Shown here: positions 1 through 64,000 of the stretch, in pieces
How the letters are laid out: each line of letters begins with the position of its first letter
Position numbering within the stretch: position 1 is the stretch's first letter
IMG/VR virus record: IMGVR_UViG_3300050011_000047
Location: 14,132-78,131 of that record
DNA from: a virus
Lineage: Duplodnaviria > Heunggongvirae > Uroviricota > Caudoviricetes
Length of the DNA: 64,000 nt
Strand: one strand, 5' to 3'
Program-made: the position numbers and the translations under genes
The notes under the pieces: generated by a model
The model's database searches: none
Told to the model about the DNA's origin: nothing
The model's input: the letters and a program-made list of their open reading frames with translations, nothing else

Positions 1-419
1 GCGCCGTCCACAACGCGCTCGACGTGCTGCTCGCGCCGTCGATGGGCGAAGGGTTCGGCGTCCCGCTCATCGAGGCGCAGGCGTGCGGCACCCCCGCCAT
101 CGTGACGAACTTCTCGGCCATGCCCGAGGTCGCACCCGCGAGCGCGGGCAACTGGAACGTGGACGGGCAGTTGCAGTGGACGGGATTCAAGTCCTGGCAG
201 ATGACACCGAACATCGAGCACATCGTGGCCTCGCTCGAAGAAGCGTATGCCGACTCCGCCGAGCAGCGGCAGGCGCGGCGTGTGTCTACCTTCCAGCACG
301 CACACAGGTACTACCGCTCGGACGACATCGTGCGTGACCACTGGAAACCCACTATCGAGGCCGCGCGTGCGGAGCGCGCGTGGCGCGGGCAGAAGATGCG
401 GAGGTTCGCTGATGCTTAA
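1..419 (+). CDS. glycosyltransferase family 1 (GT4-like), C-terminal part; 5' end lies upstream of the window
   Basis: Frame starts at nt 3. Translation ...LLAPSMGEGFGVPLIEAQACGTPAIVTNFSAMPEV matches the GT1/GT4 C-terminal EX7E-type motif. Stop TAA at 417-419. Confidence 0.6.
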   Translation, partial: AVHNALDVLLAPSMGEGFGVPLIEAQACGTPAIVTNFSAMPEVAPASAGNWNVDGQLQWTGFKSWQMTPNIEHIVASLEEAYADSAEQRQARRVSTFQHAHRYYRSDDIVRDHWKPTIEAARAERAWRGQKMRRFADA

Positions 420-864
420 AGTTTGTGCCGCTCAGGGATGTATGAACACCTTTCAACCATTCAGACGAAAAATATACTGCACCCCTGAATGTAGAGGACG
501 TGAATCAAGACTCCGCAATGCAACGTACATCCGTGAGTGGAAGCGAGACAATCGCCCTAGGTTAAATACCTATGCTCGCACATGGGGTTCCAAAAATCGA
601 GACAAACTTTCACAGTACAATCGGAATGCTCGTTTCCGCCGATATGGGATAACGCACGAGCAGTTTCTTGAGATGCTTGATGCGCAGCAAGGATTGTGTG
701 CTATCTGCCATACAAATGATACAGGGAAGAAGGATTGGAGGATAGACCACGATCATCAAACAGGAGCGATTCGTGGTCTATTGTGTGGGCCTTGTAATGG
801 TGCACTTGGGTTTCTAGAGCGAAGCGGCTGGTTAATCTCGGCGCAGAGGTACTTAGATGGGTAG
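412..864 (+). CDS. HNH (endonuclease VII-like) homing endonuclease in a low-GC island
   Basis: ATG 412 overlaps the upstream stop (ATGCTTAA). Translation has CxxC plus ...CAICHTNDTGKKDWRIDHDHQTGAIRGLLCGPCNGALG (H-N-H, Zn-binding Cys pairs). GC content drops sharply over 420-900. Confidence 0.6.
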   Translation: MLKVCAAQGCMNTFQPFRRKIYCTPECRGRESRLRNATYIREWKRDNRPRLNTYARTWGSKNRDKLSQYNRNARFRRYGITHEQFLEMLDAQQGLCAICHTNDTGKKDWRIDHDHQTGAIRGLLCGPCNGALGFLERSGWLISAQRYLDG

Positions 865-1882
865 GGTGCTTCTTTGTCTCGCACATTCAATAGAAGAACA
901 TGACCAACTCCGCCTCCTTCATGGGCTCGGTTACGATGTCGCCTCGCTCGGCGGCTACATTGATCCACGAGTCCCGCATGATGACAAACGCCCGGCACTC
1001 GACATCCCGCAAGTCGATGTCGTGCGCGAGTCCGTCGATGCGCTCGGCGTCGATGACAATATCGGCGCGGCGCAGGCGCACATCCCGGAGCCGATCCTCG
1101 AATGGCTCGGTGCCGACGGCATCATCATCTACCACCACTACCTCGAACGACTGTTCGCGCAGTGGCCGCACTTGGGCGATTGGCGCTCGGGCGGCGGGCG
1201 TGTCGTGTGGCGTACCGTCGGGCAGTCCGTCGAACCAAACGAGCGGCGAGCCAAGCCATTCGTCCATGACGGGCTAGAAGTTGTCCGCTACTCCCCGAAG
1301 GAGCGGAACATCCCCTCGTACTCCGGCGAGTCCGCGCTCATCCGCTTCTACAAAGACCCCGAGGAGTGGACGGGGTGGACGGGTACCGCCGAGGGTGTAA
1401 TCAACTTCACGCAGGACATGCTTGCGCGCGAGTCCTTCTGCAACTACGGGTTTTGGAAGACGGCGACGGCGGCGCTCCCGGCGAAGGTTCTTGGGCCGGG
1501 CTCCGAGCAGATTGGTGGGCCGGGCAAGGTGAGCGAACCCGAGATGCAGTCGTGGCTACGGCAGGCGCGGTGCTACCTCTACACCGGCACGCAGCCTGCC
1601 TCGTACACGCTCGGCCTGCTCGAAGCGATGATGACCGGCTGCCCCGTCGTGAGCATCGGCCCCAAGTGGATGACGCACTTCCCCTACGGGCCTGACATGT
1701 TCGAGGGCCACGAACTCGCGGGCCTATGGGACGAGAGCCCGACGAATGCTCGCAGCATGCTGCGCGCGCTCCTCGAAGATCACGACCTTGCGCGCGAAGT
1801 CTCCGAGCGGCAGCAGTCACGCACACGCGCCGAGTTCGGCATGGAGCCGGTCGGACGCGCGTGGGCGGCGTTCCTCGGTTGA
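857..1882 (+). CDS. glycosyltransferase family 1
   Basis: 341 aa. C-terminal ...QPASYTLGLLEAMMTGCPVVSIGP... is typical of GT1/GT4 nucleotide-sugar binding. ATG 857 overlaps the HNH stop. Confidence 0.6.
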   Translation: MGRVLLCLAHSIEEHDQLRLLHGLGYDVASLGGYIDPRVPHDDKRPALDIPQVDVVRESVDALGVDDNIGAAQAHIPEPILEWLGADGIIIYHHYLERLFAQWPHLGDWRSGGGRVVWRTVGQSVEPNERRAKPFVHDGLEVVRYSPKERNIPSYSGESALIRFYKDPEEWTGWTGTAEGVINFTQDMLARESFCNYGFWKTATAALPAKVLGPGSEQIGGPGKVSEPEMQSWLRQARCYLYTGTQPASYTLGLLEAMMTGCPVVSIGPKWMTHFPYGPDMFEGHELAGLWDESPTNARSMLRALLEDHDLAREVSERQQSRTRAEFGMEPVGRAWAAFLG

Positions 1883-2565
1883 GCGTCGCGCCGTTCACCG
1901 AAGGCGGGCCACCGCCCGTCGGCCCGCCGCATGAACTGCGGGCTATCCCTCCCGCACCGTATCGCACGGAGCCCCTGTTCCCCGGCCCCGAGCGCGGGCA
2001 GAAGGCGCTCCTGCTCGTAGCGCACCCGGACGACGAGACGTTGTTCGCGGGCGGCGCGCTCCTGCATTACCCCGGTTGGGATTGGCATATCGTCTGCATG
2101 ACCGGCGTCGAGGAGCGGCGCACGCAGTTCGACGCAGCGATGCAGATGTACCGGGACTCGGGAGTCAACATCGCGTACACGCGCAACCACGAGTTCATCG
2201 ACCGAGCGCATCTCCCTGACCGGCGACTGTGGCTCGCGGCGCTCGCGAAGGAGAACTGCTCGTGGGACATCGTGCTCACGCACGGCGCGCGAGGCGAGTA
2301 CGGCCACCATCATCACATTTGGCTCAACCACATCGCGCATCTCCTCTACGAGAACGTGTGGGACTTCTTCAACCCCGGCGCGAAGGTTGAGCAGATAGTC
2401 AAGACGAACACTGTGATGGTGCCGACCGAGCGGCGCAAGTCCCTCATCTTTGACACGGCATACGCGGGGATTGCTCGTGGCATCCGCGAGAACGCGCCGT
2501 ACCTTGCACAGTCGCAGTTGTCGGGCGAGCCCGAGTTCTTCACGCAAGCGGTGCTCGGGTTGTGA
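1861..2565 (+). CDS. PIG-L/LmbE family N-acetylglucosaminyl deacetylase
   Basis: ALLLVAHPDDETLFAGGALL is the PIG-L signature, with His-rich motifs downstream (HGARGEYGHHHH). Start uncertain: GTG 1861 or TTG 1879 (TTGA overlap with the upstream stop). Confidence 0.6.
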   Translation: MGGVPRLSVAPFTEGGPPPVGPPHELRAIPPAPYRTEPLFPGPERGQKALLLVAHPDDETLFAGGALLHYPGWDWHIVCMTGVEERRTQFDAAMQMYRDSGVNIAYTRNHEFIDRAHLPDRRLWLAALAKENCSWDIVLTHGARGEYGHHHHIWLNHIAHLLYENVWDFFNPGAKVEQIVKTNTVMVPTERRKSLIFDTAYAGIARGIRENAPYLAQSQLSGEPEFFTQAVLGL

Positions 2566-3383
2566 GTCGCGCAGTCTTCCTCCCGACTCCGGGCGATCCG
2601 TTCCTTGTCTCGTATTGGCTGCGTGAGTATGCGGCATGGAAGCAGCACACGGATCGGCTCTACGTCCACATGTCATTCCCTCAGGAGCCGGAAGTAGCCG
2701 AACGTCTCCGCGCGGACATCGAGGCCGCAGGCGGCGTGTGTGTTCTTCCGCCCGACGTTGTGCCTCGCGAGCACGGTCAGGCGCTCAACGCGCTGCTCGA
2801 TCAGTGCGAGGAGGATGTCGTGTTCATGTGCGAGGACGACCTCTACATCCGCAATCCCGAGATGGTGCGTCGATACTTCGAGCGCGTCGAGGCGCAAAGC
2901 ACAGTGATCGGGCGTCCTCGTGGCTCGATGTCGATGGAGATTGTCAACGCGCTGCACAGTCAGTACCCACAGGGTGCGGGCCTGTGGCCGTTCTTATTCG
3001 CACGTGTCGAAGACCTCCGCCGACTGAGTGAGCCGTTCGGTGCTCGTTGGTGGGCCGCAGGCGAGACGATCAAGGGCGTGAACTACACGTGCATCGAGGC
3101 GTGCAATGCAGACACGTTCGGCGCGGCGTCGATGGAACTTCGCGGGCTTGTGCCGGTCGAGGTCGGAGAGAGCGAGCAGCGCGGTGGGTGGCATCACGCG
3201 GGCAGTCTCTCCTCCGGGCCGTACACAAAGGACTACGAGCATGTGCGCGCGGCGGCATTCTCGTGGCGAGTCCGAGTCGGGTGGTGGGAGAAGTTCCACG
3301 CCACATGGCCGGGAGGACTCCCGGAGCAGTACGCGGCCTACGGTCAGGCGCTCGACCGCCTCCATGCTACTCTCCGGTCATGA
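2562..3383 (+). CDS. hypothetical protein of the glycosylation cassette (possible DxD-type sugar transferase)
   Basis: GTG start overlaps the upstream TGA (GTGA). Translation has VVFMCEDDLYI (DxD-like). No firm family assignment. Confidence 0.4.
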   Translation: MSRAVFLPTPGDPFLVSYWLREYAAWKQHTDRLYVHMSFPQEPEVAERLRADIEAAGGVCVLPPDVVPREHGQALNALLDQCEEDVVFMCEDDLYIRNPEMVRRYFERVEAQSTVIGRPRGSMSMEIVNALHSQYPQGAGLWPFLFARVEDLRRLSEPFGARWWAAGETIKGVNYTCIEACNADTFGAASMELRGLVPVEVGESEQRGGWHHAGSLSSGPYTKDYEHVRAAAFSWRVRVGWWEKFHATWPGGLPEQYAAYGQALDRLHATLRS

Positions 3384-4021
3384 GCATCGTCACCTTCCCG
3401 TCCGGGCTCAAGTGGGATGTCCGGGATGACACGACTGATTGGAACACCGTCTACGCTGCCGGTGCCGACGGCGATGAGTACGGGCTCACCGGGGTGAATG
3501 TAAACGAGGCGCTCGTCTTCGACATTGGATCACACATCGGCGGGTGTGGGGTGTGGCTCGCTACTCGGAATGCGCGAGTCGTGTTCGTGGAGCCGATCCC
3601 GGAGAACGTCGAGGGGATCAGGCGCAACCTCTATCTCAACGGAGCGCATGCGCTTGGCATCGTGGAAGCAGCCGTCGGGACGGATCGCATCTGTCTCGGC
3701 CCGCCGGGAGATGCGCACGAGTACATCGGCGGTATGACCGGCGTATCTGACGACGACTCCCGTTGGCTCAATGTCGGGCGCACGACGTTCGACAAACTCG
3801 CTCAACGCTATGGCGTGCCGGACATCGTGAAGATCGACTGCGAGGGAGGCGAATGGGAAGTGCTGCGTAGCGTGAACATCCGCGCCGTTCCGCTCATCGT
3901 GGGCGAGTATCACCCGCTCGACGCCTATCGCGGCCCGAACATCGCGGTCATGCTTCCCGATCACGACGTGACCATCGGAGAGAGTCCCGATCTTGGCGGC
4001 TTCCGCGCGGTGCGCCGATGA
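3380..4021 (+). CDS. FkbM-family SAM-dependent methyltransferase
   Basis: ATGA overlap with the upstream gene. VFDIGSHIGGCGVWLA ... VKIDCEGGEWEVL are hallmark FkbM motifs. Confidence 0.6.
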   Translation: MSIVTFPSGLKWDVRDDTTDWNTVYAAGADGDEYGLTGVNVNEALVFDIGSHIGGCGVWLATRNARVVFVEPIPENVEGIRRNLYLNGAHALGIVEAAVGTDRICLGPPGDAHEYIGGMTGVSDDDSRWLNVGRTTFDKLAQRYGVPDIVKIDCEGGEWEVLRSVNIRAVPLIVGEYHPLDAYRGPNIAVMLPDHDVTIGESPDLGGFRAVRR

Positions 4022-4563
4022 GCCCGGAGGAGCAGATCGCTTACTTCAAGGTTGCGAAGACTTGTGAGGTTGACGGCGACATCGTAGAGTGCGGCGTCTA
4101 CAACGGGGACTCTCTTTGCGCGATCACGTCGGCGCTCCCCGGACGCAGGGTGTGGGCATACGACTCCTTCGAGGGCTTCCCGCCGGGCAATCCTCTGCAT
4201 GATGACCCCGTGGCGCTCGGGCTCGCGGGTGCGGTAGTCGGGCATCCGTCGCAGGTAGCGCGGCAACTCCACGGGCTCGCAGGAGAACTACAGATTCGCG
4301 CCGGGTGGTTCGCGGAGACGTTCCTACTTCCGCTACCCGAGCGCATCGCGATACTGAGTGTGGATTGCGACCTCTACGACTCCGTGCTCCTGACGCTGCG
4401 CACGATGGCAAACCGCGTCGTGTCCGGCGGCATCATCACCGTGGATGATTGGACGTGCTTCGAGGGTTGCCGTGCGGCGGTTTACGATTGGGTGATCGAA
4501 AGCGGCGAGCGTCCGCTACTCACGACGTTCGGTACCGGGCAAGCGTACTGGCGTGTGTCATGA
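4018..4563 (+). CDS. TylF/MycF-like (macrocin-O-methyltransferase family) O-methyltransferase
   Basis: 181 aa. ...DIVECGVYNGDSL... and ...LSVDCDLYDSV...GGIITVDDW resemble class I SAM O-MTs of the TylF family. ATGA translational coupling. Confidence 0.55.
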   Translation: MSPEEQIAYFKVAKTCEVDGDIVECGVYNGDSLCAITSALPGRRVWAYDSFEGFPPGNPLHDDPVALGLAGAVVGHPSQVARQLHGLAGELQIRAGWFAETFLLPLPERIAILSVDCDLYDSVLLTLRTMANRVVSGGIITVDDWTCFEGCRAAVYDWVIESGERPLLTTFGTGQAYWRVS

Positions 4564-5636
4564 ACGTTCTTGTGGACAGGCATCATGCCGGTCTTTTGTA
4601 CTCCCTTCAACTTCTCTTTGAGGATAGGTTGGGTCTAGACTTGTATATTCCGATTGGCTCGCAGTGGTGGGACTTGGGCGTGTGGCAGTTCGGCAAGGGC
4701 TACGGTGATGACCGGCTCGCGCAGCAGTATCTCTCGATCAACAATGCCGAACTCATCCTCGGGCTAGATGAGGCCACACCTGCACGCGAGGCCGTCGAGG
4801 GTGACGGGCATTACGTGCTGCGCGACATGGCCGAGTATCCCGAGCGGGACATCCGCTGCGTCACGATGGAGCAGTACAAGAACCTCGGAGAGTGGGCCTA
4901 CGTCGTCGCCACCGTGCCGGACAACGCGCCCGGCTTCGCAACACTCGCGAAGTACAGCGGCGCGAAGTTCGTCTATCAGGTGGGCAACCACAATCAGTTC
5001 ATCGACTGGACTCTTAACCCCATCGTGCTCTCGTCATCCGAGGCCGACCTCCGAGGCTCGACCAAGGCCGTAGCGATCCACCAAGAGTTCGAGAAGGACA
5101 CCGTGTTCCGCTACCGGCCCCCGTCGTACACGTACCAAGACCGCTGCTCGACCGGCTCGTTCGTCAACTGCTTCAACCGCATCCCACGCGAGTTGGGCTA
5201 CTGGACGGAGACGCGCGACATCCTCGACCCCTATGGGTGGTGCTTCGCGATGCACGGCTCCGACGGCGACGACGGCAAGGTGGGGCCGTGCGCGACGCTC
5301 GCGGACAAGATCGCAGAGTTCGGGTTCGGGTGGCACGACAAACCACACGGCGACGGCTTCGGCCACGTGATCCACTACCTCGCGTCCGTGGGCCGTCCGC
5401 TCGTCGGCAACGCGGCGAACTACAAGGGCCTGTTCGCGGAGGGCTTGTGGGAGGACGGCGTGACGGCAGTCGATACCGGCAAGCGCAGCCCGGCGGAGAC
5501 GGCGGAGATTCTCCGCGACATCGCGAGCGATCCCGACATCCACAACGAGATGTGTAAGGCCATCCGCGAGCGCGTGGACACCCTCTGCGACTTCGACGCC
5601 GAGGAACTCCTCGTGCGCGACGTGCTCGGGCTCTAA
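4560..5636 (+). CDS. hypothetical protein, last gene of the glycosylation cassette
   Basis: ATG 4560 (ATGA overlap). 358 aa. C-terminal ...GHVIHYLASVGRPLVGNAANYKGLF... is faintly GT-like. High GC3. Confidence 0.4.
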   Translation: MNVLVDRHHAGLLYSLQLLFEDRLGLDLYIPIGSQWWDLGVWQFGKGYGDDRLAQQYLSINNAELILGLDEATPAREAVEGDGHYVLRDMAEYPERDIRCVTMEQYKNLGEWAYVVATVPDNAPGFATLAKYSGAKFVYQVGNHNQFIDWTLNPIVLSSSEADLRGSTKAVAIHQEFEKDTVFRYRPPSYTYQDRCSTGSFVNCFNRIPRELGYWTETRDILDPYGWCFAMHGSDGDDGKVGPCATLADKIAEFGFGWHDKPHGDGFGHVIHYLASVGRPLVGNAANYKGLFAEGLWEDGVTAVDTGKRSPAETAEILRDIASDPDIHNEMCKAIRERVDTLCDFDAEELLVRDVLGL

Positions 5637-5687
5637 TCCCTCGAACGAGGGAGAGACAACTCCCGGCTCCTGCCCGATACTGAGGGC
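5637..5687 (+). promoter_or_regulatory. palindrome TCCCTCG-AA-CGAGGGA (5637-5652), then -10-like GATACT (5676-5681) 6 nt before ATG 5688: probable leaderless promoter with an operator
   Basis: The same architecture is found in reverse orientation at 30949-30998 (palindrome, 22-23 nt, GATACT, 6 nt, ATGGAC). Confidence 0.4.
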
Positions 5688-5867
5688 ATGGACAACTTCG
5701 ATACACCCGAGAGCGCGTGGGATTCCGAGTCACGGCGCTCACCCTTCTGCACCGTGTGGTCACCCGAGCAGGACGACGACGCCGAGTGGCAGCGCAACTA
5801 CGACAAGGCGATGTCGATATGGGGTCAGGAAGACCTCGCAGACGAGTACGCGGACGCGAGGGCATAA
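5688..5867 (+). CDS. small acidic hypothetical protein (59 aa)
   Basis: MDNFDTPESAWDSESRR... High GC3. TAATG overlap with the next gene. Below the ORF-track size cutoff. Confidence 0.35.
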   Translation: MDNFDTPESAWDSESRRSPFCTVWSPEQDDDAEWQRNYDKAMSIWGQEDLADEYADARA

Positions 5868-6076
5868 TGATCGAGGTCAAGGTTTACGCGGGCGCGGCAC
5901 TGCTCTCGCAGGTCTTCGACATCGAAGACCCCGAGACGGCAGTGTTCGCGGCGCAGACGATGTGGGACGACGCGCTCCGCGCGACGTGCTGCCAGGGCTA
6001 CGAGAAGACGATGCGTGCGACGTTCGCAGTGGACGGCGCTCTCGTGCGGATGATCGAAGGGCGGCGTCCCCGATGA
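5867..6076 (+). CDS. hypothetical protein
   Basis: MIEVKVYAGAALLSQVFDIEDPETAVFAAQTMWDDALRATCCQGYEK... Translationally coupled to its neighbours. Confidence 0.4.
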   Translation: MIEVKVYAGAALLSQVFDIEDPETAVFAAQTMWDDALRATCCQGYEKTMRATFAVDGALVRMIEGRRPR

Positions 6077-6240
6077 TCGAGCGCACTTGCTTCTCAGACA
6101 CCGGGTGCGGCGAGACGCCGTGCGTGTGCAGGCCCGAGCGCGAGCAGGAGTGGCCCGATCACGGACTCGAAGACACGCACGACTTCACCCCCGCCGATTG
6201 GGACTGCGGACTCGGGGAGGTTGACTGTGGCGGCGAGTGA
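6073..6240 (+). CDS. small Cys-rich hypothetical protein
   Basis: ATGA overlap. MIERTCFSDTGCGETPCVCRPE...DWDCGLGEVDCGGE. Confidence 0.35.
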   Translation: MIERTCFSDTGCGETPCVCRPEREQEWPDHGLEDTHDFTPADWDCGLGEVDCGGE

Positions 6241-6346
6241 TAAGCCCCGGCCCGAGATTGGCTCGGACGCTTGGATCGCGGCGGAGATTGCCGCCGGGCG
6301 ACCGCCCGAGGAGAAGGATCGGCCTCCCGTTCGCTAGAATACGGGC

Positions 6347-6577
6347 ATGAGCGGATTCTCCACGAAGGTAGTCGAACTCGACAACGCCGGACACGGCAGC
6401 GTCACCGTCGGCCCCGCGCTGTACTACGGGCAGCAGGGTGCGACCGGCGTCACGAACGACGGCGACGACCTCGGGACGGTGCTGCTCACGCAGGCCACTG
6501 CGCGGTTCGTCGTGGGCGAGGTCGATGTGTCCGGCCCGGCGAACACCGAAGCAGCCCTGTACTTCGCGTTCGGCTAG
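6347..6577 (+). CDS. hypothetical protein
   Basis: 76-aa ORF with high GC3, in the gene-dense plus-strand block. Confidence 0.35.
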   Translation: MSGFSTKVVELDNAGHGSVTVGPALYYGQQGATGVTNDGDDLGTVLLTQATARFVVGEVDVSGPANTEAALYFAFG

Positions 6578-6595
6578 GCTGCTACCCTCCGGGGT

Positions 6596-7126
6596 ATGGC
6601 TTGGCTCGTAGTCCTCGGCACCGGCACATGGAGTGCGCCGGGCCTTACGAAGACCACGTTCAAGGCGAGCGTCTGTAAGTCCTCAGGACGTGCCTACGAG
6701 GTAGACGACGCGGTGGCTGCCGAGGCCACCGGGACGGGCTACGATTGGCTGCTCGTCTTCGACACGGAGCCCGTGCTCGATGTGAGCGATCCCACCGGCC
6801 CGCTCGAACCGGACGACATCAAGGTAGGCGTCTCCGGCGGCGTCCGGCTCGCGGTGCTCGACGGCGGGGCCGAGCCCGAGGAGGAGGACTACCCCGATCC
6901 CGAGGCCCCCGAGATGGCGCACGGCTGCTCGTGGTGCGTCCGCTCGTTCCCCTCGTCCGGCGCACTCGGGCGGCACATCGAGTTCGAGCACACCTACCGG
7001 CACGACGCCGACGTGGCGGCGAGCATCGCGGAGCACGAGGCCCGGCAGTCCGAGCGTGCGGCGCTCCGCCGGTTGAAGGACGCCGAGGAGCCGCTGCCCC
7101 CGTGGGAGCGCGAGGTAGACTCATAG
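6596..7126 (+). CDS. hypothetical protein with a C2H2-like zinc finger
   Basis: ...HGCSWCVRSFPSSGALGRHIEFEH fits C-X2-C-X12-H-X4-H. Confidence 0.4.
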   Translation: MAWLVVLGTGTWSAPGLTKTTFKASVCKSSGRAYEVDDAVAAEATGTGYDWLLVFDTEPVLDVSDPTGPLEPDDIKVGVSGGVRLAVLDGGAEPEEEDYPDPEAPEMAHGCSWCVRSFPSSGALGRHIEFEHTYRHDADVAASIAEHEARQSERAALRRLKDAEEPLPPWEREVDS

Positions 7127-7127
7127 C

Positions 7128-7778
7128 ATGGCGCTCTCGTCGCTCGAAGAAGTCAACCGCATCCTCGGCTTCACGACCGGGGACAACCCGACGCGAGACG
7201 CCAAGGTGCGGGCCGAACTCTCAGCCGTCGAGTCGTGGGCCGAGACGGCCCTGTGGAAGATCAGCGTCGAGGGGCCGAACGTCGAGGTCTACTATGACGT
7301 GGTGGAGGACGCCACTCTGTTCCTCCCGGCGGGCGACATCACCGTGACCAAGGTCAAGATCGTTCCCTACGTCGCGGGCGACGACGGCTTCTACTTCATC
7401 TACATCAACTCCTCCTCCTCGACCGGCCAGGGCTACGACCTCGATGACCAAGGGCGGCTCATGCTGCGCCCGATGAAGACGTTTGCGCCGTTCGATGGCG
7501 CACGCGCGAACCGGCTGCTCATCACCTACGCGCGAGTCGAGGTTCACTACGAGGGCACGGGCGTCGTACCGCGTGCCGTCTCCGAGGGGATCGCGTTCCT
7601 CACGGCGGGCTATCACGCCTACGGGCCGAAGGCGCTCGCGGCGATCAAGTCGGAGCGCATCGGTGACTACAACTACACGCTCGGCGGCATCGGGCCGGGC
7701 GAGGAGTTGCCGTACATGCAACAAGCCATGTTCTTCCTCAAGAGGTTCATCAAGACTCAGCGCGTCCGGGTGATCTAA
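7128..7778 (+). CDS. putative head-tail adaptor/connector protein
   Basis: First of four consecutive small structural-type genes before the major tail protein. Call is by position only. Confidence 0.35.
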   Translation: MALSSLEEVNRILGFTTGDNPTRDAKVRAELSAVESWAETALWKISVEGPNVEVYYDVVEDATLFLPAGDITVTKVKIVPYVAGDDGFYFIYINSSSSTGQGYDLDDQGRLMLRPMKTFAPFDGARANRLLITYARVEVHYEGTGVVPRAVSEGIAFLTAGYHAYGPKALAAIKSERIGDYNYTLGGIGPGEELPYMQQAMFFLKRFIKTQRVRVI

Positions 7779-7779
7779 C

Positions 7780-8178
7780 GTGGGCTTCGAGGCCCTGCTC
7801 ATCCACGAGTTGCAGGTGTACCGGCGCACGGGCGAGGTAGACAACTTCGGGCAGCCGAAGTCGATCAACCCCCGGCAGCACGAGATTGACGGCGAGACGC
7901 TCGTCCACACGTACCCGTGTCGCGCGTTCATGAGCGCGGGCGGGCTCCGCATGAACGAGCGGATGATCGACACGTTCGAGCGGCAGTTCACGGTCTTCAC
8001 GAGCATCGACGTGGACATCAACGAGGACGATGCGCTGCGTGCTATCGGCGTGGACGGCCATCTCATCTTCGGGCTCTCCAAGATCAAGGACTCCGAGACG
8101 AAGTACGACTCGACCGGCCCGCATCACTGCGAGTACACGATTTGGGAGCAGGCCGGGCCGGGCAAGGCGGCGGGCTAG
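7780..8178 (+). CDS. putative head closure / head-tail joining protein
   Basis: 132 aa, GTG start directly after the upstream stop. Call is by position and size. Confidence 0.4.
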   Translation: MGFEALLIHELQVYRRTGEVDNFGQPKSINPRQHEIDGETLVHTYPCRAFMSAGGLRMNERMIDTFERQFTVFTSIDVDINEDDALRAIGVDGHLIFGLSKIKDSETKYDSTGPHHCEYTIWEQAGPGKAAG

Positions 8179-8179
8179 G

Positions 8180-8596
8180 ATGGCGATGGTATCCCGCACG
8201 TGGAACGGCCTCACGATCCAATCGAAGATCGACCGCGCAGCCGGGCGGGCCATCGTCGGCGTCGGCGTGCTCGCGTCCGTCGAGACGAAGCGCGTCACGC
8301 ACAAGATCACCGGCACGCTCGCCCGCTCCGTCCACGCGGCGGAGCCGATGGAGTACCATGAGTTGGATGAACAAGATGCCGCAGGAGGCGCTGACCTCAT
8401 GGAGAACGTAGGCGAGTTGCACGCCGGGAAGATTCCCTTCGGGCGCGTCATCGAAGTGGGCTCGTGGATCAGTTACGCATGCGCCGAGTGGGTTGGGCGC
8501 GGGCACCCCGGCGTCACGCAGGGGCTCGAAGTCACGCGCGGCGCACGCACGGACGCCATCGTCAAACAGGCGTTCATCGAGGAGGGGCTCGCGTAA
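8180..8596 (+). CDS. HK97 gp10-like tail completion (neck) protein
   Basis: MAMVSRTWNGL...ITGTLARSVH... resembles the HK97 gp10 family N-terminal pattern. ATG 8180. Confidence 0.45.
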   Translation: MAMVSRTWNGLTIQSKIDRAAGRAIVGVGVLASVETKRVTHKITGTLARSVHAAEPMEYHELDEQDAAGGADLMENVGELHAGKIPFGRVIEVGSWISYACAEWVGRGHPGVTQGLEVTRGARTDAIVKQAFIEEGLA

Positions 8597-9075
8597 TGCC
8601 GTCCGGGCTCCCGCCGATCAGCCCCGCCGAGTTGACTGCCGACCTCATCCGCCGGTACGGCTCCGCCATCACGAACGAGGGCTATGCCCTCGTGGTAGGC
8701 CCGGCCACGGACGCGCAACAACAACAGGGCGTCGTAACGCTCATGGCGGCGGGCTTGCCGTTGATCGAGAAGTACGCGCCGTTGCAGTGGCACCGCTCGC
8801 AGGCGCGGTGCATCGCGGGCGACCTCATCACCGCCGACATCATCGCGCAGTTGGTGCAGCGCGACACGCACGGAGTCATCCGCAAGTTGTGCTTCCAGAA
8901 GCCGAAGGCCGAGTACCCCGAGGACACGGGGCGGTGGTTCCTCGTGCACATGGCGAACGTCACCGCCGGGCCGTCGCACCACTACGACTCACCCGAGACG
9001 TGGGAGTCGCTCCTGTTCATCGAGATGATGATTGGCACGGACGCCGTGGCGACCGGGCCTGACTTCCCCCAATAG
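8596..9075 (+). CDS. putative tail terminator protein
   Basis: ATGA-coupled to the gp10-like gene. Call is by position before the major tail protein. Confidence 0.35.
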   Translation: MPSGLPPISPAELTADLIRRYGSAITNEGYALVVGPATDAQQQQGVVTLMAAGLPLIEKYAPLQWHRSQARCIAGDLITADIIAQLVQRDTHGVIRKLCFQKPKAEYPEDTGRWFLVHMANVTAGPSHHYDSPETWESLLFIEMMIGTDAVATGPDFPQ

Positions 9076-9108
9076 GGGGTTGCGTTCGGCAGCGCCCGGC
9101 CCGATAAT

Positions 9109-9315
9109 GTGGGCATGCAAGCATACGGAATCTTCGAGCACCATCGCGAGCGCACGCCGACCGGCGGCGGGCTCGTCGCGCGGGCCGTGTACGACGACGG
9201 CTCGGCGCACGATCAGTTCAACTATGGCGGGCTCGTGCCGATCAAGGTCTACAAGACTGAACGCGGCGCAGACGCCTACGTGGATCGCAAGTACCGGGAG
9301 CGTGTAGGCTCCTAA
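9109..9315 (+). CDS. hypothetical protein
   Basis: GTG 9109 or ATG 9115. 66-68 aa. Confidence 0.3.
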   Translation: MGMQAYGIFEHHRERTPTGGGLVARAVYDDGSAHDQFNYGGLVPIKVYKTERGADAYVDRKYRERVGS

Positions 9316-9386
9316 TCGTTCGCAGCGTCCGCTACGGCGGGCCGACTGCCACGGAAGTGCCGACGGCCCTACGGGGCCGTTCGCGT

Positions 9387-9416
9387 GTCAAGTTTTTGGC
9401 ACAAAAACTTGTCAAG
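9387..9416. promoter_or_regulatory. perfect 10-3-10 inverted repeat CAAGTTTTTG-GCA-CAAAAACTTG (operator-like site, family member a)
   Basis: Read directly. No U-tract follows on either strand, so an intrinsic terminator is unlikely. Related sites at 31445, 59506, 60281 and 60725-60770. Confidence 0.45.
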
Positions 9417-9582
9417 CACGCGGGCGACCGACTGGCCGCATCTCGACTCCGGCGGCGCGCAGGTGACGGAGCACCGTCCCGCGCGAGCAGCGCAGGTACT
9501 TGGCCGTCTTCCGCGTGCTGCCGTGGATCGCATACCACTTCACGACGAGCGCGGTGTCCTTCGGCTTGAGTGTGCGGGCCAT
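9412..9582 (-). CDS. small helix-turn-helix DNA-binding protein (56 aa), antisense within the structural operon
   Basis: Reverse-complement translation: MARTLKPKDTALVVKWYAIHGSTRKTAKYLRCSRGTVLRHLRAAGVEMRPVGRPRA. HTH at TRKTAKYLRCSRGTVLRHL. Its stop codon lies inside the palindrome at 9387-9416. Below the ORF-track cutoff. Confidence 0.4.
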   Translation of the reverse strand: MARTLKPKDTALVVKWYAIHGSTRKTAKYLRCSRGTVLRHLRAAGVEMRPVGRPRA

Positions 9583-9597
9583 CTCGCAATGGTACCA

Positions 9598-9612
9598 CTT
9601 TGATAGAATGCT
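9598..9612 (+). promoter_or_regulatory. extended -10 promoter TTTGATAGAAT upstream of gene 9640
   Basis: TGATAGAAT (TGn plus TAGAAT) lies about 30 nt before ATG 9640, with GGAGGGG in between. An identical TGATAGAAT occurs at 63340-63348. Confidence 0.3.
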
Positions 9613-9639
9613 GCGCGGAGGGGTACAGTCCTGATTGCG

Positions 9640-10086
9640 ATGGCATCCCCTTACGAGTATCCGGTCTACTTCGACTCCGACGCGGTTGCGGACGCGGGTT
9701 CGCCCGATCCGGGCACCGCTCTCCTGTTCCCGCCGCTTGCGGGCATCGCGGCGTACGACGTGTCGAGTCCTGACCTCTCGCGTGCAGCGTCGGCCATCTA
9801 CTTCAACGATGTCTCCCGCTGGCCCGCAACTGACGCGGGTACCGCGATTGCGCTTGCGACGACGATGGTGGACTCACCCGACGGCGCGGCGCTCGCCAAC
9901 TGGCTTGCTTCTGAGCACGGTCTTCTCCCCGGCATCCCGGTCGCAGTTCCGACCGGCCCGGATCAGGTGACCGACGACGAAGGTGAAGGGCGCACGGACA
10001 ACGAGGGCACGATCCCGTATGTCAATCCGGCGAACACGTCGAACCCGGATGCGATCTACGCTCTCAACTGGCTTCTGGACAACTAG
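9640..10086 (+). CDS. hypothetical (probable virion) protein
   Basis: 148-aa ORF between the neck genes and the major tail protein. Confidence 0.4.
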   Translation: MASPYEYPVYFDSDAVADAGSPDPGTALLFPPLAGIAAYDVSSPDLSRAASAIYFNDVSRWPATDAGTAIALATTMVDSPDGAALANWLASEHGLLPGIPVAVPTGPDQVTDDEGEGRTDNEGTIPYVNPANTSNPDAIYALNWLLDN

Positions 10087-10089
10087 GTC

Positions 10090-10674
10090 ATGGCAAACAC
10101 TCAGCCTTACGAGATTCTCGCAGGGCCGCTCTCGGTCTACTTCGCGCCGACGGAGACTCCGTTCCCGGCGATCACGGACACGGACGAGACGATCACGGAC
10201 GGCGGCACTTGGACGCCCATCGGATTCACGGAGGGCGGCATCAAGGTGGCGCACCCGCAGACGGTTGTCGAACTCCGCGCCGATCAGGTGACCGGCGTCA
10301 TCAAGGCCGTGCGCTCCGAGGAGGGTCTCGAAATCACGTTCGACATCGCCTCCTTGACTTTGGAGAATTACGCGCTCGCGCTGAATCAGGCGATCACCGG
10401 CCCCGGCACGGGTGCAGGCAAGAAGTACGTCAAGTTGTATAGGGGTGGATTTCAGGTTGAAACTTTCAGTCTCCTGTGTCGTCAGGGCCATCTTTCACCC
10501 TACGGTGATAAGCCCCTGAGTTTCGAGGTTCCGGTTGTCTTCGAGGCAGGCTCGCCGGAAGATACCCATTCGAAAGACAATAAAGCAGTGCTGGCCGTGT
10601 CACTTCACGCGATGGTTGACCCCAACCGGGCCGACGATTCTGAGTCCTTCGGTCGAGTCAACGCAGGCGACTGA
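10090..10674 (+). CDS. major tail protein
   Basis: 194 aa, directly upstream of the tail assembly chaperone/tape measure genes. The 3' portion (from ~10435) has markedly lower GC. Confidence 0.5.
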   Translation: MANTQPYEILAGPLSVYFAPTETPFPAITDTDETITDGGTWTPIGFTEGGIKVAHPQTVVELRADQVTGVIKAVRSEEGLEITFDIASLTLENYALALNQAITGPGTGAGKKYVKLYRGGFQVETFSLLCRQGHLSPYGDKPLSFEVPVVFEAGSPEDTHSKDNKAVLAVSLHAMVDPNRADDSESFGRVNAGD

Positions 10675-10740
10675 CTAACCCCTTAGCGCCACGCGGCGCA
10701 CACGACGGAGGCACAGCCATTTTGGCACAGCCCGATGAGA

Positions 10741-11202
10741 CTACTTACCACGCATACGACGAGCATTGTGACGCCAACGGCAGTTGTCACACCCTTCGGT
10801 TATGTAGTCGAGTGGCCCACCGCATCCGACGCACTCCGTCTTCAACGGCCCGACGACCGCTATGGATCGCACGGATTCCGCTTGCTCCTTCTTCACATCC
10901 GAAAGGTATGGCCACAGGATGCGGAGCACCTTCTCACCTTCCTCACGGTATGCATGAAACACGTAGTGCGGCTTGGTGCCCGGTGTCTTTCCGCTCGTGT
11001 GCGAGATGTACGGCCCGTATGGCCCGCCGACCTTGCCAGCGCCAACGGCAGCACAAAACCGGTCAAGCACGCGCCGATCAATCTGTCCGACCTGTACTCG
11101 CAAGTATGGGCGAGTGTGTTTTCCATCAACGGTCATTGCACCCGTGTGCCCCTCCCCATCGAAGAAGCCTGCGGCCCACGCGATTTCTGTTTTGTTCTCC
11201 AT
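10741..11202 (-). CDS. LAGLIDADG-family homing endonuclease (paralogue 1)
   Basis: MENKTEIAWAAGFFDGEGHTGAM... Low-GC island inserted between the major tail protein and chaperone genes. Paralogous to the genes at 35409-35819 and 49171-49518. Confidence 0.6.
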   Translation of the reverse strand: MENKTEIAWAAGFFDGEGHTGAMTVDGKHTRPYLRVQVGQIDRRVLDRFCAAVGAGKVGGPYGPYISHTSGKTPGTKPHYVFHAYREEGEKVLRILWPYLSDVKKEQAESVRSIAVVGPLKTECVGCGGPLDYITEGCDNCRWRHNARRMRGK

Positions 11203-11387
11203 AACAAGGAAGTCTAGCAGATGGAACCCGATCACATCGACGTTGACTTCTCCCCCACCCGCAGGCTCGTGAAGCGAGCGATCCGCGACTTGGAGGATGC
11301 CAACAAGGAACTCGCGCGGCTCGAAGAACGGTGCCTCGCGCTCGAAGCACGTCTCCTAGCCGAATACGGAATCGAAAGGAAGATCAC

Positions 11388-11765
11388 ATGACCGAGGAGT
11401 TCGCACTCAGTTTCACCACCGCACTCAAGCCGACCCGCAAGTTTCAGGTCGATGGCAACGTCTACGAGATTCTCGGCTTCGAGCATCTCACGCCCGAGCA
11501 GGAGGCCGAGGTCATCGCGCAGTTCGCGCGGTTCGGTGTCTTGCAGGCCGAGTTGGAGATGACGGCCAAGACCGCTCGCGGCGCAGTGCTAGCAGCGCAG
11601 GTGCGCGAGGTTCGCCTCTCGATCCTTACCCGGCTCACCACGATGCCGAAGGAAGTCGCGGCGTCTCTGCATCTCGTGCAGCAGGTCAAGTTGTTCGAGG
11701 CCGTAGACGCGGAGCCCGATGACGACGACGACGACGCGAGTGGCACCGAGCCCGCCACGAGTTAA
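11388..11765 (+). CDS. tail assembly chaperone (G-like)
   Basis: ATG 11388 after GAAAGGAAG. Acidic C-terminus DAEPDDDDDDASG. Located directly upstream of the tape measure gene. Confidence 0.5.
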   Translation: MTEEFALSFTTALKPTRKFQVDGNVYEILGFEHLTPEQEAEVIAQFARFGVLQAELEMTAKTARGAVLAAQVREVRLSILTRLTTMPKEVAASLHLVQQVKLFEAVDAEPDDDDDDASGTEPATS

Positions 11766-12108
11766 GGTCGAGGACTGGCCTCGGCTCACGCGGTTCTACG
11801 GCATCTCCCCGGCGGAGTTGCTTCGCACCCCGCACGCCATCCTCGAAGTCTACGCGGCGCAACTCATGGAGTTGCAGGCGGAGGAGACGCTCATGGCGAT
11901 GGTCGTGTCCGATATGCCGTACATGTCTGACTCCGACCGGAAGAAGGCTCGTCGCCCACTCGCACGTGTGGTGGGCGGCGGCGAGCAGGTGCAGAAGATC
12001 GACCACACGACCGAAGGCGGCAGGGCAACGGCAGCGCAACTCGGGATCGGCGTCCGGGGCGCGATAGAGTCAACAGAAGAATCCGATCCACGAAAGGAAC
12101 TCAAGTAG
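11388..12108 (+). CDS. putative G-T tail assembly chaperone fusion via programmed +1 frameshift near the G stop (AGU UAA G) or within the GAC repeats
   Basis: ORF 11719-12108 is in the +1 frame, overlaps G by 47 nt and ends 2 nt before the tape measure start. Confidence 0.3.
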
Positions 12109-12109
12109 C

Positions 12110-14353
12110 ATGGGCACCGGCACTCTAGGCGCAGCAGTTTACGAACTCGTCTTCGACACCCGTCAGGTGGCGAAGATGACGACTGCCGAGGGCAAGGTCG
12201 TAGCGGCGACCGACGGCATGGAGGCGGCGACCCTCAAGGCCGACGAGTCCGTGATGAAACTGGCATCGGACACGGGGCTCGCTGCCGGGCGCATCTCCGC
12301 ATCGTACAAAGAGGCAGCCGCAGGCGCGGCGCAGGGCGCGGATGAGATTTCGGCAGCGGCAGCGAAGGGTGCGGCTGCGACCTCAGCGGGCGCGGCGAAG
12401 TCCGAGAGCGCGCTCATGCGCTTCGGGAAGATCGGCGGCGGCATGGGGCAGATGCTCGGGCTCGGTGCGGCGTACTTCGCCATCAAGGGCGGGTTCGGGT
12501 GGATGGAGTCGGCGCAGTCCGGGATGCTCGCAGTCAATCAGACGCTCAAGGCCACCGGCAACGTCGCAGGTGTCACGCGCAAGGACGTATCGAGCCTCTC
12601 GGATACGTTCACGAAGTGGACGGGCGACTCTCGCGGGACGAACCTGCAACTCTTGCAGTTGCTCCTTACGTTCAAGAACCTCCGCAACGTCGGCGCAGGT
12701 AACCTCGCCATCTTCGACCGCTCGGCCAAGTTGGTCGAGGACATCGCAGTCGGCACCCATCGCTCGACGCGCATGATCGCACTCGCGATGGGCAAGGTCA
12801 TGAACGACCCGGCGAACAACCTACAGTCCCTCGGACGCGCGGGTATCCGCTTCAACAAGGTGCAGCAACAGATGGTCAAAGACATTCAGGCCGGGAACAA
12901 GGCGTTCCAGGGGCAGAAGGGTCTTGTCGGCGCGCAGTTGTACGTGTTCTCGCAGTTGTCCGCGTGGACAGGCAAGGCGGCGGCGCAGACGAACTCGCTC
13001 TCGACGCGCCTACACGTGGCGAAGGATGCCATCGACGCGGCCTCCGCGAAGATCATTCAGGCACTCCTCCCGGCGTTCGTCTCGTTGACGCACATCATCG
13101 GCACAGTGGCAGAGTTCCTCGCGCGCCACACGACGGCGCTCAAGCGTCTCGTCGTTGCATTCATCGCGGCGAAGACGGCAGCGTTCGCGTTCAACCGCGT
13201 GATGACGCTCATGAAGTTGGGCTCGTGGGCCGCAGGTATGATGGGGCTCACGACTGCAACGGAGGCAGAGGCGGGCGCTGCTAGTGCAGCGGCTACATCT
13301 ACCGGCGCGTTCTCGGCGGCGGCGCTCGCGGGACTCGCACCTATCGCGGCAATCGCGCTCGCGGTGGGCGGGCTCATCCTCGAATGGCAGTCGTTGACCA
13401 AGGCGCAGAATGAAGCGGTGGCTGCGTGGAACAAGGTCGGTACCCCTCAGCGGAACGCCAACGCCTTCTACGCGCAGCGTGTGGCCGTGTACGAGAAGCA
13501 GGGCATGTCCCCCGCCGACGCGAAGAAGAAGGCGGCAGCCGAGACGCTCAAGGTTACCGGGCTCCCCGGCGGCAAGGCGGGTATCGCGGCAGCACAGGCG
13601 GAGACGCAAAAGTACGGCAAGCCGGGCACCGTGCCGGAAGGCGCGGCGAAGTTCGGCAAGGGCGGCGGCATCCTTCCGCTCGCGATGCAGATTCAACTCG
13701 CCATCTCTCAGCGGATGGGTGCGAAGGTGCAGATTGCACAACTCAAGAAGGAGCAGACGTACCTCTACGACTTGCTCAAGAAGACCAAAGACCCGAACAA
13801 GGTGCTCGCGATTCAGCAGGAACTCACGTCCATTTGGTCGAACATGACCGGCTTGCAAACAAGCCTGACCAACAAGGCCAACAAGAACAAATACTCGGGC
13901 GTAGTGCCTATCGCGATGGCATTGGCGTATCAGAAGGCACTGCGCACGAAGGGACTTGCAGACGACATCAAGGTGCTCAAGGAGGAGGAGGGCTACTTCG
14001 CTGCGCTCGTGAAGCAGCACAAGGGATCGGCTGCGAAGCAGTTGGCATACTCGACCGAACTCACACGGGTACAGACGAAGTTGCAGGCCGACCTCAAGAA
14101 GCAGGCGGCTGCTCGCGCGGCGGCGAAGCACAACTTCGACATTCAGATGCAGGCGTTCGTTGATACGCGCGGCTCCTTCTTCTCGCAGTTCGCATCCTCG
14201 ATTTTCCAGGCAGGGCCGGGCGGGCTCACGATGGGCGCGACGCCGGGCGGCGGCGACAAGACGGTCAATCAGCACAACACGTTTAACGAGATTCCGAAGG
14301 ATCGGTACAAACTCTCCCGTAACATGCAGGCGCAGATGGCGCACTCGATGTAA
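12110..14353 (+). CDS. tape measure protein
   Basis: 747 aa, Ala/Gly/Gln-rich with hydrophobic segments. In the canonical position after the chaperones. Confidence 0.75.
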   Translation: MGTGTLGAAVYELVFDTRQVAKMTTAEGKVVAATDGMEAATLKADESVMKLASDTGLAAGRISASYKEAAAGAAQGADEISAAAAKGAAATSAGAAKSESALMRFGKIGGGMGQMLGLGAAYFAIKGGFGWMESAQSGMLAVNQTLKATGNVAGVTRKDVSSLSDTFTKWTGDSRGTNLQLLQLLLTFKNLRNVGAGNLAIFDRSAKLVEDIAVGTHRSTRMIALAMGKVMNDPANNLQSLGRAGIRFNKVQQQMVKDIQAGNKAFQGQKGLVGAQLYVFSQLSAWTGKAAAQTNSLSTRLHVAKDAIDAASAKIIQALLPAFVSLTHIIGTVAEFLARHTTALKRLVVAFIAAKTAAFAFNRVMTLMKLGSWAAGMMGLTTATEAEAGAASAAATSTGAFSAAALAGLAPIAAIALAVGGLILEWQSLTKAQNEAVAAWNKVGTPQRNANAFYAQRVAVYEKQGMSPADAKKKAAAETLKVTGLPGGKAGIAAAQAETQKYGKPGTVPEGAAKFGKGGGILPLAMQIQLAISQRMGAKVQIAQLKKEQTYLYDLLKKTKDPNKVLAIQQELTSIWSNMTGLQTSLTNKANKNKYSGVVPIAMALAYQKALRTKGLADDIKVLKEEEGYFAALVKQHKGSAAKQLAYSTELTRVQTKLQADLKKQAAARAAAKHNFDIQMQAFVDTRGSFFSQFASSIFQAGPGGLTMGATPGGGDKTVNQHNTFNEIPKDRYKLSRNMQAQMAHSM

Positions 14354-14355
14354 GT

Positions 14356-15297
14356 ATGGACTCAGGAATCCCTCATAGCCTTCTGACCTCCCTCGGGGAG
14401 ATTGTCTTCAACGACCTGACCGGCGACGCGACGGTAACGGCATCGGGGCTCTCCGATGTAGCAACCGGCTCGGTGTGGCCCGGCCCCGGTGTTGTGCCTG
14501 CGTCGATCAATGCAGAGTTCAATGCAGTCGGACTCCCGCCGGGCAACGGATACCTCATGCAGTTCGTCGGCGGCACACACGGTGCTCCTGTGCGTGCGAC
14601 GATTGATAACCGACCCCATAAGCCGGGCGGCATCGCACACAAGTTCTTCTCGGGGCCGAAGTACATGACGCTCACGGGCCACATCATCGGAGACACCCTC
14701 GAAATCCGGCAGGTGCTCTATGACTACCTCGCGATGCACTTGTACGCAGCACAGAATGCAGACTCACGCCACTTCTTCAAGCCGAACGGTGCGAACTCCC
14801 CGACGCGCTTCCACACTGTCAAGTGCTACGACCTCGGTGACATCATCGGGCCGTCTACCGCTCAGGGCACATCACCCGCAGGCATCGCCGGGCCGAAACT
14901 GTTTGACTTTGAGTTCGTTGCAGTCAACCCGTTCTCATACACATACACCGAGCGCGACACGCCGATCATCGGCACCGCGTCTGCGCACGTGGACAACGAC
15001 GGCACCGTGGAGACGTGGCCCGTCATCGAATGCTACGCAGGCGGCAGTGCGATGACCTTCTTCGAGATTGGCAATGGCACCTTCCAGGTGATTTGGACGG
15101 GCAACTGCCCGGCGGGCCATTACATCGAGGTCAACATGTTCGAGGAGACGATGTTCCAAGACCGTAACGGTTCAAACAAGATCGGCGGCTTGGACGACCA
15201 ATCCGACTTTTGGAGCATCCCACCGCAGGGCGGCGCACTCATTAACTCGAACGGCCCGGATAACATCCTCATCAAGTCCAACGACGCTTGGATTTAG
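14356..15297 (+). CDS. minor tail protein (distal tail protein-like)
   Basis: 313 aa, directly after the tape measure gene. Confidence 0.45.
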   Translation: MDSGIPHSLLTSLGEIVFNDLTGDATVTASGLSDVATGSVWPGPGVVPASINAEFNAVGLPPGNGYLMQFVGGTHGAPVRATIDNRPHKPGGIAHKFFSGPKYMTLTGHIIGDTLEIRQVLYDYLAMHLYAAQNADSRHFFKPNGANSPTRFHTVKCYDLGDIIGPSTAQGTSPAGIAGPKLFDFEFVAVNPFSYTYTERDTPIIGTASAHVDNDGTVETWPVIECYAGGSAMTFFEIGNGTFQVIWTGNCPAGHYIEVNMFEETMFQDRNGSNKIGGLDDQSDFWSIPPQGGALINSNGPDNILIKSNDAWI

Positions 15298-15300
15298 CGC

Positions 15301-16482
15301 GTGAGCCTGTACGCGCCCGTAGATTGGCGGTTCGTAATCCTAGCCCCTGTGGGCGTCGCACGCGCGTGGAAGAAGATCGCGATACTGACGCACGTCGCGC
15401 AGGATGTCGAGTTGCTCTACCAACTCAACCGCTCGACCATGCTCACGTTCTCCGTGCCGTCGGACAACCCGCTCGTCAACATCCTGCACACGGATGGACT
15501 GCCGTTCCTCTCCGTCGGCCCGCGCTGGATTCTCGGGTGGCGTAAGGCCCCGGCCACACTTGAACCGACTCCGGGGCAGTGGGTGTTGCAGTACGCCGGG
15601 CGCGTGTGGACGTTGCAGGACACGGGCGACGGCGACAACTGCCGCACGATGGTCACGTGCTTCGACACGCTCAAGCACTTGGAGAAGCGGATCGTTCGCG
15701 CTGCCGACGGCACGTTCCGTAAGCAGGTCGCATGGTGGGCGACTCCGGGCTCGACCGTGGTCAAGAACATGATCGACCGCACGCAGTCGTTCGTCGGCAC
15801 GTGCCGTATCGACACGGGCGGGCATTGGGTTGACTCGGCGCTCATGGGCGCGATCAAGGTGGATCAGGCGATGGTCATGCCTACGCTCCTGCGCGTCACA
15901 GACACCGGCACGTTCGACCTCGATCCCGCACCCCTCGACGGCTCCGATGGTAACTTCATGCTGCTCGGCGGACGCCCGCGCCTCGGTGGCGACAAGCCCA
16001 ACGTCGTGATCGGGTACGCAGCGCCTCCGCGTCGCGCCGTCGGCTACGACCGCACGCAGTCGCTCGACAACCTCACGAACTCGGTGGACTTCTTCGGCAA
16101 GTCGAGTAAGGGGCGGCACGTGCACTCCGAAGACCTCGACTCGCAGGCGACCTTCGACGTCTTCGAGGATGTGTCCGTTATCCCGGACGTGCAGACGGAC
16201 GAACTCTTGCAGTTGCTCGCGGACGAGGAGGTCTTCCTTCGCAAGAGTCCGAACGACCTCATCTCGATCATCCCGACGCCGGAGGATTCGCCGCGCTTCT
16301 TCAACGAGTATTTCATCGGGGACACGATCAAGTTGAGCGCAGCGGTCAACCCGCTCCCCGTGACGCGGCAGGCGATCAACGGATTGCAGCGCGTCTACGG
16401 CGTGCGCCTCAAGGTGGACAACGAGTACGGTGAGGCGGTCACTGAGATGATCGCGAGCGCGAACGCGGAGTCTGCACTGTAA
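15301..16482 (+). CDS. minor tail protein (tip/Tal-like)
   Basis: 393 aa, follows the Dit-like gene. Confidence 0.4.
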
Positions 16483-19016
16483 TGGCGAAGCATCTCAAGC
16501 GCGAGACAGTACACACCCAACTCGGGGAAGGCGCGAAGGCGCAGAAGCGGCTTGAGCACCGTATCGACGGCGATTGGATTTACGTCGGCACGTACCCCAC
16601 CGATCCGAATACGAACCCGGACTCGCCTCCGTTCGAGAACGGGTGGAAGAACACGGACTCCGGCGTGCTGCCGATGCGCTTCCGTTGGCTGCTCTCCGGC
16701 GACATTGATATTGAATGGGACGTGACGAACGACATCCTGACCGGCGGTGCGGAGATTGGCACCGTGGTCTTCACGTTGCCCGTCGGCTACCGGCCCGACT
16801 TCGTGACCCCGCTCGTCGGCTCCTCGACGCTGCTCCTCATCCAACTTCTCGTCGCGCACCCGGACGGTACGGTCACGTTCGGTGGCGGCGGTTCGACCGG
16901 CCCCACAGGTGTCCCCGGTGCGACCGGCGGCACGGGGCCTCCGGGTACGACCGGCCCGAGCGGCGGAACAGGTGGGACGGGCGGTACCGGCGGAGTAGGC
17001 GCGAGCGGCACGAGCGGCGCGAGCGGGGCAGCCGGAGAGACGGGTGCGACCGGCCCCGCAGGAGGCCCCACAGGGCCGACCGGGCCTACTGGCCCCGCAG
17101 GAGGCCCGACTGGCCCCTCAGGGCCTACCGGCCCCACAGGGCCGACCGGCGCGACGGGCGGCTTGGGCTCGACCAACATCATCTTCAACGAGGTTCCCGC
17201 AGGCACCATCGACGGCTCGAACGACACGTTCACGTTGGCGAACGCTCCCGATCCTGCCGGACATCTCGCGCTCTACAAGAACGGGCTCCTCATGCAGCCC
17301 GGCGGTGTTGACTACACACTCACTAGCGATACCATCGTGTTCGCGACGGCGCAGATTCCGCTGACCGGAGAAGTGCTCGAAGCGATCTATCAGTACGGTG
17401 CAGGCCCCGCAGGTGCTACCGGCCCCGTAGGCGCAACTGGCGCGGGCGGAACTGGCACGACCGGCGGCACAGGTGGAACCGGAGGCACGGGCGGTGTTGG
17501 TGCAACCGGCGCGAGCGGTACCTTCGACTACTACACTGCCAACTTCGAGGGCGAGGAAGCCGTCACGTCTACGTCGTATGCGACGTACACAGGGGCTCCA
17601 TCACTGACCGGACTTGACGACGGCGATTGGTTCGTCATTTGGGGATGCGGCGGTAAAGGTGACGACAACGCGAACGGATCGGAACTCCGACTCGCGGTGC
17701 AAATCAACGGCGGCGGCGAGACGAACTACGTCGAGTCACAGGAGCAGTTGTACTACACCGGCATCGCGCGGCACGAGAAGGTCACACTCTCCGCAGGCGC
17801 AGGTGCCAACACTCTCGCGCTCGTTGCACTGACGACCATCGGCGGGCACACGAGCAAGGTGCGTGAGTCATGGATCGCAGCGTTCCGTGGCGGCGGCGTC
17901 GGCGGTACAGGAGGCACAGGCGGCACCGGCCCCTCAGGCGGGCCGACGGGCGCTACCGGGCCGACTGGCCCGACTGGCCCCTCGGGCGGGCCTACCGGCC
18001 CGACGGGAGCCACCGGCCCGACGGGAGCCACTGGCGCTATCGGTGTGCGCGGCGTCGGCGCGATTGACGTGCAGGTGTTTACGACTGCGACTGCGGGCGC
18101 AACTGGCGCGGGCGCGACATGGACGGCAGCAGCGGGCACGACGTGGGCCGAGGTCTTCCTCATCGGAGGCGGCGGAGGCGGTGGCGGCGGCGCAGGCGGT
18201 GCGAACGGCGGCAGCGGCAACGGCGGCGGTGGCGGCGGTGGCGGCGGCGAAGACGAGCAGATGTTTCGCATCTCCGACATCGGGACTTCGATCACGGTCA
18301 AGGTTGGCGCGGGCGGCGCATCCGGTGCGGCTCAGACGACGGCGAACACGACCGGCAACCCCGGTACAGCAGGAACCGAATCAAGTTTCGGCTCGCTCCT
18401 CAAGGCGGGCGGCGGCGGGCATGGGGCAGGTGGCGTAATCTTTGGTGCAACCGGCCAAGCACCCGCAGGTGGTGGCGGCGGCGCGGGCTTGTTGCTTACA
18501 ACGAACGATGCGACTGTATCGAGCACGGGCGGCGGCGCAGCATTCACGGACTACAAGGGCGGTAACGCAGGCACCCCCGGTGTGCACGGCGGCGGCGGCG
18601 GCGGGCTCGGGACTGACGACTCCCATGCGAGCCCCGGAGACGGCGGCGGCTCTCGGTATGGCGGCGGCGGAGGCGGCGGCGGCGGTGTGGGTACGAACAA
18701 CACGGCGGGCTCGGGCGGGGGCGGTGGCTTGGAGACGGGCGGCGGCGGCTCTAACGGCGGTATCCCTCCCCTCAACGGGACGCCTCCGGCGGGCAATGTC
18801 GGCGGCTCCGTCGGCCTACGCGGTGCGGGCGGTGGCGGTGGCGCGGGTGCTCGGCATAACGACGGCATCGCGACGGCAGGCGCGGTGGGCGGAGCCGGAG
18901 CCAACTACGGCGGCGGCGGTGGTGGCGGTGGCGGCGGCGGCGCGGGTGGCGGCGGCGGTCATGGTGGTGCGGGCGGCGCAGGTGCCGATGGCATCGTCGT
19001 GGTCGTGTCCTACTAG
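16482..19016 (+). CDS. collagen-like glycine-rich minor tail/fibre protein
   Basis: Long [26 protein letters not shown] Gly-X-Y arrays (~16900-17160, 17400-17520, 17900-18050). Poly-Gly tract [28 protein letters not shown] (~18160-18250). Gly-rich C-terminus. Confidence 0.6.
16900..17170 (+). repeat. nucleotide triplet-repeat array encoding collagen-like Gly-Pro-Thr repeats
   Basis: ggccccaca gggccgacc gggcctact ggccccgca... Periodic 9-nt units inside the fibre gene. Confidence 0.5.
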
Positions 19017-19033
19017 ATTGCTACGCTTACGCG

Positions 19034-20158
19034 ATGCGCCTGCATCTTGTCTCGCTCCCACACACTGAAACGACCTCGGAGTACATGACCTGCGCCTACA
19101 CGCAGAAGGTGGTCAAGTTCTCGAAGATGATGGTCGAACAGGGGCACGAGGTCTTCCTCTACGCGGGCACGCGCAACGAAGCCATCTGCTCGGAGCACAT
19201 CGAGGTCATCACCGAGGAGGAGCGGCTCGGGTGGTACGGCAAGTGGGACACGAACAAACCACCGGACGTGGATTGGTCACCCGATCAACTTCCATGGGGC
19301 GTCATGGCTGCACGCACTGTTCGCTCGATCAAGAAGCGCCGTGAACCGGGCGACATTCTCTGTATGGTCGCAGGTTGGTCGCAGCAGGCTATTTCCAAGG
19401 CGCTCCCGCAGTTGCTTCCTCTTGAGTGGGCTGTCGGCTACGAGGGCATCCACCACCAATACCGCGTGTTCGAGTCGTATGCGTGGATGCACCACGTCTA
19501 CGGACTCACCGGCAACAAGGGATGGGACTACAACACAATCGCCTATGACACGGTGATCCCCAACTTCTTCGACCCCGTGGACTTCCACACCGCGCCGGAC
19601 AAGGACGACTACCTCCTGTTCATCGGCAGGCTTGTTCGACGCAAGGGGCCAGACGCAGCCGCACGCATCGCTGCGCTCACAGGACGCAAACTCATCGTGG
19701 CCGGGCCGGGTGCGAAGGCGCTCATGCCGGGGCGGATCATTGCCGAGGATGTCGTCATCGAGGGCGATGTTGAGTACGTGGGTGCAGTAGGCGCGGACGA
19801 ACGTGCCGAACTCATGTCCCGCGCGGCAGCGTGCATTGTGCCGACGCTGTACGTCGAACCGTTCGGCGGCGTGGCGGTCGAGGCGATGATGTGCGGCACG
19901 CCCGTCGTCGCGACTGATTGGGGCGCGTTCCCGGAGACGGTGCAGACGGGCATCTCGGGCTACCGCTTCCGCACGCTGCGCGAGGGCGCACGCGCAGTCG
20001 AGAAGGCAGTCCTCCTCGATACACAGGCCGTGTCGGACTACGCCCATCGGCGGTACAGCATCGACGCCGTAGGCCCGATGTTCTCGGAGCACTTCGAGCG
20101 CCTTCAAGAACTGTGGGACGAAGGCGGGTGGTTCGCATCGCGGTCTTTGACGGACTGA
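19034..20158 (+). CDS. glycosyltransferase family 1 (GT4-like) embedded among tail-fibre genes
   Basis: ...FIGRLVRRKGPD...LIVAGPG...EPFGGVAVEAMMCGTPVVATDWGAFPETVQTGISGYRF is a GT4 C-terminal signature. Confidence 0.6.
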   Translation: MRLHLVSLPHTETTSEYMTCAYTQKVVKFSKMMVEQGHEVFLYAGTRNEAICSEHIEVITEEERLGWYGKWDTNKPPDVDWSPDQLPWGVMAARTVRSIKKRREPGDILCMVAGWSQQAISKALPQLLPLEWAVGYEGIHHQYRVFESYAWMHHVYGLTGNKGWDYNTIAYDTVIPNFFDPVDFHTAPDKDDYLLFIGRLVRRKGPDAAARIAALTGRKLIVAGPGAKALMPGRIIAEDVVIEGDVEYVGAVGADERAELMSRAAACIVPTLYVEPFGGVAVEAMMCGTPVVATDWGAFPETVQTGISGYRFRTLREGARAVEKAVLLDTQAVSDYAHRRYSIDAVGPMFSEHFERLQELWDEGGWFASRSLTD

Positions 20159-21624
20159 TTGATTGGTGGGCATTCGGTGACGCTGCCGACGTGCTCGCCG
20201 CTGCACCGGACAACGGAGGATTCCCCGGATCGGATGCGGTGTTCTCCGATAACATCGCTCGCTTCGGCCTGACCCCACACGACGGGCTCTACACGAACGG
20301 CGGGTTCGGGTACCAAGGCGATCAAATCATCGGTATCAATGATGTCGAGCCCGGAGCGCCGTGGGCCTGCCGGTACGACAAGAAGGCGCTCGTGCAGAAT
20401 CTTGCACCAACTGGCCCTGCGTGGGACTCCGCAATACACTACGTCTTTGGCGATCTTGTGACCTACCTCAGTATCGTCTATCGTTGCATCGCAGCGAACA
20501 CAAACGTTGTACCAACGAACGCGGCCTACTGGCGCAGGATGCCGAGCGCCGGAAGCATCGACCCCGCCTCAGGTTGGGGCGGATTCTCCGGCCTCGTTGA
20601 TACGACGACGCCGACGGAGTTCTCGTTCAACATTTGGGCGAAGCCTACACCGAACGGCTACTTCATATCGCGCTCGGGTGCATTGATGTTGACGTACCTC
20701 TGCGGTGATGTGCAAGCAACTCCGGGCTCGGAGCGCGGATGGGCGATCACTGCCAACTACACCGGCACACCGCTCGGTTTCAACCCCAATAGTGGGTTCT
20801 TCCAACTGCGCTCCAAGAGTGGTGCGACGATCATGCCGAACTTGAGTCTCGGCTCCTTTCGCTATCTCGGTGATGGTTCGACAGATTGGGTGATGCTGAC
20901 CATCACGTATGACAGTACGACGGTCAAGTGCTATCAGTCATTCACAGTCGCGGGCTTCGGCTTCGTCACCACGCTCACGGACTCGTTGGTGACGGACTTC
21001 CATATCAACTCGCAGATTTGCTTCGGAGCACGGAACAACACCGGGCCTGACGACGGCTTGTTCTCCTCGCCATTCAACGGCGCGTTCGATGAGGCGCTCA
21101 TGTGGAATCGCGCACTCACTGCCGATGAGGTCAACGCGATCCCTACGGCGTGCAACGGGAGCACGAAAGGTAAGGCCCGCTTCACCGCAGTGCAGCCCGA
21201 AACACACAAGTTGTTCACGCACGCGAAGGTGATGCGCGGGGCGCTCGGTACGACCGTCGCGTGGGATGTCGCGGGGCTCTACACCGAGCCCGGCGAGCCG
21301 GTGGGCAGCGCGGTCACGGGTGGCCTGTTCCAAACCGTGTGGTTCAAGTGGACGGCCCCGGCCTCCGGCCCGATCACGTTCATCACGGCGGACTCCTCCC
21401 CCGGCGATGTCTACTCGCAGTCCCCCGGCGAGGCATCGAAACTGTGGAGCACCCTCACCGTGTGGACGGGCACTTCGCTCGGGGGCCTCACCGAAATCGT
21501 CTCCGTGGATGACTCTGCCGTCCACCCGGCGACCTTCACGGCGGTGGCCGGGACGGAGTATCTGATTCAGATCGGAACGGGCAAGACCGGCGAGAACGGC
21601 AAGGCATCTCTCGCATGGGGCTAA
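20128..21624 (+). CDS. LamG/concanavalin-like lectin-fold minor tail protein
   Basis: Ser/Thr/Gly-rich beta-rich sequence typical of phage LamG-like minor tail proteins (inference). Start GTG 20128 is inferred and overlaps the GT 3' end. Confidence 0.4.
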   Translation: MVRIAVFDGLIDWWAFGDAADVLAAAPDNGGFPGSDAVFSDNIARFGLTPHDGLYTNGGFGYQGDQIIGINDVEPGAPWACRYDKKALVQNLAPTGPAWDSAIHYVFGDLVTYLSIVYRCIAANTNVVPTNAAYWRRMPSAGSIDPASGWGGFSGLVDTTTPTEFSFNIWAKPTPNGYFISRSGALMLTYLCGDVQATPGSERGWAITANYTGTPLGFNPNSGFFQLRSKSGATIMPNLSLGSFRYLGDGSTDWVMLTITYDSTTVKCYQSFTVAGFGFVTTLTDSLVTDFHINSQICFGARNNTGPDDGLFSSPFNGAFDEALMWNRALTADEVNAIPTACNGSTKGKARFTAVQPETHKLFTHAKVMRGALGTTVAWDVAGLYTEPGEPVGSAVTGGLFQTVWFKWTAPASGPITFITADSSPGDVYSQSPGEASKLWSTLTVWTGTSLGGLTEIVSVDDSAVHPATFTAVAGTEYLIQIGTGKTGENGKASLAWG

Positions 21625-21709
21625 ATCAGCCCGCCCGGCACGTCCTGTAAGCCCCTCTAGCCCTCATAGCGCCGACGCGGGCGCTCACACCCGCGTGGAT
21701 GCTCCGGGC

Positions 21710-21976
21710 TTAGGAGGGCTCCTGTGGCCTCGCAGCGATTCCGACGATCAGGCCGTTCGGCCCGTCCGCGATGCCCTCGACCACGACGTATCGGCTCACG
21801 CCGTCCTCACGCACGGCGAGCACGTCCCCGGCGGAGATGCGCGAGCCCGTGAGCGGCTGCTCGGCCTCCGGCGGAATGAACCTCAGGTTGTGAAGGGCGA
21901 TCATACGCAGGCTCCCCGAGATGCTCCACACGCCCCAGGCGAGGAAGAACAGGAGGGCGAAGAACGCAGTAGTCAT
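21710..21976 (-). CDS. small membrane protein (single N-terminal TM helix)
   Basis: MTTAFFALLFFLAWGVWSISG... followed by a soluble ~60-aa domain. Opposite strand, between the LamG gene and portal gene. Confidence 0.4.
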   Translation of the reverse strand: MTTAFFALLFFLAWGVWSISGSLRMIALHNLRFIPPEAEQPLTGSRISAGDVLAVREDGVSRYVVVEGIADGPNGLIVGIAARPQEPS

Positions 21977-22022
21977 GTCGTGAAGACTAGCACGTCGCGA
22001 TATAGGAAAAGGCGACGGCAGG

Positions 22023-22037
22023 TATACTCGTAGGGTG
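22023..22037 (+). promoter_or_regulatory. leaderless promoter: -10 TATACT, 6 nt, then GTG start of the portal gene
   Basis: ggTATACTcgtaggGTGgac has the same spacing and the same second codon (GAC) as the GATACT-N6-ATGGAC elements at 5676 and 30955. Confidence 0.35.
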
Positions 22038-23756
22038 GACGCACCCGATCCTAAGAAGGTACGCGCAGCCGTCGAAAAGGCCAAGGAGGGCTCCGACGGC
22101 AAGGTGCTCAAGGTACTCTACCTCGACGCGCAGGGTGAGCCCGCAGGCGATTGGGCCTCGACGCAGTTGCCCGAGAATCCGTGGGAGACTGTGCAGGCCA
22201 CCACGCAGTTGATCGAGCCCCCGTTCCCTATGGGGCAGTTGACCTTCCTCGCGGAGATGCACCCGGTGCATTCATCGGCGCTCGAACAGAAGGCAGCGGA
22301 CGTGTGCGGCAAGGGATGGGAATGGATCGCGGATGATCCCGATGTAGCAGACGAAGACCTCCGTGACGAGATGGAGGACTGGTTCCAGTCGCTTGCACCG
22401 GACGAGTTCGACATGCGCGAACTCGTCAACACCGCGTGGCTCGATGAGGAGACGACCGGGTGGGGACTGCTCGAATGCGCACGTGATCCGCAGGGAGTCG
22501 TGCAGCGGCTCTACCACGTGCCCGCGCACACGGTCAAGACGCACAAGAACGGGTTTGCTCTCTGCCAGGTGCGCGACTCGCGCAAGATGTGGTTCCGTAG
22601 GTGGGGCTCCACTGACATCGCCGGGAAGCCGGTCGAGGTCAACATGCGCAACGGCTCAATCACGAACGTGCCGGAGGATCAGCGCGCGAACGACCTTCTC
22701 GTCATCAAGCGCCCGTCGCGGCGATCCACGTGGTACGGCATCCCCGGCTACATCTCCGCAATCGGATGGATCACGCTCGCGCTCGCAGCACGCGATGACA
22801 ACCTGTACTTCTTCTCCAACCGCCGCGAGCCCCGTTGGGCGATCATCCTCACCGGTATGGCCGAGGATACCGAGATTGAGGAAGATCTCCGGCGCGCGTT
22901 CACCGTGGACATGAAGCAGCCGTACCGAAATGTCATGGTACCGGTCGCAGGCAAGGACGCGAAGGTCACCTTCCAAGAGTTGTCGTCCACGGCGAAGGAC
23001 GGCTCGTTCGGGAACCTCGGGGATCGCGCCGACAAGGCCATCATGGTCGCACACCGCGTGCCCGCCGAGCGTCTTGCGAACTCCCAGGTTGGCGCTCTCG
23101 GCGGCAACGTCGCGTCCGAGTCGAACCGCGTCTACAAGGAAGGCGTCGTCGCTCCCGCGCAGGAGGTTCTCAACTCGCGCCTCAATCGCTTCATCGCGGT
23201 CGAGTTTGCCAAGTACAAGAATCAGGAGTACAAGAAGGGCGACAAGTCGATGTGGCTTCTCAAGATGGATGACCTCGACATCCGCTCCGACCGCGAGGAC
23301 ATGGATCAGGCGCTCATCCTGTTCCACGGCGATATGATTACGCTCCGGGAAGCGCGTCATCGGCTCGGCCTCGGCCCACTCATGAAGCCGAAGCCGGTCG
23401 CACAGAAGAACCCGGATGGTACGCCGAAGACGAACCCTGACCCGATCACGGGTGAGCCGACGCAGGTCTTCGGCCCGCCGATCCCCGGCGTAGACGACGA
23501 GGAGAACCCGGCAGTGGACATCAACGGCAACCCCGTACCGCCTGAGGAAGTCGAGTCCGAGTTCAATGACATGTTGTTCTCGCAGTTGCCGGGCGCGAGC
23601 GGTCAGGCCGGGCTCCCCGGTGGCGCTCCGCCTACCGGCACCGGCAAGTTGACGCCGGAAGTGAACAAGGCGCTCGCGTCTGACGTGCGTGAACTGCTCC
23701 GTTCATCCTACGCGACACATGATCGTATCGCGCGGATGGCCGGAGATGACGGCTAG
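22035..23756 (+). CDS. portal protein
   Basis: 573 aa with an acidic C-terminus, immediately upstream of and overlapping a MuF-like gene (canonical portal-MuF pairing). Assignment is by size and context. Confidence 0.55.
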   Translation: MDAPDPKKVRAAVEKAKEGSDGKVLKVLYLDAQGEPAGDWASTQLPENPWETVQATTQLIEPPFPMGQLTFLAEMHPVHSSALEQKAADVCGKGWEWIADDPDVADEDLRDEMEDWFQSLAPDEFDMRELVNTAWLDEETTGWGLLECARDPQGVVQRLYHVPAHTVKTHKNGFALCQVRDSRKMWFRRWGSTDIAGKPVEVNMRNGSITNVPEDQRANDLLVIKRPSRRSTWYGIPGYISAIGWITLALAARDDNLYFFSNRREPRWAIILTGMAEDTEIEEDLRRAFTVDMKQPYRNVMVPVAGKDAKVTFQELSSTAKDGSFGNLGDRADKAIMVAHRVPAERLANSQVGALGGNVASESNRVYKEGVVAPAQEVLNSRLNRFIAVEFAKYKNQEYKKGDKSMWLLKMDDLDIRSDREDMDQALILFHGDMITLREARHRLGLGPLMKPKPVAQKNPDGTPKTNPDPITGEPTQVFGPPIPGVDDEENPAVDINGNPVPPEEVESEFNDMLFSQLPGASGQAGLPGGAPPTGTGKLTPEVNKALASDVRELLRSSYATHDRIARMAGDDG

Positions 23757-26700
23757 CGCACTAGACCTCTCCGCCGAGCATCTCCGTCAGGTCGAGGAGT
23801 TGTACCTTCGCATCCGCGAGGCGGGGATCGAAGCCGACGCAGGCAGTGATGATCTTCTCGCACTCTCGCGCGAGCACAAGCGGCGCGTGAAGCATCTGTT
23901 CCTCGCGGTCGAGAAGATGCGGCGCAGCCCGCACCGGCAGGCCGTCCATGAGAAGTCGCACGCGCAGCGGCTCGCGCTTGAGCAGGTGTGGACGCAGCGG
24001 CTCCGGCTCCTCTCCGACCATCTCGTCAACGGCTTCGACATCGACGGGGCCTACGAGGTAGCCCGGCGGGCGTGGGTCACCCCGGCGGACGAGCCCCACG
24101 ACGGCATCTACGTGGACGAGCATGCGCCGGGGCGGCTCAAGAAGGCTCTCACGCCGCCGAAGAAGTCTGACCTCTCGGTGGTCGAGCACTGGCCCGGCAA
24201 GCGCGGGACGGCGGCTCGACTTGCGCTCAAGAGGGCGGCGACTACCGAGGGCGTCGAGGCGCTCGTGCTCCGCGACTCGACCGGCAACCCGATTGCCGTC
24301 GCAGCGGTCAAGGCGAGCCCCGGCGACCTGCACGTGGAGTTCCTTGCATCCGAGCCCGGCAAGGGCGCACAGATGATGCAGGAGTTGGCGAAGGTGGCGA
24401 AGAAGACCGGCTCCGGGCTCTCCCTGTTCTCTGTCCCCGAGGCGGCGCAGTTCTACGATGGGATCGGGATGGCGGCAGGCGACCGCGCCGGGCAGTACAT
24501 CATGACCCCTGCGCAGACGGCGGCATTCGCGGTGACCGGCGGCATTCTTCCTCCGGCGGGCTCGAAGGCGGCGGGTATGACCAAAACCGAGCAGGCAGGT
24601 GTGCAGCAGTTGATGCTCAACGCGATCCAGTCGAGCGGGACACCTGGCAGCGCCGACGTGAAGCGGGCACTCTCATCGGTCGAGAATCAGGCAGCATGGG
24701 AGCGCGGCGCGGCGACGCAGTACCTCGGGCTCGCGGTGCAGACGGCGGAGCAGGCCGGGCAGGTGGCGCTCGATCATCTCGGACTCCACAAGACGTTCGA
24801 GTTCGCGAACCCGCAGACGATGGTGGGCGACGCGACGGCGGTGCGCGGCTCGAAGGTGATTCAGTCCATGTACGGGGCGCACGTCGATGCGCTTACGAAC
24901 ATCATCACGGACGCCACTAACCCGGCAGCGCCGCAAACCATCGCGCAAGTCAAGGCGTCGATCCGCGAGCAGTGGCCGAAGTTGCAGACGTATCAGGTCG
25001 AGCGGATCGCACGCACGGAGACGGCGGCGGTGTGGATGTCCACGAGCGCGAACGCCTACGCGGCGAACGGCATCTCGCAGTTCGAGACTATCGTCGCCAC
25101 CGGCCCAAGCATCGGCGTCGAGAGCGAAGACCCGTGCGACGAGTGTGTGGCGGCGGCAGAGGACGTGCACTCGCTCGATGACGACCTCCCGCCGTGGCAC
25201 CCAAATGCGGTGCTTGGAGGTTCTACGTTTCTATCTTACGGTGAACCGCTCGAAGCGGTTCGTGCGCGCTACCGTGGCCTTTCCGTACTCATCCGTGCGG
25301 GGGAGCACGTGCTTACCATCGGGCCTAACCACCCGGTGATGACCCGGCGCGGGATGGTGCCTGCAAATCAGATTCGCGAAGGTGACGAGTTGGTCTACGA
25401 CAGACGCGCTAATCGGCAGGAAGGCGCGATACGCGCTATCACATCGGACATCGAAGACGTGCCACTCGTCGAGGATGCGTTCACGGCGCTCCTGTCTACG
25501 GGCACGTATGCGACCGTTCCCGTGACCCCCGATGATCTCCACTGCGACGGGGTATTCTGCGAGGGCGAAGTCGATGTTGTAAGGCCCGACGGCAACCTGC
25601 TGGCGGTACTCGATCCCCGAGGCATCAAGGAGATGCGCGAAGTCGCGTTCGAGGCTTCCAGCGCCGAGTACCCTCAACTCTCTCGTTTTCGCGCGAGCCT
25701 CACGCCGAGAGAGCGGGTCGATGTTTCCACGTCGAGCCTCGTGGCAGGCCATGAATCGCTTAGGTTTATTCGAGTCATTCATGTGGACTTTGTGGACTTC
25801 GAGGGATGGGCGTTCGATTTCTCGGTACAGGGTGGGATGTATCTCAGTAATGGCTTTATGGTATCAAACTGTCGATGCGAGGCCGTGCCGGTACTGGAGG
25901 ACACGGACGGCACGCCATGGCTTCCGCCGGACGAACCGTGGACGGGCGGCGGCGACGGCTCCGGTGACATGGCACCGGGCACATTGTTCGAGCCGATGCC
26001 TCCACCGGAGCAACTCGCGATGGAGTTTGCGCCGGGCACGGTTGCGCCGTCGGCGGACATCTTGCTCAAAGGCTCGCTTGCGCAGCAGACGGTGCAGGAA
26101 GAACTCGGCAACATCGGGCGCGTGCATCAAATCCCCGATCACGTTGATGTGCCTTCGGTCAAGGGCGCGGTACACAACTCCTACTCACCCGATGAGAACC
26201 GCATCTTCCTCAATCCTCGTCCCGCCGAAGGCGAGTATCTCAAGGGCACGAGCGTTGTTCACGAGTACGGGCACTTCGTGCAAGAGCAGCGTGTCGTCTC
26301 AATGAACGATCAGATTGCCGTGTCCGATATGGCCGAGGCCACGCCGGAGTGGGCGTCGTTCGAGCGGTACGACCAACAACCGAACGAGTTGTTCTCCCGC
26401 GTGTATCAGCAGTGGATCGCAACCAAGAACGCGGACGAAGTGAAGTTGGCGTTCTACAAGGCGCAAGGCAAGTTTTGGTCACCCGAGTCGTTCAAGCCTC
26501 TCGGCGCGAAGATGGATGAGGTCTTCGCTCCGCTCATGAAGCCGAAGTTCCCGGACGGCTCACCCAAACTCCCGGAGAAGACGCCCGACGCAGCGCCCGC
26601 ACCGAAGGCGGAGGAGTTCCCCGCACCACTCGTGATCGACGCTGCGACGTGGACTGAGAAGAAGGTAATCGAGACACTCGCGCCGTTCGAGGGACGCACC

Positions 26701-29700
26701 GTTCGCCTGACGGGCCAGGGGTTCAAGGGGCACGAGTACACGATGGAGGGCGAGTACAAGTTCGACAAGGAATCAGGCTACCCGCTCGTTGGGGATCGCA
26801 CCATCGGCACCGGCACGGACATGGTGCACGTCGAAGTGCAAGACTCCGGCGGCGCGTGGCACACGATTGCGGAGAAGCCGTTGTCCGAGCGTGCGCCGGT
26901 CGAGCCCGAGCCGACGTTCTCGAAGCCCGACGCACTCCCCACGTATTCGGGCAAGACCGTGGAACTGTCCGAGCGGTACAAACTCAAGGTGCCGAACAAG
27001 GAGTTGAAGGCGTCGGTCACGACGGCGCTCGATGACATCGCGAGCCGGATTAAACTCCCGGAGGAAGCACGCCCTGTGGACGTTACGCCGGGCTCCGGCA
27101 TGTCGTCAAACTTCACGCCCGCAGGTGTGCAGCGCGGTGTTGTCAAGGGTGCACGCATTCGTATCTCCACGAATCGCGGTACGCAATCGCATTTCGACCG
27201 CATCGACTCGACCTATCATGAATACGGGCACTACCTCGATTGGACGGGCCTTGGCGGCGCGGATGGTTGGGCGGGCACGCGGTACGGCTCCGAGTACGCA
27301 GCCGACATGAAACCGCTCATGCAGGCGTTCTTCGACTCGCCCGAGTACAAGCAGTGGCGCGACATCTACTCCGGTAAGTTCAAGCCCGGTGAGGGTGTCT
27401 ACGCGCCCAAGAGTCATGCTCGCTACATGAAGTCGAACGTCGAGTTGTTCGCTCGCGGCTTCGCGCAGTACATGTCCGAGGTCACTGGCAACGCGGAGTA
27501 CCGCGCGTTCGTGGCCGATCACGTCCCGCTTGAGAAGGGCGGGTGGTATTGGACGCCGGAGAACTTCGCGCCGATCAAGGACGAGTTCGACAGGTTGTTT
27601 GAGAAGCGAGGTCTACTCAAGGAGACGCCACCCGCGCCCGAGCCGTTGCCCGCACCTACACCCGAGCCCCTCGCGCCGGAGACGCCCGCGTTCGCGCCCA
27701 AGGAGCCGCTCACGCAAGATCAGCAGTTGGCCGTCAACGACTACACCGGCAGAGGCGGCGAGGGGCAGGAGGGCTACCTACGCACGAACCGTTGGCTCCG
27801 TGGGCTCAAGCAGACACACGGCGACCCGCTCGCGACGATCAAGAACCGCGTCGAGCATCTCGATGCAGCCATCGAGAGCGCGGCCCCGCTCGCGACGCCG
27901 ACGACCGTGTGGCGCGGTATCGGTAACTCTGAGTTCTATGGTGGCGGCGGCACGCTCAAGGTCGGTCAAGTGATCGAAGACCCGGCCTACCTCTCGACCT
28001 CTTCGACGCCGAAACTTCCGACCTCGTGGGCGGGCACTCACGGCGACCTGTGGGAAATCAAACTGCCGAAGGGGATGAAGGGCCTCGACGTGAACGCGGC
28101 CCTCAAGGACACACCCTACGGCCCACACGGGCTCGATCCGGCCACGACCAAGGAGGGCGAGATTATCCTCCCACGCAACACGCGCCTCGTGGTGGACGCG
28201 ATCAAGGAGCGTGTCACGACATACCCGAACGGGAACCGCGTGGTCGCACACGACGTTACAGCGCACGTGGAGAGCATCCCCGAGTTGCGCCCGCCGACGC
28301 CGGTCAAGGAGAACATCCCCGATCCGAACCCGGCAACTCCGCCACCGCCCCCGCCTCCGCCCCCGCCTCCGCCACCGGCACCCACTCCGGTGCATCCGAC
28401 GACTCCCGAGGCAACACCGGCCTCCACGACGAACAACCCGCCCCTCCCCGAGTGGCACGACTTCACGACGCCCTCCGGGCTCGAAGCCGGGCTCGCACAC
28501 TACGAGGGCAAGCAGGTGCGTCTGACGTTCACGTTCCCGAGCGGAGCAACTAAGAAGTTCACCGGGCTCGTTGAGCGCAACTCACGCGGGCAGATGATGG
28601 TGGATCGTTCGACGTTCCGCGAGTCAGCCGTCCCGAACATCACGGGCGTCGAGGTCAAGGTCGGCAGTCGCTTCAAGCCGTGGAAGGAATACGAGCGTAT
28701 GACGCCCGAGCAGCAGAATCCCGCGCCTCCGAAGCAGCGCACGGCATCCGGTTCGTCAGAGAAGCCGGTACCCGAGGGCGGTTACACGTTCCCGGACAAC
28801 GTACCGAGCGGTGTCCTCGGTGACGTACCGGCAACGCCGATCTTCGAGAACGTCGCGCATGCACAGGCGTTCGCAGAGAGGTACCTCGCACGTGAGGTCT
28901 ACCTCGGAAAGAACCCGGAACTCAAGGGCGTGCAAGAGGCGCTCGATGCGATGGCGCAAGTGCTGCGCCCGTTCGACTTGAAGATCGAGCGGTTGCAGGT
29001 CGAGCATGATCCGCGCTCCTCGGGGCTCGCGTACTACTCCTCGAATGCCACGAAGAAGATGCTCATTGACGGCAAGAAGCAGTATTGGTCAGGCGAACTC
29101 ATCCGCGCGCAGGCGCAGTTGTTCTCGAAGTCCAAGGCGGCGGCGGTGGGTGACAACCAAGCAGTGTTCGAGGCGAACAAGGCGAAGGAGATTCGCACGC
29201 GCGAGGACTGGATCGCACAGGCGGAAGAACGCCACACGTCACCCGAGAAGATCGCGCAGTACCGTCGTGAGATTGCCAACTTGGAAGCGGCGAAGCGGTG
29301 GTACATCGCGGCGGTTGATGGCGGTGCTGACGCCACCAAGGCGTTCATGTCGCACGAGGCTGCGCACATGCTCTCGCGTAACTTCGGACATGAAATCGCC
29401 GGAGTCAGCATCACGGAGGCGGGGCTCGCGCCGATCTTCACCACGCGACTTGAGTTGCACGGCGTCACGCAGGAGGAGCGTTGGTCAGTCTCGCAATACG
29501 GCGCGAGCGGCGACAAGGCGCGACAGGCTCAAAACTCGGAGTTGTTCGCAGAGGTTACGGCGGCGAAGATCAGCGGGCACTATGACCTCGTGCCCCTCAA
29601 CATCCGCGAGGCATACGAGGAGACGCTCGGCTACATCACGCAGGCTGACATCGAGGCGAAGGCAGCGGCGAACAAGGCCCGAGATGCGGCGGTCGAGGCG

Positions 29701-29757
29701 AAGCGCGTACAGAAGGCCGGGCTCGAATCGGTGCGCAAGCGGGTTGGGCTACACTAG
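23746..29757 (+). CDS. giant MuF-like virion protein: MuF domain interrupted by an intein, two HEYGH zincin-like motifs, an ADP-ribosyltransferase-like domain, a poly-Pro linker and a C-terminal domain
   Basis: ATG 23746 after CCGGAG. Translation has ERIARTETAAVW...DLPPWHPN[221 aa]CRCE (Mu F signature PPxHPNCRC split); TSVVHEYGHF and STYHEYGHY; ...TTVWRGIGN...AYLSTSS...KEGEIILPR (R/STS/ExE); [14 protein letters not shown]. Confidence 0.7.
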   Translation: MTASALDLSAEHLRQVEELYLRIREAGIEADAGSDDLLALSREHKRRVKHLFLAVEKMRRSPHRQAVHEKSHAQRLALEQVWTQRLRLLSDHLVNGFDIDGAYEVARRAWVTPADEPHDGIYVDEHAPGRLKKALTPPKKSDLSVVEHWPGKRGTAARLALKRAATTEGVEALVLRDSTGNPIAVAAVKASPGDLHVEFLASEPGKGAQMMQELAKVAKKTGSGLSLFSVPEAAQFYDGIGMAAGDRAGQYIMTPAQTAAFAVTGGILPPAGSKAAGMTKTEQAGVQQLMLNAIQSSGTPGSADVKRALSSVENQAAWERGAATQYLGLAVQTAEQAGQVALDHLGLHKTFEFANPQTMVGDATAVRGSKVIQSMYGAHVDALTNIITDATNPAAPQTIAQVKASIREQWPKLQTYQVERIARTETAAVWMSTSANAYAANGISQFETIVATGPSIGVESEDPCDECVAAAEDVHSLDDDLPPWHPNAVLGGSTFLSYGEPLEAVRARYRGLSVLIRAGEHVLTIGPNHPVMTRRGMVPANQIREGDELVYDRRANRQEGAIRAITSDIEDVPLVEDAFTALLSTGTYATVPVTPDDLHCDGVFCEGEVDVVRPDGNLLAVLDPRGIKEMREVAFEASSAEYPQLSRFRASLTPRERVDVSTSSLVAGHESLRFIRVIHVDFVDFEGWAFDFSVQGGMYLSNGFMVSNCRCEAVPVLEDTDGTPWLPPDEPWTGGGDGSGDMAPGTLFEPMPPPEQLAMEFAPGTVAPSADILLKGSLAQQTVQEELGNIGRVHQIPDHVDVPSVKGAVHNSYSPDENRIFLNPRPAEGEYLKGTSVVHEYGHFVQEQRVVSMNDQIAVSDMAEATPEWASFERYDQQPNELFSRVYQQWIATKNADEVKLAFYKAQGKFWSPESFKPLGAKMDEVFAPLMKPKFPDGSPKLPEKTPDAAPAPKAEEFPAPLVIDAATWTEKKVIETLAPFEGRTVRLTGQGFKGHEYTMEGEYKFDKESGYPLVGDRTIGTGTDMVHVEVQDSGGAWHTIAEKPLSERAPVEPEPTFSKPDALPTYSGKTVELSERYKLKVPNKELKASVTTALDDIASRIKLPEEARPVDVTPGSGMSSNFTPAGVQRGVVKGARIRISTNRGTQSHFDRIDSTYHEYGHYLDWTGLGGADGWAGTRYGSEYAADMKPLMQAFFDSPEYKQWRDIYSGKFKPGEGVYAPKSHARYMKSNVELFARGFAQYMSEVTGNAEYRAFVADHVPLEKGGWYWTPENFAPIKDEFDRLFEKRGLLKETPPAPEPLPAPTPEPLAPETPAFAPKEPLTQDQQLAVNDYTGRGGEGQEGYLRTNRWLRGLKQTHGDPLATIKNRVEHLDAAIESAAPLATPTTVWRGIGNSEFYGGGGTLKVGQVIEDPAYLSTSSTPKLPTSWAGTHGDLWEIKLPKGMKGLDVNAALKDTPYGPHGLDPATTKEGEIILPRNTRLVVDAIKERVTTYPNGNRVVAHDVTAHVESIPELRPPTPVKENIPDPNPATPPPPPPPPPPPPPAPTPVHPTTPEATPASTTNNPPLPEWHDFTTPSGLEAGLAHYEGKQVRLTFTFPSGATKKFTGLVERNSRGQMMVDRSTFRESAVPNITGVEVKVGSRFKPWKEYERMTPEQQNPAPPKQRTASGSSEKPVPEGGYTFPDNVPSGVLGDVPATPIFENVAHAQAFAERYLAREVYLGKNPELKGVQEALDAMAQVLRPFDLKIERLQVEHDPRSSGLAYYSSNATKKMLIDGKKQYWSGELIRAQAQLFSKSKAAAVGDNQAVFEANKAKEIRTREDWIAQAEERHTSPEKIAQYRREIANLEAAKRWYIAAVDGGADATKAFMSHEAAHMLSRNFGHEIAGVSITEAGLAPIFTTRLELHGVTQEERWSVSQYGASGDKARQAQNSELFAEVTAAKISGHYDLVPLNIREAYEETLGYITQADIEAKAAANKARDAAVEAKRVQKAGLESVRKRVGLH
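25207..25869 (+). other. putative mini-intein (221 aa) inserted between N and C of the MuF HPN/CRC motif
   Basis: Begins AVLGGSTFLSYGE (Ala1). Block B-like LTIGPNHPV (TxxH). C-terminal ...GMYLSNGFMVSN followed by Cys +1. Local GC is lower than the flanking extein. Confidence 0.5.
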
Positions 29758-29761
29758 CGCC

Positions 29762-29980
29762 ATGCCAGGAATCTCCGACCTCTGCCTGCGCTGCGCCCGC
29801 TTCCGGGGCGACGGCACGTGCGCGGCGTTCCCGGACGGCATCCCCGAGGAAGTCTTCGGCGGCGAGCATGACCACCACGAGCCCTTCGAGGGCGACGGCG
29901 GGCTCACGTTCACGCCGACGACGACGCCGGATGCTGACCGACTTCTCGCGTACCCGCCCGACGGCTTCCCCACAGACTGA
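29762..29980 (+). CDS. hypothetical Cys-containing small protein
   Basis: MPGISDLCLRCARFRGDGTCAAFPDG... Last plus-strand gene before the strand switch. Confidence 0.35.
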   Translation: MPGISDLCLRCARFRGDGTCAAFPDGIPEEVFGGEHDHHEPFEGDGGLTFTPTTTPDADRLLAYPPDGFPTD

Positions 29981-30022
29981 GAGCCGCTCGCGCGGCTCCC
30001 GGTCTAACGCTTCTTTCGTTAG
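29981..30022. terminator. two hairpins between convergent genes (bidirectional terminator region)
   Basis: GAGCCGC-tcgc-GCGGCTC (29981-29998) and CTAACG-cttcttt-CGTTAG (30004-30022). Confidence 0.35.
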
Positions 30023-30027
30023 ATGCG

Positions 30028-30948
30028 TTACGCAGTGGCGACCTCCTTCTCGATGACCCGTGCGCCGGAGGGGCGCTTGTAGAAGCCGAAGTGCTCGTCA
30101 TTCTGCGACCGCTCGATGGTGGCCTTGAAGATGACCGTCTCGCCCTTGAGGCCGTCGAGGTCGAAGCCCTGCGAGAAGATCGACTCTGCGACCGTGCCCC
30201 ACACCTTGTTGCCGTCGGCCTCCTTGACGAGCATCTTCGGCTGCGATCCGAAGCCGCGATCCTCAGTCCACTTGGTCGAGAGGACGATGCCGGTGACATC
30301 GCGGCGACCCTCGATGAGTGCGACCTCAGGAGTCGCCTCCGTCTCGCGCTCGGCCTGCGCGGCTGCGAACTTCGCTGCGCCCGCGATGAACTTGCGGACT
30401 GCCTCGCTCTGCCGCTCGGAGAGGTTGCCCCACTTGTCGAAGGTGTTTTTCATGTTGATGAGGAAGTGATGTGTCTGCGGCGGCATTAGGAACAGGATGA
30501 TGTCTCCGTTGGCCTCGCGCCATGCGGTGTTGGCCTCGTGGCGCTTGATGCGGTCGGCCTCGATGGCCGCTGCCTTCTCGGCGGTGCGCTTGATGACCGC
30601 TGCGCATGAGGGAAGACCAATCGTGTCCCCGGCGCAGATGTGGCCGACGGAGATGTACTCGCCGGTCGGAGTGTGAAGGAAGCAGACACCGTGCGCGAAG
30701 ACCGCGCCGCAGTGGTCACACGTCATCTTGGCCTCGTAGTTGCCGCCCTTGAACCGGCGAGCGTTCGTGCGCTGAATCTCGGAGCGGAGTTCCGTCTCCT
30801 CCTGCACGTATGACTGCGCCATCGCGTCATTCGAACCCTGATAGAAACAACCGAGGAACTCGTACTCGGAAGGGTCGAGAAGCGAAGGGCGGTGAATGTC
30901 AGTGCGCTGCGTGGTGCTCATCTTGGGGCTCCTTGTAGTCGTGTCCAT
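30028..30948 (-). CDS. hypothetical zinc-finger-containing protein
   Basis: ...CDHCGAVFAHGVCFLH...HICAGD... Start ATG 30948 is aligned with the leaderless-promoter copy; an alternative is ATG 30921, which has an AAGGAG SD. Confidence 0.45.
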   Translation of the reverse strand: MDTTTRSPKMSTTQRTDIHRPSLLDPSEYEFLGCFYQGSNDAMAQSYVQEETELRSEIQRTNARRFKGGNYEAKMTCDHCGAVFAHGVCFLHTPTGEYISVGHICAGDTIGLPSCAAVIKRTAEKAAAIEADRIKRHEANTAWREANGDIILFLMPPQTHHFLINMKNTFDKWGNLSERQSEAVRKFIAGAAKFAAAQAERETEATPEVALIEGRRDVTGIVLSTKWTEDRGFGSQPKMLVKEADGNKVWGTVAESIFSQGFDLDGLKGETVIFKATIERSQNDEHFGFYKRPSGARVIEKEVATA

Positions 30949-30998
30949 GTACTCAGTATCGGACACCCGGCCCTGCCTGTCATCCCTCGAACGAGGGA
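30949..30998 (-). promoter_or_regulatory. second copy of the palindrome (30983-30998) plus GATACT (rc of 30955-30960) leaderless promoter
   Basis: The minus-strand reading tccctcgTTcgaggga...ccGATACTgagtacATGGAC matches the 5637-5690 element. Confidence 0.4.
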
Positions 30999-31004
30999 AC
31001 CTAC

Positions 31005-31208
31005 CTACGGAGTCGGCTCGCCGTCCCGAGGCACGAGCACGAACTGCTCGGCGTTGTTGTGTGGTTGGAGCCGAGAGGCGACGACGGCGCAGTCCAACTC
31101 ATCCTTGTGCTCGGGGCAGATGACTTGGTACGTGCGGCGGTCGGAGGGGTCTTCCACGTAGTCGCCCGTGTGGTACTCCGCGCCCTCGACCCAAGGACGG
31201 ATAATCAC
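31005..31208 (-). CDS. hypothetical protein
   Basis: 67 aa, ATGA-coupled to the upstream gene. Confidence 0.35.
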   Translation of the reverse strand: MIIRPWVEGAEYHTGDYVEDPSDRRTYQVICPEHKDELDCAVVASRLQPHNNAEQFVLVPRDGEPTP

Positions 31209-31444
31209 GCCACACCCATGAGCCGGTCGAGTTCACGCTCGCGGAGCGCGCGCTTGATGGCCTTCTTGCGGAGCGCCGGAGTGCCGTGGCTTGCGGCTGC
31301 CATCCGCTTCTCCTCGTAGAGCGCGTCGATCTTCGCGGAGAGGGACTCGACTTCGGCCTTGTTCGTGGCGGTTGCGGGATCGGCCCACAACGCGCGGCGC
31401 TCCTCGGAGAGCCGCTCAATCTCAGATGCAATGTCTTTGGCCAT
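31205..31444 (-). CDS. small coiled-coil hypothetical protein
   Basis: MAKDIASEIERLSEERRALWADPATATNKAEVESLSAKIDALYEEKRMAAAS... Start codon lies directly downstream of the palindromic site at 31445-31474. Confidence 0.4.
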   Translation of the reverse strand: MAKDIASEIERLSEERRALWADPATATNKAEVESLSAKIDALYEEKRMAAASHGTPALRKKAIKRALRERELDRLMGVA

Positions 31445-31474
31445 GTCAAGTTTTCTCGCACAAAAACTTATCAC
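31445..31474. promoter_or_regulatory. operator-like site (family member b): GTCAAGTTTTCTCGCACAAAAACTTATCAC
   Basis: Imperfect inverted repeat CAAGTTTT / AAAACTT around a GCA centre, closely matching 9387-9416. Confidence 0.4.
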
Positions 31475-31507
31475 ACCGGAGCCCCTTTTTACGCGGGGGC
31501 TCCGGTG
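31474..31507 (-). terminator. rho-independent terminator for the ftsH-SPFH transcript
   Basis: 12-bp perfect stem CACCGGAGCCCC / GGGGCTCCGGTG. On the minus-strand RNA it is followed by UGAUAAGUUUUUG. Confidence 0.5.
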
Positions 31508-31520
31508 CAAAAAGCATTGG

Positions 31521-32465
31521 TTACGGGTATGTAGAACTCCCCGGCGTGGATGGGACATTGAGGAACGGGATAACGCCTGTGCTAGAGCCGACAAGCGTGC
31601 TCGGCAGGATGCCGTTCCACCTGACGTAGTACTGCCATGACAGGAGTAGAGCCGTCACGGATGCGGCGACTAGTTTGTTCGCCTTGGCCTGCGCCGTTGC
31701 TTTGATGAGCACCGAGCGAGCCGTCGCCTCAGCGTTGATGATAGTCTGCGCCTTGAGAGCGCGCTTGGCGGCGATCAGGTTCTCTTGCTGTAACGCCTGT
31801 TGATGCGCGATGATCTTGGCCTTGACGGCTGCGACGAACGCCGGATCGAAGATCGCGTCCTCGATGTTGACGTAATCGACCACGATGCCGTAGCCCTTGA
31901 GTTGATCGGTCAACTGACCCTGAATCGTCAGTGCGAGCGCGTCCCGCTCCTTGGCGAAGTCGATGGCCTGAATCTGACCAACCGCCGCCTTGGTGCGCTG
32001 GTAGAGCGCAGGCTGAATGACCGTGCTCGCGTACTGCAAGCCGATGCGCTGGTACAGGAACGGGGCCTTGGCCGGATCAACGTGGTAGTTGACCGAGGCC
32101 ACGACGGTGATTTCCTGCAAGTCTGCGGACTGCGCGAACACCTTGTCCGAGTACAACTTCTGCGTTCGCACGGACATCACCGTGAGATGCTGTAGCCACG
32201 GCAGAAGAAATGAGACACCCTCGCCACGCGGCGTCTGTTGGACGCCGCCGTTCCACTGGAAGATCACGCCCCTGTATCCTGCGGGGACGACGCCGATGGC
32301 AGGCACGATCAGGAAGGACGCGAGCACGGACACCGCTGCCCTCCGTAGTGCGCGCTTAACGACGGGTGCATCCTTGCGATGCCGGAATGCCTGCACCAAG
32401 AAGAAGACGGCGACGCCTCCGAACATGGCCCAAATCACCGGCTGTATGAGAGCCGCGTAAGTCAT
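31521..32465 (-). CDS. SPFH/band-7 (stomatin/prohibitin/HflK/C-like) membrane protein
   Basis: N-terminal TM, then ...GYRGVIFQWNGGV...LTVMSVRTQ...EITVVASVNYHV... (SPFH core) and a coiled-coil AEATARSVLIKATAQAKANKL. Strong AAGGAGG SD. Confidence 0.65.
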   Translation of the reverse strand: MTYAALIQPVIWAMFGGVAVFFLVQAFRHRKDAPVVKRALRRAAVSVLASFLIVPAIGVVPAGYRGVIFQWNGGVQQTPRGEGVSFLLPWLQHLTVMSVRTQKLYSDKVFAQSADLQEITVVASVNYHVDPAKAPFLYQRIGLQYASTVIQPALYQRTKAAVGQIQAIDFAKERDALALTIQGQLTDQLKGYGIVVDYVNIEDAIFDPAFVAAVKAKIIAHQQALQQENLIAAKRALKAQTIINAEATARSVLIKATAQAKANKLVAASVTALLLSWQYYVRWNGILPSTLVGSSTGVIPFLNVPSTPGSSTYP

Positions 32466-32477
32466 ACTGCCTCCTTC

Positions 32478-32993
32478 TTAGTTTCCATAGCGAGGAACGC
32501 TATGGGTTGGATTGTTGGTGCGAGAGTTACCACCGTGGCCTCCGGTGCGTGAGTTACCACCGCTGTTAGTGCCGGTACCGGAGAGTGCAAAAGTGTTCGG
32601 GTACGGACGCGCACGATTCCATGCGTTCGTGATGTTGCCGTCGTATGTCGGCCAATACTCGTTCGTCTGCAAGATGCCGATGCACGCAACCTTGGTGCCC
32701 TGCCATCCGTTGTCCACGACGGCCTGACAGAAGGAGCCCTGCACGACACCCATGTCCGGCTTGTCGGACATCACCTTGGCGCGCTGCACGCGGCACATCG
32801 CCGCGAGGTTTGCATCTCCCACTCCTTGCGACTTCATGAAGGAGTCGCCTGAGCAATACCCTTGGAGTTGACTATCAGCAAGCCGCACAAGATTCGCGTC
32901 GTATGGTGGGATGAAGCCGACCGGCATCGCGATATAGACGAACCCGAGGATGATCGTAAGGGCTCCTGCGAGCCCGAGTAACTTACGGCTCAT
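32478..32993 (-). CDS. membrane-anchored/secreted hypothetical protein between ftsH and the SPFH gene
   Basis: MSRKLLGLAGALTIILGFVYIAMPVGF... (TM), Cys-containing ectodomain, Gly/Asn/Ser-rich tail. ATGA overlap with the ftsH stop. Confidence 0.45.
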   Translation of the reverse strand: MSRKLLGLAGALTIILGFVYIAMPVGFIPPYDANLVRLADSQLQGYCSGDSFMKSQGVGDANLAAMCRVQRAKVMSDKPDMGVVQGSFCQAVVDNGWQGTKVACIGILQTNEYWPTYDGNITNAWNRARPYPNTFALSGTGTNSGGNSRTGGHGGNSRTNNPTHSVPRYGN

Positions 32994-34978
32994 GACTCGA
33001 AGCCCCCGAGTAGGTTGTGAATCTCGTCGCCGGTCACAGTGCCCTCATCGTACAGGAGCCGGGCGACGGCCTCGATGTCGTCCTTGTGCGCCGTGAGCAG
33101 CGTGCGGCAGGCTTCGAGCGCCTCAGCGAGAATACCCTCGGCCTGCTTCTGCACCAAGCGGTTGTCCGCAGGGTAGACGCCAATCTGAGAAGCGAGCCCG
33201 TAGCCGACCATGCGCACCGCGTCCTGTGTGGCACTTGCGGCGTCTCCGCCATGCCCGTTGGTTGTGGTACCGATAAGGAGTTGCTCGGCCACGCGGGAGG
33301 CAAGACTCACCTGAATGTCGGCAAGCAACTCGGCGCGTGTCATAAGCCAATCCTCATGCAACGGGGTCGGCGCAACCATGCCGCCCGTCTCCCCTCGGCG
33401 CTCGATGCTCGCGAACCAAATGTGCTGCCTCGTGCGGCAGAGGAGATGGAAGGCTACTGCGTGCCCGGCCTCGTGGACGGCGACGTTCCAGCGGGCTTCC
33501 TCGCGCTCGAAGGGGCCATCGGACTCCCCGAAGCGTGTCCACAGCATCGCGTGCATTAGGTCGTAGAAGCGCACAATGCCGGGGTCATCCCGTTCGTCCC
33601 GGAAACTAACGAGCAACGCCTCGTTCACGATGTCCTGAATCTCGGCTCCGGTGCCTCGCGCGTGGTTGCGCGCGGCCCATTCGATGTTCGCAGGGGTGAG
33701 GTCATTCGTGACCTTACGAAGGTAGCCCTCATACGTCCGGCGGCGACCATCGACCTTCGGGAAGGTGACGTGAATCTTGCGCCCGAACCGCCCGGCGCGG
33801 AGCAGCGCGGGGTCGAGGCGATCCATCATGTTCGTTGCGCCGATCATGAGATACTTGTACTCATACGGAGCCATAGGCTTGAACCCGGCAAAGACGAGAA
33901 GACGATTCAACGGGCCACGCGGCTCCTCCATCCCGTCCATCGCGGAGAGGAACGCTTCGAGGGTACCCATGCCGCCGCCACCGCCGCCGACCACGATGCT
34001 GCGCGTATCGTCAGACGCGGCAGGACGACTAAACGGCACGCATCCGGGCGCTCGACATTCTGCCGGAGCGGCCCCGAGTACATCCCCGCCACGTGAGCCG
34101 AGAGAGTCAATCTCGTCAATGAACACGATGACGCCACCGTAGCGCCGAGCCAACTTGCGAATCTCGCGGAACAGAGTCCACACCTTGAGCAAGTTGATGC
34201 CGACGAACGTCGCTTGGAACGCGCCCGGAGGCACGAGGATGAGCGGCTTCGAGGAGTAGTTCGCCGCTGCCTTCGCGAGATACGTCTTTCCGGTACCCGG
34301 CGGCCCGTAGAGAAGTAGGCCCTTCGGCATGTACCCGCCAGCCGCCTCGATGTGGTCGGAGTCTTCAAGCAGTTTCACCTGTTCCATAACCTTCTGCTTG
34401 GCGTCGTCCTGACCCCACACGTCATCGAACGTGACATTGACTGTGCCGGGCATGACGACCTTGTATGAGCCGACCTTGACCATCGCATAGAACATGATCC
34501 CGAGTTGGAATAATGTCAGCGCAACCATCACGGCGAACTGTATGAACATCGGGAGGTTCTCGACCGCGAGACGGGGCGCGAGGATGACGCACTGTATCGC
34601 GCTTGAGCAGCGCGTGGTGAGTGCGTTGACCATCATGCCAAAGACGTAGAGGGCTAGCAGCCAAGTTGCCACACGCTGCACCTTCAACCACGATTGCTTC
34701 GAGACTACAGCCGCACGCAATCGGGCTCGCTTTTCAACCCTTGCGGTCTTCGCTACCCAACTCTCATCGACTTCCAAGCGCGCGTGGTGGAACTCGCGCA
34801 GCACGAGGAAGGCGAGAGCGAAGATGGCTAGGCGTGCAGGGAACGAAATGGAGAACGGGAACGGTGATGCCCACTCGCTCGCGGCCACATACGCGATGAT
34901 GATGACCGGAAGTTTGACCCGCTCGAAGAACGGCTTAGGTGGGCGTAGCGCTATGGGGCGCTTCTCAACTTCACTCAT
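32990..34978 (-). CDS. ftsH: FtsH-like membrane AAA+ zinc metalloprotease
   Basis: N-terminal TM segments. Walker A LLYGPPGTGKT, Walker B VIVFIDEIDS, second region of homology ATNMMDRLDPALLRAGRFGRKIHV, zinc site HEAGHAVAFH. Start ATG 34978 preferred over TTG 35014. Confidence 0.75.
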   Translation of the reverse strand: MSEVEKRPIALRPPKPFFERVKLPVIIIAYVAASEWASPFPFSISFPARLAIFALAFLVLREFHHARLEVDESWVAKTARVEKRARLRAAVVSKQSWLKVQRVATWLLALYVFGMMVNALTTRCSSAIQCVILAPRLAVENLPMFIQFAVMVALTLFQLGIMFYAMVKVGSYKVVMPGTVNVTFDDVWGQDDAKQKVMEQVKLLEDSDHIEAAGGYMPKGLLLYGPPGTGKTYLAKAAANYSSKPLILVPPGAFQATFVGINLLKVWTLFREIRKLARRYGGVIVFIDEIDSLGSRGGDVLGAAPAECRAPGCVPFSRPAASDDTRSIVVGGGGGGMGTLEAFLSAMDGMEEPRGPLNRLLVFAGFKPMAPYEYKYLMIGATNMMDRLDPALLRAGRFGRKIHVTFPKVDGRRRTYEGYLRKVTNDLTPANIEWAARNHARGTGAEIQDIVNEALLVSFRDERDDPGIVRFYDLMHAMLWTRFGESDGPFEREEARWNVAVHEAGHAVAFHLLCRTRQHIWFASIERRGETGGMVAPTPLHEDWLMTRAELLADIQVSLASRVAEQLLIGTTTNGHGGDAASATQDAVRMVGYGLASQIGVYPADNRLVQKQAEGILAEALEACRTLLTAHKDDIEAVARLLYDEGTVTGDEIHNLLGGFES

Positions 34979-35000
34979 GAGTCGCAGTGTAGCGGAAGTT

Positions 35001-35027
35001 GCGGCCCCCTGCAAGGCAAGGGGCCGC
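35001..35027. other. 8-bp GC hairpin GCGGCCCC...GGGGCCGC between the holin-like gene and ftsH
   Basis: Read directly. No U-tract follows. Confidence 0.3.
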
Positions 35028-35041
35028 GTGGCTCCGGCTGG

Positions 35042-35395
35042 TTACGGGGCCTGTATTTCGGGGGCCGCAACCGGGGCGGGTGCCTCGGCAGCAGGTACGG
35101 CAGCAGGTACGACAAGAACCTTGGCCGTATCGACGCCTGCCTTGTTGGCCGACGTGAGCGCCTCGACTGCCTTCACGATGTCGGCAACCGACGGCTGCAC
35201 GGGCTCGGGTGTGTTGAGGAACCCGTTGGCCTTCACGAGCAGGAACTTACCGACGGCAAGTGCGCCCGCAGTGAGGCCCGTGTAGAGTGCCGTCTTCTCA
35301 TTCGCGGAGCCATGCTGCGCGATGAGCACGGCAAGGAATCCCTGCGCGAACGTGGCGAAGGTGCGCTCCACGAGGTCGATGAGGTACTTCTTCAT
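35042..35395 (-). CDS. putative holin-like small membrane protein
   Basis: MKKYLIDLVERTFATFAQGFLAVLIAQHG...LTAGALAVGKFLLV... has two hydrophobic segments and an Ala/Pro-rich tail. Holin assignment is tentative. Confidence 0.35.
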   Translation of the reverse strand: MKKYLIDLVERTFATFAQGFLAVLIAQHGSANEKTALYTGLTAGALAVGKFLLVKANGFLNTPEPVQPSVADIVKAVEALTSANKAGVDTAKVLVVPAAVPAAEAPAPVAAPEIQAP

Positions 35396-35408
35396 GTGTG
35401 TCCTCCTC

Positions 35409-35819
35409 TCAAGAATCGGAGTGTTCGTTCCGTCGGGCCATCTTACCACGCCCGCTTCTCGTGTGGCGCAAACACTTACACTTAGGTGGGCATTTCCTAC
35501 TGCGAGAATGTGGCAAGTCCTTAGGGAAGGCTTCGAGTTGCTTCTTTCGTTCCGGGTGGCAGACGAATCTGAGAAGAAGAAGTGCGGCTTGGGATGCCTC
35601 CTTGCCCCGTACAGCGTAGTCCCACCTAGGACTTCGTTTGTAGCGGTCATGCCCGTAACTGTCCGGCACAAATGGGCCACGGACTTCTCCGCCCAAAATA
35701 GCCTTTAGACGAAGGAGCGGCTTCTCATGTATTTGAGATACACGCAACCGATTTCCTTGGAGGTCAACACTTCCCTCACCATCGAAGAAGCCTGCGGCCC
35801 AAGCGATTTCAGTGTCCAC
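35409..35819 (-). CDS. LAGLIDADG-family homing endonuclease (paralogue 2)
   Basis: MDTEIAWAAGFFDGEGSVDL... In a low-GC island (~35400-35850). Confidence 0.6.
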   Translation of the reverse strand: MDTEIAWAAGFFDGEGSVDLQGNRLRVSQIHEKPLLRLKAILGGEVRGPFVPDSYGHDRYKRSPRWDYAVRGKEASQAALLLLRFVCHPERKKQLEAFPKDLPHSRSRKCPPKCKCLRHTRSGRGKMARRNEHSDS

Positions 35820-36462
35820 GATTTACAATCTTTGCGCGTAGAGATTCGTCACGAACATGAAGGTAGACCTCCGTCGTGGCAATGTTGGCGTGCCGGAGGA
35901 GCCGCTGTACCTCGTGGAGAGGGAAGCCGTCCTCGATCAGTTCGGTGGCGTATGTATGGCGAAAGACATGTGGCGTCACGATGCCATATATCTTAGCAGA
36001 TTTCTTGAGCCGGAGCACGAGCCGCTGCACGTAGCGCACGGTGACCGGCGTGCCGTCGGGGTTGACGATCAGCGGCAGCGTCGGGTCAGCGTCCGGCCCG
36101 AGCCACTCCTTGCGCTGCGCGAGGTAGGCGTCGAGTGTCGGGAGGATGGCGTCCGGCGTGAAGTACGCGGTGCCGTCGCCTCCCTTCGCATCGTACAGGT
36201 GGATCACGCCATCGCGCTCAACGTCGCGCGGGCGTGTGGCTACCGCCTCAGATACTCGGAGTCCTGCTCGGTACATGAGCAAGAGGAGAAGCACGTTGCG
36301 CTTCGCCTCGCGCGTTCCGTTGTCCGCGAGTGCGAGCAGTTCGGTGGCTTCTCGCCGCGAGAGGACTTTCGGTAACTTCTTCTTTTTGCGCTTCTTTGTA
36401 GGGCTTGGCTCGTCGCCTTGGGCTGGCATGACATGTCCTGGGCTGGCATGTAAATCGATCAC
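35809..36462 (-). CDS. short tyrosine recombinase (integrase/Xer-like catalytic domain only)
   Basis: ...GLRVSE... (box I Arg), HVFRHTYAT (HxxR), LLRHANI, TTEVYLHV (Tyr). Lys-rich N-terminus PTKKRKKKKLP. Start region carries the tandem duplication GGGCTGGCATG...GGGCTGGCATG. Confidence 0.55.
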   Translation of the reverse strand: MIDLHASPGHVMPAQGDEPSPTKKRKKKKLPKVLSRREATELLALADNGTREAKRNVLLLLLMYRAGLRVSEAVATRPRDVERDGVIHLYDAKGGDGTAYFTPDAILPTLDAYLAQRKEWLGPDADPTLPLIVNPDGTPVTVRYVQRLVLRLKKSAKIYGIVTPHVFRHTYATELIEDGFPLHEVQRLLRHANIATTEVYLHVRDESLRAKIVNRGH

Positions 36463-36478
36463 ACCCTCATTGTACGTG

Positions 36479-37123
36479 CTAACGGTCGGCGGTGACGCGC
36501 TTGGCGAGTGCCTTCTCGTCCGCCGTGTAGCGCACCGTCTTGACCGACGAAATCTTGCCGCCGACGAACGGAGTCATCTCCGTCGCAGCGGTGATCGCGC
36601 GAGTGGCGATGCCTACCAAGTCCTTGTCCGGGATCGGCAGACGTGCTTCGCGCTTCGATTTCCCTGCGGTGAGTTCACCGTGCATCGAGCCCGTTGCAGT
36701 TTCCCCGCCCGAGCCGATGGAGTCGAACGGGTAGATGTGCTCGTCCACACCGAAGTCCGACCACACGGTGAACAAGCGCCCACGCACCGCGAGCATGAAC
36801 GCACTCGGGCCGAACTCCTCGACGTTGTGGTAGATGTGCAGGTGGCCGTGATCCTCCATCAACTGCCGGATGTACGGGATGAAGTCACGCACGATCCACC
36901 GATGCTCGTCCATTCCGAGCGGCGGATCATCGAGCGAGTCCATCAAGTGATGTTGAAGAATCTGCCCGAACCGACCTGAGCCGCAGTAGCCGACGGCAAG
37001 CACATCCGAAAGTTGAAAGACCTTGGGCGAGACATCTTCGCGCTTCGTCCACTCCGTCGATCCTTGCGCATCCCCTGCGATGAGGACACCCTTTTCACCA
37101 ACGAGTCCGACGATGCATGTCAT
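36479..37123 (-). CDS. HslV/20S-proteasome-beta-like Ntn-hydrolase peptidase
   Basis: MTCIVGLVGEKGVLIAGDAQGS (HslV: MTTIVSV...IAGDGQ, Thr at position 2) and ...SIGSGGETATGSMHG (HslV GSGG). Confidence 0.55.
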   Translation of the reverse strand: MTCIVGLVGEKGVLIAGDAQGSTEWTKREDVSPKVFQLSDVLAVGYCGSGRFGQILQHHLMDSLDDPPLGMDEHRWIVRDFIPYIRQLMEDHGHLHIYHNVEEFGPSAFMLAVRGRLFTVWSDFGVDEHIYPFDSIGSGGETATGSMHGELTAGKSKREARLPIPDKDLVGIATRAITAATEMTPFVGGKISSVKTVRYTADEKALAKRVTADR

Positions 37124-37611
37124 GAGCCCACGATAGCAGAGTACGCGGCACGAGCGAGGAGCCTGTTTTGCAAGTTATGAATGTCCCGCACCGTCTCCTC
37201 GTTGTCCGAGGAGTGGAGCACCGGCAGCCGGAACATCGCGTTCGCTGCGTCCGCGATCAGGAGCCATGCTTCCTCCTCCTCGCGCGTCATCCACTGCGTG
37301 CGCGGCTCGATCACAGCGTTGCCTCTGCGCTCCTCGCGGCGGGCTATGACCTTCTCCGAACACGTGCAGTGCGAGACGGGATAGCCCTTGCATTTAGGGC
37401 ATGCCTCCTCCGACCACGAACGCGGCTCAGGCGGCGCGTTGATGCAGCCCGGCCCACAGGGCTCGCAGCATCCCTCGGCCATGTCCGGGCAGTACCCGCA
37501 GGTGCATGCGAGTGTCGTAGATGACTCAGAAGACGACACGAGCGCGCGCTCGTCGGCGGTCACCTGCTCGCGCTCGTTGAGCGGAGCCCCGAAGACGAAC
37601 CGTTGCCTCAC
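37120..37611 (-). CDS. Cys-rich hypothetical protein
   Basis: ACTCGYCPDMAEGCCEPCGPGCINAPPEP...CPKCKGYPVSHCTCSEK. Confidence 0.4.
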   Translation of the reverse strand: MRQRFVFGAPLNEREQVTADERALVSSSESSTTLACTCGYCPDMAEGCCEPCGPGCINAPPEPRSWSEEACPKCKGYPVSHCTCSEKVIARREERRGNAVIEPRTQWMTREEEEAWLLIADAANAMFRLPVLHSSDNEETVRDIHNLQNRLLARAAYSAIVGS

Positions 37612-37835
37612 TCGGGTGCTTCGAGCGTAAGGGTGAGCATCCCGGCGGCGACGGCAGCCTCCGCCGTCTGCACATTCGCGAGTTCGTCAGGGATGTCGAG
37701 CACCACGCGGACGATGAGAGCGCCGGGTAGCGGCTGCCGGGGGCACTTCGAGGTCACACGGGCGATGGAGGCACGCCGGGCCACACCGCTCGGTGTGCGC
37801 TCGGGGATCACCTGCACGAATCCGATTGCCTTCAT
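37608..37835 (-). CDS. hypothetical small protein
   Basis: 75 aa, ATGA-coupled. Confidence 0.35.
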   Translation of the reverse strand: MKAIGFVQVIPERTPSGVARRASIARVTSKCPRQPLPGALIVRVVLDIPDELANVQTAEAAVAAGMLTLTLEAPE

Positions 37836-37921
37836 CTGCGCCTCCTTGGAGGTCGGCCCCCGCCCGGTGAAGGGCGGGGCCGTTTGGGTGGGTGGAACCT
37901 TAGTGTAGCGGACGAGCCGGG

Positions 37922-39049
37922 CTACGTCCAGCCGTCATCGGCGGCGCGAACGTCCTGCAAGTTGAGTTGGTGCTGCCCCGTCCACCCTCGCGTCGGGTGG
38001 AACGAGAGGAGCGTCTGCTCGGCGGGACGGCCTGAGCCGAACGCCTGCAAGCCGTACTCGTCAACACCCTTGGTCGAGCCGTTGACGAATGTGCGAGCGT
38101 GGATGCCGTCGAGTGAGTTCGCGGTGTGAAAATGACCCATGAACACGAAGTCGAGCGGCTGCCGGGCCTGCGCGAACTGCGCTTCGAGCGTCGTGACGCG
38201 GCGGATGACTCCACCCCACGGCACGCCCGGCATGGTCGAGCGGATGCCGTCGCCGTGCATTAGCAGCGCACGCCATTTGTTCGCAATCATCTGCGTGGAG
38301 TACCCACCGGTCGAGATGTCGAAGGAGAACTGTGGATGCTTCTCCAAGAAAATCTCCATCACCTTGTACGCGATGAAGTCGGCGTTGTTGTGGATCAACT
38401 TGGCCTGCGTCTTCTTCGCGAAGCGCGGGTGGTTGCCCGGCACGCCTGCGACGTGGATCGCGGGGAAGTCCTTGGCGAGTTCTTCGAGCCACGCAATCGT
38501 GTCACGGGCGAACTGCACCGTGGCCTCGGAGAGCGTGCGGTCGTTGGTCACCATCAACTCCTCATGAATCTGCCCGGAGAGCATGTCCCCGAGCATGAAC
38601 ACGTTGAGGCGGGAGACTTCGTAACCGAAGTGCTCCTTGTGCGATAGGATCGACTGCCGAATCGTGTCCATCCGATCCAGCATGATCGTCCAGTTGTATT
38701 CGTTGATGCCGCGCGTCCCTTCGAGCGTGACGACCTCGGCGGCGTGGGTGTCTGAGAACAGGAGCACCAACTCCTGCGCCGAGCGCCCGTTCTTCGAGGG
38801 CTTGAATGCCGTCGGTTCGTAGCGCGGGCGGACGACCTCGATGGCGTCCTCCATGCGCTGCACGAGCATCTCAAGTTGCATCTCGCCCTTCTCATTCTTC
38901 TTGACGGCGCGGGCGAGTTCGCGGCGCTGCTCCGCGAGGTACTCCTTCTCCTTGTCCAAATCCGCCTGCGTGATCGGCGGTGGAATCTCCTTTACCTGCG
39001 GAGCCTTGACACGGCGCTGCGTTGACGCCTTAATGCGTGAACTAGCCAC
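37922..39049 (-). CDS. calcineurin-like metallophosphoesterase (Mre11/SbcD-like)
   Basis: GTG 39049 with an AAGGAGG SD. Motifs LLFSDTHA (DxH), MLGDMLSG (GD), GNHPRF (GNH), GHFH. N-terminal basic coiled-coil. Confidence 0.6.
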   Translation of the reverse strand: MASSRIKASTQRRVKAPQVKEIPPPITQADLDKEKEYLAEQRRELARAVKKNEKGEMQLEMLVQRMEDAIEVVRPRYEPTAFKPSKNGRSAQELVLLFSDTHAAEVVTLEGTRGINEYNWTIMLDRMDTIRQSILSHKEHFGYEVSRLNVFMLGDMLSGQIHEELMVTNDRTLSEATVQFARDTIAWLEELAKDFPAIHVAGVPGNHPRFAKKTQAKLIHNNADFIAYKVMEIFLEKHPQFSFDISTGGYSTQMIANKWRALLMHGDGIRSTMPGVPWGGVIRRVTTLEAQFAQARQPLDFVFMGHFHTANSLDGIHARTFVNGSTKGVDEYGLQAFGSGRPAEQTLLSFHPTRGWTGQHQLNLQDVRAADDGWT

Positions 39050-39746
39050 ACTTGACCTCCTTGACGATGAATCGACCGAAGCCCTGTGCGCGGTTTGCAC
39101 CAAGCGCGGAGAACTCCTCTGCATATTCGAGGCAGTCCCGGAGCCGCTCCTCGTTGAGCGTCTGCTCCTTCGCAACACCGCCACGGAGAATCTTCACCAT
39201 AAAGGTGATCGTAGCACCCGTGGCTTCTCCGTCGATGTACTCGTTCATGGCGATGGACGAGCGCGGCCCCTGCGCGGTCATGACGTGGATGGGGCGCTCC
39301 TCGATGCCGGTGATGTCATCGACGCCGAAGGTGAGGAAGTCTCCGTTGTCGAGCGCACGCACCACGAGGTCATGCTGAATGACCTGCTTCATGCGTCCGT
39401 CTGCGTTGTTGAGGAAGAAGCCGAGACGCTGCATCGACTCGCGCAGCATCGCCTTCACCTGCCGAGTCTCGATGGCGGGAACGCCCTTGACGCGGCGGAA
39501 GCCGTTGCACGCCGTCTCCGTGTCATCCGAGAGCGGCATCGTGTCGTCGGCTGCGAGGTCGGCTGCGAGTCCTTCTGCATCCGTGTCGCCCTGCAAGTCC
39601 TTCGGAACACCTGCGGCTTGTTTGGCGATCCACGGTGCGTACTTCGCGGCACGCTCCTCCTCGGTCAAGTCCTCGGGGAGTATCGGGATGCCACCGTGGA
39701 TGTGGTTGATGAATCCGAGCGTGACTGTGTACTTGTCGATCTTCAT
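39042..39746 (-). CDS. hypothetical protein
   Basis: 234 aa. Strong SD (GAAGGAGGA). Acidic middle region. Confidence 0.45.
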   Translation of the reverse strand: MKIDKYTVTLGFINHIHGGIPILPEDLTEEERAAKYAPWIAKQAAGVPKDLQGDTDAEGLAADLAADDTMPLSDDTETACNGFRRVKGVPAIETRQVKAMLRESMQRLGFFLNNADGRMKQVIQHDLVVRALDNGDFLTFGVDDITGIEERPIHVMTAQGPRSSIAMNEYIDGEATGATITFMVKILRGGVAKEQTLNEERLRDCLEYAEEFSALGANRAQGFGRFIVKEVKCG

Positions 39747-39944
39747 ATCTCCTCCTTCATTGGTGAGTCACATTGATGGGATTAGGCGCGGTAAGTCTCG
39801 TTGGATGGGAACGGCAGAGTTGGGTACGTCGCGTTGGCCTGGTCCGGAACGGTTGGGAAAGTCGAGTTGGTGAGGGCTGACGTGGCGAGTAGTTACTTCG
39901 ATGTTAGTGTATCGGGCGGACTCTTTCAAGTTCGCCCGATACCC

Positions 39945-40832
39945 TTAGAAGGTCGGCTCGGGCGCAACCACCACTGCGCCGGGAGTCGGAGCCGGTGCCG
40001 GTGCCGGAGCAGCGGGGGCCGGAACGACCGCAGGAGCCGCTGCGACGGGCGGTGCGGCCTGCGCAGCCGTCAGGGCGGCGAGTTGCGCCTGCAACTCCTC
40101 GACCGTGGCAGCCGGTGCGGCAGCGGCGGGCTCAGGCGCGAGCGCGAGAGGAGCCGGTGCCACGGGCGGCACAACCGCCGTAGGCGGAAGCACTGCGGGT
40201 GCCGGGAGCGCAGCCGGGGCGGGTGCCTCGGCGGCAACGGGCGGCAGGGGTGCCGGAGCCGGAGCGGCGGCAGCCGGAGCCGGAGCGGCGGCAGCCGGGG
40301 CCGGTGCAGGCAGGGCCGGAGCCCCACCGATGGCGGCGACCGGCGGTGCGCCCACGAGGGACAGTTTGCCGATGCTTGCCTGCATGTCCGTCGTCTCGCC
40401 GTTCTTGCCCTTGTACGTGTTTTGCACGAGATGCGCCTGCACGATGCGCCCCTCGATCATCACGGTGACCGCCGTGTAGAGCGGTTCGAGATTGGCAGCC
40501 GTCGCGCCAACCTGCCGGGCGACCGCGTTCAACTCCTCGGGGCCAAGGCCGATGGCGGCGAGGTTCGTCAGGGACACGCCCTTCTGATTGCCCCGCTTGG
40601 TCGTGTTCGAGTCGAGGACGACGGAGAAGACCTTGACGTTCTTCCCGGCCTCCGGCCCGGCCTGCACTTTGCCCTCCACGAAAATGTACCCGCCGTCCTT
40701 CTTGTTGAAGCGAGCCGAGAGTGCGAGCGTGTACTCGCCGTTCTCGATCACGTCCGACGAGAAGCCGGTGGACATGTCTGCCTGCGAGAACAAGTCTCCG
40801 GCGAGTGCTGCGTTCGGATCAGGTACCGACAT
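39945..40832 (-). CDS. hypothetical protein with an Ala/Pro-rich C-terminal tail; possible ssDNA-binding partner of Sak4
   Basis: ~170-aa globular N-terminal domain, then ...PAPAAAAPAPAAAAPAPAPLPP... Located downstream of the Sak4-like and Cas4-like genes. SD AAGGAGGG. Confidence 0.35.
   Translation of the reverse strand: MSVPDPNAALAGDLFSQADMSTGFSSDVIENGEYTLALSARFNKKDGGYIFVEGKVQAGPEAGKNVKVFSVVLDSNTTKRGNQKGVSLTNLAAIGLGPEELNAVARQVGATAANLEPLYTAVTVMIEGRIVQAHLVQNTYKGKNGETTDMQASIGKLSLVGAPPVAAIGGAPALPAPAPAAAAPAPAAAAPAPAPLPPVAAEAPAPAALPAPAVLPPTAVVPPVAPAPLALAPEPAAAAPAATVEELQAQLAALTAAQAAPPVAAAPAVVPAPAAPAPAPAPTPGAVVVAPEPTF
40256..40312. repeat. tandem 27-nt repeat (gccggagccggagcggcggcagccgga x2) encoding the PAPAAAAPA repeats
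   Basis: Read directly, inside gene 39945-40832. Confidence 0.4.
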
Positions 40833-40834
40833 TG

Positions 40835-41590
40835 CTAGTTCCCTCCTTTGTTGTTGAGCAAGTTCATGAACGATTCGATGTACTGCTCGCCCGTGTCAGG
40901 CAACGGGATGATCGGGCCGTAGTGCGCCTTCAACTCGTTGGTGCCGTCCTTGGCGACGAAGCCCGGCGTCTCGTCCACAAGCAGATGCCGGATGAAGTTC
41001 CCGTTGGCGTCGGCCTTCTTGAACATATAACCAACGACATCGAGATAGTAGGCGAGTTGCTCGCGCAACGCGCCGACAAGCAAGGGTTGGTTCGTCTCCC
41101 CGTGCGAGCCGGTGATAAAAAGCATCGTCTTGATGCCATTCTCCGGGATGAGCGTCAAGTCGCGGAACTCGCGCACCGTCTTCTCAAGTTCCCGCAGGAG
41201 GATCGAGTAGTGCTCGCGCTCCAACGCAGCAGTGCCCGGCACTTGTTGGTCGATGCACCGCTTCTGCGCTTCCATGAGCGAGTCCAAGCGGCACGAGACG
41301 AAATCGTGGTACTGACGCCCGGCGCGAAGGTATTGCTTCGCCTTGTCGAGCGTCTGATAGTCCGGCACCGCTGCGATGCACGTTGTCCACGTGCCGTCGT
41401 AACGCGGCGGCGGCTCGGCGTTGATGTTCCACACCTTCTTCGGCAGCCCGTGCGCGTCCGGCGTGTACCGAGCGCGGCCTTCGAGGTCGAGAGCGAGTAG
41501 CGGCTTCGGCGCAGTGTCCGAGAGCCACGACTTGCCCACACCCGAGGGGCCGTGAATGAGTGCGGTAAGAGTTGCGTCAATCGTTGTCAT
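40835..41590 (-). CDS. Sak4-like RecA-fold ATPase (AAA_24 family)
   Basis: Walker A IHGPSGVGKSWL. ~250 aa. SD AAGGAGGA. Confidence 0.5.
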   Translation of the reverse strand: MTTIDATLTALIHGPSGVGKSWLSDTAPKPLLALDLEGRARYTPDAHGLPKKVWNINAEPPPRYDGTWTTCIAAVPDYQTLDKAKQYLRAGRQYHDFVSCRLDSLMEAQKRCIDQQVPGTAALEREHYSILLRELEKTVREFRDLTLIPENGIKTMLFITGSHGETNQPLLVGALREQLAYYLDVVGYMFKKADANGNFIRHLLVDETPGFVAKDGTNELKAHYGPIIPLPDTGEQYIESFMNLLNNKGGN

Positions 41591-41626
41591 ACGTCTCCTC
41601 CTTCGAGCGGTAAGTCTAGCACAGTG

Positions 41627-42586
41627 CTAGAACTCATCCGCGCCGTCGTAGCGTTCGAGCGGATCGCGCTCCTCGTAGATCGCATTGAGTGCACCCTCTG
41701 CATCGGAGCCGTCATCGAACAACGGGCAGATGCGGAAGAACTCGCACTCCCACTTGCACCGATCCGGTATCGGAGTCGGCGGTGCGACCGAGTGATGATC
41801 CTCCCCCGCGTCGAGCCGTGCTTCGGTCGCAGCGATTTCGCGTCCGATGGCGACGACATGTTTCCAGTGGTTCCGCAACTCGTAAATGTTGTGCGGAACC
41901 TCCACGCGAGCATAGAACGGTGGCTTGGCCGTACCGCTGCGCTTCACCTTCTTGAGCAGGTTGACGAGAATGCCGGAGCAGTCGCGGTGCGCCTCCTCGG
42001 GCGTCATGCCCTGCTCGATGGAGTGCAGGAACCGTGCGAGATGCTCGGTCAAGAACTGCGCGTCGATGCGGTAGCCAATCTGCGGCGCGTCGAGCGAGCC
42101 GGTGGTCTTGTGTTCGAGCGCGAGACGCTGCCCGTCCGACTTCCGTTCGACCGGCGCGTCCAACTTCGAGAGAAGCGTGATGCCGATGAGCCCGGACGAA
42201 TCACGCAGCGGTACCTTGACCGTCTGCTCGGAGCCGAGAATAGTGAGGTCGGCGTCTGCACCTTCGGCTTCGAGCCACTCCATGTAGCCCGTGAGCATCG
42301 CCTCCACGAGTGTGAACTCCTTGCGGCGTGCCGTCTCCTCGGATGGGTGCTCCGCGATGGCGAGTTCGAGCGCCGTCTGCGCGTACTCCACGGGGTCGAT
42401 GCGGTTCTCCGTGTTGTACCACGCAGCAAGCGCGTCGTGGACAAAGTTGCCGACGGAGAGTGCGGTGCCTGCGGCGGGGTCTACGCGCGGCTTCATGCGG
42501 CGGTAGTGGCCGAGGTACCAACGGCGACGGCAGCGCCGGAACGCCGCCATCTCCGAGTTCGAGAGTCCGAGCGAGTCCTTCCTCAC
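41627..42586 (-). CDS. Cas4/RecB-like PD-(D/E)XK exonuclease with Fe-S Cys cluster
   Basis: N-terminal ...FRRCRRRWYLGHY... and C-terminal ...CKWECEFFRICPLF give the four Cys typical of Cas4/DUF2800 nucleases. GTG start in GTGA overlap. Confidence 0.5.
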   Translation of the reverse strand: MRKDSLGLSNSEMAAFRRCRRRWYLGHYRRMKPRVDPAAGTALSVGNFVHDALAAWYNTENRIDPVEYAQTALELAIAEHPSEETARRKEFTLVEAMLTGYMEWLEAEGADADLTILGSEQTVKVPLRDSSGLIGITLLSKLDAPVERKSDGQRLALEHKTTGSLDAPQIGYRIDAQFLTEHLARFLHSIEQGMTPEEAHRDCSGILVNLLKKVKRSGTAKPPFYARVEVPHNIYELRNHWKHVVAIGREIAATEARLDAGEDHHSVAPPTPIPDRCKWECEFFRICPLFDDGSDAEGALNAIYEERDPLERYDGADEF

Positions 42587-42825
42587 GACTTACTCTCGAC
42601 TTCGAGCGGGAAGCCTTCCGGTATCACCGGGTTCGGTGGGCCGGGCTCACCGATCAGGAACACGAACTCGGGGTACACGACCACGGGCTCGCCGTCGTTG
42701 CGCACGAGCGTCGCGCCTCGGCCCGCCGAGCGGGCGGCGTCGAGTGCGTCCTTGACTTCCTCGATGTCGTCGGCGCGAACGAGAGCGCGGCCCCCGTAAG
42801 GCGACTCGACTGAAAAGATCGTCAT
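42583..42825 (-). CDS. hypothetical protein
   Basis: 80 aa, ATGA-coupled. Confidence 0.35.
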   Translation of the reverse strand: MTIFSVESPYGGRALVRADDIEEVKDALDAARSAGRGATLVRNDGEPVVVYPEFVFLIGEPGPPNPVIPEGFPLEVESKS

Positions 42826-43382
42826 GCGTCCTCCTTGAGTGCGAGCAGTTCGGTGTGCCGAGCGAGGAACTTAGCCTCGGCATTCTCGGGGCTCCACTTC
42901 TTGATTTCGATGTCCGCCGCTTGGATGTCGTGGTAGTAGCCCCAATGATCCCGGCCATGCACTAATTGCTCGGCCTCCGCGATGAGCATGGAGATGTCGG
43001 CGTACTTGACCAGCGGAGGGAAAGGGAACGTGACGCCGAGCGCGTCACGGATAACTCGTTCGATCCGCTGCTCCGCACCCCGATACGCCTGGCCGAGCGT
43101 CTCGTGGTTCTTGAGCGGCTTCGCCATGTCTTGCAGGTACGTCTCGGCGTCATCGTGGTGGAGCGCGTCATACGCCTGCTCCGGCGGCACGAGGAGCGAG
43201 CAGTAGTAGGCGTGCTGCGCGACGGAGTAGTGCCACTTGGTAGCACCTGACCACCGGCACTGCAATGCCAAGTGGTGCGCGATATCTTCGAGCAGGATGT
43301 CCTCCACTTGAAGGTCGAGCGGATTGATGTGCGCGCCCGAGAACATGGTGATGTAACTCGGGATGTGCTCGATCTTAGCCAC
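42822..43382 (-). CDS. HD-domain phosphohydrolase
   Basis: ...IAHHLALQCRW... and ...LHHDDAETYLQD (H...HD...D pattern). Confidence 0.5.
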   Translation of the reverse strand: MAKIEHIPSYITMFSGAHINPLDLQVEDILLEDIAHHLALQCRWSGATKWHYSVAQHAYYCSLLVPPEQAYDALHHDDAETYLQDMAKPLKNHETLGQAYRGAEQRIERVIRDALGVTFPFPPLVKYADISMLIAEAEQLVHGRDHWGYYHDIQAADIEIKKWSPENAEAKFLARHTELLALKEDA

Positions 43383-43641
43383 GTCGGCCTCCCGTCGGGC
43401 GCAAGCCCCGGTTCACCTTCCGCGCCTGCTTGGCGACCTTGCCGAGCGCGCGGCGGCGGCGCAGTTCTTTCGAGGCGTAGGGCGTCTTGACGATTGTGTC
43501 GAGCGGCCCGAGCATGTACCACCGCTTGATCCCAACTTGGTTCTTCGGGATGTAGCGCAAGCGGCGCACGCCTGCACGAGTTGGCGGACGCTCCGGGCGC
43601 TTGCCGAGGATGTTGTCGAACAATCTCATTTGGCGAGCCAT
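43375..43641 (-). CDS. small basic hypothetical protein
   Basis: MARQMRLFDNILGKRPERPP...RRRRALGKVAKQARKVNRG. Start overlaps the helicase stop. Only the 3' 89 codons of ORF 43375-43989 are used. Confidence 0.35.
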   Translation of the reverse strand: MARQMRLFDNILGKRPERPPTRAGVRRLRYIPKNQVGIKRWYMLGPLDTIVKTPYASKELRRRRALGKVAKQARKVNRGLRPTGGRRG

Positions 43642-45404
43642 GCCTTCACATTGGCCTCGTCTCTTGCGATTTCTTCGAGCATCCCCGCCTTGGTCACGAG
43701 TACGTCGCGGACACGCTCCTCGATGGTGCCTTCGGTAATCACGTCGATGATCGTCACCGAGTCGGCGTCCTGGCCGATGCGGTGGATGCGATCCTCCGCC
43801 TGCGCATTCTGCACGGCGTTGAAACTCCGCTGCAAGAAGACGGCAGTCGAGGCGGCGGTGAGCGTGAGCCCTTCGCCACCGGCTGCGAGCGTCAGGAGGA
43901 GCACCTTGATTTCTCCATTCTGGAACAGGCGCACGTTCTCGGTGCGTTGGTAGTCCGGGATGTCGCCCGTGATGAGCCCCAACTTCCACCCGAACATCGG
44001 GCCGTCCTTCTTGCCTGTCTCCGCAACCAGCCGGTTATAACAAAGGTTGATCAACTGCTTAGATTCTGCGAAGACGACGACCTGCTCGTCGCCTACTTCG
44101 AGGAGAATCTCCTCAAGCGCGTCGGCCTTGCACGACGGATCGGAGAGCACGAGCGCCGTCTTCGGTACACCCATGTCGTCCAGTTCGGCAGTCGGCACGA
44201 GTTCGCCGTAGGCGCTCGCGAACTGACACAGGCGCGTAGCCTGCACGAGCGGCGACGACGCCATGAGCACGCCCGCGTCGAGCGAGGCTAGCATCTCCTT
44301 GCGCATCGAGTCGTAGGCGACACCCTGCTTGGTCTTCGATCCGCCGGGCGTCTCCATCTTGACATAGCGCGTGGCGTAAATCTTCGGAGGCAACTGCGGG
44401 AGCACGACTGACTTGATGCGCCGGATGAAGCGGGAGTCGAGGATGCGGAACAACTCCTCCGCCATCTCCGACTTGATCCCGGCGACCTGCTCGAAGCCGA
44501 AGACGTTGTAAACCGTGAGCGCATACCGCTCGATGAACTTCGACTTGTATGGGTACTCACGCGGCGACACGAAGCGCATGAGCGCCCAAATGTCCTCGGG
44601 CGAGTTGGCGATAGGTGTGCCGGTGAGCGCGAAGCGGTGGCGGGCGCGATCCCCGACGTACCACAGTGCGCGCGTCTGCTTCGAGCGCGGGTCTTTGACC
44701 TTGTGCGCCTCATCTGCCACGACCGCCCCGAGCACGATGGCGTTCAACTCCTTGTCTTCCTTCTCCTTGTCGGAGAGGTTGAGTTGCCCGTAACCCGCGA
44801 GCCGCGTGTGCGACCGGAGCGCCTCATAGTTGATGATGCCAACCTCGGCAGCGCCCGAGGCGAGCGCCTCGATGGCGGCGGCTCGCTTCTTCGGGGTGCC
44901 GGTGATGATGACCGTCGGGCGTCCGCTCCACTTCTCCCACTCGTTCGCCCACGTGCCCTTCATCGAGTTCGGGCAGACAATGAGCGCGGGGAACGCCGCG
45001 TCACCGATCAGTTCGAGGGTGGCGATGGCCTGCACGGACTTGCCGAGCCCCATCTCGTCCGCGTTGAGCGCGGAGCCTGCCGTCGCCATGAAGCCGACGC
45101 CCGCGCGCTGGAACGGGTAGAGGTTGCCGAACATCGGAAGGTCGCAGTCTTCTGCGGTGCGGAGCGCGAGCGCGGGCACGATGCGGGTGGCCTGCTCGTT
45201 CGCGGCCCACGCGTTCAATTCCTGGCCGATTTCAAGTGCTGCGCCGAACACCCCGCGCAGTTGGATGCAGCCCGCCCACGAGAGCGGGACGTGCCACACC
45301 TGCGCGTCGTTGTCCCACCGAGCACCGGGAATCTTCTTGATTAGTTCCTTTTCGCGGAACTGTGCGTAGACGTTGATCCGTCCGTTTTCCAACTCAGCGA
45401 TCAT
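43626..45404 (-). CDS. SNF2-family DNA helicase/translocase
   Basis: ...DEMGLGKS... (motif I), VVADEAHKVK (DEAH), ...LLLTLAAGGEGLTL..., ...QAEDRIHRIGQ... (motif VI). Confidence 0.7.
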   Translation of the reverse strand: MIAELENGRINVYAQFREKELIKKIPGARWDNDAQVWHVPLSWAGCIQLRGVFGAALEIGQELNAWAANEQATRIVPALALRTAEDCDLPMFGNLYPFQRAGVGFMATAGSALNADEMGLGKSVQAIATLELIGDAAFPALIVCPNSMKGTWANEWEKWSGRPTVIITGTPKKRAAAIEALASGAAEVGIINYEALRSHTRLAGYGQLNLSDKEKEDKELNAIVLGAVVADEAHKVKDPRSKQTRALWYVGDRARHRFALTGTPIANSPEDIWALMRFVSPREYPYKSKFIERYALTVYNVFGFEQVAGIKSEMAEELFRILDSRFIRRIKSVVLPQLPPKIYATRYVKMETPGGSKTKQGVAYDSMRKEMLASLDAGVLMASSPLVQATRLCQFASAYGELVPTAELDDMGVPKTALVLSDPSCKADALEEILLEVGDEQVVVFAESKQLINLCYNRLVAETGKKDGPMFGWKLGLITGDIPDYQRTENVRLFQNGEIKVLLLTLAAGGEGLTLTAASTAVFLQRSFNAVQNAQAEDRIHRIGQDADSVTIIDVITEGTIEERVRDVLVTKAGMLEEIARDEANVKAWLAK

Positions 45405-45426
45405 GCCGAATCCCTCCTTCTAGCGA

Positions 45427-45861
45427 TCATGGTAGCAGACGTTGGAGGTCTATGAGCCCCGCGCCTGCGAGGTACTTGACGAGATGCCCCGAGGCCGAGC
45501 GTGCGTGGTCACTCCCCTTCGTGTACCATCCGAGCCGCTTCAACTTGTCGGAGCCCGCGAACTTGTACGCACCGGGGTCTTGCAACACGAACTTCACCTT
45601 GTGCGCAGTCGTGAGATAGCGCAGTGCGCCGATCATCTCGATGGTCGTATTGCCCTCCTTCGCGCGTGGGCCGGAGATGCGGAAGTCCTCGCAGACAACC
45701 ACGTCCGACGCCATGACCCACGCCTTGACCTCGGCGTAGAACTGCTCCGGCGTCCACTCCCACGCAGAGAACCACTCGGTGCCTTCGGATTCCCGTGGAT
45801 CGTTGTCCGTCCAAGATGCGACGCCAATGTGCGGCCCCGGATCGACCGCTAAGACTCTCAC
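45427..45861 (-). CDS. RuvC-like Holliday junction resolvase
   Basis: GTG start (GTGA overlap), then VRVLAVDPGPHIGVASW (compare RuvC MRVLGIDPG). Confidence 0.5.
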   Translation of the reverse strand: MRVLAVDPGPHIGVASWTDNDPRESEGTEWFSAWEWTPEQFYAEVKAWVMASDVVVCEDFRISGPRAKEGNTTIEMIGALRYLTTAHKVKFVLQDPGAYKFAGSDKLKRLGWYTKGSDHARSASGHLVKYLAGAGLIDLQRLLP

Positions 45862-46256
45862 TGTGCAGCCGTCATGTTGTCGAGCGTGCGCAGTTCGTTG
45901 AGGCGGCGCACGAATGCCATGTACCGCGCCTTGGTGGCCGGATAGCCGAGCACGTACTCCCGCGTGCGCTCCTCCCACGGGCCGAACGTCGTGCCCTCGG
46001 GGAACTGCACGGCAGTGAGGTCGTACTCCACGTCATTGTCGAGGAGGTTGGCGTAGTGCGACTCCTCGGTGCCGTCCGGCAGCACTGCCACCGTGCGGAT
46101 CAGGCGACCGCCGATGCAGTCCTGAATGATGCACGCGGTGATCGCGCACTGTCCGCGCGAGCGGTTCTTCGTCGTCCACTTATCCGGGCTCGCGCTCGTC
46201 TCCTTGCTCCACGCGCGCCGGATGATCCCTACGTCGAGTGCCTCAGGTGCGCTCAT
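45858..46256 (-). CDS. hypothetical protein
   Basis: 132 aa, ATGA-coupled on both sides. Confidence 0.4.
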   Translation of the reverse strand: MSAPEALDVGIIRRAWSKETSASPDKWTTKNRSRGQCAITACIIQDCIGGRLIRTVAVLPDGTEESHYANLLDNDVEYDLTAVQFPEGTTFGPWEERTREYVLGYPATKARYMAFVRRLNELRTLDNMTAAQ

Positions 46257-46822
46257 GACTGTGCTCCCGCCGCGCCGTGGAACCGCTCATAGCCACCGGG
46301 TATGCAACACCCGTCGCAGCCGTGCACGCTGTAGTCCTGACCACGCGAGAGATGGAACTCCAAGTCATCGGGATCGGGGTGGCCGATGCCGTGCGGGCAG
46401 ATACGCTCCATGTGTGGCCCCTTGATGTCGAACATGCCGCCGTCGCGCCAGTTCGTAGACCACGAGCGCATGTGGTGGTCGGACGGGCGGTGGATCGTGC
46501 AGGCTCTCCCTTCGCAGTCGGCCTCCGAATGCACGTTCGTGATGACCTGGCCGACGCCGGTCGTATAGACCTGCACGGCCTCGTACTCCTGCTCGGGGTA
46601 CCAACCGGCGTCCGTATCGAAGATGACCTCGCCCGACTTGTTGAGCACCTGCACGCGCACAGGCTCGATTGCTTCGGGGCCGAGCACGCCGAGCACGAGC
46701 GCCTCGATGTCGGCCTTGTCCATGTACGAGTACCACCCGTTGTCGTAGTACCCACCTGCGCGCGCCTTCTTGAACTCCTGCCGGAGCCGAAGTGCGGCCC
46801 TCTTTGCAGCGTCCGTTGTCAT
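46253..46822 (-). CDS. hypothetical protein (His/Cys-rich C-terminus)
   Basis: Start ATG (MTTDAAKRAALRL...) with an AAGGAG SD, overlapping the HNH stop. Confidence 0.4.
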   Translation of the reverse strand: MTTDAAKRAALRLRQEFKKARAGGYYDNGWYSYMDKADIEALVLGVLGPEAIEPVRVQVLNKSGEVIFDTDAGWYPEQEYEAVQVYTTGVGQVITNVHSEADCEGRACTIHRPSDHHMRSWSTNWRDGGMFDIKGPHMERICPHGIGHPDPDDLEFHLSRGQDYSVHGCDGCCIPGGYERFHGAAGAQS

Positions 46823-47292
46823 TTCTTTCTCCTTGTCTTGGCGGCAGCACTCATCCTTGCTCGCTGCTCCGGGGTTCTTTTTTGTCCACGGCATTTTTCA
46901 GCACGCTTACGGTTGTTCTCTGCCGACTCCTCCGGGTGTTCTTTGTGCCATCTTCGCAAGGATGCGCTGCGCTTAGCATTGGCTTCGGGTGTATGGGCAA
47001 ACTTGATACCAATTTTGTGAACACGCTTACCTGCCTCTAGCATGTGCGGCTTGGTTATCCCTTGATGATGGTGACGAATATGACAACTAGCATGTGTAGG
47101 GGAGAGGTTCTCCTTCGTGTTGTTATCTTTGTCTTCATCACAGTGGTGGATGTGTAATCGAGTTCTTGGGCTTTCGTCATCAATCTTAATCGCAGCACCA
47201 CAGAACACGCACTCCCAAGGACCGAGCCCATAAGACGCAAAGAACACTGCTTCACACTTTCTCCTTCTATTCATCGCGAAGCCAATCTGCAT
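46819..47292 (-). CDS. HNH homing endonuclease in a low-GC island
   Basis: ...CVFCGAAIKIDDESPRTRLHIHHCDEDKDNNTKENLSPTHASCHIRHH... GC drops over 46880-47620. Start uncertain (47328, 47292 or 47274). Confidence 0.55.
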   Translation of the reverse strand: MQIGFAMNRRRKCEAVFFASYGLGPWECVFCGAAIKIDDESPRTRLHIHHCDEDKDNNTKENLSPTHASCHIRHHHQGITKPHMLEAGKRVHKIGIKFAHTPEANAKRSASLRRWHKEHPEESAENNRKRAEKCRGQKRTPEQRARMSAAAKTRRKK

Positions 47293-49114
47293 CTTCCGTA
47301 TCAATGAACTTCGGAAAATCTGCGGCATAGTGTTGTCCCCAGCGGTGCACGATGTCTGTTTCTATTTCAAGAGTGACGCCGGGATATGTTTTACGCTCGG
47401 GCATCACATCCTCAATTATCCGACGAACCTCGTGACGGAGTTCGATAGGAACCTCGAATAGAAGTTCATCGTGGACTGCAAGACGGAAGAATGGGCCAAG
47501 CCCGGCATGGTCTAATTCTATCATTTTCGTTTTAAGAGTTACAGCACAAGACCCCTGAATACGGAAGTTGACGCCCTTGTATGCCTTGTCCGCCTCGACC
47601 GGCAGCCACCGTCCGTCGATCAGCGTGACGTGGCCGTAGCCCTTGCGCTTACCGCCTGCGGCCTCGATGACCTCACCTACGACCTGCCCGGCGAACTGCT
47701 TGATGCCGGGGAACATGTCGTCGTACAACTTGCGGAACTCACGAGCCATGCCCACGTCGATACCGGCGGTGACGGCGAACTTCTCCACACCTGCGCCGTA
47801 GATGTTGGCGAATGCGCCGTTCTTACAGAGGGTGCGTTGCGGCTTGGTGAAGTCGGCCCCGTAGATTTTCGAGGCAGCGAAGTTGTGCAAGTCCTCTCCA
47901 CGTGCGAACGCGGCTAGCATCTCGGGCTCCTGTGCGAACGACGCGAGCACGCGCAACTCCATGCCCGAGAAGTCAGCCATCACGAAGACGTGGCCGTCGC
48001 GCGGGATGATCGCATCGCGCACGACGCGCCCGCGCGGGAGCGTCTGTAGCGCAGGCTGCGTGACCGACATGCGGCCCGTGCGTGCGGCGACCGGCTTGGT
48101 ACTCGCATGCAGTTCGCCATACACACCTAGCCCGACGGCCTCGCCCTTGGGGTTGATGCCCTTACCCACATCTGCGAACTTGCGGATGTAGCCATTGAGC
48201 AACCGCTCGTCCTTGCGCCACCGCGAGAGCACTTCGGCCATCGGGAACGATCCACCGGGCTCGGAGCCTAGCCACTTGAGCACGTCCTTGTCCACGGAGA
48301 GGTTGCCGTTCTCTGTGTAGACTTCCCACACTGCGCCCTGCTCGTGCAGCGCGTCGATGACTTGCTTATCCGAGCCGGGATTGAGGCCCGGCGCGAGCGC
48401 CTGCAACGCGGCTTCGGTAGCAGCGACGGCGTACGCGAGTTTGTCCTCCGCGAGTTGCCGGTACCCTTCGTCCACCCGGAGCCCGGCCAACTCGGCTTCG
48501 CGCAGGCAATGGATCGTGGCGAGTTCTACCTCGTACGGAACCTTGCGCGTCTCGGGGTACAACTTCCCGGCGAGCAGCGCGGAGAGACATGTGTCGAAGG
48601 CGGCGTACTGCCAGTATGCGGGCACCCACGTCGGGATCGTCTCCCATGTCCACCCGCCCTGCGCCATCGCCTTCTTGAGCAACTCCTCGCCCGCCTGCGC
48701 GCGCTTGTCGATGTGCCGACCGGCGGCAGGCTTGAGCCCCATGTACGCAGCGGGGTCGGCCAGGTGCGTCATAATCATGGAGTCGTGCGCCTGCGCCTGC
48801 GGGATGACGATGCCGTCGAACTTGAGCATCTTCGAGTCGAACAGGAGGTTGTGGCACACGATCTTGCCGGTGTACCGTTCGACTGCATCGCGCACCGCAC
48901 CCTTCCACTCGTCGTACGGGAGCGCCCACCCGACGTTCTCATCCCCGAACTGCGCAAGCCGAATGTAGTCGTAGCCGACGAGCAGCCCCGTCGTCTCGAC
49001 ATCGACCGCGAGGAACTCGCGCCGCTGCCCGAGCCATTGGAAGAACTCGGTCACGTGATCCATCGACGCCACGCGGCGCAATGAGATGTTCGCGATGTTG
49101 TCGAGCCCGCTCAC
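47267..49114 (-). CDS. family A DNA polymerase (3'-5' exonuclease plus polymerase domains)
   Basis: Exo I LAVDVETTGL. Motif A DFSGMELRVLA. Motif B RTLCKNGAFANIYGAG. Motif C VHDELLFEVP. Confidence 0.75.
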   Translation of the reverse strand: MSGLDNIANISLRRVASMDHVTEFFQWLGQRREFLAVDVETTGLLVGYDYIRLAQFGDENVGWALPYDEWKGAVRDAVERYTGKIVCHNLLFDSKMLKFDGIVIPQAQAHDSMIMTHLADPAAYMGLKPAAGRHIDKRAQAGEELLKKAMAQGGWTWETIPTWVPAYWQYAAFDTCLSALLAGKLYPETRKVPYEVELATIHCLREAELAGLRVDEGYRQLAEDKLAYAVAATEAALQALAPGLNPGSDKQVIDALHEQGAVWEVYTENGNLSVDKDVLKWLGSEPGGSFPMAEVLSRWRKDERLLNGYIRKFADVGKGINPKGEAVGLGVYGELHASTKPVAARTGRMSVTQPALQTLPRGRVVRDAIIPRDGHVFVMADFSGMELRVLASFAQEPEMLAAFARGEDLHNFAASKIYGADFTKPQRTLCKNGAFANIYGAGVEKFAVTAGIDVGMAREFRKLYDDMFPGIKQFAGQVVGEVIEAAGGKRKGYGHVTLIDGRWLPVEADKAYKGVNFRIQGSCAVTLKTKMIELDHAGLGPFFRLAVHDELLFEVPIELRHEVRRIIEDVMPERKTYPGVTLEIETDIVHRWGQHYAADFPKFIDTEDADWLRDE

Positions 49115-49170
49115 CTATTCATCACTCGGGTAGAGAAACTCTTTTACGTGTAAGATTGCGCGGTAGTCGC

Positions 49171-49518
49171 TCATGCGAACCGTCCGTTGATTCGTGCTTG
49201 CGGCTCGGGCTCGATGATCGAAGCGAAGACGGCTTGCGCTTGCTCGCGCTTGGGTGCAGAGAGATACGGAAACAGCGCCTCGATGACGGCGCGAGCGGTC
49301 ATACCTCCGTAAGTCAGACGGTACGCCTCGTTCCCTTGCTTGTCTCGGTATGGCCCACCCACTCGACCACCGAGCACAGCAGCGAAACGGTCGAGCGGGC
49401 GGCGATCCTTCTGTCCGAGTTGAACTTGAAGATCGCAGGGCCGAGACTTCTCCGGGTTGGCTAGGTTGGTGCTGCCTTCACCATCGAAGAAGCCTGCGGC
49501 CCATGCGAGTTCGCTCAT
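49171..49518 (-). CDS. LAGLIDADG-family homing endonuclease (paralogue 3)
   Basis: MSELAWAAGFFDGEGSTNL...LGGRVGGPY... closely parallels 10741-11202 and 35409-35819. Confidence 0.6.
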   Translation of the reverse strand: MSELAWAAGFFDGEGSTNLANPEKSRPCDLQVQLGQKDRRPLDRFAAVLGGRVGGPYRDKQGNEAYRLTYGGMTARAVIEALFPYLSAPKREQAQAVFASIIEPEPQARINGRFA

Positions 49519-49640
49519 CGGTATCGCGTTGGCGTGGTGAGCATGGTGACGATGATCGGCACGGCGGCGAGCGCGAAGAACCACGGGCTCACTGCGATAC
49601 CGAGCACGATCCCAAGCACGAACAGAAATATCCCTGCCAT
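49515..49640 (-). CDS. 41-aa hydrophobic membrane peptide
   Basis: MAGIFLFVLGIVLGIAVSPWFFALAAVPIIVTMLTTPTRYR. Strong SD CTAGGAGGACAC. ATGA overlap with the homing endonuclease start. Below the ORF-track cutoff. Confidence 0.35.
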   Translation of the reverse strand: MAGIFLFVLGIVLGIAVSPWFFALAAVPIIVTMLTTPTRYR

Positions 49641-49648
49641 GTGTCCTC

Positions 49649-50278
49649 CTAGCGGTCGAGGTCGAGCGCCTCGATGCCGCCGGAGCGCAGCGCACCCGCG
49701 ACGAGCATGTAAGCGTCGAGCGTTTTGTAGAGGTCTTCGATGCTGCCATTGTTGTAGAGCACGGTGTCCACGAGTTCCTTCGGCAAGGAATCCTCGCTCG
49801 CGTGCGCATCGGCAGTGTCCGATGAGTCGCGCACGATTTCGATGATGGTGCCGCCCGCGTCACGCACGGCGGAGCACTCGTTCACGAATCGCGAGTCCGT
49901 GATGACGTAGTTCTCGTTGGCGTCGAGCGCCTCGATGAGTTGTCGCGTCCAAAAGTCCGCGCCGAACACATCGCGGTGTCCTTCGGTGCCGTAGAACTGT
50001 AGGTACTCGCGCACCGAGATGTCCACGACTACCTCGGCGTCATCCTCACTGTGCTCGTCACCCGCGTAGATGAGCAACTGCACCCGCGCGCACGGATCGT
50101 TCTTCCACTCCTCGAACGTCTCCGGGTCAGGAGGGAGCCCGAGCGATGCGGCGGCACTCACCTTGAGTGGCACTGCGAATGACACACGAGTGTAGCCACA
50201 CCTCTCTACGAGGTACGCACCTGCGGTGTCCTTGCCCGAGTCCTTCTTGCCGTTGAGGCCGATGATGCGGTAAGCCAT
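49649..50278 (-). CDS. deoxynucleoside monophosphate kinase (T4 gp1-like P-loop kinase)
   Basis: MAYRIIGLNGKKDSGKDT... (P-loop, T4 Dnk-like SGKDT). SD GAGGAGGA. Confidence 0.5.
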   Translation of the reverse strand: MAYRIIGLNGKKDSGKDTAGAYLVERCGYTRVSFAVPLKVSAAASLGLPPDPETFEEWKNDPCARVQLLIYAGDEHSEDDAEVVVDISVREYLQFYGTEGHRDVFGADFWTRQLIEALDANENYVITDSRFVNECSAVRDAGGTIIEIVRDSSDTADAHASEDSLPKELVDTVLYNNGSIEDLYKTLDAYMLVAGALRSGGIEALDLDR

Positions 50279-50455
50279 GTCTCCTCCTCAGAAGTTGGGC
50301 ACACCCTAGCACACGAATCACTCGCGCGGGGGATCAAGTTGTAGATGAGATTGGGGGGCGCTCCGGGAAGACCGGAAGGAGGATAACGGTTCTTCGCTTA
50401 TGGCGAAGCGCCCGCCCACAATCTCTAAGTCTGCCCGGAGTGTAGCAGGTTCGGG

Positions 50456-51304
50456 CTAGCGGTGATGTGAGAGCCGGGCTTCGAGGAAGCGGAGCCCCTC
50501 GACCTGCCGGGTCTTCACCGTGTTCACCGTGATGCCGAGGCGCTTGGCGATGTCATCGACGCCGAGTGGCGTCCGCCCGTAGAGCCCGAAGTGGAGTTCG
50601 AGCACCCGGCGGCTCATGCGTCCGCGTGAGCGGTCGGCGCTCTCCTTCTCCAACGCCACGAGCGCGGTGTAGAGTTCGTCCGAGATGTCGTCCTCCACGT
50701 CGGAGGGATCGACTGCGTTCGGGTCGGCCTGCGCATCGAGGAGCGTGTGCGTGTGTTCGTCCGAAGTCATCTCGCGGTCGAGGGACGCGGTGACCTCTGC
50801 GGCCCCCACGGCGCGCTCAACCTCGCGCGGGTCGAGGTCGAGGAGGTCGGCCAGGAACTCGATGTCGGCCTCGGGATACTTGACCTTGACGGCGAGAATC
50901 TTGGCGCGAGAGGCGGCGACCGACGACGGCAGCCGGATGGCGCTCCCGCCGGACGTGAGCCCGCGTTGGATGGCCTGCTTGATCCACAGGGTTGCGTACG
51001 TCGAGAAGCGGATGTTGCGCTCAGGATCGAACTTCTCGGCGGCGCGGTGTAGCCCCTTGATGCCCTCCTGCACCACGTCGGCCATTGAGATGCCCCGGTT
51101 GCGGTAGTAGCGTGCGACGGAGACGACGAGCCGGATGTTGCAGAGGACGAGTTCGTTCCGCGCGTCGAGCGCATCCCGCGTGAGCCCCTTCGCGTTCGTG
51201 CCTGCGCGCACGCGCCGACCGAGCGCCTTCTCCTCGTGCGCGGTGAGCAGCCGGTGGTCAGCGGCAGCCGCGAGGAACTTTTGTAGGCCGTGATCGTCTG
51301 TCAT
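50456..51304 (-). CDS. sigma-70 family RNA polymerase sigma factor
   Basis: Region 2 ...YATLWIKQAIQRGL..., region 4.2 ...LDDIAKRLGITVNTVKTRQVEGLRFL. Confidence 0.7.
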   Translation of the reverse strand: MTDDHGLQKFLAAAADHRLLTAHEEKALGRRVRAGTNAKGLTRDALDARNELVLCNIRLVVSVARYYRNRGISMADVVQEGIKGLHRAAEKFDPERNIRFSTYATLWIKQAIQRGLTSGGSAIRLPSSVAASRAKILAVKVKYPEADIEFLADLLDLDPREVERAVGAAEVTASLDREMTSDEHTHTLLDAQADPNAVDPSDVEDDISDELYTALVALEKESADRSRGRMSRRVLELHFGLYGRTPLGVDDIAKRLGITVNTVKTRQVEGLRFLEARLSHHR

Positions 51305-51364
51305 AGCAACGAAAAGAGGGCTCCCGTGGGGAGCCCTCCTTCGCTGCCGAGTGTAGCACGAGGG

Positions 51365-51835
51365 CTACGCGGCGGCGCGATATATCCGCTTGTGGTACTC
51401 CTTCATGGACTCGCCCGGCTTGAGTTGTACTACTGTAGCCGGAGCCGGAGCCGGAGCCGGAGTCGAAGTTTCCAAACGCTCGCGGGCGGCGCGTGCTGCT
51501 TCACGTTCACCTATGAAAGTGCCGTCTCTTTCGAGCGCGAGCAGTTTAGTGATGCGTGCATCATGCTCGGTTACATCAAGCCTGCGATCCCATGAGGCAC
51601 AGGCACGATCAAGCCCCTCCTTGAGTGCGAGAATCTCCTCCCGGACTTCAAGCATCTGCTCCTTAGTAAAGCGCGTATCGGATACCACACGATCCATTGC
51701 ACCGCCGACGAGAAGTATGTCAATCATCTCTAGCACACGGCCCCGAGAGCGGATGGCGTTGTCCTTACTTTGGGCGAGCACTTCTGCGTTGACCTGAGCA
51801 GTGTAAGCCTCAGGGTCGAGCGGTGTGCTGGTCAT
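51365..51835 (-). CDS. hypothetical protein
   Basis: Start at MTSTPLDPEAY with an AAGGAGATGG SD. Contains an APAPAPA tract encoded by a (GCCGGA)n repeat. Confidence 0.4.
   Translation of the reverse strand: MTSTPLDPEAYTAQVNAEVLAQSKDNAIRSRGRVLEMIDILLVGGAMDRVVSDTRFTKEQMLEVREEILALKEGLDRACASWDRRLDVTEHDARITKLLALERDGTFIGEREAARAARERLETSTPAPAPAPATVVQLKPGESMKEYHKRIYRAAA
51441..51470. repeat. hexanucleotide tandem repeat (GCCGGA)x4-5
   Basis: gccggagccggagccggagccggag read directly. Confidence 0.4.
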
Positions 51836-51995
51836 GGAGCACCATCTCCTTCTGTCCGAGGGAAGCCCGTGGCTCGTGATTGAGGCAGCGGGGTGCTCTC
51901 GAACTTGACTCAGCATACAGACAAGTTGTATCCCGTGTCAAGGTAAATAAAAAGGCTCCCTCGAAGGGGAGCCTTTTTGGGGGGTTTTTGGGGGT

Positions 51996-53123
51996 TTACG
52001 CGGCGACCTTGGCGACCTCCCGGATGAGCGGGATGATGACGTTCTTCGCTGCGTTCGGCTTGAGCAGTGTGCGGTTGACGTACGAGGTCAGGTTCGCCTC
52101 GACGGGGGAACCGCCACGACCGGGGCGCAGGTGATCGAGGTACTCGGTGGCGGCGTTGAACGCGCCCCACCCGGTGAAGCGATGCGCCTCGGGGATCGAC
52201 TTCGAGCGGAGCGCGCCGTAGACTGCGGCCCGCGCCTCCTCGATGTTCCGGGCGACACGATCCGACACCTGCATCGAAGCGTCGAGCGCCGAGGACGGAT
52301 ACGGGATGAACGTCTCCACGAACTCCTTGCGCTGCGTCTCGGTGAGTTCGATCTTCGCGAGCGATTCCGCGAGGGCCTGAAACTCCGAGTGCTCGATCAT
52401 GATGCCCTTGAGCGCCATCTTCGCGTCCTTGATGCGATCCGCGACGTTCCGTGTGTGCTTGAAGGTGAATAGGCGACCCATGCGGGCAGCCTCGCCCTCC
52501 GCCGCTGCGACCGTGTTGGCGCAGACTTCGCGGACGCTCGTGCCGCCGACGTTGAGTGCACCGGCACCATCGTGGCGCCAGTTGGCGAACAGGTACGGGT
52601 AGACCTTAGAGTCGTCGCCGTCGATCATGAACGGGTGATCGAGGTACGCGGTGACGAAGCAGGATGCGCCACCTTCGAGCACGCCACCCGTTTCGTAGTT
52701 GAGCCGGAGCCCCTTGTTGATCGACTCGTCCGAGAGGATCGTGTCGAGGATGTCCCACGGTACCGTATTCTGAATCGGCTCGTAGGACTTGTTCACCATC
52801 TTGATCGACTTGCCGTGCAGCGGGCCGGGTGCGCCATCGCGCAGTTGCGAGAGGCGGAGCCCCTTCTCCCGTGTCGAGCGCCGATACGAGCGCCACTCGA
52901 TGAGGTTCGTATCCTCGTTCCGCACGCGAACCATCGGGCCGGTGTACGTCTGCGGGTCAACGAGCCCGCCCTCGTCACCTGCCATCGTCTCCACGAGCGT
53001 GAAGTCGTGGCCCGCCGCCATGAAGGCGACCTCGCGACCGGGGTACTCGTCAAACACTACGTTTTCGAGGCGATGCCAACTCGGAACGCGGGTGCAAAAA
53101 CCTTGGTCATAGAGAGCGCTCAT
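51996..53123 (-). CDS. conserved hypothetical protein (375 aa)
   Basis: Strong SD GAAGGAGG. High GC3. No family recognised with confidence. Confidence 0.45.
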   Translation of the reverse strand: MSALYDQGFCTRVPSWHRLENVVFDEYPGREVAFMAAGHDFTLVETMAGDEGGLVDPQTYTGPMVRVRNEDTNLIEWRSYRRSTREKGLRLSQLRDGAPGPLHGKSIKMVNKSYEPIQNTVPWDILDTILSDESINKGLRLNYETGGVLEGGASCFVTAYLDHPFMIDGDDSKVYPYLFANWRHDGAGALNVGGTSVREVCANTVAAAEGEAARMGRLFTFKHTRNVADRIKDAKMALKGIMIEHSEFQALAESLAKIELTETQRKEFVETFIPYPSSALDASMQVSDRVARNIEEARAAVYGALRSKSIPEAHRFTGWGAFNAATEYLDHLRPGRGGSPVEANLTSYVNRTLLKPNAAKNVIIPLIREVAKVAA

Positions 53124-53202
53124 GCTGCCTTGCCTCCTTCGATTGGGGATTCCATGCGCATACGGTACCCCTACTATAACGCGCTGTCAAGGGGTGCGCG
53201 GC

Positions 53203-53694
53203 TTAGGAGTGTCGAAATCTGTCGCTCTCCGGGATATCCACCATTCGCCGAACACGATGTCCCTGCTTACGGCGCTTTTCCGGCGGAATAGCCTTCGCCA
53301 CGGTGGCATGATGGCAGCCTAGAATGTCGCCCACCTCTCGGCATGTGAAGCCCTCCTCATAAAGCCGAAGCGCTTCTGTCCTGTCGATCACGTGGCCCTT
53401 ACCACCGCCGCCTCCATTGGTGTTCCACGGTGGTGTGAGGCGCTCGATACACTCGCGTTCGGCCTCCATGACGTCCTCCCGTGACCCGGCCCACAGGATA
53501 ACGTAGCGTACGTCTGCGCGGGGTACAGGATGGTGGTAGTTCGTGGTGAGCCGCGCGGCGGGGTGCATGGTCGTCGCACCCACATAGACGATGCGCTCGG
53601 GATCGAATGTCGTCACGAGCCCATAGACGACGGCCTCGCCCTCAACCGGACGATTCGGGTCAAAATGTGTCGCACTTTGTATGTTATCGGACAT
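53203..53694 (-). CDS. GIY-YIG-like endonuclease with C-terminal HTH
   Basis: ...VVYGLVTTFDPERIVYVGATT...R... is GIY-YIG-like. HTH EALRLYEEGFTCREVGDILGCHHATVAKAI. Preceded by TATAAT 8 nt before the ATG (leaderless). Confidence 0.4.
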   Translation of the reverse strand: MSDNIQSATHFDPNRPVEGEAVVYGLVTTFDPERIVYVGATTMHPAARLTTNYHHPVPRADVRYVILWAGSREDVMEAERECIERLTPPWNTNGGGGGKGHVIDRTEALRLYEEGFTCREVGDILGCHHATVAKAIPPEKRRKQGHRVRRMVDIPESDRFRHS

Positions 53695-53730
53695 CGAGCG
53701 ACATTATAGCGACATTCATGAACCGGGATC
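53695..53730 (-). promoter_or_regulatory. leaderless promoter: perfect -10 TATAAT, 8 nt, then ATG 53694; embedded direct repeat ATGTCGCT x2
   Basis: Minus-strand reading gaATGTCGCTATAATGTCGCTcgATGtcc. Confidence 0.35.
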
Positions 53731-54642
53731 GCGATGCGAGAGTACGCCGACGGCCCACTCGGCGGCGTCCGCGAGCACGTCGCCGTGGCACGCCTGCGGC
53801 GCGCACCAACACCCGAGCCGCTGCCCGTGGAGCGCGGCGAGCGCCTCGATCAGTCCGGGCTCGCTCGCGCGGATTCGTGCCTTTAGCCACAAGCGGTAGT
53901 GCTCGATGGCCTCCTCGCGCGTGGCGACCACGTGCTGCGCGTTCGTGCCCTGCTCGTGCGAGTACGGGTTGCCCCACGGGCCGGGCCTGCCGATGTAGAT
54001 GTCGTAGGGCTCGCGCTGCGAGTGCACGACCGTGGCCCGCACCGGCTCGCGGGGCTCCGTCCACACCTGGCCCGTCTCGTCATCGCGGAGCGCCACGCCC
54101 GGCGGCAGCGGGAAGCACTGCGCCGACGCCTCCTCCCACGTATCCCACGAGGTCACGTATGACTCGTAGGCATCCTCGGCCTCGCCCGCGCGGATGCGCT
54201 CGAACAGCACGAAGCGCCCGGCCTTGAGGCCCTGCTCGGGTGGCATGTCCGTCTCGCACTGCGTCGGCGTGCAGCCATCGGTCTTCGATCCGCAGATGAG
54301 GCAGCCGTAGTGCTCGTGCGAGCAGTTGCCGCACTCGCAGCCGACGGGGTGCGGGGCCGGGATGCGGGCGGCGATGCGCTCGTCCACGGAGAGCGCGTGC
54401 TGCGCCAACTGCTCGGCGTCGCGCTTACCCTTCGCGGTGGCCTTGTGCTTGCGCACGGGGATCGGTGCGTCGGCGGGAATCGAGAGCCCGGCGGGCGCGA
54501 GGTAGGCGACGGGGCGCACGGTGATCGCTTTGCCGTCGGCGGAGCGGCAGTCCACGTAGGCATCGGAGCAGACGCGCGAGAGCCCCTCGATGTGCCATTC
54601 GATGCCTGCGGCGTCCGTGAAGGAGTGCGGGCCGGTCTTCAT
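53716..54642 (-). CDS. DUF4326-domain protein with N-terminal Cys-rich region
   Basis: ...YDIYIGRPGPWGNPY...LGCWCAPQACHGDVL matches the DUF4326 pattern. N-terminal ...CECGNCSHEHYGCLICGSKTDGCTPTQCE. Confidence 0.45.
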   Translation of the reverse strand: MKTGPHSFTDAAGIEWHIEGLSRVCSDAYVDCRSADGKAITVRPVAYLAPAGLSIPADAPIPVRKHKATAKGKRDAEQLAQHALSVDERIAARIPAPHPVGCECGNCSHEHYGCLICGSKTDGCTPTQCETDMPPEQGLKAGRFVLFERIRAGEAEDAYESYVTSWDTWEEASAQCFPLPPGVALRDDETGQVWTEPREPVRATVVHSQREPYDIYIGRPGPWGNPYSHEQGTNAQHVVATREEAIEHYRLWLKARIRASEPGLIEALAALHGQRLGCWCAPQACHGDVLADAAEWAVGVLSHRDPGS

Positions 54643-54827
54643 AGGGACACCTGCCACGGGTTACCATCATTCGTTATGCCTACGTGCCAAGCCGCGATGC
54701 GGAAGCACTTGAAGCACGCCTGTACCGGGCCGAGTCCGACTTGCTCCCACAACTCATCCGAGACGTGGAAGTTGTCAGCCGTCGCATTGCAGAGTCCGCA
54801 GTTCGCGCCTTCCAAGGGATCAATCAT
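54639..54827 (-). CDS. small zinc-ribbon-like protein
   Basis: ...CGLCNATADNFHVSDELWEQVGLGPVQACFKCF... has two CxxC pairs. Confidence 0.35.
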   Translation of the reverse strand: MIDPLEGANCGLCNATADNFHVSDELWEQVGLGPVQACFKCFRIAAWHVGITNDGNPWQVSL

Positions 54828-55009
54828 CTCGCAGCCCGACGCATCACGCGGTTGGCCGGGAGGATGCGCGTGTGCTGCTTACGTCCGCACTTGCACGTGT
54901 AGACCACAACTTGCACGCCATCGAGCCATGCGGTGTAGCGCGTCGGTGCGTGTCGCGTGAGCGTCAGGCACCACAGGTACATGAGCCACTGTGGGATAAA
55001 CCGTCTCAC
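54824..55009 (-). CDS. small hypothetical protein
   Basis: GTG start in GTGA overlap with the upstream stop. Contains CKCGRK. Confidence 0.3.
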   Translation of the reverse strand: MRRFIPQWLMYLWCLTLTRHAPTRYTAWLDGVQVVVYTCKCGRKQHTRILPANRVMRRAAR

Positions 55010-55362
55010 TCGGCGTATATCTCCTCCGCACGTCGAGTCGAGATGAACGTCCACTCGCCGTCGTAGTACATCGGGATAACTTCTCCTCGCTGCACGAGCA
55101 CCGCAACGGCATACTGCGCGTAATACAGATTGGCATTCGTCGTGTACTCGTGGATGATGTTCTCGACTGCTTGCTCGTCATCGGCATCCACGTCGATGAG
55201 CCCTTTCCCAATAGATTTCGCACACGCCATAACTTGCCTCTCGAACGCGCGCGGACTCACAAGTGTATCGTGGTCGATGCCGTCCTCAAGTTCAAAATCG
55301 CGCACGCCTTCGCGCTCGAAGAACTGTAGAATCAGCGCATCAAGGTAGGGGTCGTTATTCAT
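55006..55362 (-). CDS. hypothetical acidic protein
   Basis: 118 aa, ATGA-coupled. Confidence 0.4.
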   Translation of the reverse strand: MNNDPYLDALILQFFEREGVRDFELEDGIDHDTLVSPRAFERQVMACAKSIGKGLIDVDADDEQAVENIIHEYTTNANLYYAQYAVAVLVQRGEVIPMYYDGEWTFISTRRAEEIYAE

Positions 55363-55841
55363 CTGTCCCTCCCTCGGATCATGGGCTTGAGCAACTCCTC
55401 GAACACGAAGATCATGGTCGGCGCTGCACCGATCTTACGCTGCCCTCCGCTCGCGCAGTTGAACTCCACATACGCGGTTGCGAACTCGGCGTACATGCCG
55501 GGATCGCTGCCGTAGCGGTAGAAGTCGGCGGGCACTGCGTACTTGCCGTCGAGCGGCCCACCGATGATCGGCCACGCGAGCGGCGGTGCCTCCTTGCGCC
55601 GGTTCAACTGCGCCTCATCGTACTTCGCGCGGCGCTCGGTGACGGTGAGCCCGAGGCACTCAGCGATGCAGTAGCGCGGGCTCCACGTCGGCACCCTGCC
55701 GGTGAGCGCGTCGCGTGACACCGCCACGTCGATCTTGCACAGGCGTCGCTTCCGGCAGGCCGAGCACGTCTCAGTGACGGGCTCGTTCCGTTGCGTCGTG
55801 CAGTCGCGGCAGTTGCAATCGTCGGCGTGCTTGATGCTCAC
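55359..55841 (-). CDS. Cys-containing hypothetical protein
   Basis: GTG start overlapping the tiny peptide stop. ...DDCNCRDCTTQRNEPVTETCSACRKRRLCK... Confidence 0.35.
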   Translation of the reverse strand: MSIKHADDCNCRDCTTQRNEPVTETCSACRKRRLCKIDVAVSRDALTGRVPTWSPRYCIAECLGLTVTERRAKYDEAQLNRRKEAPPLAWPIIGGPLDGKYAVPADFYRYGSDPGMYAEFATAYVEFNCASGGQRKIGAAPTMIFVFEELLKPMIRGRDR

Positions 55842-55915
55842 TTCGGACGGTTCCTCCGCGTGAGCACCGTGAATGCGATGATGAAGACGATGCAGAAGAA
55901 GACGAACGCGCTCAT
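55838..55915 (-). CDS. 25-aa hydrophobic peptide
   Basis: MSAFVFFCIVFIIAFTVLTRRNRPK, ATGA/GTGA-coupled on both sides. Confidence 0.25.
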   Translation of the reverse strand: MSAFVFFCIVFIIAFTVLTRRNRPK

Positions 55916-56238
55916 CGCGTGTCGCCGTCCCCGCGCAGCGTGCCCCGCTCCATGCGGTCGAGCAACTTGGCCGCGTTCTCATCCGCGAGGACTCCGAGCG
56001 CGAGCCCGAACTCCGTGCACATCTGCGCGACGTGCCACAACACGTCTCCGAGTTCGGAGATGATGGCATCCTGCGCCTCGTCGCTCGTGCCCTCGGTGAG
56101 CAACTTCTTCACCTTGTTGGCGACCTCGCCCGCCTCGCCTGCGAGCCCGAGCGTGACGTAGAGCAGCCCGGCGTTGGAACCCTGGCCGGGATAGATCGCC
56201 GTGGCATTTGCCTTGGCCTGATATTCCTCGAAGGTCAT
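55912..56238 (-). CDS. mazG: MazG-like nucleoside triphosphate pyrophosphohydrolase
   Basis: ...LGLAGEAGEVANKVKKLL...ELGDVLWHVAQM... (EAGE motif). Confidence 0.6.
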   Translation of the reverse strand: MTFEEYQAKANATAIYPGQGSNAGLLYVTLGLAGEAGEVANKVKKLLTEGTSDEAQDAIISELGDVLWHVAQMCTEFGLALGVLADENAAKLLDRMERGTLRGDGDTR

Positions 56239-56273
56239 GATGCTCCGATCCTAGTTGAAAGTTGAGAGATTGT

Positions 56274-56558
56274 CTAGTCCTTGCGTGGGCGTCCGCGCAG
56301 AGGCGCGGGGAGCCCGGCGGCTGCGCAGGCGTTGGCCCACGAGCCGAAGTGGCGCTCGGCTGCGCTGCGCAATGCGGCGCTCGCAGTGTTGTAGCCGTTG
56401 CCGTGCTCCTTGAGCGCGGCGATGACGCGGGTGCCGACGGCGGCGCGACGTGCTACGCGACGCTCGGCCTTGACTTGTTCCTTTGAGCCTGCGAGATGGT
56501 CGATGCTCTCATCGCGTAGGCGTGCGTCGAGGCGTGCGCCTCTTGAACTAAACAACAT
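56274..56558 (-). CDS. hypothetical basic protein
   Basis: Start ATG (MLFSSRGARLD...) with a perfect GAAGGAGGAG SD inside the primase 3' end. Ends ...RGRPRKD. Confidence 0.4.
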   Translation of the reverse strand: MLFSSRGARLDARLRDESIDHLAGSKEQVKAERRVARRAAVGTRVIAALKEHGNGYNTASAALRSAAERHFGSWANACAAAGLPAPLRGRPRKD

Positions 56559-59157
56559 CTCCTCCTTCGGGTTCGTCAATCAGGTGTAGGTCTTTGATGA
56601 GCGCGGCGTAGAGCGGTTGGTTCGTCGTCGGGCTCGTGAGATGGATGTGCTCGATGGGGTACCGTTCCCGGAAGTACGCGAGCATGGCGCGCGATCCGCC
56701 CGGCATCTTGATGTCCGTGCCCTTGGTCACGAGCGTGACGAGATGCTTCGAGCGCACGAACGTGCCGCGTTCATCGTTCCACGCAACCGGGTTGCCGGAC
56801 GCATCCTTCATCGACATGCCTGCCTTGAGCGCGGACTCGTACACGTTCTCGCGCTCGTCCTCGGTGACCTCGCGCGTGAAGCACGAGAGGTCAGGATAGA
56901 TCGGCAGGTCAGGTGCGGACTCGTCGCCGTTCACGAGCGCGTGCGAGCACATCGCGCGGAGTGTCTGCCACCCTGCATGGAGGAGGCGCTCGTTGTACTC
57001 GGGGCGCGTGAGCGCAGTCTCGCCCTCAGCATCGAGATAGTCGAGGCGCGGGATGTCCTCACCCACGACGGCGGTGAGTAGGTAATCGTGCAGCGCAGCC
57101 GCGAACCCTTCGAGCGGCTTCGATTGGATGGCCTGCAACGCTGCGCGATTCTGCGCGTTGCGGCGCGGGTGGATGGAGACGGTGCGGTCACGTTCGCGAT
57201 CCAACTCGAACGTGTCCTCGCCTGCGACGATGACGGGCGCGGTGATGTGGTACGAGACGCTCGTCAGGTCGGCCTGCCCTCGCTCGGCCATACCACCGAA
57301 GTACAGGTTGGGGATCGCACCTTGGAATGCCTCGCGCGTGTCCGGGCGCGACATGCGTGTCCACTCGTCCACGAACACCGGGATCGTGGTAGTAGCGGCG
57401 AGAGTACGAAGGAGGATGAAGGGAGTAACGCTGCCGAGGTCGATGGAGATGTCCGAACCCATGAGCCGGAGCGCCAACTGCGCGAGCGTGGACTTGCCGA
57501 CGCCGGATGATCCGCCGATGAACAGGAGCGGGAAGTTCATGACCTCGTGGCGGCGCGCGCTCGCAACGAGCCACGCGAGAAGCGGGTGCGTGATGTCCGT
57601 GTCGGAGAGCGCGAGGAAGTGCTCGATCCACTCCCACTCGAACGGTTCGGTGTCTGCTTCGAGCGGAAGCAGCACGCGCTTGGTGACGTTCGACGCGGAC
57701 TTGCCGGTCGGCGCGTAGCGCCACGGCAGGTCACCAATGTAGCCCTCGGGGTAGACGACGCTCGGGCCTGCGAAGTGGTACTCGGGCGGCGGAAGATGCA
57801 CGCCCACCTGTTCCGTCTGGAAGACCTCAGGCACGATGGCACCCTCAGCCTCGATGTATTCCGCGATCTTCTTGCGGTCAGCATCGGAGCCGGTGAAGAT
57901 GCCCTCCAACTTGTTCGCCCACTTGTTGAGCGTCTGCGTGCTCGCGAGGTCGGAGAGGCGCAAGATCACCTGCTTGCTCGTGGCCCGCGTGTGGAGGATC
58001 GCATCGTAGCCGGGGTCTTCTCCGCCGATCAGACGCGCGAGTGGTTCGACGTACCAACTCGTGACGGTGCGCCAAATCGCGTTGCCGTTGTCGTCCTGCT
58101 TGCCGGTGTCACAGATGTAACCGCCGGGCGCTTGTTGGATGCGATCCGGGTATGCGAGCGGCTTCTTCGCGTGGTCGAGCAGGTGCCGAATCGTCGGACG
58201 CGCACTGCGCAGGTCGCGTGTGTGTGGGAGCGCGCAGACACGGATGTCGGAATGGCCGTAGGCCACGAGCGCGTCGATCCACCGCCGTGTCGCGGCGACG
58301 CCTGCGCGGTCAGGATCGAACGCGAGGTAGATCGTGCCGCCTGTGCCGAGGAAGTCGAGTTGCTCCTGTGATGGCGGGCGCATCGCACCGCTCGGGAGAG
58401 CGAACACGTCGAGCGGGATGCCCTCCTTCGCTGCGTTGAACGCGGCGTACACGTTGTCCGACTCGCCCTCGGTGAGCAGGCAGTCACGGTACCGTCGCCC
58501 GAGCCATGAGCCGTAGAGCGCCGTGTACTTGGAGCCCGGCAGGCTCTCCTTGTGCTCGCCCGTGCGTACCTTGCAGCCGGTAAGGTCACCCGCTGCGTTC
58601 CAGTGCGGCATGAGGATCGCGCCGGAGTCGGGGTCGAGGCCCCATCCGAACGTCGTGCGCAGCATCAAGTCCCACTCGTGCGCGAGCGGCATCGCGTCGG
58701 CGTCGTTCGGGACGAACCCGAGCCGCACTGCGAGCAGGCCGTCCTTCTCTGCGGCTCGACCACGTGCGACGTTGACGCGGTTGATCCAATCGTCCACCTG
58801 TGGTGCGCGGGTCTTGGGCTCGACCGCAGGCGGGGAGTAGCCGGGCGGGAGCGTGGCGTGAATCTTCTGCGCGAACTCGATGGCCTGCGGGAAGTTGTAG
58901 CCGTAGGTGCGCCGGATCAGGTCGAAGATGTCTCCACCGAATCCGCACACCTGGCACCACCAACGTTCAATGCCGTCATCACCATCCCACAGATAGAACG
59001 ACTCGTTCGTGTCAGGATGGAAGGGGCACAACGCCGTACCGTCGGCAAGGATGTGTGGGCCATGTGCTCCTTGATCCGTTAGATAACGAGCCACCACACG
59101 GATAGGAAGCGCGGCCCGAAGTGAATCCTTGTCCGGCCCGAACAAATCCCCGCTCAT
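56548..59157 (-). CDS. bifunctional DNA primase (CHC2 zinc finger/Toprim-like) and P-loop helicase/NTPase
   Basis: ...CPFHPDTNESF...WWCQVCGFGGDIFD (CHC2 Zn finger). C-terminal Walker A FIGGSSGVGKSTL and Walker B VFVDEW. Confidence 0.65.
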   Translation of the reverse strand: MSGDLFGPDKDSLRAALPIRVVARYLTDQGAHGPHILADGTALCPFHPDTNESFYLWDGDDGIERWWCQVCGFGGDIFDLIRRTYGYNFPQAIEFAQKIHATLPPGYSPPAVEPKTRAPQVDDWINRVNVARGRAAEKDGLLAVRLGFVPNDADAMPLAHEWDLMLRTTFGWGLDPDSGAILMPHWNAAGDLTGCKVRTGEHKESLPGSKYTALYGSWLGRRYRDCLLTEGESDNVYAAFNAAKEGIPLDVFALPSGAMRPPSQEQLDFLGTGGTIYLAFDPDRAGVAATRRWIDALVAYGHSDIRVCALPHTRDLRSARPTIRHLLDHAKKPLAYPDRIQQAPGGYICDTGKQDDNGNAIWRTVTSWYVEPLARLIGGEDPGYDAILHTRATSKQVILRLSDLASTQTLNKWANKLEGIFTGSDADRKKIAEYIEAEGAIVPEVFQTEQVGVHLPPPEYHFAGPSVVYPEGYIGDLPWRYAPTGKSASNVTKRVLLPLEADTEPFEWEWIEHFLALSDTDITHPLLAWLVASARRHEVMNFPLLFIGGSSGVGKSTLAQLALRLMGSDISIDLGSVTPFILLRTLAATTTIPVFVDEWTRMSRPDTREAFQGAIPNLYFGGMAERGQADLTSVSYHITAPVIVAGEDTFELDRERDRTVSIHPRRNAQNRAALQAIQSKPLEGFAAALHDYLLTAVVGEDIPRLDYLDAEGETALTRPEYNERLLHAGWQTLRAMCSHALVNGDESAPDLPIYPDLSCFTREVTEDERENVYESALKAGMSMKDASGNPVAWNDERGTFVRSKHLVTLVTKGTDIKMPGGSRAMLAYFRERYPIEHIHLTSPTTNQPLYAALIKDLHLIDEPEGGDVV

Positions 59158-59513
59158 GCGAGCGCCTTGCGGATCGCTTCTTGACGCCGAACACCCATGT
59201 AGGGGTAGATACTCTCCATGAGATCGCGAGCCTTTGAGTATGCGAGGCGAACACGGAACACGGGCTTATGTGTAGGACGATCCTTCCGCACACCCTTGGC
59301 GTCAACCTTCGAGCCGAGGAGATGCGCGATACGCTCGGCAACGTCTTCGTCTGTCGTCTCGCAGACGACGAGCGGGTATGTACGCCCGTGCGGGGAACAG
59401 GTGATGAATGATCCCTCACCTTCAAGATACCCTGCCAAGTAGATGAGCCGCTCGTGCTCGGTAGCAGCGCGAAGCGCGTCCTTATCATGGCCGAACAGGT
59501 CATCCGTGCTCAA
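59154..59513 (-). CDS. LAGLIDADG-like homing endonuclease whose N-terminus copies the primase N-terminus
   Basis: TTG start after an AGAGGAG SD. MSTDDLFGHDKDALRAA (primase: MSGDLFGPDKDSLRAA), then LAGYLEGEGSF. ATGA overlap with the primase start. Confidence 0.5.
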   Translation of the reverse strand: MSTDDLFGHDKDALRAATEHERLIYLAGYLEGEGSFITCSPHGRTYPLVVCETTDEDVAERIAHLLGSKVDAKGVRKDRPTHKPVFRVRLAYSKARDLMESIYPYMGVRRQEAIRKALA

Positions 59514-59570
59514 GTTTTCTCCTCTTTCGTTGGCGAGAGTGTAGCAGAAGTTTAGAACTTGGGAGACGCG

Positions 59571-59663
59571 CTAGCGTGAGACGATGCCGTCCGGGTCGAT
59601 GATGCCGAGCCCCATGCTCCCGCCCGAGAGCGATGCGAGCAGGACACTAACCCACAGTGGCAT
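59571..59663 (-). CDS. 30-aa hydrophobic peptide
   Basis: MPLWVSVLLASLSGGSMGLGIIDPDGIVSR with SD AGGAGGACACCC. Confidence 0.25.
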   Translation of the reverse strand: MPLWVSVLLASLSGGSMGLGIIDPDGIVSR

Positions 59664-59810
59664 TGCGGGTGTCCTCCTGTACGTGGATGCGGCTCGCAGC
59701 CGCGAGGATGGTGGGCTTGATCGACTTGTGCGAGAGCGCGGCGACCGCGTTGTCTGCGTCGATCAGGAACGTGTGGAGCGTGCCCGCGTAGATCGTGATG
59801 AAGTACCGCT

Positions 59811-59993
59811 TCACAGTGGCACAACTTCGCGATGCGCACGACGATGCACCGGCTTGTCCTTGCGCGGACGGCTCGTGATGCCGCCGGGATTCTGCTCGTG
59901 CACGTGCCGAGCCATCTCGGCTTGGGCGTGCAGTAGTTCCTTGACCGTCGCTTCGAGCGCGGCGATGCGCTGCTTGGTGCGGCGGCGGATCAC
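59811..59993 (-). CDS. small coiled-coil hypothetical protein
   Basis: GTG start in GTGA overlap. ...KQRIAALEATVKELLHAQAEMARHVHEQ... Confidence 0.3.
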   Translation of the reverse strand: MIRRRTKQRIAALEATVKELLHAQAEMARHVHEQNPGGITSRPRKDKPVHRRAHREVVPL

Positions 59994-60211
59994 GTGAACG
60001 CCGGGCCTCTGCCCCGAGTGTGCTCGTCCTCAATCTCGGGAGCGGTGCGTACCTGGGTCGGCTCATCTGCCGGGACGTACTCGGCACGGACGCGCTCGAT
60101 GTCGTAGGTGATGCCGTCGTGTACTCGGTTGGCCGTGATGCGGACGTAGCCCACGCCAGTTGCGTCGGCGTCCTGTGTCGCTTCGGTGAGCGCGGTGACC
60201 GCTGCGGGCAT
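59990..60211 (-). CDS. small hypothetical protein
   Basis: MPAAVTALTEATQDADATGVGYVRITANRVHDGITYDIERVRAEYV... is the distal part of ORF 59990-60511. Confidence 0.3.
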   Translation of the reverse strand: MPAAVTALTEATQDADATGVGYVRITANRVHDGITYDIERVRAEYVPADEPTQVRTAPEIEDEHTRGRGPAFT

Positions 60212-60288
60212 GAGTGCCTCATTGCTCACTGCTTCTCCTTCGTTGGTTTGATCGCACCGTAGTAGGATGGCGGGGCGGATGCAAGTTT

Positions 60289-60702
60289 TTAGACTTGGGG
60301 CGTCTTCCGGGCTCGCATGTAGTGCATCATGCACAGGCCCTTGGCCTTGTATGGGCGGTCGCAGCCGGGCAAGGAGCAGTGTTCCGGCGCTTCTCTCGCT
60401 GCGACTCGTGAGGAGAAGGTCGCTCGTATCTGCCGGGCTTCTTCCTGACGTGCTTCCACCCACAGGCGAATCTCCTCGATGATGGCCGGGGTGAACGTGA
60501 GGTCGAACCACTCACCGTGCGAATGGTAGTCGGCATACTGCTCGTGCAACGCATGCTCAATGCGCCACGTACCGGGGAACGTGCCGATGAGTTTGAGCGG
60601 TACCGGCGAGTTAGCGCGGAGCGTGGTAAGACGTAAGAGCGGTGCCTCCGACAAACCAATCTTGGTCTTGCCTCCGCCTGTGATGAAGTAGACGTGCTTC
60701 AT
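60289..60702 (-). CDS. GIY-YIG (T5orf172-type) endonuclease with C-terminal zinc finger
   Basis: MKHVYFITGGGKTKIGLSEAPLLRLTTLRANSPV... C-terminal CSLPGCDRPYKAKGLCMMH. SD GGAGG. Stop codon lies inside the CAAGTTTTT site at 60281-60300. Confidence 0.5.
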   Translation of the reverse strand: MKHVYFITGGGKTKIGLSEAPLLRLTTLRANSPVPLKLIGTFPGTWRIEHALHEQYADYHSHGEWFDLTFTPAIIEEIRLWVEARQEEARQIRATFSSRVAAREAPEHCSLPGCDRPYKAKGLCMMHYMRARKTPQV

Positions 60703-60704
60703 GT

Positions 60705-60840
60705 TACCTCCGTGTCGTGGGTCACCAAGTTTCCAAGTCTCACTAAGTTTAGCAAAAACGAAACTTATCGTGTGTGACGTTCTTGCGTCCTGTGTTTCTT
60801 CTATCATATCTCTTTCATCTTCATTTCTAAGTCTCAGAAT
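60705..60840. promoter_or_regulatory. AT-rich non-coding region with three AAGTTT / AAACTT motif copies (operator-like family)
   Basis: ccAAGTTTcCAAGTctcactAAGTTTagcAAAAACgAAACTTatcgtgtg. GC is far below the genome average. Confidence 0.35.
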
Positions 60841-61312
60841 GGGTATAGAGGTCTACGTAGAGCGACTCATATTGTTTCATTTGGCACATAATCCGCGATT
60901 TAGTCCGGGAGGTACCTATTTCAAACTGCGAGACTTGGAGACTGTAAAGTGCCTGCAAATCGAGCACTGTGTTCTCAGGTTTGGGCGGATCGCCCAAGTC
61001 TCGAAACTGCGCCCGCTGCGTCCATGCCTTCACCCACCGGCAACGACGCATCCGCGCACGCTCACGGCGCTCGAACAGGCGTTCGCCTAGCGGGAACGTG
61101 CGTTCGCCCCTGGCACGGCGCGGCGCACGCTGCTATGCTTCGCAGGCGCTCGGGTAACCGCTAACCCCCGCTTCCTGTAGAGCGGCAGGTGGCGGCAACC
61201 CCGAGCACCGCACGCCGGGCTTGGCGTTACGATCCGGTGGGGCGAAGCAGGCCGATGCCCCCGGCCAGCGCCAGGGGGCGGCGGGTGCCACGGTATCCGT
61301 CGCCCGAGGCGC

Positions 61313-62275
61313 TCAGACGCGGGCGACGACCGGGCCGAACTGCTCGAACGCCTTGACGAAGGTACGCTGCTTCGTGCCGAGGTAGACGAACACGGAACCA
61401 ATGGTGGCCGATGATGCCTTGCCGGTGGGATTGTCCCACTTTATTCGGCCTTCGAGGAAGCACAGGGTTCCGTCCCACAGAGGCTTGAACCACTGCGTGT
61501 CCGTCGAGTAGGCGCTCACGAGCGCGATGGCCTCGGTGACGTTCCCGGCCTCGTACTCCTCGATCAGTTTGGCGACGAATGGCGCTTGAGCCCCGCCATA
61601 GGGCGGGTTCATGAACACACGCCCGGCCCATCGCTTCGAGAGCCCGTCCTGCTCCTCGGTGAAGAACCGCGCGGCTCCGATGGTGCGGTTGGCCTGCGCG
61701 CACGAGGCGGGATCGAGGTCGATGTCTCCGAGCACCTTCCGTACCGCGTCGAGGTAGACGGCGGGCGTGTACCACTCCTGCGAGTCCGAGGTCTTGAGTG
61801 ATCCGACCTCGCCGGAGCGCGCAGTGCGAAGGATAGTCTCATGTGTTACAAGCAACTCCTCCTCAGCGGCGGCGGCTCCATCGAGCGCGGCCCGCACCTT
61901 CTCGACGGCTCCGGTCTTCGCGATCAGACGGCCCTCGGCTACAGCCTGCGAAGTAGTACCAACTGCATCAAGGGTTTGTGGAGAGTAATCCCCTGATTCA
62001 AGGGATTTCTTCGGTTGCCCTTTCCCGGCAATCTCGCCCCGAGCCTGCCCCTCATCTACGAGTGCGGCTAGGCGTTGGAGGGCCTCGGCGCGGTAGAGAG
62101 CGGCCTCGGATTGGATCGGCACAGGCAACTTGGCGCGCTTGGACAGGTCAGCAATGGCGGCGGCGCGGCGCGTCTCCGTGTGCGCTTCGGCGGGTGTGAT
62201 GATGTAGGCGAGGTCGGCACGGCCCTGCGCGATGAGCGCGGGAACGGCCTCGATCTTGGCGAGGGATGTGCTCAA
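61313..62275 (-). CDS. DNA N6-adenine (amino-) methyltransferase
   Basis: ...GDIDLDPASC...RVFMNPPYGG... (NPPY motif IV). TTG start with a GAAGGAGGA SD. Confidence 0.6.
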   Translation of the reverse strand: MSTSLAKIEAVPALIAQGRADLAYIITPAEAHTETRRAAAIADLSKRAKLPVPIQSEAALYRAEALQRLAALVDEGQARGEIAGKGQPKKSLESGDYSPQTLDAVGTTSQAVAEGRLIAKTGAVEKVRAALDGAAAAEEELLVTHETILRTARSGEVGSLKTSDSQEWYTPAVYLDAVRKVLGDIDLDPASCAQANRTIGAARFFTEEQDGLSKRWAGRVFMNPPYGGAQAPFVAKLIEEYEAGNVTEAIALVSAYSTDTQWFKPLWDGTLCFLEGRIKWDNPTGKASSATIGSVFVYLGTKQRTFVKAFEQFGPVVARV

Positions 62276-62383
62276 GGAAATCCTCCTTCTCGGGAGCCTT
62301 CATGGTAGCAAAGTTGTGCTACCGTTTGCTTGTAATCGACCGGCCTTCGTCGCCTCCACCACCCCGCGTTCTCTATCGCGCGC

Positions 62384-62560
62384 ATGTCAGACGCGATGCA
62401 GTCCTCGGGACTCATCCCTCAGACGGTTCTCGCGCAAGCGCGGTCGCAGATGCACAAGGCCGGACGAGTTGGGCAGCAGGACAACCTCGACGGCGCAGTC
62501 CGTGACGTGCTCGTGGACTACGTGTTCAATCGCTCCAAGGGCCGCAAGATCATTCTCTGA
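62384..62560 (+). CDS. small plus-strand hypothetical protein (58 aa), divergent from the methyltransferase gene
   Basis: MSDAMQSSGLIPQTVLAQARSQMHKAGRVGQQDNLDGAVRDVLVDYVFNRSKGRKIIL. GC3 ~80%. Below the ORF-track cutoff. Confidence 0.3.
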   Translation: MSDAMQSSGLIPQTVLAQARSQMHKAGRVGQQDNLDGAVRDVLVDYVFNRSKGRKIIL

Positions 62561-62562
62561 GA

Positions 62563-62617
62563 AACGTGTGTTCGTGCCCGGCCCTCGCCTGAGGAGCCGG
62601 GCGCGAACGTGTGTTCG
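62563..62617. terminator. hairpin GCCCGGC...GCCGGGC (62576-62602) flanked by direct repeats AACGTGTGTTCG (62563-62574 and 62606-62617)
   Basis: Read directly, between convergent genes. Confidence 0.35.
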
Positions 62618-62618
62618 C

Positions 62619-63296
62619 CTAGACGGCGGGTGCGTCGGCGGGCGCGGGCGCTGTCGGAGCAGCGTCCTCGACGGGCGGCGCTGCGTCCGGGGCCGGAGCC
62701 TCGGGAGCAGGCGTCTCTGCCGGTGCGGCTTCTGCGGGCGCGGCGTCCGGTGCGGGCGTCTCGACCACAGGGGCGTCTGCGAGCGTGGGCTCGCCTGCGA
62801 CCTCGGTGCCTGCCTCGACGGCGGGCGTCTCGACCGGCTGACCGGGGATGCCCTCCGATGACACGCCATCGGCTGCGAGAGCAGCATCGACGGCGACCGT
62901 CTCAGGTGCGGGCTCGCCTTCGGCTACCGGGGCAGCCTCGACGGGTGCAGCCTCGGCCGGGGCCTGTGCGGCCTCGGGGGCGGCGGCGGGCTCAGGTGCC
63001 GTCTGTGCCTCGGCGGGCACTGCGGGCGTTCCCTCGTCGGCTGCCGTCTCGATGGCAGGAGCGTCCTCGGTCTTCTCGACCTCGGGCGTCTCGGTTGCCT
63101 CCTCGGCGTCCGATCCTTCGGCGGGTGCGTCGTTCTCGCCTTCGATCAAGTCCACGACCTCATCGACCGCCTCCTCGGCGGCTGCGAGCGCGTCCTTCGC
63201 GGCTGCCTCGGCGGCTGCGAGTTCGGCCTTGATGCGGGACTTGGTGCCCGCTCCTCCGGTGCCGTAAGACTCACCGGGTGTTGTGTTGTCGCCCAT
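62619..63296 (-). CDS. acidic Ala/Pro/Glu-rich low-complexity protein
   Basis: 225 aa. SD GAAGGGAGCC. Confidence 0.45.
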   Translation of the reverse strand: MGDNTTPGESYGTGGAGTKSRIKAELAAAEAAAKDALAAAEEAVDEVVDLIEGENDAPAEGSDAEEATETPEVEKTEDAPAIETAADEGTPAVPAEAQTAPEPAAAPEAAQAPAEAAPVEAAPVAEGEPAPETVAVDAALAADGVSSEGIPGQPVETPAVEAGTEVAGEPTLADAPVVETPAPDAAPAEAAPAETPAPEAPAPDAAPPVEDAAPTAPAPADAPAV

Positions 63297-63334
63297 TGCG
63301 GGCTCCCTTCTTGTGGTGGGTACCTACCACTAGC

Positions 63335-63348
63335 ATCATATCAAACTT
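63335..63348 (+). promoter_or_regulatory. extended -10 promoter TTGTGATAGAAT for rightward transcription
   Basis: TGATAGAAT is identical to the 9601-9609 element. Confidence 0.3.
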
Positions 63349-63555
63349 GTGATAGAATCCTCAGGCTCGGCAAAGACCACCGCATCGCGGCAAGCGCCGG
63401 AATCGCCTTGGTCGGCAGTTTCGGGCTGACTACCGCCACGCGCGATGTCGAGCGAAGCCGGGACGGGTAGCGCGGTATAACGGGCCTCGGCCCTCAAGGC
63501 CGCGTCCGTCCTGGCCCAACTTGCAGGTGGGCTCGCGCTCGTGTACAGTGCGTGC

Positions 63556-64000
63556 ATGAGTGCTCAGGGATTCCAAGGCCCACAGAGGATCGACCTCCGC
63601 GTGCTCGGCTCGCGCTCGGCTACGGCGCTCTCAGAGGAGCAGCGGCTCATCCTGCGCGGCGCGACTGAGGTAGACATCCCTCGGTGGGTCGAGAAGGTCA
63701 AGGGCAACCCTAGAAAACCGTGCCATCGCGGTAGCGGAGACGGACTACGGCTCGCGGTCGAACGCGCGAGAGGCGCTTGGACTTATTGCGCAGGCCGAAC
63801 TCGCGCTCAAATGCGCCGGCCTTCTTCGCAGGCGTGCGAGGGCGTTCGAGTGATGTTCCGGTTCCTGTTCAATCATCGCGGCGAGACGGGCTTGGTCGGC
63901 ACGTTTGAGCAATGGCTTTACTATCGCGGCATCCCGTGCGGCCTCTACCACCGCTTCTACTGGCGCGAGATACGGCGTGAGCAGAAGGTCGGACGGTTCC
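63556..64000 (+). CDS. possible plus-strand CDS running off the window end
   Basis: Open frame from ATG 63556 (also ATG 63853) with no stop before the window end. High GC3 in the distal part. Absent from the ORF track for lack of a stop. Confidence 0.2.
   Translation, partial: MSAQGFQGPQRIDLRVLGSRSATALSEEQRLILRGATEVDIPRWVEKVKGNPRKPCHRGSGDGLRLAVERARGAWTYCAGRTRAQMRRPSSQACEGVRVMFRFLFNHRGETGLVGTFEQWLYYRGIPCGLYHRFYWREIRREQKVGRF

Follow-up and report, generated by a model that had tools for sequence, protein, structure and literature searches.

Glycosylation of the phage particle by phage-encoded enzymes is already known in a few mycobacteriophages. Virion O-glycosylation was reported for Che8 (gp108-110), Corndog (gp35-38) and Myrna (Freeman et al. 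2023, Cell Host Microbe, pmid 37329881, as cited in PMC11600133 and PMC12363180), and the two citing articles attribute capsid and tail-tube glycosylation to the Che8 and Corndog enzymes. In Corndog, gp35-38 include glycosyltransferases (GTs) and an O-methyltransferase (MT) and are placed among the virion genes (PMC4351075). The autonomous capsid glycosylation of chloroviruses and other giant viruses (reviewed in PMC9614988 and PMC4691112) is a functional likeness only; these viruses infect eukaryotes, and neither their capsids nor their enzymes are related to those considered here. Here, a cassette from an uncultured phage is compared with these systems. It is estimated with a probability of about 60% to decorate virion protein(s) with a methylated, amino-sugar-containing glycan. 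Unlike the Che8 and Corndog systems, it is known from its genes alone, and most of its enzymes differ from theirs and are undescribed.

The source phage is about 92 kb long and known only as a metagenome contig (L001). The window analysed is a stretch of 64,000 nucleotides. Its positions 1-5636 hold eight consecutive genes joined by overlaps of 4 or 8 nt, which, in order across the seven junctions, are -8, -8, -4 (TTGA), -4 (GTGA), -4, -4 and -4 (ATGA). The eight overlapping genes claimed by the initial annotation were thus confirmed, and all lie on the same strand. The features are as follows.

<1-419, + strand, GT_A, 3' end (C-terminal 138 aa), GT4 glycosyltransferase by profile and motif
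412-864, + strand, EndoVII/HNH homing endonuclease (Pfam Endonuclease_7, PHROG)
857-1882, + strand, GT_C, divergent GT-B/GT4-like glycosyltransferase
1879-2565, + strand, PIG-L/LmbE-family de-N-acetylase, TTG start (Pfam PIG-L)
2562-3383, + strand, GT_E, 273 aa, GTG start, predicted GT-A-fold (GT2-like) glycosyltransferase (structure prediction)
3380-4021, + strand, FkbM-family SAM-dependent O-methyltransferase by profile (Pfam Methyltransf_21, TIGR01444)
4018-4563, + strand, TylF (macrocin O-methyltransferase)-family sugar O-methyltransferase by profile (Pfam TylF)
4560-5636, + strand, GT_H, 358 aa, predicted GT-B-fold, GT4-like glycosyltransferase (structure prediction)
16482-19016, tail fibre, 844 aa, collagen-like, long GPT/GPS/GAT repeats
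19034-20158, + strand, further GT4 outside the cassette (phrog_3408, E 1.3e-66)

The earlier inventory of GTs, PIG-L, FkbM and TylF enzymes was borne out by profiles, although it named only seven of the eight genes. The eighth is the homing endonuclease, and the view that all eight genes form a glycan cassette was not upheld. This gene scored 72.5 bits against Pfam Endonuclease_7 (cutoff 23.6, E 2.8e-20) and matched endonuclease VII in PHROG. Its GC content is 47.5%, compared with 63% for the window and for the neighbours, and its GC3 is 44%, compared with about 80% for the neighbours. It overlaps GT_A and GT_C by 8 nt each. In the relatives L002, L006 and L007 it is absent, and GT_A abuts GT_C or other genes there. 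It is a selfish passenger inserted between GT_A and GT_C with no part in the glycan chemistry. On the other hand, the two genes formerly called unknowns are both GTs by predicted fold (GT-A/GT2-like and GT-B/GT4-like), so that the cassette comprises four GTs, one deacetylase and two O-methyltransferases. The suggestion of a glycan more elaborate than in the described cases holds at the gene level, with four GTs, PIG-L and two MT types.

GT_A, the first gene of the cassette, is cut by the window edge. The complete protein has 457 aa (L001 8190-9563), starts 955 nt 5' of the window and carries an acidic (EP)n stretch at its N-terminus. Its in-window part scored 40.8 bits against Pfam Glycos_transf_1 (PF00534, cutoff 26.4), and the EX7E motif is present as EGFGVPLIE. 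By profile and motif, GT_A is assigned to the GT4 family with a GT-B fold of retaining type. Its top NCBIfam similarities are MshA, BshA and GlcNAc-PG synthase, all far under the cutoffs; PimA is also among its best similarities. GT_C scored slightly under the cutoff of Pfam Glyco_trans_1_2 (24.6 bits against 25, E 2.7e-5), and its family profile matched the C-terminal nucleotide-binding domain of GT4 enzymes (hhalign 87.6%, E 3.5e-6) and TarM (E 2.7e-4). No match of GT_C was found in PHROG, NCBIfam or GenBank phages. GT_E is predicted to adopt a GT-A fold (GT2-like) with a DXD-type acidic motif. GT_H is modelled as a GT-B fold of two Rossmann domains, GT4-like. It has no sequence match in Pfam, NCBIfam, PHROG or PDB, belongs to no curated GT family, and its family is unannotated and was seen only on phage-sized contigs. 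The canonical EX7E is missing from GT_H, in which D265 and Y273 take the motif positions and H269 and H272 are invariant. Therefore, GT_H could be a non-catalytic partner, which was counted against virion glycosylation.

The remaining enzymes were assigned by profiles. The PIG-L enzyme scored 35.6 bits against Pfam PIG-L (PF02585, cutoff 28.2) and has the AHPDDE motif (VAHPDDETLF) of the PIG-L/LmbE family as well as a His cluster, HHHH. The FkbM enzyme scored 39.4 against Methyltransf_21 (PF05050, cutoff 22.7) and 69.2 against TIGR01444 (cutoff 37.7), and the TylF enzyme 82.7 bits against Pfam TylF (PF05711, cutoff 23). Both are, as judged by the cutoffs of these curated profiles, sugar/polyketide O-methyltransferases. 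In BLASTP, the TylF enzyme matched the C-terminal MT domain of Che8 gp108 (E 1.4e-10) and Corndog gp35 (E 6.7e-10). Its tblastn matches among 50,697 GenBank phage records were 62 Mycobacterium records and one Nitrosopumilaceae record. The Mycobacterium matches are Che8-type gp108 GT/MT genes, except for one M. avium record, where the match is mtfB (35%, E 9e-20).

The cassette lies in the late operon of virion genes. On L001, a scaffold-like DUF6582 protein, an HK97-type capsid protein and a 98-aa protein are encoded before the cassette, and small genes and tail genes after it. The major capsid gene (L001 6704-7729) is on the same strand just 5' of the window. The cassette is followed by four small ORFs and by three genes without annotation at the connector position; farther 3' are an Ig-like tail-tube candidate, Dit and the fibre. 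The initial annotation was right to place a glycan-building set beside virion genes; the set is embedded in the virion late operon, with the major capsid gene on one side and the tail genes on the other. Of its statement that the set is upstream of connector and tail genes, the tail part stood with Dit, the fibre and the tail-tube candidate. The connector genes have no family or PDB match and are labelled from position only. The same applies to the 747-aa gene at the tape-measure position, which has no family match in the window; the gene at this position in the relative L007 carries PhageMin_Tail. No promoter-like site was found inside the cassette, and the sole strong terminator-like hairpin is upstream of it, between the capsid-side genes and GT_A, where it may reduce the expression of the enzymes relative to the capsid. 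The 19-residue Kyte-Doolittle maximum was at most 1.38 in all enzymes. With no hydrophobic segment in any cassette protein, the enzymes are soluble, and the cassette has no flippase, polymerase or lipid-carrier GT.

The core of the cassette recurs in other phages. The GT_C-GT_H pair and a GT4, often with FkbM, occupy this site between capsid and tail genes in about 50 loci of uncultured phages. The recurrence set consists of the 52 loci carrying a GT_H homologue, and three or more capsid families occur among them. Of these loci, 50 have a GT4 and 33 have FkbM homologues with 28-47% identity. GT_C homologues (42-69% identity over about 45 loci) are 5' of GT_H in all 45 loci having available sequence. 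Upstream, a capsid gene was detected in 24 of 34 loci, and downstream 30 of 37 gave a tail-tube gene; the query families used limit both counts. Five loci, all from the lineage that shares this capsid family, have PIG-L between GT_C and GT_H, and a weak match elsewhere in one other locus makes the total 6/52. The TylF enzyme was found in none of the 51 other related loci. Among the 50,697 GenBank phage records, GT_C, GT_H, PIG-L and GT_E have no homologue. GT_A homologues with 36-37% identity are directly 3' of the capsid gene in Pontimonas phage phiPsal1 (MG835450) and Microcystis phage Mae-JY09 (PP395641), before the neck genes as in our phage, and in phiPsal1 the capsid-side site also holds a SAM MT and a GT2. 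Unlike this cassette, both are without GT_C, GT_H and PIG-L. These two phages are uncharacterised, and phiPsal1 "will not be further discussed" in its own paper (PMC6106888).

When compared with the mycobacteriophages, the cassette shares with Corndog the arrangement of phage-encoded GTs and a sugar O-methyltransferase among virion structural genes, and it shares with Che8 and Corndog a homologous TylF-type MT (E about 1e-10). The earlier parallel drawn to GTs with an O-methyltransferase in structural operons is supported: Corndog has been described with this gene order, and the TylF enzyme matches proteins of both phages. GT-MT fusions occur in both groups; proteins joining GT-A, GT_H and a methyltransferase exist (P0149), as in Che8 gp108. 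GT_E, with its predicted GT-A fold, resembles Corndog gp36 marginally in sequence (BLASTP E 0.013). In contrast, GT_A, GT_C and GT_H have no GT homology to Che8 gp108-110 or Corndog gp36-38 (nothing better than E 0.68, BLASTP), and the PIG-L deacetylase and the FkbM MT are added here. The sites also differ: capsid-to-tail in our phage, the portal-protease interval in Corndog and the right genome end in Che8. The C-termini differ as well. Those of the Che8 capsid and tail-tube proteins are NKTGS (gp6) and YSDGS (gp11), and those of Corndog are PLVGS (gp41) and IKGDS (gp49). Here the capsid ends with SVDVELD and the tail-tube candidate with RVNAGD. The Ser/Thr-rich C-terminal tracts which the initial annotation proposed to look for are not present. 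The C-terminal Ser as a shared feature is our reading of these four sequences, and it is absent in the relatives too, except for one frameshifted L007 capsid fragment (NVEPS).

In mycothiol (MshA/MshB), bacillithiol (BshA/BshB) and GPI (PIG-A/PIG-L) synthesis, a GT4 transfers GlcNAc and a PIG-L-family enzyme then de-N-acetylates it. Our cassette likewise holds a GT4 and a PIG-L enzyme, and the top NCBIfam similarities point to these pairs. In contrast to those pairs, its enzymes score far under the equivalog cutoffs, and it has none of the remaining genes of these pathways. Membership in the mycothiol pathway was rejected on the MshA and MshB scores. The link to these pathways is an analogy, and the acceptor in the cassette's case is probably a protein.

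For the cassette as a whole, we propose a cytoplasmic glycosylation pathway that would be expressed alongside the late virion genes and build a methylated oligosaccharide on virion protein(s). GT_A would start by attaching a sugar to the acceptor; host UDP-GlcNAc is a plausible donor, which would make this sugar GlcNAc. The PIG-L enzyme would then take off the N-acetyl group and leave GlcN, copying the GT4-then-PIG-L logic. The always-paired GT_C and GT_H would lengthen the chain, to which the accessory GT_E may add. Finally, the FkbM and TylF enzymes would O-methylate sugar hydroxyls. The likeliest target is the capsid or a protein associated with it; the tail tube and the collagen-like fibre are less probable targets. 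The benefit might be masking of the virion surface, stability or adhesion. This reading is favoured by the capsid-to-tail position, the overlapping junctions, the recurrence, the TylF homology to Che8 and Corndog, the soluble enzymes, the GT_A homologues after the capsid gene in two isolate genomes and the GT-MT fusions. It is disfavoured by the lack of homology of GT_A, GT_C and GT_H to the Che8 and Corndog GTs, by the absence of the -GS/-DS ending in this phage and its relatives and of a Ser/Thr-rich tail, and by the connector and tape-measure labels in the window being positional only.

Phage glycosyltransferases can also act on DNA, as the T4 alpha/beta-GT and 5hmC-glycan systems glycosylate hydroxymethylated bases. 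The GT-B enzymes could do the same here, with the others tailoring the sugar against host nucleases. This is very improbable. A non-exhaustive scan of the larger ORFs in the window and its flanks, among them proteins of the minus-strand replication module, gave no cytosine-C5 MT, TET/5mYOX, dCMP/dUMP hydroxymethylase or thymidylate-synthase homologue, and only Dam, dNMP kinase and MazG turned up. The cassette is in the capsid-to-tail operon rather than in the replication module in every lineage examined, and the TylF enzyme is related to sugar O-MTs from phages that glycosylate their virions and to mtfB of M. avium. The enzymes might instead act on a host molecule: they could remodel glycolipids or cell-wall glycans, or produce in the cytoplasm a methylated oligosaccharide or a thiol-like metabolite that aids infection or lysis; a polymethylated polysaccharide and a mycothiol-like compound are examples. 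We consider this unlikely, if less so than DNA modification. The NCBIfam scores are 49.2 for MshA (equivalog cutoff 462.5) and 26.4 for MshB (224.35), with no MshC, MshD or phosphatase partner, and there is no membrane protein, flippase or polyprenyl-phosphate GT. The genes overlap within the late structural operon and have no promoter-like site of their own, only the strong hairpin upstream. Moreover, a position between capsid and tail that is conserved across unrelated phage lineages is hard to explain by a host-directed function. Glycan modification of the Gtr type in lysogenic conversion was rejected, as the cassette proteins have no hydrophobic segments and the cassette is inside the late operon.

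Within the virion-protein reading, and as a part of its probability rather than in addition to it, the target may be a non-capsid protein, mainly the collagen-like (GPT)n fibre. Collagen-like proteins with O-glycosylated Thr exist, for example Bacillus BclA, and offer an analogy. The long repeats of the fibre, the further GT4 gene directly after it, and a second collagen-repeat protein encoded 5' of the window speak for this target. It is nevertheless doubtful, because the cassette is anchored beside the capsid gene in every lineage and not beside fibre genes. The further GT4 is 34-37% identical to GTs of the cyanophages S-CAM7 and ACG-2014f. Its gene sits between the fibre gene and the gene of a LamG/CBM5_12 protein (Laminin_G_3, CBM_5_12), and its function is possibly related to that of the cassette.

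The window has a GC content of 63% and the layout of a phage, with virion genes on the + strand from 1 to about 29.8 kb followed by a replication module on the minus strand. By exact protein matches it was located on the Logan contig SRR30280121_16716 (L001), whose position 9145 equals window position 1. Eight + strand genes fill positions 1-5636. The overlapping eight-gene cassette described in the initial annotation proved to be real: the genes overlap at every junction, by 8, 8, 4, 4, 4, 4 and 4 nt in order, and the 4-nt overlaps consist of one TTGA, one GTGA and three ATGA. The assignment of all eight genes to glycan chemistry held for seven sugar enzymes, but the eighth is an inserted EndoVII/HNH endonuclease. 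Five genes pass curated cutoffs, namely GT_A (a GT4 glycosyltransferase), the endonuclease, the PIG-L deacetylase, and the FkbM and TylF methyltransferases. The matches of GT_A and of a further glycosyltransferase, GT_C, are as follows.

Two glycosyltransferase genes of the cassette
Truncated at the window edge (457 aa when complete), + strand: GT_A, GT4 match above the curated cutoff
857-1882, + strand: GT_C, match just below the Pfam cutoff

The family profile of GT_C nevertheless matches the GT4 nucleotide-binding domain (hhalign 87.6%) and TarM (E 2.7e-4). The inventory comes to four glycosyltransferases, one deacetylase and two O-methyltransferases, in which GT_E (GT-A/GT2-like) and GT_H (GT-B/GT4-like) are predicted glycosyltransferases on the basis of modelled structure. 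No hydrophobic segment was found in any of these seven enzymes. Pfam, NCBIfam and PHROGs offer no annotation for two of the glycosyltransferase families, and two of the four glycosyltransferases come out of annotation pipelines as 'hypothetical'. A search of GT_H, GT_C, the protein p216 and the tail-tube candidate against PDB sequences returned nothing or noise only, and the matches of GT_E to LCAT in such a search were judged spurious. The idea that GT_C and GT_H are paralogues was dropped, the hhalign probability being only 7.7%.

The EndoVII/HNH gene (window 412-864) has a GC content of 47.5%, against 63% for the window. It sits exactly between two glycosyltransferase genes with 8-nt start/stop overlaps at both ends, and the closest relatives lack it. 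Public gene calls on L001, the 91,834-bp contig containing the window, overlooked it. Because of the low GC, the absence in relatives and the overlaps on both sides, the gene is considered a homing-type insertion outside the chemistry of the cassette. HNH genes of a similar kind were seen near the cassette in two other contigs, L039 and L055.

On the 5' side of the cassette, L001 carries a DUF6582 scaffold-like gene, an HK97-type major capsid gene (Phage_capsid, 28.3 bits against a cutoff of 24.2; about 30% identity to annotated capsid proteins of isolates) and a gene of 98 aa. A strong terminator-like hairpin (L001 8058-8083; 11-bp stem with 8 GC pairs) separates the 98-aa gene on the capsid side from GT_A, about 1.1 kb upstream of window position 1, and may dampen transcription of the enzyme genes. 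On the 3' side, four small ORFs are followed by unannotated genes at the connector position. Next come an Ig-like tail-tube candidate and chaperone-like ORFs; a 747-aa gene occupies the tape-measure position, and beyond it lie Dit and a collagen-like fibre. The cassette had been placed upstream of connector and tail genes; the tail genes are indeed downstream, but the connector label reflects position alone, since the presumed connector genes gave no PHROG or Pfam match. The 747-aa gene has no family match in the window, and its positional counterpart in the contig L007 carries PhageMin_Tail. The gene order is unusual in that a further GT4, a LamG/CBM5_12 protein, the portal and a 2022-aa polyvalent protein all lie 3' of the tail genes. 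The non-canonical portion (window 22035-29757) holds the portal gene and the polyvalent protein. The latter combines LPD1 and ADP-ribosyltransferase domains with a poly-Pro tract and what may be a Hint-like insert. A comparable order is found in Rhodococcus cluster CB phages, whose tail genes precede the portal and whose large terminase is far from the remaining virion genes (PMC13313380).

The megablast search of window 1-6000 against GenBank phages (50,697 records) gave no nucleotide match, and tblastn against the same records found no homologue of GT_C, GT_H, PIG-L or GT_E. Capsid relatives in IMG/VR have the cassette in the same location, with varying gene content. In L002, with a capsid 92% identical, it consists only of GT_A, GT_C, PIG-L and GT_H. 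In L006 (capsid 63% identical) an epimerase/dehydratase, two paralogues of GT_E and a further methyltransferase are added. Between capsid and tail tube, some contigs of about 40 kb whose capsids belong to other families hold FkbM, GT_C, GT_H and a GT4. Scanning IMG/VR for exact peptides of GT_H alone returned nothing; an alignment-based scan did find loci, and a profile-guided scan contributed 42 IMG/VR loci and 5 MAG contigs.

Recurrence of cassette components among the 52 loci counted
GT_C upstream of GT_H: 45/45 loci with sequence available
GT4 present: 50/52
FkbM present: 33/52
GT_E present: 15/52
Other MT24/TylF-type methyltransferase: 8/52
PIG-L present: 6/52
The window's own TylF gene: this window only

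Within the reach of the query families used, a capsid gene was detected on the upstream side in 24 of 34 loci and a tail-tube gene on the downstream side in 30 of 37. The GT_H family has 597 representatives after clustering at 50% identity. Among the homologues P0149, P0150, P0177 and P0245, some have a GT-A-like domain fused at the N-terminus; P0149 has a C-terminal methyltransferase in addition, and P0245 a LAGLIDADG intein-like insert. The five MAG bins with the cassette were Gaiellaceae, Acidimicrobiales, Nanopelagicales, Verrucomicrobiia and Acidobacteria. Three of the five belong to Actinomycetota, which hints at such a host for these phages. The tRNA scan found none and thus gave no host clue.

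The first demonstration of glycosylated phage particles reportedly dates from 2023 and concerns a few mycobacteriophages, in which the modification is said to lower antibody recognition. To our knowledge, particle glycosylation is regarded as mostly restricted to actinobacteriophages. In Corndog, an O-methyltransferase and glycosyltransferases (gp35-38) are situated among the virion genes (PMC4351075). Two further papers credit such enzymes with the capsid and tail-tube glycosylation of Che8, Corndog and Myrna (PMC11600133, PMC12363180). The TylF of the window is homologous to the methyltransferase domain of Che8 gp108 and to Corndog gp35 (E ~1e-10). In GenBank phage records it matched 62 Mycobacterium records, all Che8-type GT/MT genes except one M. 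avium record (mtfB, 35% identity), and one Nitrosopumilaceae record. The glycosyltransferases of the mycobacteriophages are not related to GT_A, GT_C or GT_H, and GT_E gave a marginal match with Corndog gp36. The capsid proteins and the tail-tube proteins of Che8 and Corndog (four sequences, our own reading) end in -GS or -DS, whereas those of this phage do not. Ser/Thr-rich C-terminal acceptor tracts had been named as a feature to look for; neither these nor Ser-terminal tails were found on the capsid, the 98-aa protein or the tail tube, here or in relatives, apart from one frameshifted capsid fragment of L007 with the end ...NVEPS. GT_A homologues directly follow the capsid gene in two unstudied isolates, phiPsal1 and Mae-JY09. 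The Streptomyces BE-cluster phages, which share the capsid family and a distant GT4, were dropped as a parallel; in Bmoc, the one checked, the glycosyltransferase lies outside the structural module. A literature search for further glycosylated phage capsids found nothing relevant.

The cassette probably glycosylates a virion protein, at a probability of roughly 0.6. This is argued by the capsid-to-tail position conserved across unrelated capsid families, by the overlapped genes in a late operon together with the solubility of all the enzymes, and by the links of the methyltransferase to proven systems. The proposal of virion glycosylation was partly supported: position, overlaps, soluble enzymes and TylF homology speak for it, the unrelated GT_A, GT_C and GT_H and the missing Ser/Thr-rich tail against it. 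Glycosylation of phage DNA by the same enzymes would be compatible with their fold. However, the cassette is not at the genomic position expected for that role and the expected hydroxymethyl-base genes are missing, no gene of a hydroxymethyl-pyrimidine pathway being seen among the larger ORFs scanned in the window and its flanks; this explanation is very improbable. The minus strand has genes for a T4-type dNMP kinase and for a Dam-family N6-adenine methyltransferase (window 49649-50287 and 61313-62299). A host-directed role fits poorly with the late-operon position and with the lack of membrane components.

With virion glycosylation as the preferred reading, the concept is known, and the enzymes are mostly undescribed and come from a module that is widespread and has been seen in no cultured phage. 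The action of a GT4 followed by PIG-L is established in mycothiol, bacillithiol and GPI biochemistry. By analogy, the pairing in the cassette suggests that the GT4 would transfer GlcNAc and that PIG-L would then de-N-acetylate it, at scores far below the equivalog cutoffs. On such scores, a mycothiol pathway as such was rejected. Tentatively, GT_C and GT_H with a GT4 could form a second, independently evolved, GT-B-based virion-glycosylation machinery, which the window lineage would have upgraded with PIG-L and two O-methyltransferases to give a free amino sugar and methyl caps. We know of no phage particle for which such chemistry has been reported. Within the same proposal, GT_C and GT_H might be an obligate heterocomplex like GtfA/GtfB, the pair that O-glycosylates serine-rich bacterial adhesins. 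The cassette and its about 50 relatives suggest a far wider virion-glycosylation tool-kit, one built from different enzymes and occupying a fixed place between capsid and tail genes in many uncultured phages. If true, protein-glycosylating enzymes new to science would become available, GT_C, GT_H and a GT4 would make up a defined minimal module, and the series of elaborations found in nature (E, FkbM, TylF, PIG-L and epimerases) would help in understanding how surface chemistry diversifies among phages.

The collagen-like tail fibre in the stretch 16482-21624 has long GPT/GPS repeats and Gly-rich tracts. It is immediately followed by the separate GT4 (19034-20158), which is 34-37% identical to cyanomyovirus glycosyltransferases, and then by a protein of 489 aa that has LamG and CBM5/12 domains. 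This stretch may represent a second glycosylation target with a lectin-like protein. A sortase gene (L001 659-2322, minus strand, about 7-8.5 kb upstream of window position 1) adjoins a 407-aa secreted protein with a signal peptide, collagen triple-helix repeats, GTN/GSN repeats and the end ...KKLAFTK; a search of the virion proteins gave no convincing sortase motif and no clear LPXTG substrate. About 6-7 kb past window position 64000, a second FkbM-family methyltransferase (contig L018, 1536-2330), 28% identical to the cassette copy, lies outside the cassette. It adjoins a 572-aa protein without a Pfam match, and a lysozyme gene is found further on. The capsid gene of L007 (5399-6418) is seemingly split over three reading frames, by an assembly error or a true frameshift. 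The minus strand of the window (31521-37123 and 50456-51304) encodes a proteasome-subunit-like Ntn hydrolase (Pfam Proteasome, 26.3 bits) and, as recognised by sequence reading only, an SPFH/Band-7-like protein, a 674-aa FtsH-like AAA protease and a sigma-70-type sigma factor.

Follow-up and report, generated by a model that had tools for sequence, protein, structure and literature searches.

A conserved dyad at putative leaderless promoters of uncultured, probably actinobacterial phages

The DNA analysed here is a 64-kb window of phage DNA (64,000 nucleotides; "the window" below means this whole stretch) with 63% G+C and no tRNA genes, in which genes up to position 29757 are read from the plus strand and those from 30028 on from the minus strand. 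Among the plus-strand genes are those of a cluster for glycosylation and methylation, the head-tail and tail genes, the portal gene and one for a Dit-like protein, as well as a gene for a polyvalent protein of 2012 aa that contains an ADP-ribosyltransferase domain; the minus-strand genes encode a DNA polymerase A, a primase, an SNF2 helicase, a PD-(D/E)XK nuclease and a sigma-70 family factor, among others. A megablast search found no close relatives among sequenced phages, and the distant protein matches were to phages of Microbacterium, Arthrobacter, Streptomyces and Rhodococcus. Judged by its sequence, the source is an uncultured actinobacteriophage of high-GC Gram-positive hosts. Rfam models at their gathering threshold had no match anywhere in the window.

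Three copies of a short promoter cassette lie in the window, two of them (P1 and P2) with the exact same dyad, TCCCTCGAACGAGGGA, and a third (P3) that has diverged. P1, on the plus strand, is situated between the glycosylation cluster and an ORF for a 59-aa acidic protein that is accompanied by the head-tail and tail genes. Its dyad (5637-5652), which can be read as a 7-2-7 or a 6-4-6 inverted repeat, directly adjoins the TAA stop codon (5634-5636) of the preceding gene (4560-5636) and is centred at -43.5 from the A of the ATG at 5688. It is followed by a -35-like hexamer, GAGACA (5653-5658; four of six positions as in TTGACA), and, after 17 nt, by a GATACT -10 element (5676-5681) with a C just before it and the ATG 6 nt beyond it. 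This ATG, the likely point of transcription initiation, opens the gene for the acidic protein (5688..5867, plus strand), which would be the first on the P1 transcript, with the head-tail and tail genes behind it, and which has an orthologue in a related phage of 93.8 kb (L007, see below).

P2 stands ahead of the last gene in the minus-strand block, with its dyad (TCCCTCGTTCGAGGGA as read on the minus strand, 30998-30983) placed 6 nt past the TAG stop codon (31007-31005) of the preceding gene and centred at -42.5 from the ATG at 30948. Its -35 hexamer, ATGACA (30983-30978; five of six positions matching), takes the last base of the dyad as its own first base and is separated by 17 nt from the GATACT -10 element (30960-30955), which is again directly preceded by C and lies 6 nt from the ATG. 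The gene predicted to be under P2 (30028..30948, minus strand) encodes a protein of 306 aa in which a zinc-binding-like motif is combined with an OB fold. The OB fold is seen in a confident structure model (pLDDT 93), and the top viral match carries the annotation of an ssDNA-binding protein (E = 1e-13); by sequence and modelled structure the P2 gene product appears similar to phage ssDNA-binding proteins and is called SSB-like here.

The initial annotation had located both of these copies correctly, from 5637 onwards and in the region 30998-30948, and its spacings proved exact on re-reading: the gap from dyad to -10 is 23 nt in P1 and 22 nt in P2, with 6 nt from -10 to ATG in each. The palindrome, which it had placed at about -35 to -49, spans -36 to -51 in P1 and -35 to -50 in P2. 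It had also recognised GATACT as the -10 element but overlooked the -35 hexamers GAGACA and ATGACA; as both promoters have GACA exactly 17 nt ahead of GATACT, we take this to be a -35 element. Also overlooked was P3 (9065-9117, plus strand), which came to light when all intergenic regions were listed and the stretch 9020-9130 was then read. The P3 dyad, TCCCCCAATAGGGGGT (9065-9080; centre -42.5), has the TAG stop codon of the gene at 8596-9075 within its central 4 nt, and corresponds to an orthologous site at position 11950 of the 93.8-kb relative. A -35-like hexamer, TTGCGT (9080-9085), lies 17 nt from a GATAAT -10 element (9103-9108), which is 22 nt past the dyad and 6 nt from an ATG at 9115, the predicted leaderless start of a 66-aa ORF. 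All three -10 elements thus have the A at position 2 and the T at position 6 that are typical of sigma-70 promoters, and all three promoters have a -35-like hexamer within the range of 16-18 nt from the -10, in each case at 17 nt.

P1 and P2 had been described as a duplicated cassette, a term that fits them only in part. They do share functional elements, including an 11-mer common to both, CCGATACTGAG, but their 17-nt spacers have no similarity to each other, and the pair is therefore not the product of a recent block duplication. What unites P1 and P2 is a group of functional elements under selection.

Counts within the window set the dyad apart as an individual sequence but not as a class. 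Perfect 7-2-7 palindromes occur at chance frequency (8 seen versus 7.2 expected), and the P1/P2 palindrome is the only one among them that is duplicated. The exact 16-mer is found at two places only, and the wider search for the palindrome that the initial annotation had proposed, run here on the window, gave four matches with up to two mismatches, where 0.78 would be expected. GATACT followed after 6 nt by a start codon is confined to P1 and P2 in the 64 kb, as is the longer pattern GACA-N17-GATACT-N6-ATG, and a promoter consensus scan of 20 kb listed P2 as one of only two sigma-70-like sites. On the plus strand, -10 elements exactly 6 nt ahead of an ATG also occur without a dyad, at the portal gene (TATACT, ATG 22035) and at gene 6347 (TAGAAT); this promoter type thus also exists without the dyad, which is an accessory and not an integral part.

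Related uncultured phages, with 36-79% protein identity, were recovered by protein-anchored and pattern scans, and brought the set to 16 cassette instances over at least seven related phages. The 93.8-kb relative is syntenic with the window at 50-70% protein identity and carries the cassette at every orthologous site: TCACCCTTTCGGGGGA-23-GATACT-6-ATG at the P1 orthologue, TCCCCCTTCGGGGGGA-22-GATACT-6-ATG at the P2 orthologue, and TACCCCTTCTAGGGGA-22-GATACT-6-ATG at the P3 orthologue. It has an additional cassette at position 8761, which lies inside the 3' end of the preceding ORF, the stop codon of that ORF being past the -10. A 63.5-kb relative (L002; about 50% identity) has at least five cassettes, including a single dyad shared by two divergent promoters, with GATACT at 23 nt on one side and 22 nt on the other. 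ORFs begin at the predicted points on both strands of this site (on the minus side, a GTG 6 nt past GATACT opens the ORF at 8210-8530), and the dyad is transcribed by neither promoter. Thus the check for further copies that had been suggested turned up a third in the window and multiple additional ones in two relatives.

Further orthologues of the P2 gene, at 79%, 56%, 56%, 53% and 36% protein identity, have the cassette at the same site, and the dyad is invariant at both ends of this range, 79% and 36%, even though the spacers have drifted. In the closest of these (L157, 79%), the dyad (16 of 16 positions), TGACA and CGATACT are identical to those of P2, whereas the 17-nt spacer differs at about half of its positions. 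An alignment of seven P2 orthologues identified the dyad arms, the G.C of the -35, the C-GAT..T of the -10 and C-ATG as invariant, with a variable spacer; the -35 is weak or absent in several orthologues. Across the whole set, the distance from the end of the dyad to the -10 is 22 or 23 nt in 16 of 16 instances, which places the centre at -42.5 or -43.5, and the geometry is 6-4-6 (7-2-7) in all 16 as well, with 91.7% of positions symmetric and a consensus of T-C-C-C-Y-C-N4-G-R-G-G-G-A. The -10 reads C-GATACT in 14 of the 16.

Leaderless mRNA is common in actinobacteria, and the initial annotation had read the cassette as a leaderless promoter. The extended set agrees with that reading, since a start codon, ATG or GTG, lies exactly 6 nt past the -10 in 13 of 16 instances, and C at -1 and A at +1 are invariant among the P2 orthologues. 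The first two codons, ATGGAC, which had been described as conserved, did not prove to be so, as orthologues read ATGACC, ATGAAC or ATGACA; what is kept is the C(-1) and the A(+1). Because the conserved 6-nt distance and this invariant pair fit such a start, we infer that transcription begins at the A of the start codon and that the mRNA is leaderless, and support comes from mycobacteria, in which an AUG or GUG at the 5' end is enough for any mRNA to be translated without a leader (PMC4633059). The P2 gene has a second in-frame ATG at 30921 with a Shine-Dalgarno sequence, AAGGAG (30934-30929). This layout of an in-frame Shine-Dalgarno sequence and a second ATG, 9-11 codons past the leaderless ATG, is shared by P2 and three orthologues, and the conserved part of the SSB-like protein starts at the second ATG. 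With two start codons arranged in this way, the protein could be made from read-through RNA as well as from the transcript that starts at P2 or its orthologues. A haloarchaeal virus had also been considered, prompted by the acidity of the first ORF and by the leaderless start, but this idea was rejected on account of ordinary pI values and of relatives that are phages of Streptomyces, Rhodococcus, Microbacterium and Arthrobacter.

The same layout was found in chromosomes of actinomycetes. A pattern scan of prokaryotic genomes, sampled as one genome per species, gave 67 matches against a rough chance estimate of about 69; as the total is close to chance expectation, only the coherent actinomycete subset is informative, and we used that subset alone. 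It comprises 28 of the 67 matches, which lie in Actinomycetota, and in 10 of these 28 the start codon is exactly 6 nt past GATACT. The host layout reads TCCCTC-N4-GAGGGA, 22-23 nt, GATACT, 6 nt, ATG or GTG, ahead of kinase-like genes; the exact 6-nt spacing is found in Asanoa, Plantactinospora, Sphaerisporangium and Amycolatopsis, and another distance to the start in Microtetraspora, Planobispora and Actinoallomurus. Kinase-like genes whose products have similar N-termini follow the match in Asanoa, Microtetraspora, Planobispora, Plantactinospora, Sphaerisporangium and Actinoallomurus, and in four of those six loci an ORF for a NarL-like regulator stands behind the kinase gene; Pfam searches on the host loci confirmed a HisKA_3 kinase in one and a REC-GerE regulator in two. 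The host dyad is invariant across species while the spacer varies. In addition, a Gaiellaceae contig has a single dyad common to a divergent GATACT and GATAGT, at 22 nt each. By sequence and by analogy, this host layout is as would be expected for autoregulation by a NarL-family dimer.

Taken together, we consider it somewhat better than an even bet that the cassette is a leaderless promoter controlled by a dimeric regulator, for which the dyad would be the operator. The promoter would be of the housekeeping type (sigma-70/SigA-like), with the transcript beginning at the A of the start codon and the elements in the order 16-bp dyad, -35 of varying quality (nnGACA at best), 17 nt, C-GATACT, 6 nt and ATG or GTG. 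The dyad would serve as the operator for a dimeric helix-turn-helix regulator, which at -42.5 or -43.5 would touch the -35 from upstream. NarL-type and class II activators recruit RNA polymerase from such a position, and a repressor bound there would be the alternative; the two promoters of the window that have a good -35 and -10 may need no activator. An operator for a dimeric protein had been proposed from the outset and is now the best-supported reading, for which the fixed 22-23 nt, the sharing between divergent promoters, the copy inside an ORF, the variants that abolish the hairpin and the host layout can be cited.

One argument originally given for the operator does not hold, namely that a 2-nt loop is too short for an RNA hairpin. 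The dyad can fold as a 6-bp stem with a 4-nt loop at -9.7 kcal/mol, and loop size therefore cannot exclude a hairpin. The competing explanation that survives best, though we regard it as rather unlikely, is accordingly a terminator-promoter cassette, in which a hairpin in the RNA of the upstream operon terminates transcription, pauses it or protects the 3' end, and the promoter is packed close behind. The position of the dyad, which mostly adjoins or overlaps the stop codon of a co-directional preceding gene, is as this explanation would have it, and the one variable position in the arms covaries as expected of a stem (T:A at 8 sites, C:G at 7, broken at 1). True terminator-promoter pairs also exist in these genomes. 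The window itself contains one at 51836-51995, and at the orthologous SSB promoter distant relatives have a hairpin of a C-run and a G-run plus a T-run, a canonical terminator located 13-14 nt ahead of the -35, with the sequence CCCCCCGAAAGGGGGG followed by TTTTCCTTTT ahead of a TTGACA promoter; one of these relatives, L078, has TCCCCCGTTCGGGGGA.

Several features of the cassette are nevertheless at odds with termination. None of the copies has a T-run after the dyad, the stems of P1-P3 being followed by GAGACA, TGACAG and TGCGTT, and a terminator scan did not call the dyad sites; in the true terminators of the phage the folding energies are -19 and -28 kcal/mol, and U-runs are present. At the shared divergent site of the 63.5-kb relative there is no upstream transcript to end, and because the dyad is part of neither promoter's transcript it is unlikely to act in RNA at that site, while the copy at 8761 of the 93.8-kb relative lies inside a translated ORF. 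Perfect dyads reach -9.7 kcal/mol, but the TCACCC and TACCCC variants reach only -5 to -7.7; TCACCC occurs at three independent sites and TACCCC at a fourth, and these fold no better than shuffled sequence (z of -0.2 to +1.0). Where the dyad is asymmetric the opposed bases are A·G or C·A and never the G·U that a stem would tolerate, and the dyad keeps a constant 22-23 nt from the -10, whereas a terminator would be free to sit anywhere. In Microtetraspora the preceding gene is apparently divergent, a call based on GC3 that is ambiguous at that GC content; if correct, it would put this host copy between two divergent genes. We argue from these patterns that the dyad works on the DNA, independently of hairpin stability, and not as an RNA hairpin. 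It may nonetheless descend from a terminator hairpin of the kind seen in the distant relatives, or keep a secondary role in RNA.

A second alternative, which we judge improbable, is recognition of the cassette by the sigma factor that the phage itself encodes, with C-GATACT as the -10 of that sigma and the palindrome, or the half of it nearer the promoter, GAGGGA, aiding recruitment of the phage holoenzyme. The product of the sigma gene (50456-51304) is a sigma-70 family member of full length, in which regions 1.2, 2, 3 and 4 are all present and which, with RpoS as its best matches, is RpoS/group-2-like. An orthologue is present in the 63.5-kb relative, the phage with at least five cassettes; the -10 shows unusually little variation (C-GATACT in 14 of 16); and the recognition helix of region 4.2, as read from the sequence, is unlike that of primary sigmas. 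Against this, GAGGGA at 22-23 nt from the -10 is too distant to be a -35, and the symmetry of the palindrome is left without explanation; because of this distance of the proximal arm and the unexplained symmetry, a sigma factor would be a poor binder of the dyad. Moreover, the host chromosomal operons have the same GATACT-N6-start where there is no phage sigma, in the 63.5-kb phage the sigma gene itself belongs to an operon that begins with a cassette promoter, and another conserved motif, TGCTACACT, is an equally good candidate target. As a separate observation, the lineage encodes its own sigma factor besides the cassette promoters.

That the palindrome is a chance or recombinational leftover at two ordinary promoters without further regulatory role is very improbable, since, even though there are two exact copies only and 7-2-7 palindromes as a class occur at chance frequency, it is kept at three orthologous sites, down to 36% protein identity, next to diverged spacers, and two relatives carry multiple additional copies.

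Other candidate identities were also considered and set aside. A sigma-28/WhiG-type -10 (GCCGATAA) lacks its TAAA -35, and relatives have GCGATA; the LexA, DosR and CsoR boxes differ in sequence from the dyad; and a recombination site for the Xer-like tyrosine recombinase encoded in the window (35809-36429) would be longer than the dyad, the central bases of which also vary between orthologues. Co-evolution of a regulator with position 5 of the half-site, which is T here and C in the 93.8-kb relative, was weakened as an idea by P3 of the window, which is of the C type.

If the cassette is indeed a regulated promoter with a dimeric operator, the question arises of which protein would bind it. 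No GerE/LuxR or other matching helix-turn-helix protein was found in the window or the related loci, in which only the sigma factor and one HTH_23 protein were seen. A NarL-like profile built from four host regulators, searched against the six-frame ORFs of the window and 12 related loci, gave a best E-value of 0.09, and Pfam scans of most ORFs likewise detected no NarL-like regulator; a phage-encoded NarL-like protein was rejected given that both the profile and the Pfam searches were without a match. The most likely binder would be a NarL-family response regulator of the host, which we put forward as a lead with a probability well below even, the other option being an unrecognised phage protein. 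The fuller version of this proposal, in which a NarL-family response regulator of the host uses TCCCTC-N4-GAGGGA at -43 to autoregulate kinase/regulator operons and has the same operator at the phage promoters, is suggested by the shared layout and is likewise tentative.

The phage lineage that carries the cassette is previously undescribed. In the literature searched, the motif string had no match, and nothing relevant was found on a described actinophage counterpart or a matching two-component system. If the preferred reading is true, the 51-nt module of operator, promoter and leaderless start would provide a simple experimental handle on regulation in uncultured actinobacteriophages. TCCCTC-N4-GAGGGA at -43 of GATACT promoters, in kinase/NarL-type operons, is moreover a candidate for an undescribed actinomycete regulon motif. 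Should a host regulator bind the phage copies, the phage SSB gene and two structural-arm operons would be wired to host signalling and not to a phage switch, and with a host response regulator as the binder the result would be a plain example of phage expression coupled to a host sensory system.

Several known systems resemble the cassette in part. An intrinsic terminator followed by a promoter likewise places a G+C-rich, hairpin-capable sequence between a stop codon and a promoter, but has a T-run, whereas the cassette has a short stem of unconserved stability that also occurs between divergent promoters and in an ORF. Among actinobacteriophages, motifs in multiple copies include the stoperators of Cluster A, the start-associated sequences of Cluster K and the conserved inverted repeats of phiC31. 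Like the cassette, all of these are short conserved motifs that recur at gene starts or promoters of a single phage genome and are common to relatives, but they have other sequences. Stoperators are asymmetric and block elongation, start-associated sequences are located at translation starts, and a constant position at -43 of a leaderless promoter is a feature of neither. The sites of Mor and C of phage Mu are dyads centred near -43.5 at middle and late promoters with a weak -35. They belong to another host group and have another sequence, no Mor/C homologue was found here, and two promoters here have a good -35. The C-box operators of restriction-modification systems, in which a dimeric helix-turn-helix protein binds a small dyad upstream of the -35, and where several C-gene transcripts are leaderless, share with the cassette this small upstream dyad operator; unlike it, they are paired, have their own consensus and autoregulate the C gene, and no C-protein homologue was seen here.

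The nearest parallel in geometry is to sites of the NarL/FixJ family, which, like the cassette, can be 16-bp inverted repeats of two 7-bp arms with 2 bp between them. The NarL heptamer is TACCCCT, which the C-rich/G-rich arms of the phage dyad resemble, one relative's site being TACCCCTTCTAGGGGA. At yeaR of E. coli, the 16-bp 7-2-7 site for NarL has its centre at -43.5 and adjoins the -35 on the upstream side, and a single NarL dimer is enough (PMC10853779). In both cases the site is upstream of the -35 and touches it, with its centre at -43.5 in yeaR and at -43.5 or -42.5 here. The cassette differs from NarL sites in its sequence, in its predicted leaderless transcripts and in being borne by phages in which no gene for a GerE domain was found. 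Viewed alongside these systems, the cassette appears from its sequence to be a tidy example of a leaderless promoter with a dyad operator in class II position, a kind that is already known, and not a new type of element.

The SSB-like gene behind the second copy of the cassette (a 16-bp dyad followed after 22-23 nt by a GATACT -10 element that lies 6 nt before the start codon) carries two in-frame starts at 30946-30921 (- strand), the leaderless ATG and, 9-11 codons downstream, an ATG led by a Shine-Dalgarno sequence. This two-start layout is kept in four phages, namely the phage studied here and its relatives L075, L106, and L080, and suggests dual-mode initiation, in which the gene would be translated both from its own transcript and from read-through transcripts. 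Another unusual start is found at 53189-53120 (- strand), where TTGACA-17-TACCGT-6-ATG opens a mini-ORF of 11 codons whose TGA overlaps the ATG of a DUF932 gene (ATGA). The DUF932 gene also has its own Shine-Dalgarno sequence in addition to this overlap, and we interpret the mini-ORF as a putative leaderless upstream ORF coupled to it.

A second promoter-like motif, (C/G)TGCTACACT, is of the extended -10 type and is conserved in - strand intergenic regions of the window (35041-34979, 37921-37836, 41626-41591, 50455-50279, 51364-51305, and 59646-59514), with a variant, TGCTAGACT, at 41591. The motif lies a few nt past stop codons, and long leaders carrying Shine-Dalgarno sequences come after it; these promoters form a class distinct from the cassette, and the motif is a possible target of a phage or host sigma factor. 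The phage has a sigma factor of its own (50456-51304, - strand), a 282-aa member of the sigma-70 family in which regions 1.2, 2, 3, and 4 are present. It matches RpoS and group 2 sigma factors best, and its region 4.2 helix (TVNTVKTRQVEGL), as read from the sequence, appears to differ from the primary-sigma counterpart. An orthologue with 52% identity is encoded by the 63.5-kb relative, a related uncultured phage; no homologue was found among the cultured actinobacteriophage records of the phage collection.

The stretch that separates the TGCTACACT motif from the ATG of the sigma gene (51305-51364, - strand) holds a strong hairpin, GAAGGAGGGCTCCC-CAC-GGGAGCCCTCTTTTC, that ends in a T-run. This hairpin resembles a terminator or attenuator in the leader of the gene, and the only Shine-Dalgarno-like sequence sits within its 5' arm. 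On the other side of the gene, between the sigma and dNMP kinase genes, lies a degenerate dyad, TCACTCGCGCGGGGGA, that retains 10 of the 12 arm positions (50318-50333). No GATACT occurs at cassette distance from it, and TAGGGT is found 9 nt downstream on the - strand.

One gene set that is uncommon in phages (31521-37123, - strand) comprises a Band 7/SPFH protein, an FtsH-like AAA+/M41 protease (662 aa), a short Xer-like tyrosine recombinase (206 aa), and a proteasome-subunit-like protein; it is kept in the relatives L157, L159, and L076, and L159 also has a protein with a receiver-like domain (cREC_REC; 3014-3382). Downstream of the portal gene, a polyvalent protein of 2012 aa (23719-29757, + strand) combines an ADP-ribosyltransferase exoenzyme domain with an LPD1 domain, and its gene is kept in relatives in shorter form (1327-1395 aa). 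The genes clustered upstream of the first cassette copy (866-5636, + strand) are of the glycosyltransferase, PIG-L deacetylase, and FkbM and TylF methyltransferase kinds, and their products probably alter the surface of the virion or the host by glycan modification; glycosyltransferases are also encoded at 24-419 and 19034-20158.

Homing-endonuclease-like ORFs are also numerous, several of them classed as intergenic by the gene caller. They include ORFs at 10741-11235, 35396-35808, 49171-49518, and 59154-59513 (all - strand), and three or four are of the LAGLIDADG type, whose AAGFFDGEG motif is encoded by a 23-nt repeat at 11156, 35776, and 49478. Two low-GC stretches (420-865, + strand; 46895-47266, - strand) read like HNH endonuclease genes, and Pfam detected a T5orf172 domain in an ORF at 60289-60702 (- strand).

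Cassette-like promoters also occur in actinomycete genomes, where TCCCTC-N4-GAGGGA, 22-23 nt, GATACT, and a start codon follow one another in an arrangement conserved ahead of kinase-like genes (loci L027, L034, L038, L045, L047, L053, L058, L062, L064, L065, L068, and L073), the distance from GATACT to the start being exactly 6 nt in several of them. The kinase gene is followed by a NarL-like regulator ORF in four loci, two of which, judging from N-termini, continue with a putative MMPL-like ORF; Pfam confirmed a HisKA_3 kinase in one locus and a REC-GerE regulator in two. Related sites precede genes that we read as encoding ECF-sigma-like factors in Gaiellaceae (L012 and L031) and a probable GGDEF protein (L018 and L061). 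This TCCCTC-N4-GAGGGA/GATACT architecture of actinomycetes is apparently previously undescribed.

Follow-up and report, generated by a model that had tools for sequence, protein, structure and literature searches.

The stoperators of Cluster A mycobacteriophages are asymmetric, oriented sites of 13 bp (GGTGGMTGTCAAG) that occur in 20–30 copies per genome and are bound by the immunity repressor, as by gp71 in phage L5. Autoregulation through inverted repeats has been described for AbiEi of S. agalactiae and for Rv2827c of M. tuberculosis, both of which repress their own operons, and winged helix-turn-helix (wHTH) binding has been shown (PMC3985639, PMC7319586). AbiE has been reported as the fourth most abundant anti-phage system, its trigger is stated to be unknown, and the sequestration of AbiEi by viral DNA, with AbiEii being activated as a result, has been offered purely as a hypothesis (bioRxiv 10.64898/2026.01.19.700257); no earlier report of AbiEi boxes in phage genomes was found in the literature. 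The palindromes considered here had been read, in an initial annotation of the window (the whole 64,000-nt stretch of viral DNA that was analysed), as a dispersed, stoperator-like system of operators, with a 56-aa helix-turn-helix (HTH) protein encoded at the best copy as the candidate cognate repressor.

The window is a fragment of a phage genome with a G+C content of ~63%, in which structural genes occupy the plus strand up to ~29.7 kb and replication and accessory genes the minus strand beyond that point; it is contained, at 100% identity, in the 91,834-bp assembly contig SRR30280121_16716. No close cultured relative was found by megablast, the nearest cultured phages being those of Arthrobacter and Microbacterium, to which the PolA of the window is 34% identical, and no Rfam 15 family reached the gathering threshold anywhere in the window. 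The features on which the analysis rests are the following.

9363–9380, plus strand: GC-rich hairpin, ACGGCCC-tacg-GGGCCGT, located 3′ of a 68-aa plus-strand gene and just before box 1.
9386–9414, no strand: box 1, TGTCAAGTTTT-TGGCACA-AAAACTTGTCA; whole sequence TGTCAAGTTTTTGGCACAAAAACTTGTCA.
9412–9582, minus strand: HTH56, a 56-aa gene with its TGA stop within box 1, a high GC3 and weak Pfam HTH matches.
31208–31444, minus strand: 79-aa coiled-coil ORF with its start at box 2.
31444–31473, no strand: box 2, TGTCAAGTTTT-CTCGCACA-AAAACTTATCA; whole sequence TGTCAAGTTTTCTCGCACAAAAACTTATCA.
31474–31507, minus strand: strong hairpin, CACCGGAGCCCC...GGGGCTCCGGTG (z = −4.6).
59511–59518, plus strand: lone CAAGTTTT half-arm where a LAGLIDADG gene begins with TTG; no full site.
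60282–60289, plus strand: lone CAAGTTTT half-arm that covers the TAA with which a MUG113 gene ends; no full site.
60745–60766, no strand: weak site 3, AAGTTT-N10-AAACTT, in which the core alone is kept, at the family spacing.

Boxes 1 and 2 belong to a family with the consensus TGTCAAGTTTT-N8-AAAACTTGACA, a 30-bp element made of two inverted arms of 10–11 bp. In box 1, the arms match the consensus at 21 of 22 positions, with one mismatch, and the spacer is 7 nt long, one base below the family norm of 8 nt; in box 2, 20 of the 22 arm positions are matched, with two mismatches, and the spacer has the usual 8 nt. The 10-3-10 palindrome placed by the initial annotation at 9387–9416 is indeed present, as GTCAAGTTTTTGGCACAAAAACTTGTCAAG, a pattern that appeared in 0 of 100 shuffles; its inner part, CAAGTTTTTG-GCA-CAAAAACTTG (9389–9411), is perfect, and the TGA of the minus-strand ORF at 9412–9582 falls within it, as had been claimed. 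Box 1 lies between convergent genes, at the border of the head-completion and tail genes, where it covers this stop codon; the fold of 9320–9430, which includes the adjoining GC-rich hairpin, gives z = −5.0, and the box is unchanged in the strain contigs L177 and L181. Comparison with L177 revealed SNPs arranged in mosaic blocks, with no homing-type tract centred on the HTH gene and the box. The copy reported at 31445–31474 proved to be a true second member, abutting a minus-strand ATG and adjoining a strong hairpin: the outermost base of box 2 is the A of the ATG of the 79-aa ORF, at whose start neither a Shine–Dalgarno sequence nor a −10 element was found, and the hairpin at 31474–31507 ends the Band7/SPFH gene unit, box 2 being located directly downstream of it in the direction of transcription. 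In both cases the stem of the box itself is A/U-rich, and the adjoining GC-rich hairpin is a separate structure. The absence of a U-tract, also noted previously, holds for both full sites, and a terminator scanner reported none; an A/U-rich stem with no T-run behind either box led to rejection of an intrinsic (Rho-independent) terminator.

The number of copies is much smaller than had been proposed. With up to 4 mismatches, two full sites were found in the window versus 0 in 30 shuffles, and boxes 1 and 2, at no more than 2 mismatches out of 22, are the only window sites even when up to 6 of 22 are allowed. The 8-mer CAAGTTTT was observed 6 times versus 0.41 expected on both strands; three of the six copies are inside the two full sites, and a mild excess of solitary copies remains (26469, 59511 and 60282). 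The variants listed at 59506–59520 and 60281–60300 turned out to be such CAAGTTTT arms without a partner, not recovered as full sites even when 6 of the 22 positions may differ, and from the three copies described in the AT-rich stretch 60725–60770 a single core-only palindrome (60745–60766) is left; this weak site 3 is situated 43–64 nt upstream of a T5orf172/MUG113 gene and ~30 nt downstream of a promoter-like TGATAGAAG. The motif scan that had been suggested as a check upholds two full sites, the other variants being half-arms and one weak core. Copies were sought in ~82 kb of the 91.8-kb genome, that is, in the window and in 18.4 kb outside it, and no further site was found in the latter. 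Since ~82 kb of the genome hold no further copy beyond two full sites and a weak one, which are palindromic and not oriented, a stoperator-like network is not supported.

An exact-pattern scan detected the box in 60 viral contigs with G+C contents from 27 to 65%, and the spacer is exactly 8 nt in 59 of these 60 boxes, the 7-nt spacer of box 1 being found in one of the 60, with a sequence that varies from box to box. A fixed spacer length combined with a variable spacer sequence points to a DNA-binding protein that acts as a dimer and not to the loop of a hairpin. The family also occurs in two G+C-rich viral contigs, L001 and L003. The former is a phage with a P22-type portal and without detectable protein similarity to the window, and it carries an almost identical 30-mer, located after the major head gene's terminator; the latter is a relative of the window, as shown by a DUF932 gene (66% identity), and its box follows a terminator hairpin. 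Boxes 1 and 2 and the L001 box deviate alike in having TTGTCA or TTATCA in the right arm, and all the phage boxes contain GCACA in the spacer, which points to shared ancestry or to a binder of slightly different specificity. Two relatives of the window phage, L004 and L007, have no box at the equivalent places, and in L007 the place of box 2 before the ortholog of the 79-aa ORF is taken by TACAAT-N6-ATG, a standard leaderless promoter; boxes have therefore been gained and lost, and do not represent regulatory sites that were conserved together with these genes. No neighbour gene is common to the 60 viral boxes, the clusters of flanking ORFs being lineage-specific families only, and PHROGs annotation of the genes ending at a box gave no theme (endolysin, HNH endonuclease, methyltransferase, MazG and major head protein). 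In none of the viral loci was a second box present within ~10 kb of the first. An association of boxes with contig ends was dropped, as it is certain for L001 alone.

Metagenomes and genomes (one genome per species) were scanned with an exact pattern anchored on the GCAC spacer. A repeat from an Oscillospiraceae MAG and hairpins from Parabeggiatoa were set aside as chance or lineage-specific matches of this GCAC scan, not members of the family. The G+C-rich matches carry extended flanks, TGT...ACA, which the pattern did not demand. In the loci listed next, the box is located about 30–60 nt upstream of a two-gene operon, in which a gene with the Pfam domains DUF6088 and AbiEi_4 is followed by AbiEii. 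Such box-DUF6088-AbiEii loci were found in Vicinamibacterales (four MAGs), Acidiferrales, Planctomycetia, cyanobacteria and further contigs, a metagenome contig among them, and the abiE boxes of Vicinamibacterales have GCACA in the spacer as the phage boxes do, which makes Vicinamibacterales-type Acidobacteria a lead to the host; in plasmids of Pontibacter and Emticicia, the box precedes genes annotated in RefSeq as "DUF6088 family protein" and "nucleotidyl transferase AbiEii/AbiGii toxin family protein". The box thus stands before DUF6088 genes in at least four phyla (Acidobacteriota, Planctomycetota, Cyanobacteria and, on plasmids, Bacteroidota), usually with the AbiEii toxin downstream, and the DUF6088 proteins that have the same box are just 27–34% identical to each other. 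The link was also recovered starting from the protein. In plasmids, a box was found upstream of 4 of 4 DUF6088 hits, three of which are the Pontibacter plasmids independently recovered by the box DNA search; in a Hymenobacter plasmid, the DUF6088 gene is preceded by a perfect 38-bp palindrome and followed by Fic, not by AbiEii. In IMG/VR viral contigs, all four DUF6088 homologs have either the exact box or a symmetric variant with the same overall length, the variants changing in both arms at once: TGTCCAG...CTGGACA (as TGTCCAGTTT...AAACTGGACA) and TGTCAGAA-N12-TTCTGACA. Co-variation of the palindrome in distant DUF6088 homologs is what would be expected of a regulator and its site. An exception was found in one group of Acidobacteria contigs, where the box stands before a RelE/XRE pair; S. 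suis AbiEi is reported, in work cited by a preprint, to regulate a second toxin-antitoxin system (bioRxiv 10.64898/2026.01.19.700257), and cross-regulation by AbiEi is a possible explanation of these boxes.

The position before DUF6088 genes across phyla, the retention of the box by divergent proteins and its co-variation with them indicate that the palindrome is most likely the autoregulatory operator of the DUF6088-type AbiEi antitoxin family. The original notion of an operator-like, protein-binding palindrome gains support in the same way from the cross-phylum family, the fixed geometry and the position in antitoxin promoters. Reading the TTGACA of the arms as a sigma-70 −35 element was rejected as a general explanation: among 196 half-sites, TAnnnT was observed at 16–18 nt in 9 versus ~7 at control offsets, and the phage boxes lack a −10. 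The promoter hexamer of Bacteroidota is not TTGACA, and the constraint on the box does not therefore come from RNA polymerase. The individual loci L025, L108 and L134 have good −10 elements at 17 nt. Motifs of dif/Xer, IHF, sigma-54, LexA, HAIR, RamB, KorA and phi29 p4 were discarded for a misfit in geometry or orientation. A full-text search of the literature yielded no more than three papers in which DUF6088, a branch that is essentially unstudied, is named, two of them being listed with one occurrence each, and noise only for the arm sequences.

In the viral contigs, abiE adjoins the box in only one of the 60, the other 59 boxes being orphans, and tblastn found no AbiEi/DUF6088 homolog in the window. 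The reading that we prefer, with a rough probability of 0.45, treats boxes 1 and 2, together with a decayed box 3, as orphan AbiEi-type sites to which a dimer provided in trans binds, with the effect of a roadblock or a sink. A wHTH dimer would bind the two arms of 10–11 bp, whose separation is about two turns of the helix, and in bacteria it would thereby occlude the promoter and bring about autoregulation, as shown for other AbiEi subfamilies. A binder supplied in trans is proposed because no DUF6088-type gene is present in the 82 kb examined, and the phage boxes may be occupied either by an AbiEi-type antitoxin of the host or by a phage protein of the same specificity. A dimer bound at such gene boundaries could serve both as a roadblock or occluder in its vicinity and as a protein sink; the sites in question are the junction of head-completion and tail genes, the base with which the 79-aa ORF starts and the MUG113 leader. 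The family of sequences, its geometry and its link to DUF6088 genes are direct observations, whereas binding of the DUF6088 protein to the box, and all occupancy and effect in the phage, are what we infer from them. Several features weigh against this reading, namely the 7-nt spacer of box 1, to which a dimer specific for N8 might bind less well, the lack of an AbiEi/DUF6088 homolog in the window, the deviant right arm shared by boxes 1 and 2 and the L001 box, the missing boxes in L004 and L007, the RelE/XRE boxes, the boxes inside ORFs and the proximity of viral boxes to stop codons, for which a hairpin at gene ends or a small mobile element would account equally. A further step, that operator copies in the phage titrate the DUF6088-type AbiEi of the host away from its own promoter and toxin, either triggering AbiE abortive infection or, as a decoy of the phage, disarming or reprogramming the system, is speculative and must be regarded as doubtful.

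The alternative that survives best is that the palindrome is a gene-end hairpin (a terminator, processing signal or stabiliser) spread as a small mobile element, its likeness to AbiEi sites reflecting the ancestry of the DNA and not a shared binder. The distribution along viral genomes speaks to both sides of this question, since, of ~46 non-redundant viral boxes, about half are intergenic, 13 of these ~24 starting 0–17 nt past a stop codon, but about half are inside long ORFs. The location of box 1 over a stop codon between convergent genes, the terminator hairpins that precede the boxes in the window, in L001 and in L003, and the A and T runs that flank the box in AT-rich phages, resembling a bidirectional terminator, would all suit such an element, and its mobility would suit both the gain and loss of boxes among relatives and the near-identical 30-mer in an unrelated phage. 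Nevertheless, the arm sequence is conserved and does not co-vary freely, the mismatches in the arms of boxes 1 and 2 are uncompensated, and a fixed 8-nt spacer makes a poor loop; in the GC-rich phages the U-tract is missing, and Rfam offers no match. On balance, this explanation appears improbable, if still deserving of consideration.

The role originally assigned to the HTH protein, that of a cognate repressor with the palindromes as operators of a small phage regulon, fares less well. The gene itself is real: HTH56 has a GC3 of 0.86, an ortholog in the related viral contig L004, syntenic and 65% identical, and sub-threshold Pfam matches to HTH_50, HTH_23 and HTH_38 that depict a small tri-helical HTH; the TACCAT-N6-ATG at its 5′ side has a geometry that fits a leaderless promoter. 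No PDB sequence match was significant, and tblastn found no match among cultured phages. The overlap of box 1 with the HTH56 stop codon is in favour of an operator, as are the tri-helical fold, labelled 'DNA invertase Pin-like' by one source, and a layout of outer hexamers and A/T tracts as in the HTH sites of resolvases and invertases (res and hix, used as a lead only). Against it, no palindrome is found within 4 kb on either side of the L004 ortholog, whose 3′ sequence is unrelated to that of the window, and no HTH56 homolog is present in the other box-bearing loci, including the 13-kb L001; moreover, it is the 3′ end of the gene, and not its promoter, that has the box, and across phyla this box accompanies DUF6088 genes. 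The sole other distinct homolog of HTH56 is encoded directly after an HNH_3 endonuclease ORF. Given the boxless L004, the other box loci without a homolog and this HNH_3-attached protein, HTH56 is more likely a DNA-binding module of a homing endonuclease, or its remnant, and its service as the repressor of these sites is rather unlikely. Least probable of all, and by a wide measure unlikely, is a site for site-specific recombination or homing at the borders of mobile cassettes (homing endonucleases or toxin-antitoxin pairs), to which the inverted arms of 28–30 bp around a variable 8-nt centre, like the cores of lox, FRT and res (a lead only), the abutment of window sites and half-sites on genes of homing-endonuclease character (the HTH56/HNH-module remnant, MUG113 and LAGLIDADG), the L134 box 1 nt after an HNH endonuclease gene and the accessory cassettes adjoining bacterial boxes (abiE, relE and Fic) would point, but for which neither a recombinase catalytic domain near any box nor a target-site duplication or presence/absence pair marking an insertion was found, DUF6088 specifically being the common bacterial neighbour whatever the toxin.

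The preferred reading, orphan AbiEi-type sites in the phage and an antitoxin operator in bacteria, has consequences for both. For the DUF6088 branch of AbiEi, it yields a predicted 30-bp operator that is conserved in at least four phyla, and the gene-less boxes in dozens of unrelated viral contigs would provide a testable handle on the link between AbiEi and phage DNA. If titration were true, the hypothesis of AbiEi sequestration by viral DNA would have its first concrete candidate sequences in these boxes. Even if the phage copies are gene-end hairpins or relics, the stoperator reading is corrected and the operator of a widespread antitoxin family is predicted.

Compared with known systems, the boxes share several traits with the sites of small serine recombinases. 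Like res site I and hix/gix, they are pseudo-palindromes of 26–28 bp with outer major-groove hexamers (TGTC.../TATC...) and inner A/T tracts, and the Pin-like label given by one source to the neighbour gene recalls the crossover sites of these enzymes; unlike them, the boxes go with no catalytic domain, as HTH56 has no match to Resolvase and consists of an HTH only, they match res and hix only weakly, and it is with DUF6088 regulators, not with recombinases, that the family is associated. With stoperators, they have in common the short length of the sites, the location at gene boundaries, a GC-rich, actinophage-like genome, the potential to block transcription and a TGTCAAG/CTTGACA core; they differ in being palindromic and limited to 2–3 copies, and in that no co-occurring cognate repressor was found. 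The likeness to AbiEi and Rv2827c extends to the arrangement of the locus, since there, as here, palindromes lie in the promoter of an AbiEi-family antitoxin and a DUF1814/AbiEii toxin gene is next. The S. agalactiae half-site, TGTTGCTTTTA, also resembles TGTCAAGTTTT in its outer TGT...TTTT-like sequence (PMC3985639, PMC7319586). The differences concern the subfamilies, those of AbiEi and Rv2827c being distinct from the DUF6088 subfamily found here, the phage copies, which are orphans with no abiE adjoining, and the geometry, as the repeats of S. agalactiae PabiE (IR1 and IR2) and M. tuberculosis Prv2827c (IR1–IR4) are 23-bp units, set as 23-3-23 or with 13-bp gaps, and the arrangement here is 11-8-11. 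In summary, judged by sequence and layout, the closest known system is the AbiEi autoregulation of AbiE type IV toxin-antitoxin operons, to which the bacterial box, as a predicted operator, would add a new subfamily and a new geometry.

Free-standing genes resembling homing endonucleases are unusually numerous in the window. They comprise two HNH-type inserts of low GC, a pair of LAGLIDADG genes and one T5orf172/MUG113 gene, at the following positions:

about 400-860, homing-endonuclease-like gene
10741-11235, homing-endonuclease-like gene
about 46900-47260, homing-endonuclease-like gene
59154-59513, homing-endonuclease-like gene
60289-60702, homing-endonuclease-like gene

Several of these genes break up gene blocks that otherwise run in one direction, and the borders of three of them are the sites of the half-arms (solitary single arms of the AbiEi box) and of the weak box 3. 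As for the 56-aa HTH protein (9412-9582, minus strand), its sole distinct homolog is P0002 (74% identity), whose gene has a one-base overlap with the end of a same-strand HNH_3 endonuclease ORF, the pair forming an antisense insertion among structural genes; the HTH gene of the window could be the DNA-binding module left over from an HNH_3-type cassette.

An extended -10-like motif, TGATAGAAT, is also present in three exact copies, against a chance expectation of roughly 0.1 by a rough base-composition estimate, and in one copy with a mismatch:

9601-9609, plus strand, exact copy
47515-47523, minus strand, exact copy
63350-63358, plus strand, exact copy
60798-60806, minus strand, copy with one mismatch

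The longer context ACTT(G)TGATAGAAT is common to both plus-strand copies, and the copies probably constitute a phage promoter family; the imperfect one, at 60798, lies about 30 nt upstream of box 3.

In the co-occurring strain contig L177, the 1.5-kb block corresponding to window 8878-10406 contains no SNPs, while divergence on both sides of it is 4-5%, and there are two in-frame deletions: the 68-aa gene lacks 60 nt (9166-9225), and a further 36 nt are missing at 9948-9983. The comparison indicates recent between-strain recombination across the head-tail junction. Elsewhere in the window, the tail genes are followed by a gene (23689-29757, plus strand) for a 2022-aa polyvalent protein that has LPD1 and ADP-ribosyltransferase exoenzyme domains and is possibly injected as an effector. 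A Band7/SPFH protein and an FtsH-like AAA+/M41 protease are encoded at 31521-35014 (minus strand), a single ORF separating the Band7/SPFH gene from the protease gene upstream of it; both genes are likewise together in the relative L007, and phages do not usually carry a membrane-protease module of this kind.

Outside the window, exact boxes lie within a conserved helicase-like gene (about 410 aa) of AT-rich viral contigs (L114, L118, L126, L132, L137, L141, L156, L172 and L173), where they encode ...QVFG.ENLT...; as the search demanded exact arms, their conservation may reflect selection on the protein rather than on the DNA motif. In the Oscillospiraceae MAG Lab288P1bin2, an intergenic repeat of at least nine copies (L081, L084, L087, L090, L091, L097, L099, L104 and L110; one between pgk and tpiA), ordered as a terminator-like hairpin, CAAGTTTTTGACGCACAAAAACTTG with its 9-nt spacer and a second palindrome, TTGTCAAGGACTGGTCCTTGAC, represents a REP-like family spread through the genome, picked up by the box search pattern. 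In Acidobacteria (L055, L111 and some 15 metagenome contigs that are almost identical), the same box, with symmetric TGTCAAG or TATCAAG variants, stands about 70 nt upstream of a toxin-antitoxin pair in place of abiE. The toxin is RelE-like and the antitoxin XRE/MqsA-like; the arrangement could reflect cross-regulation, or the exchange of one cassette for another while the operator was kept.
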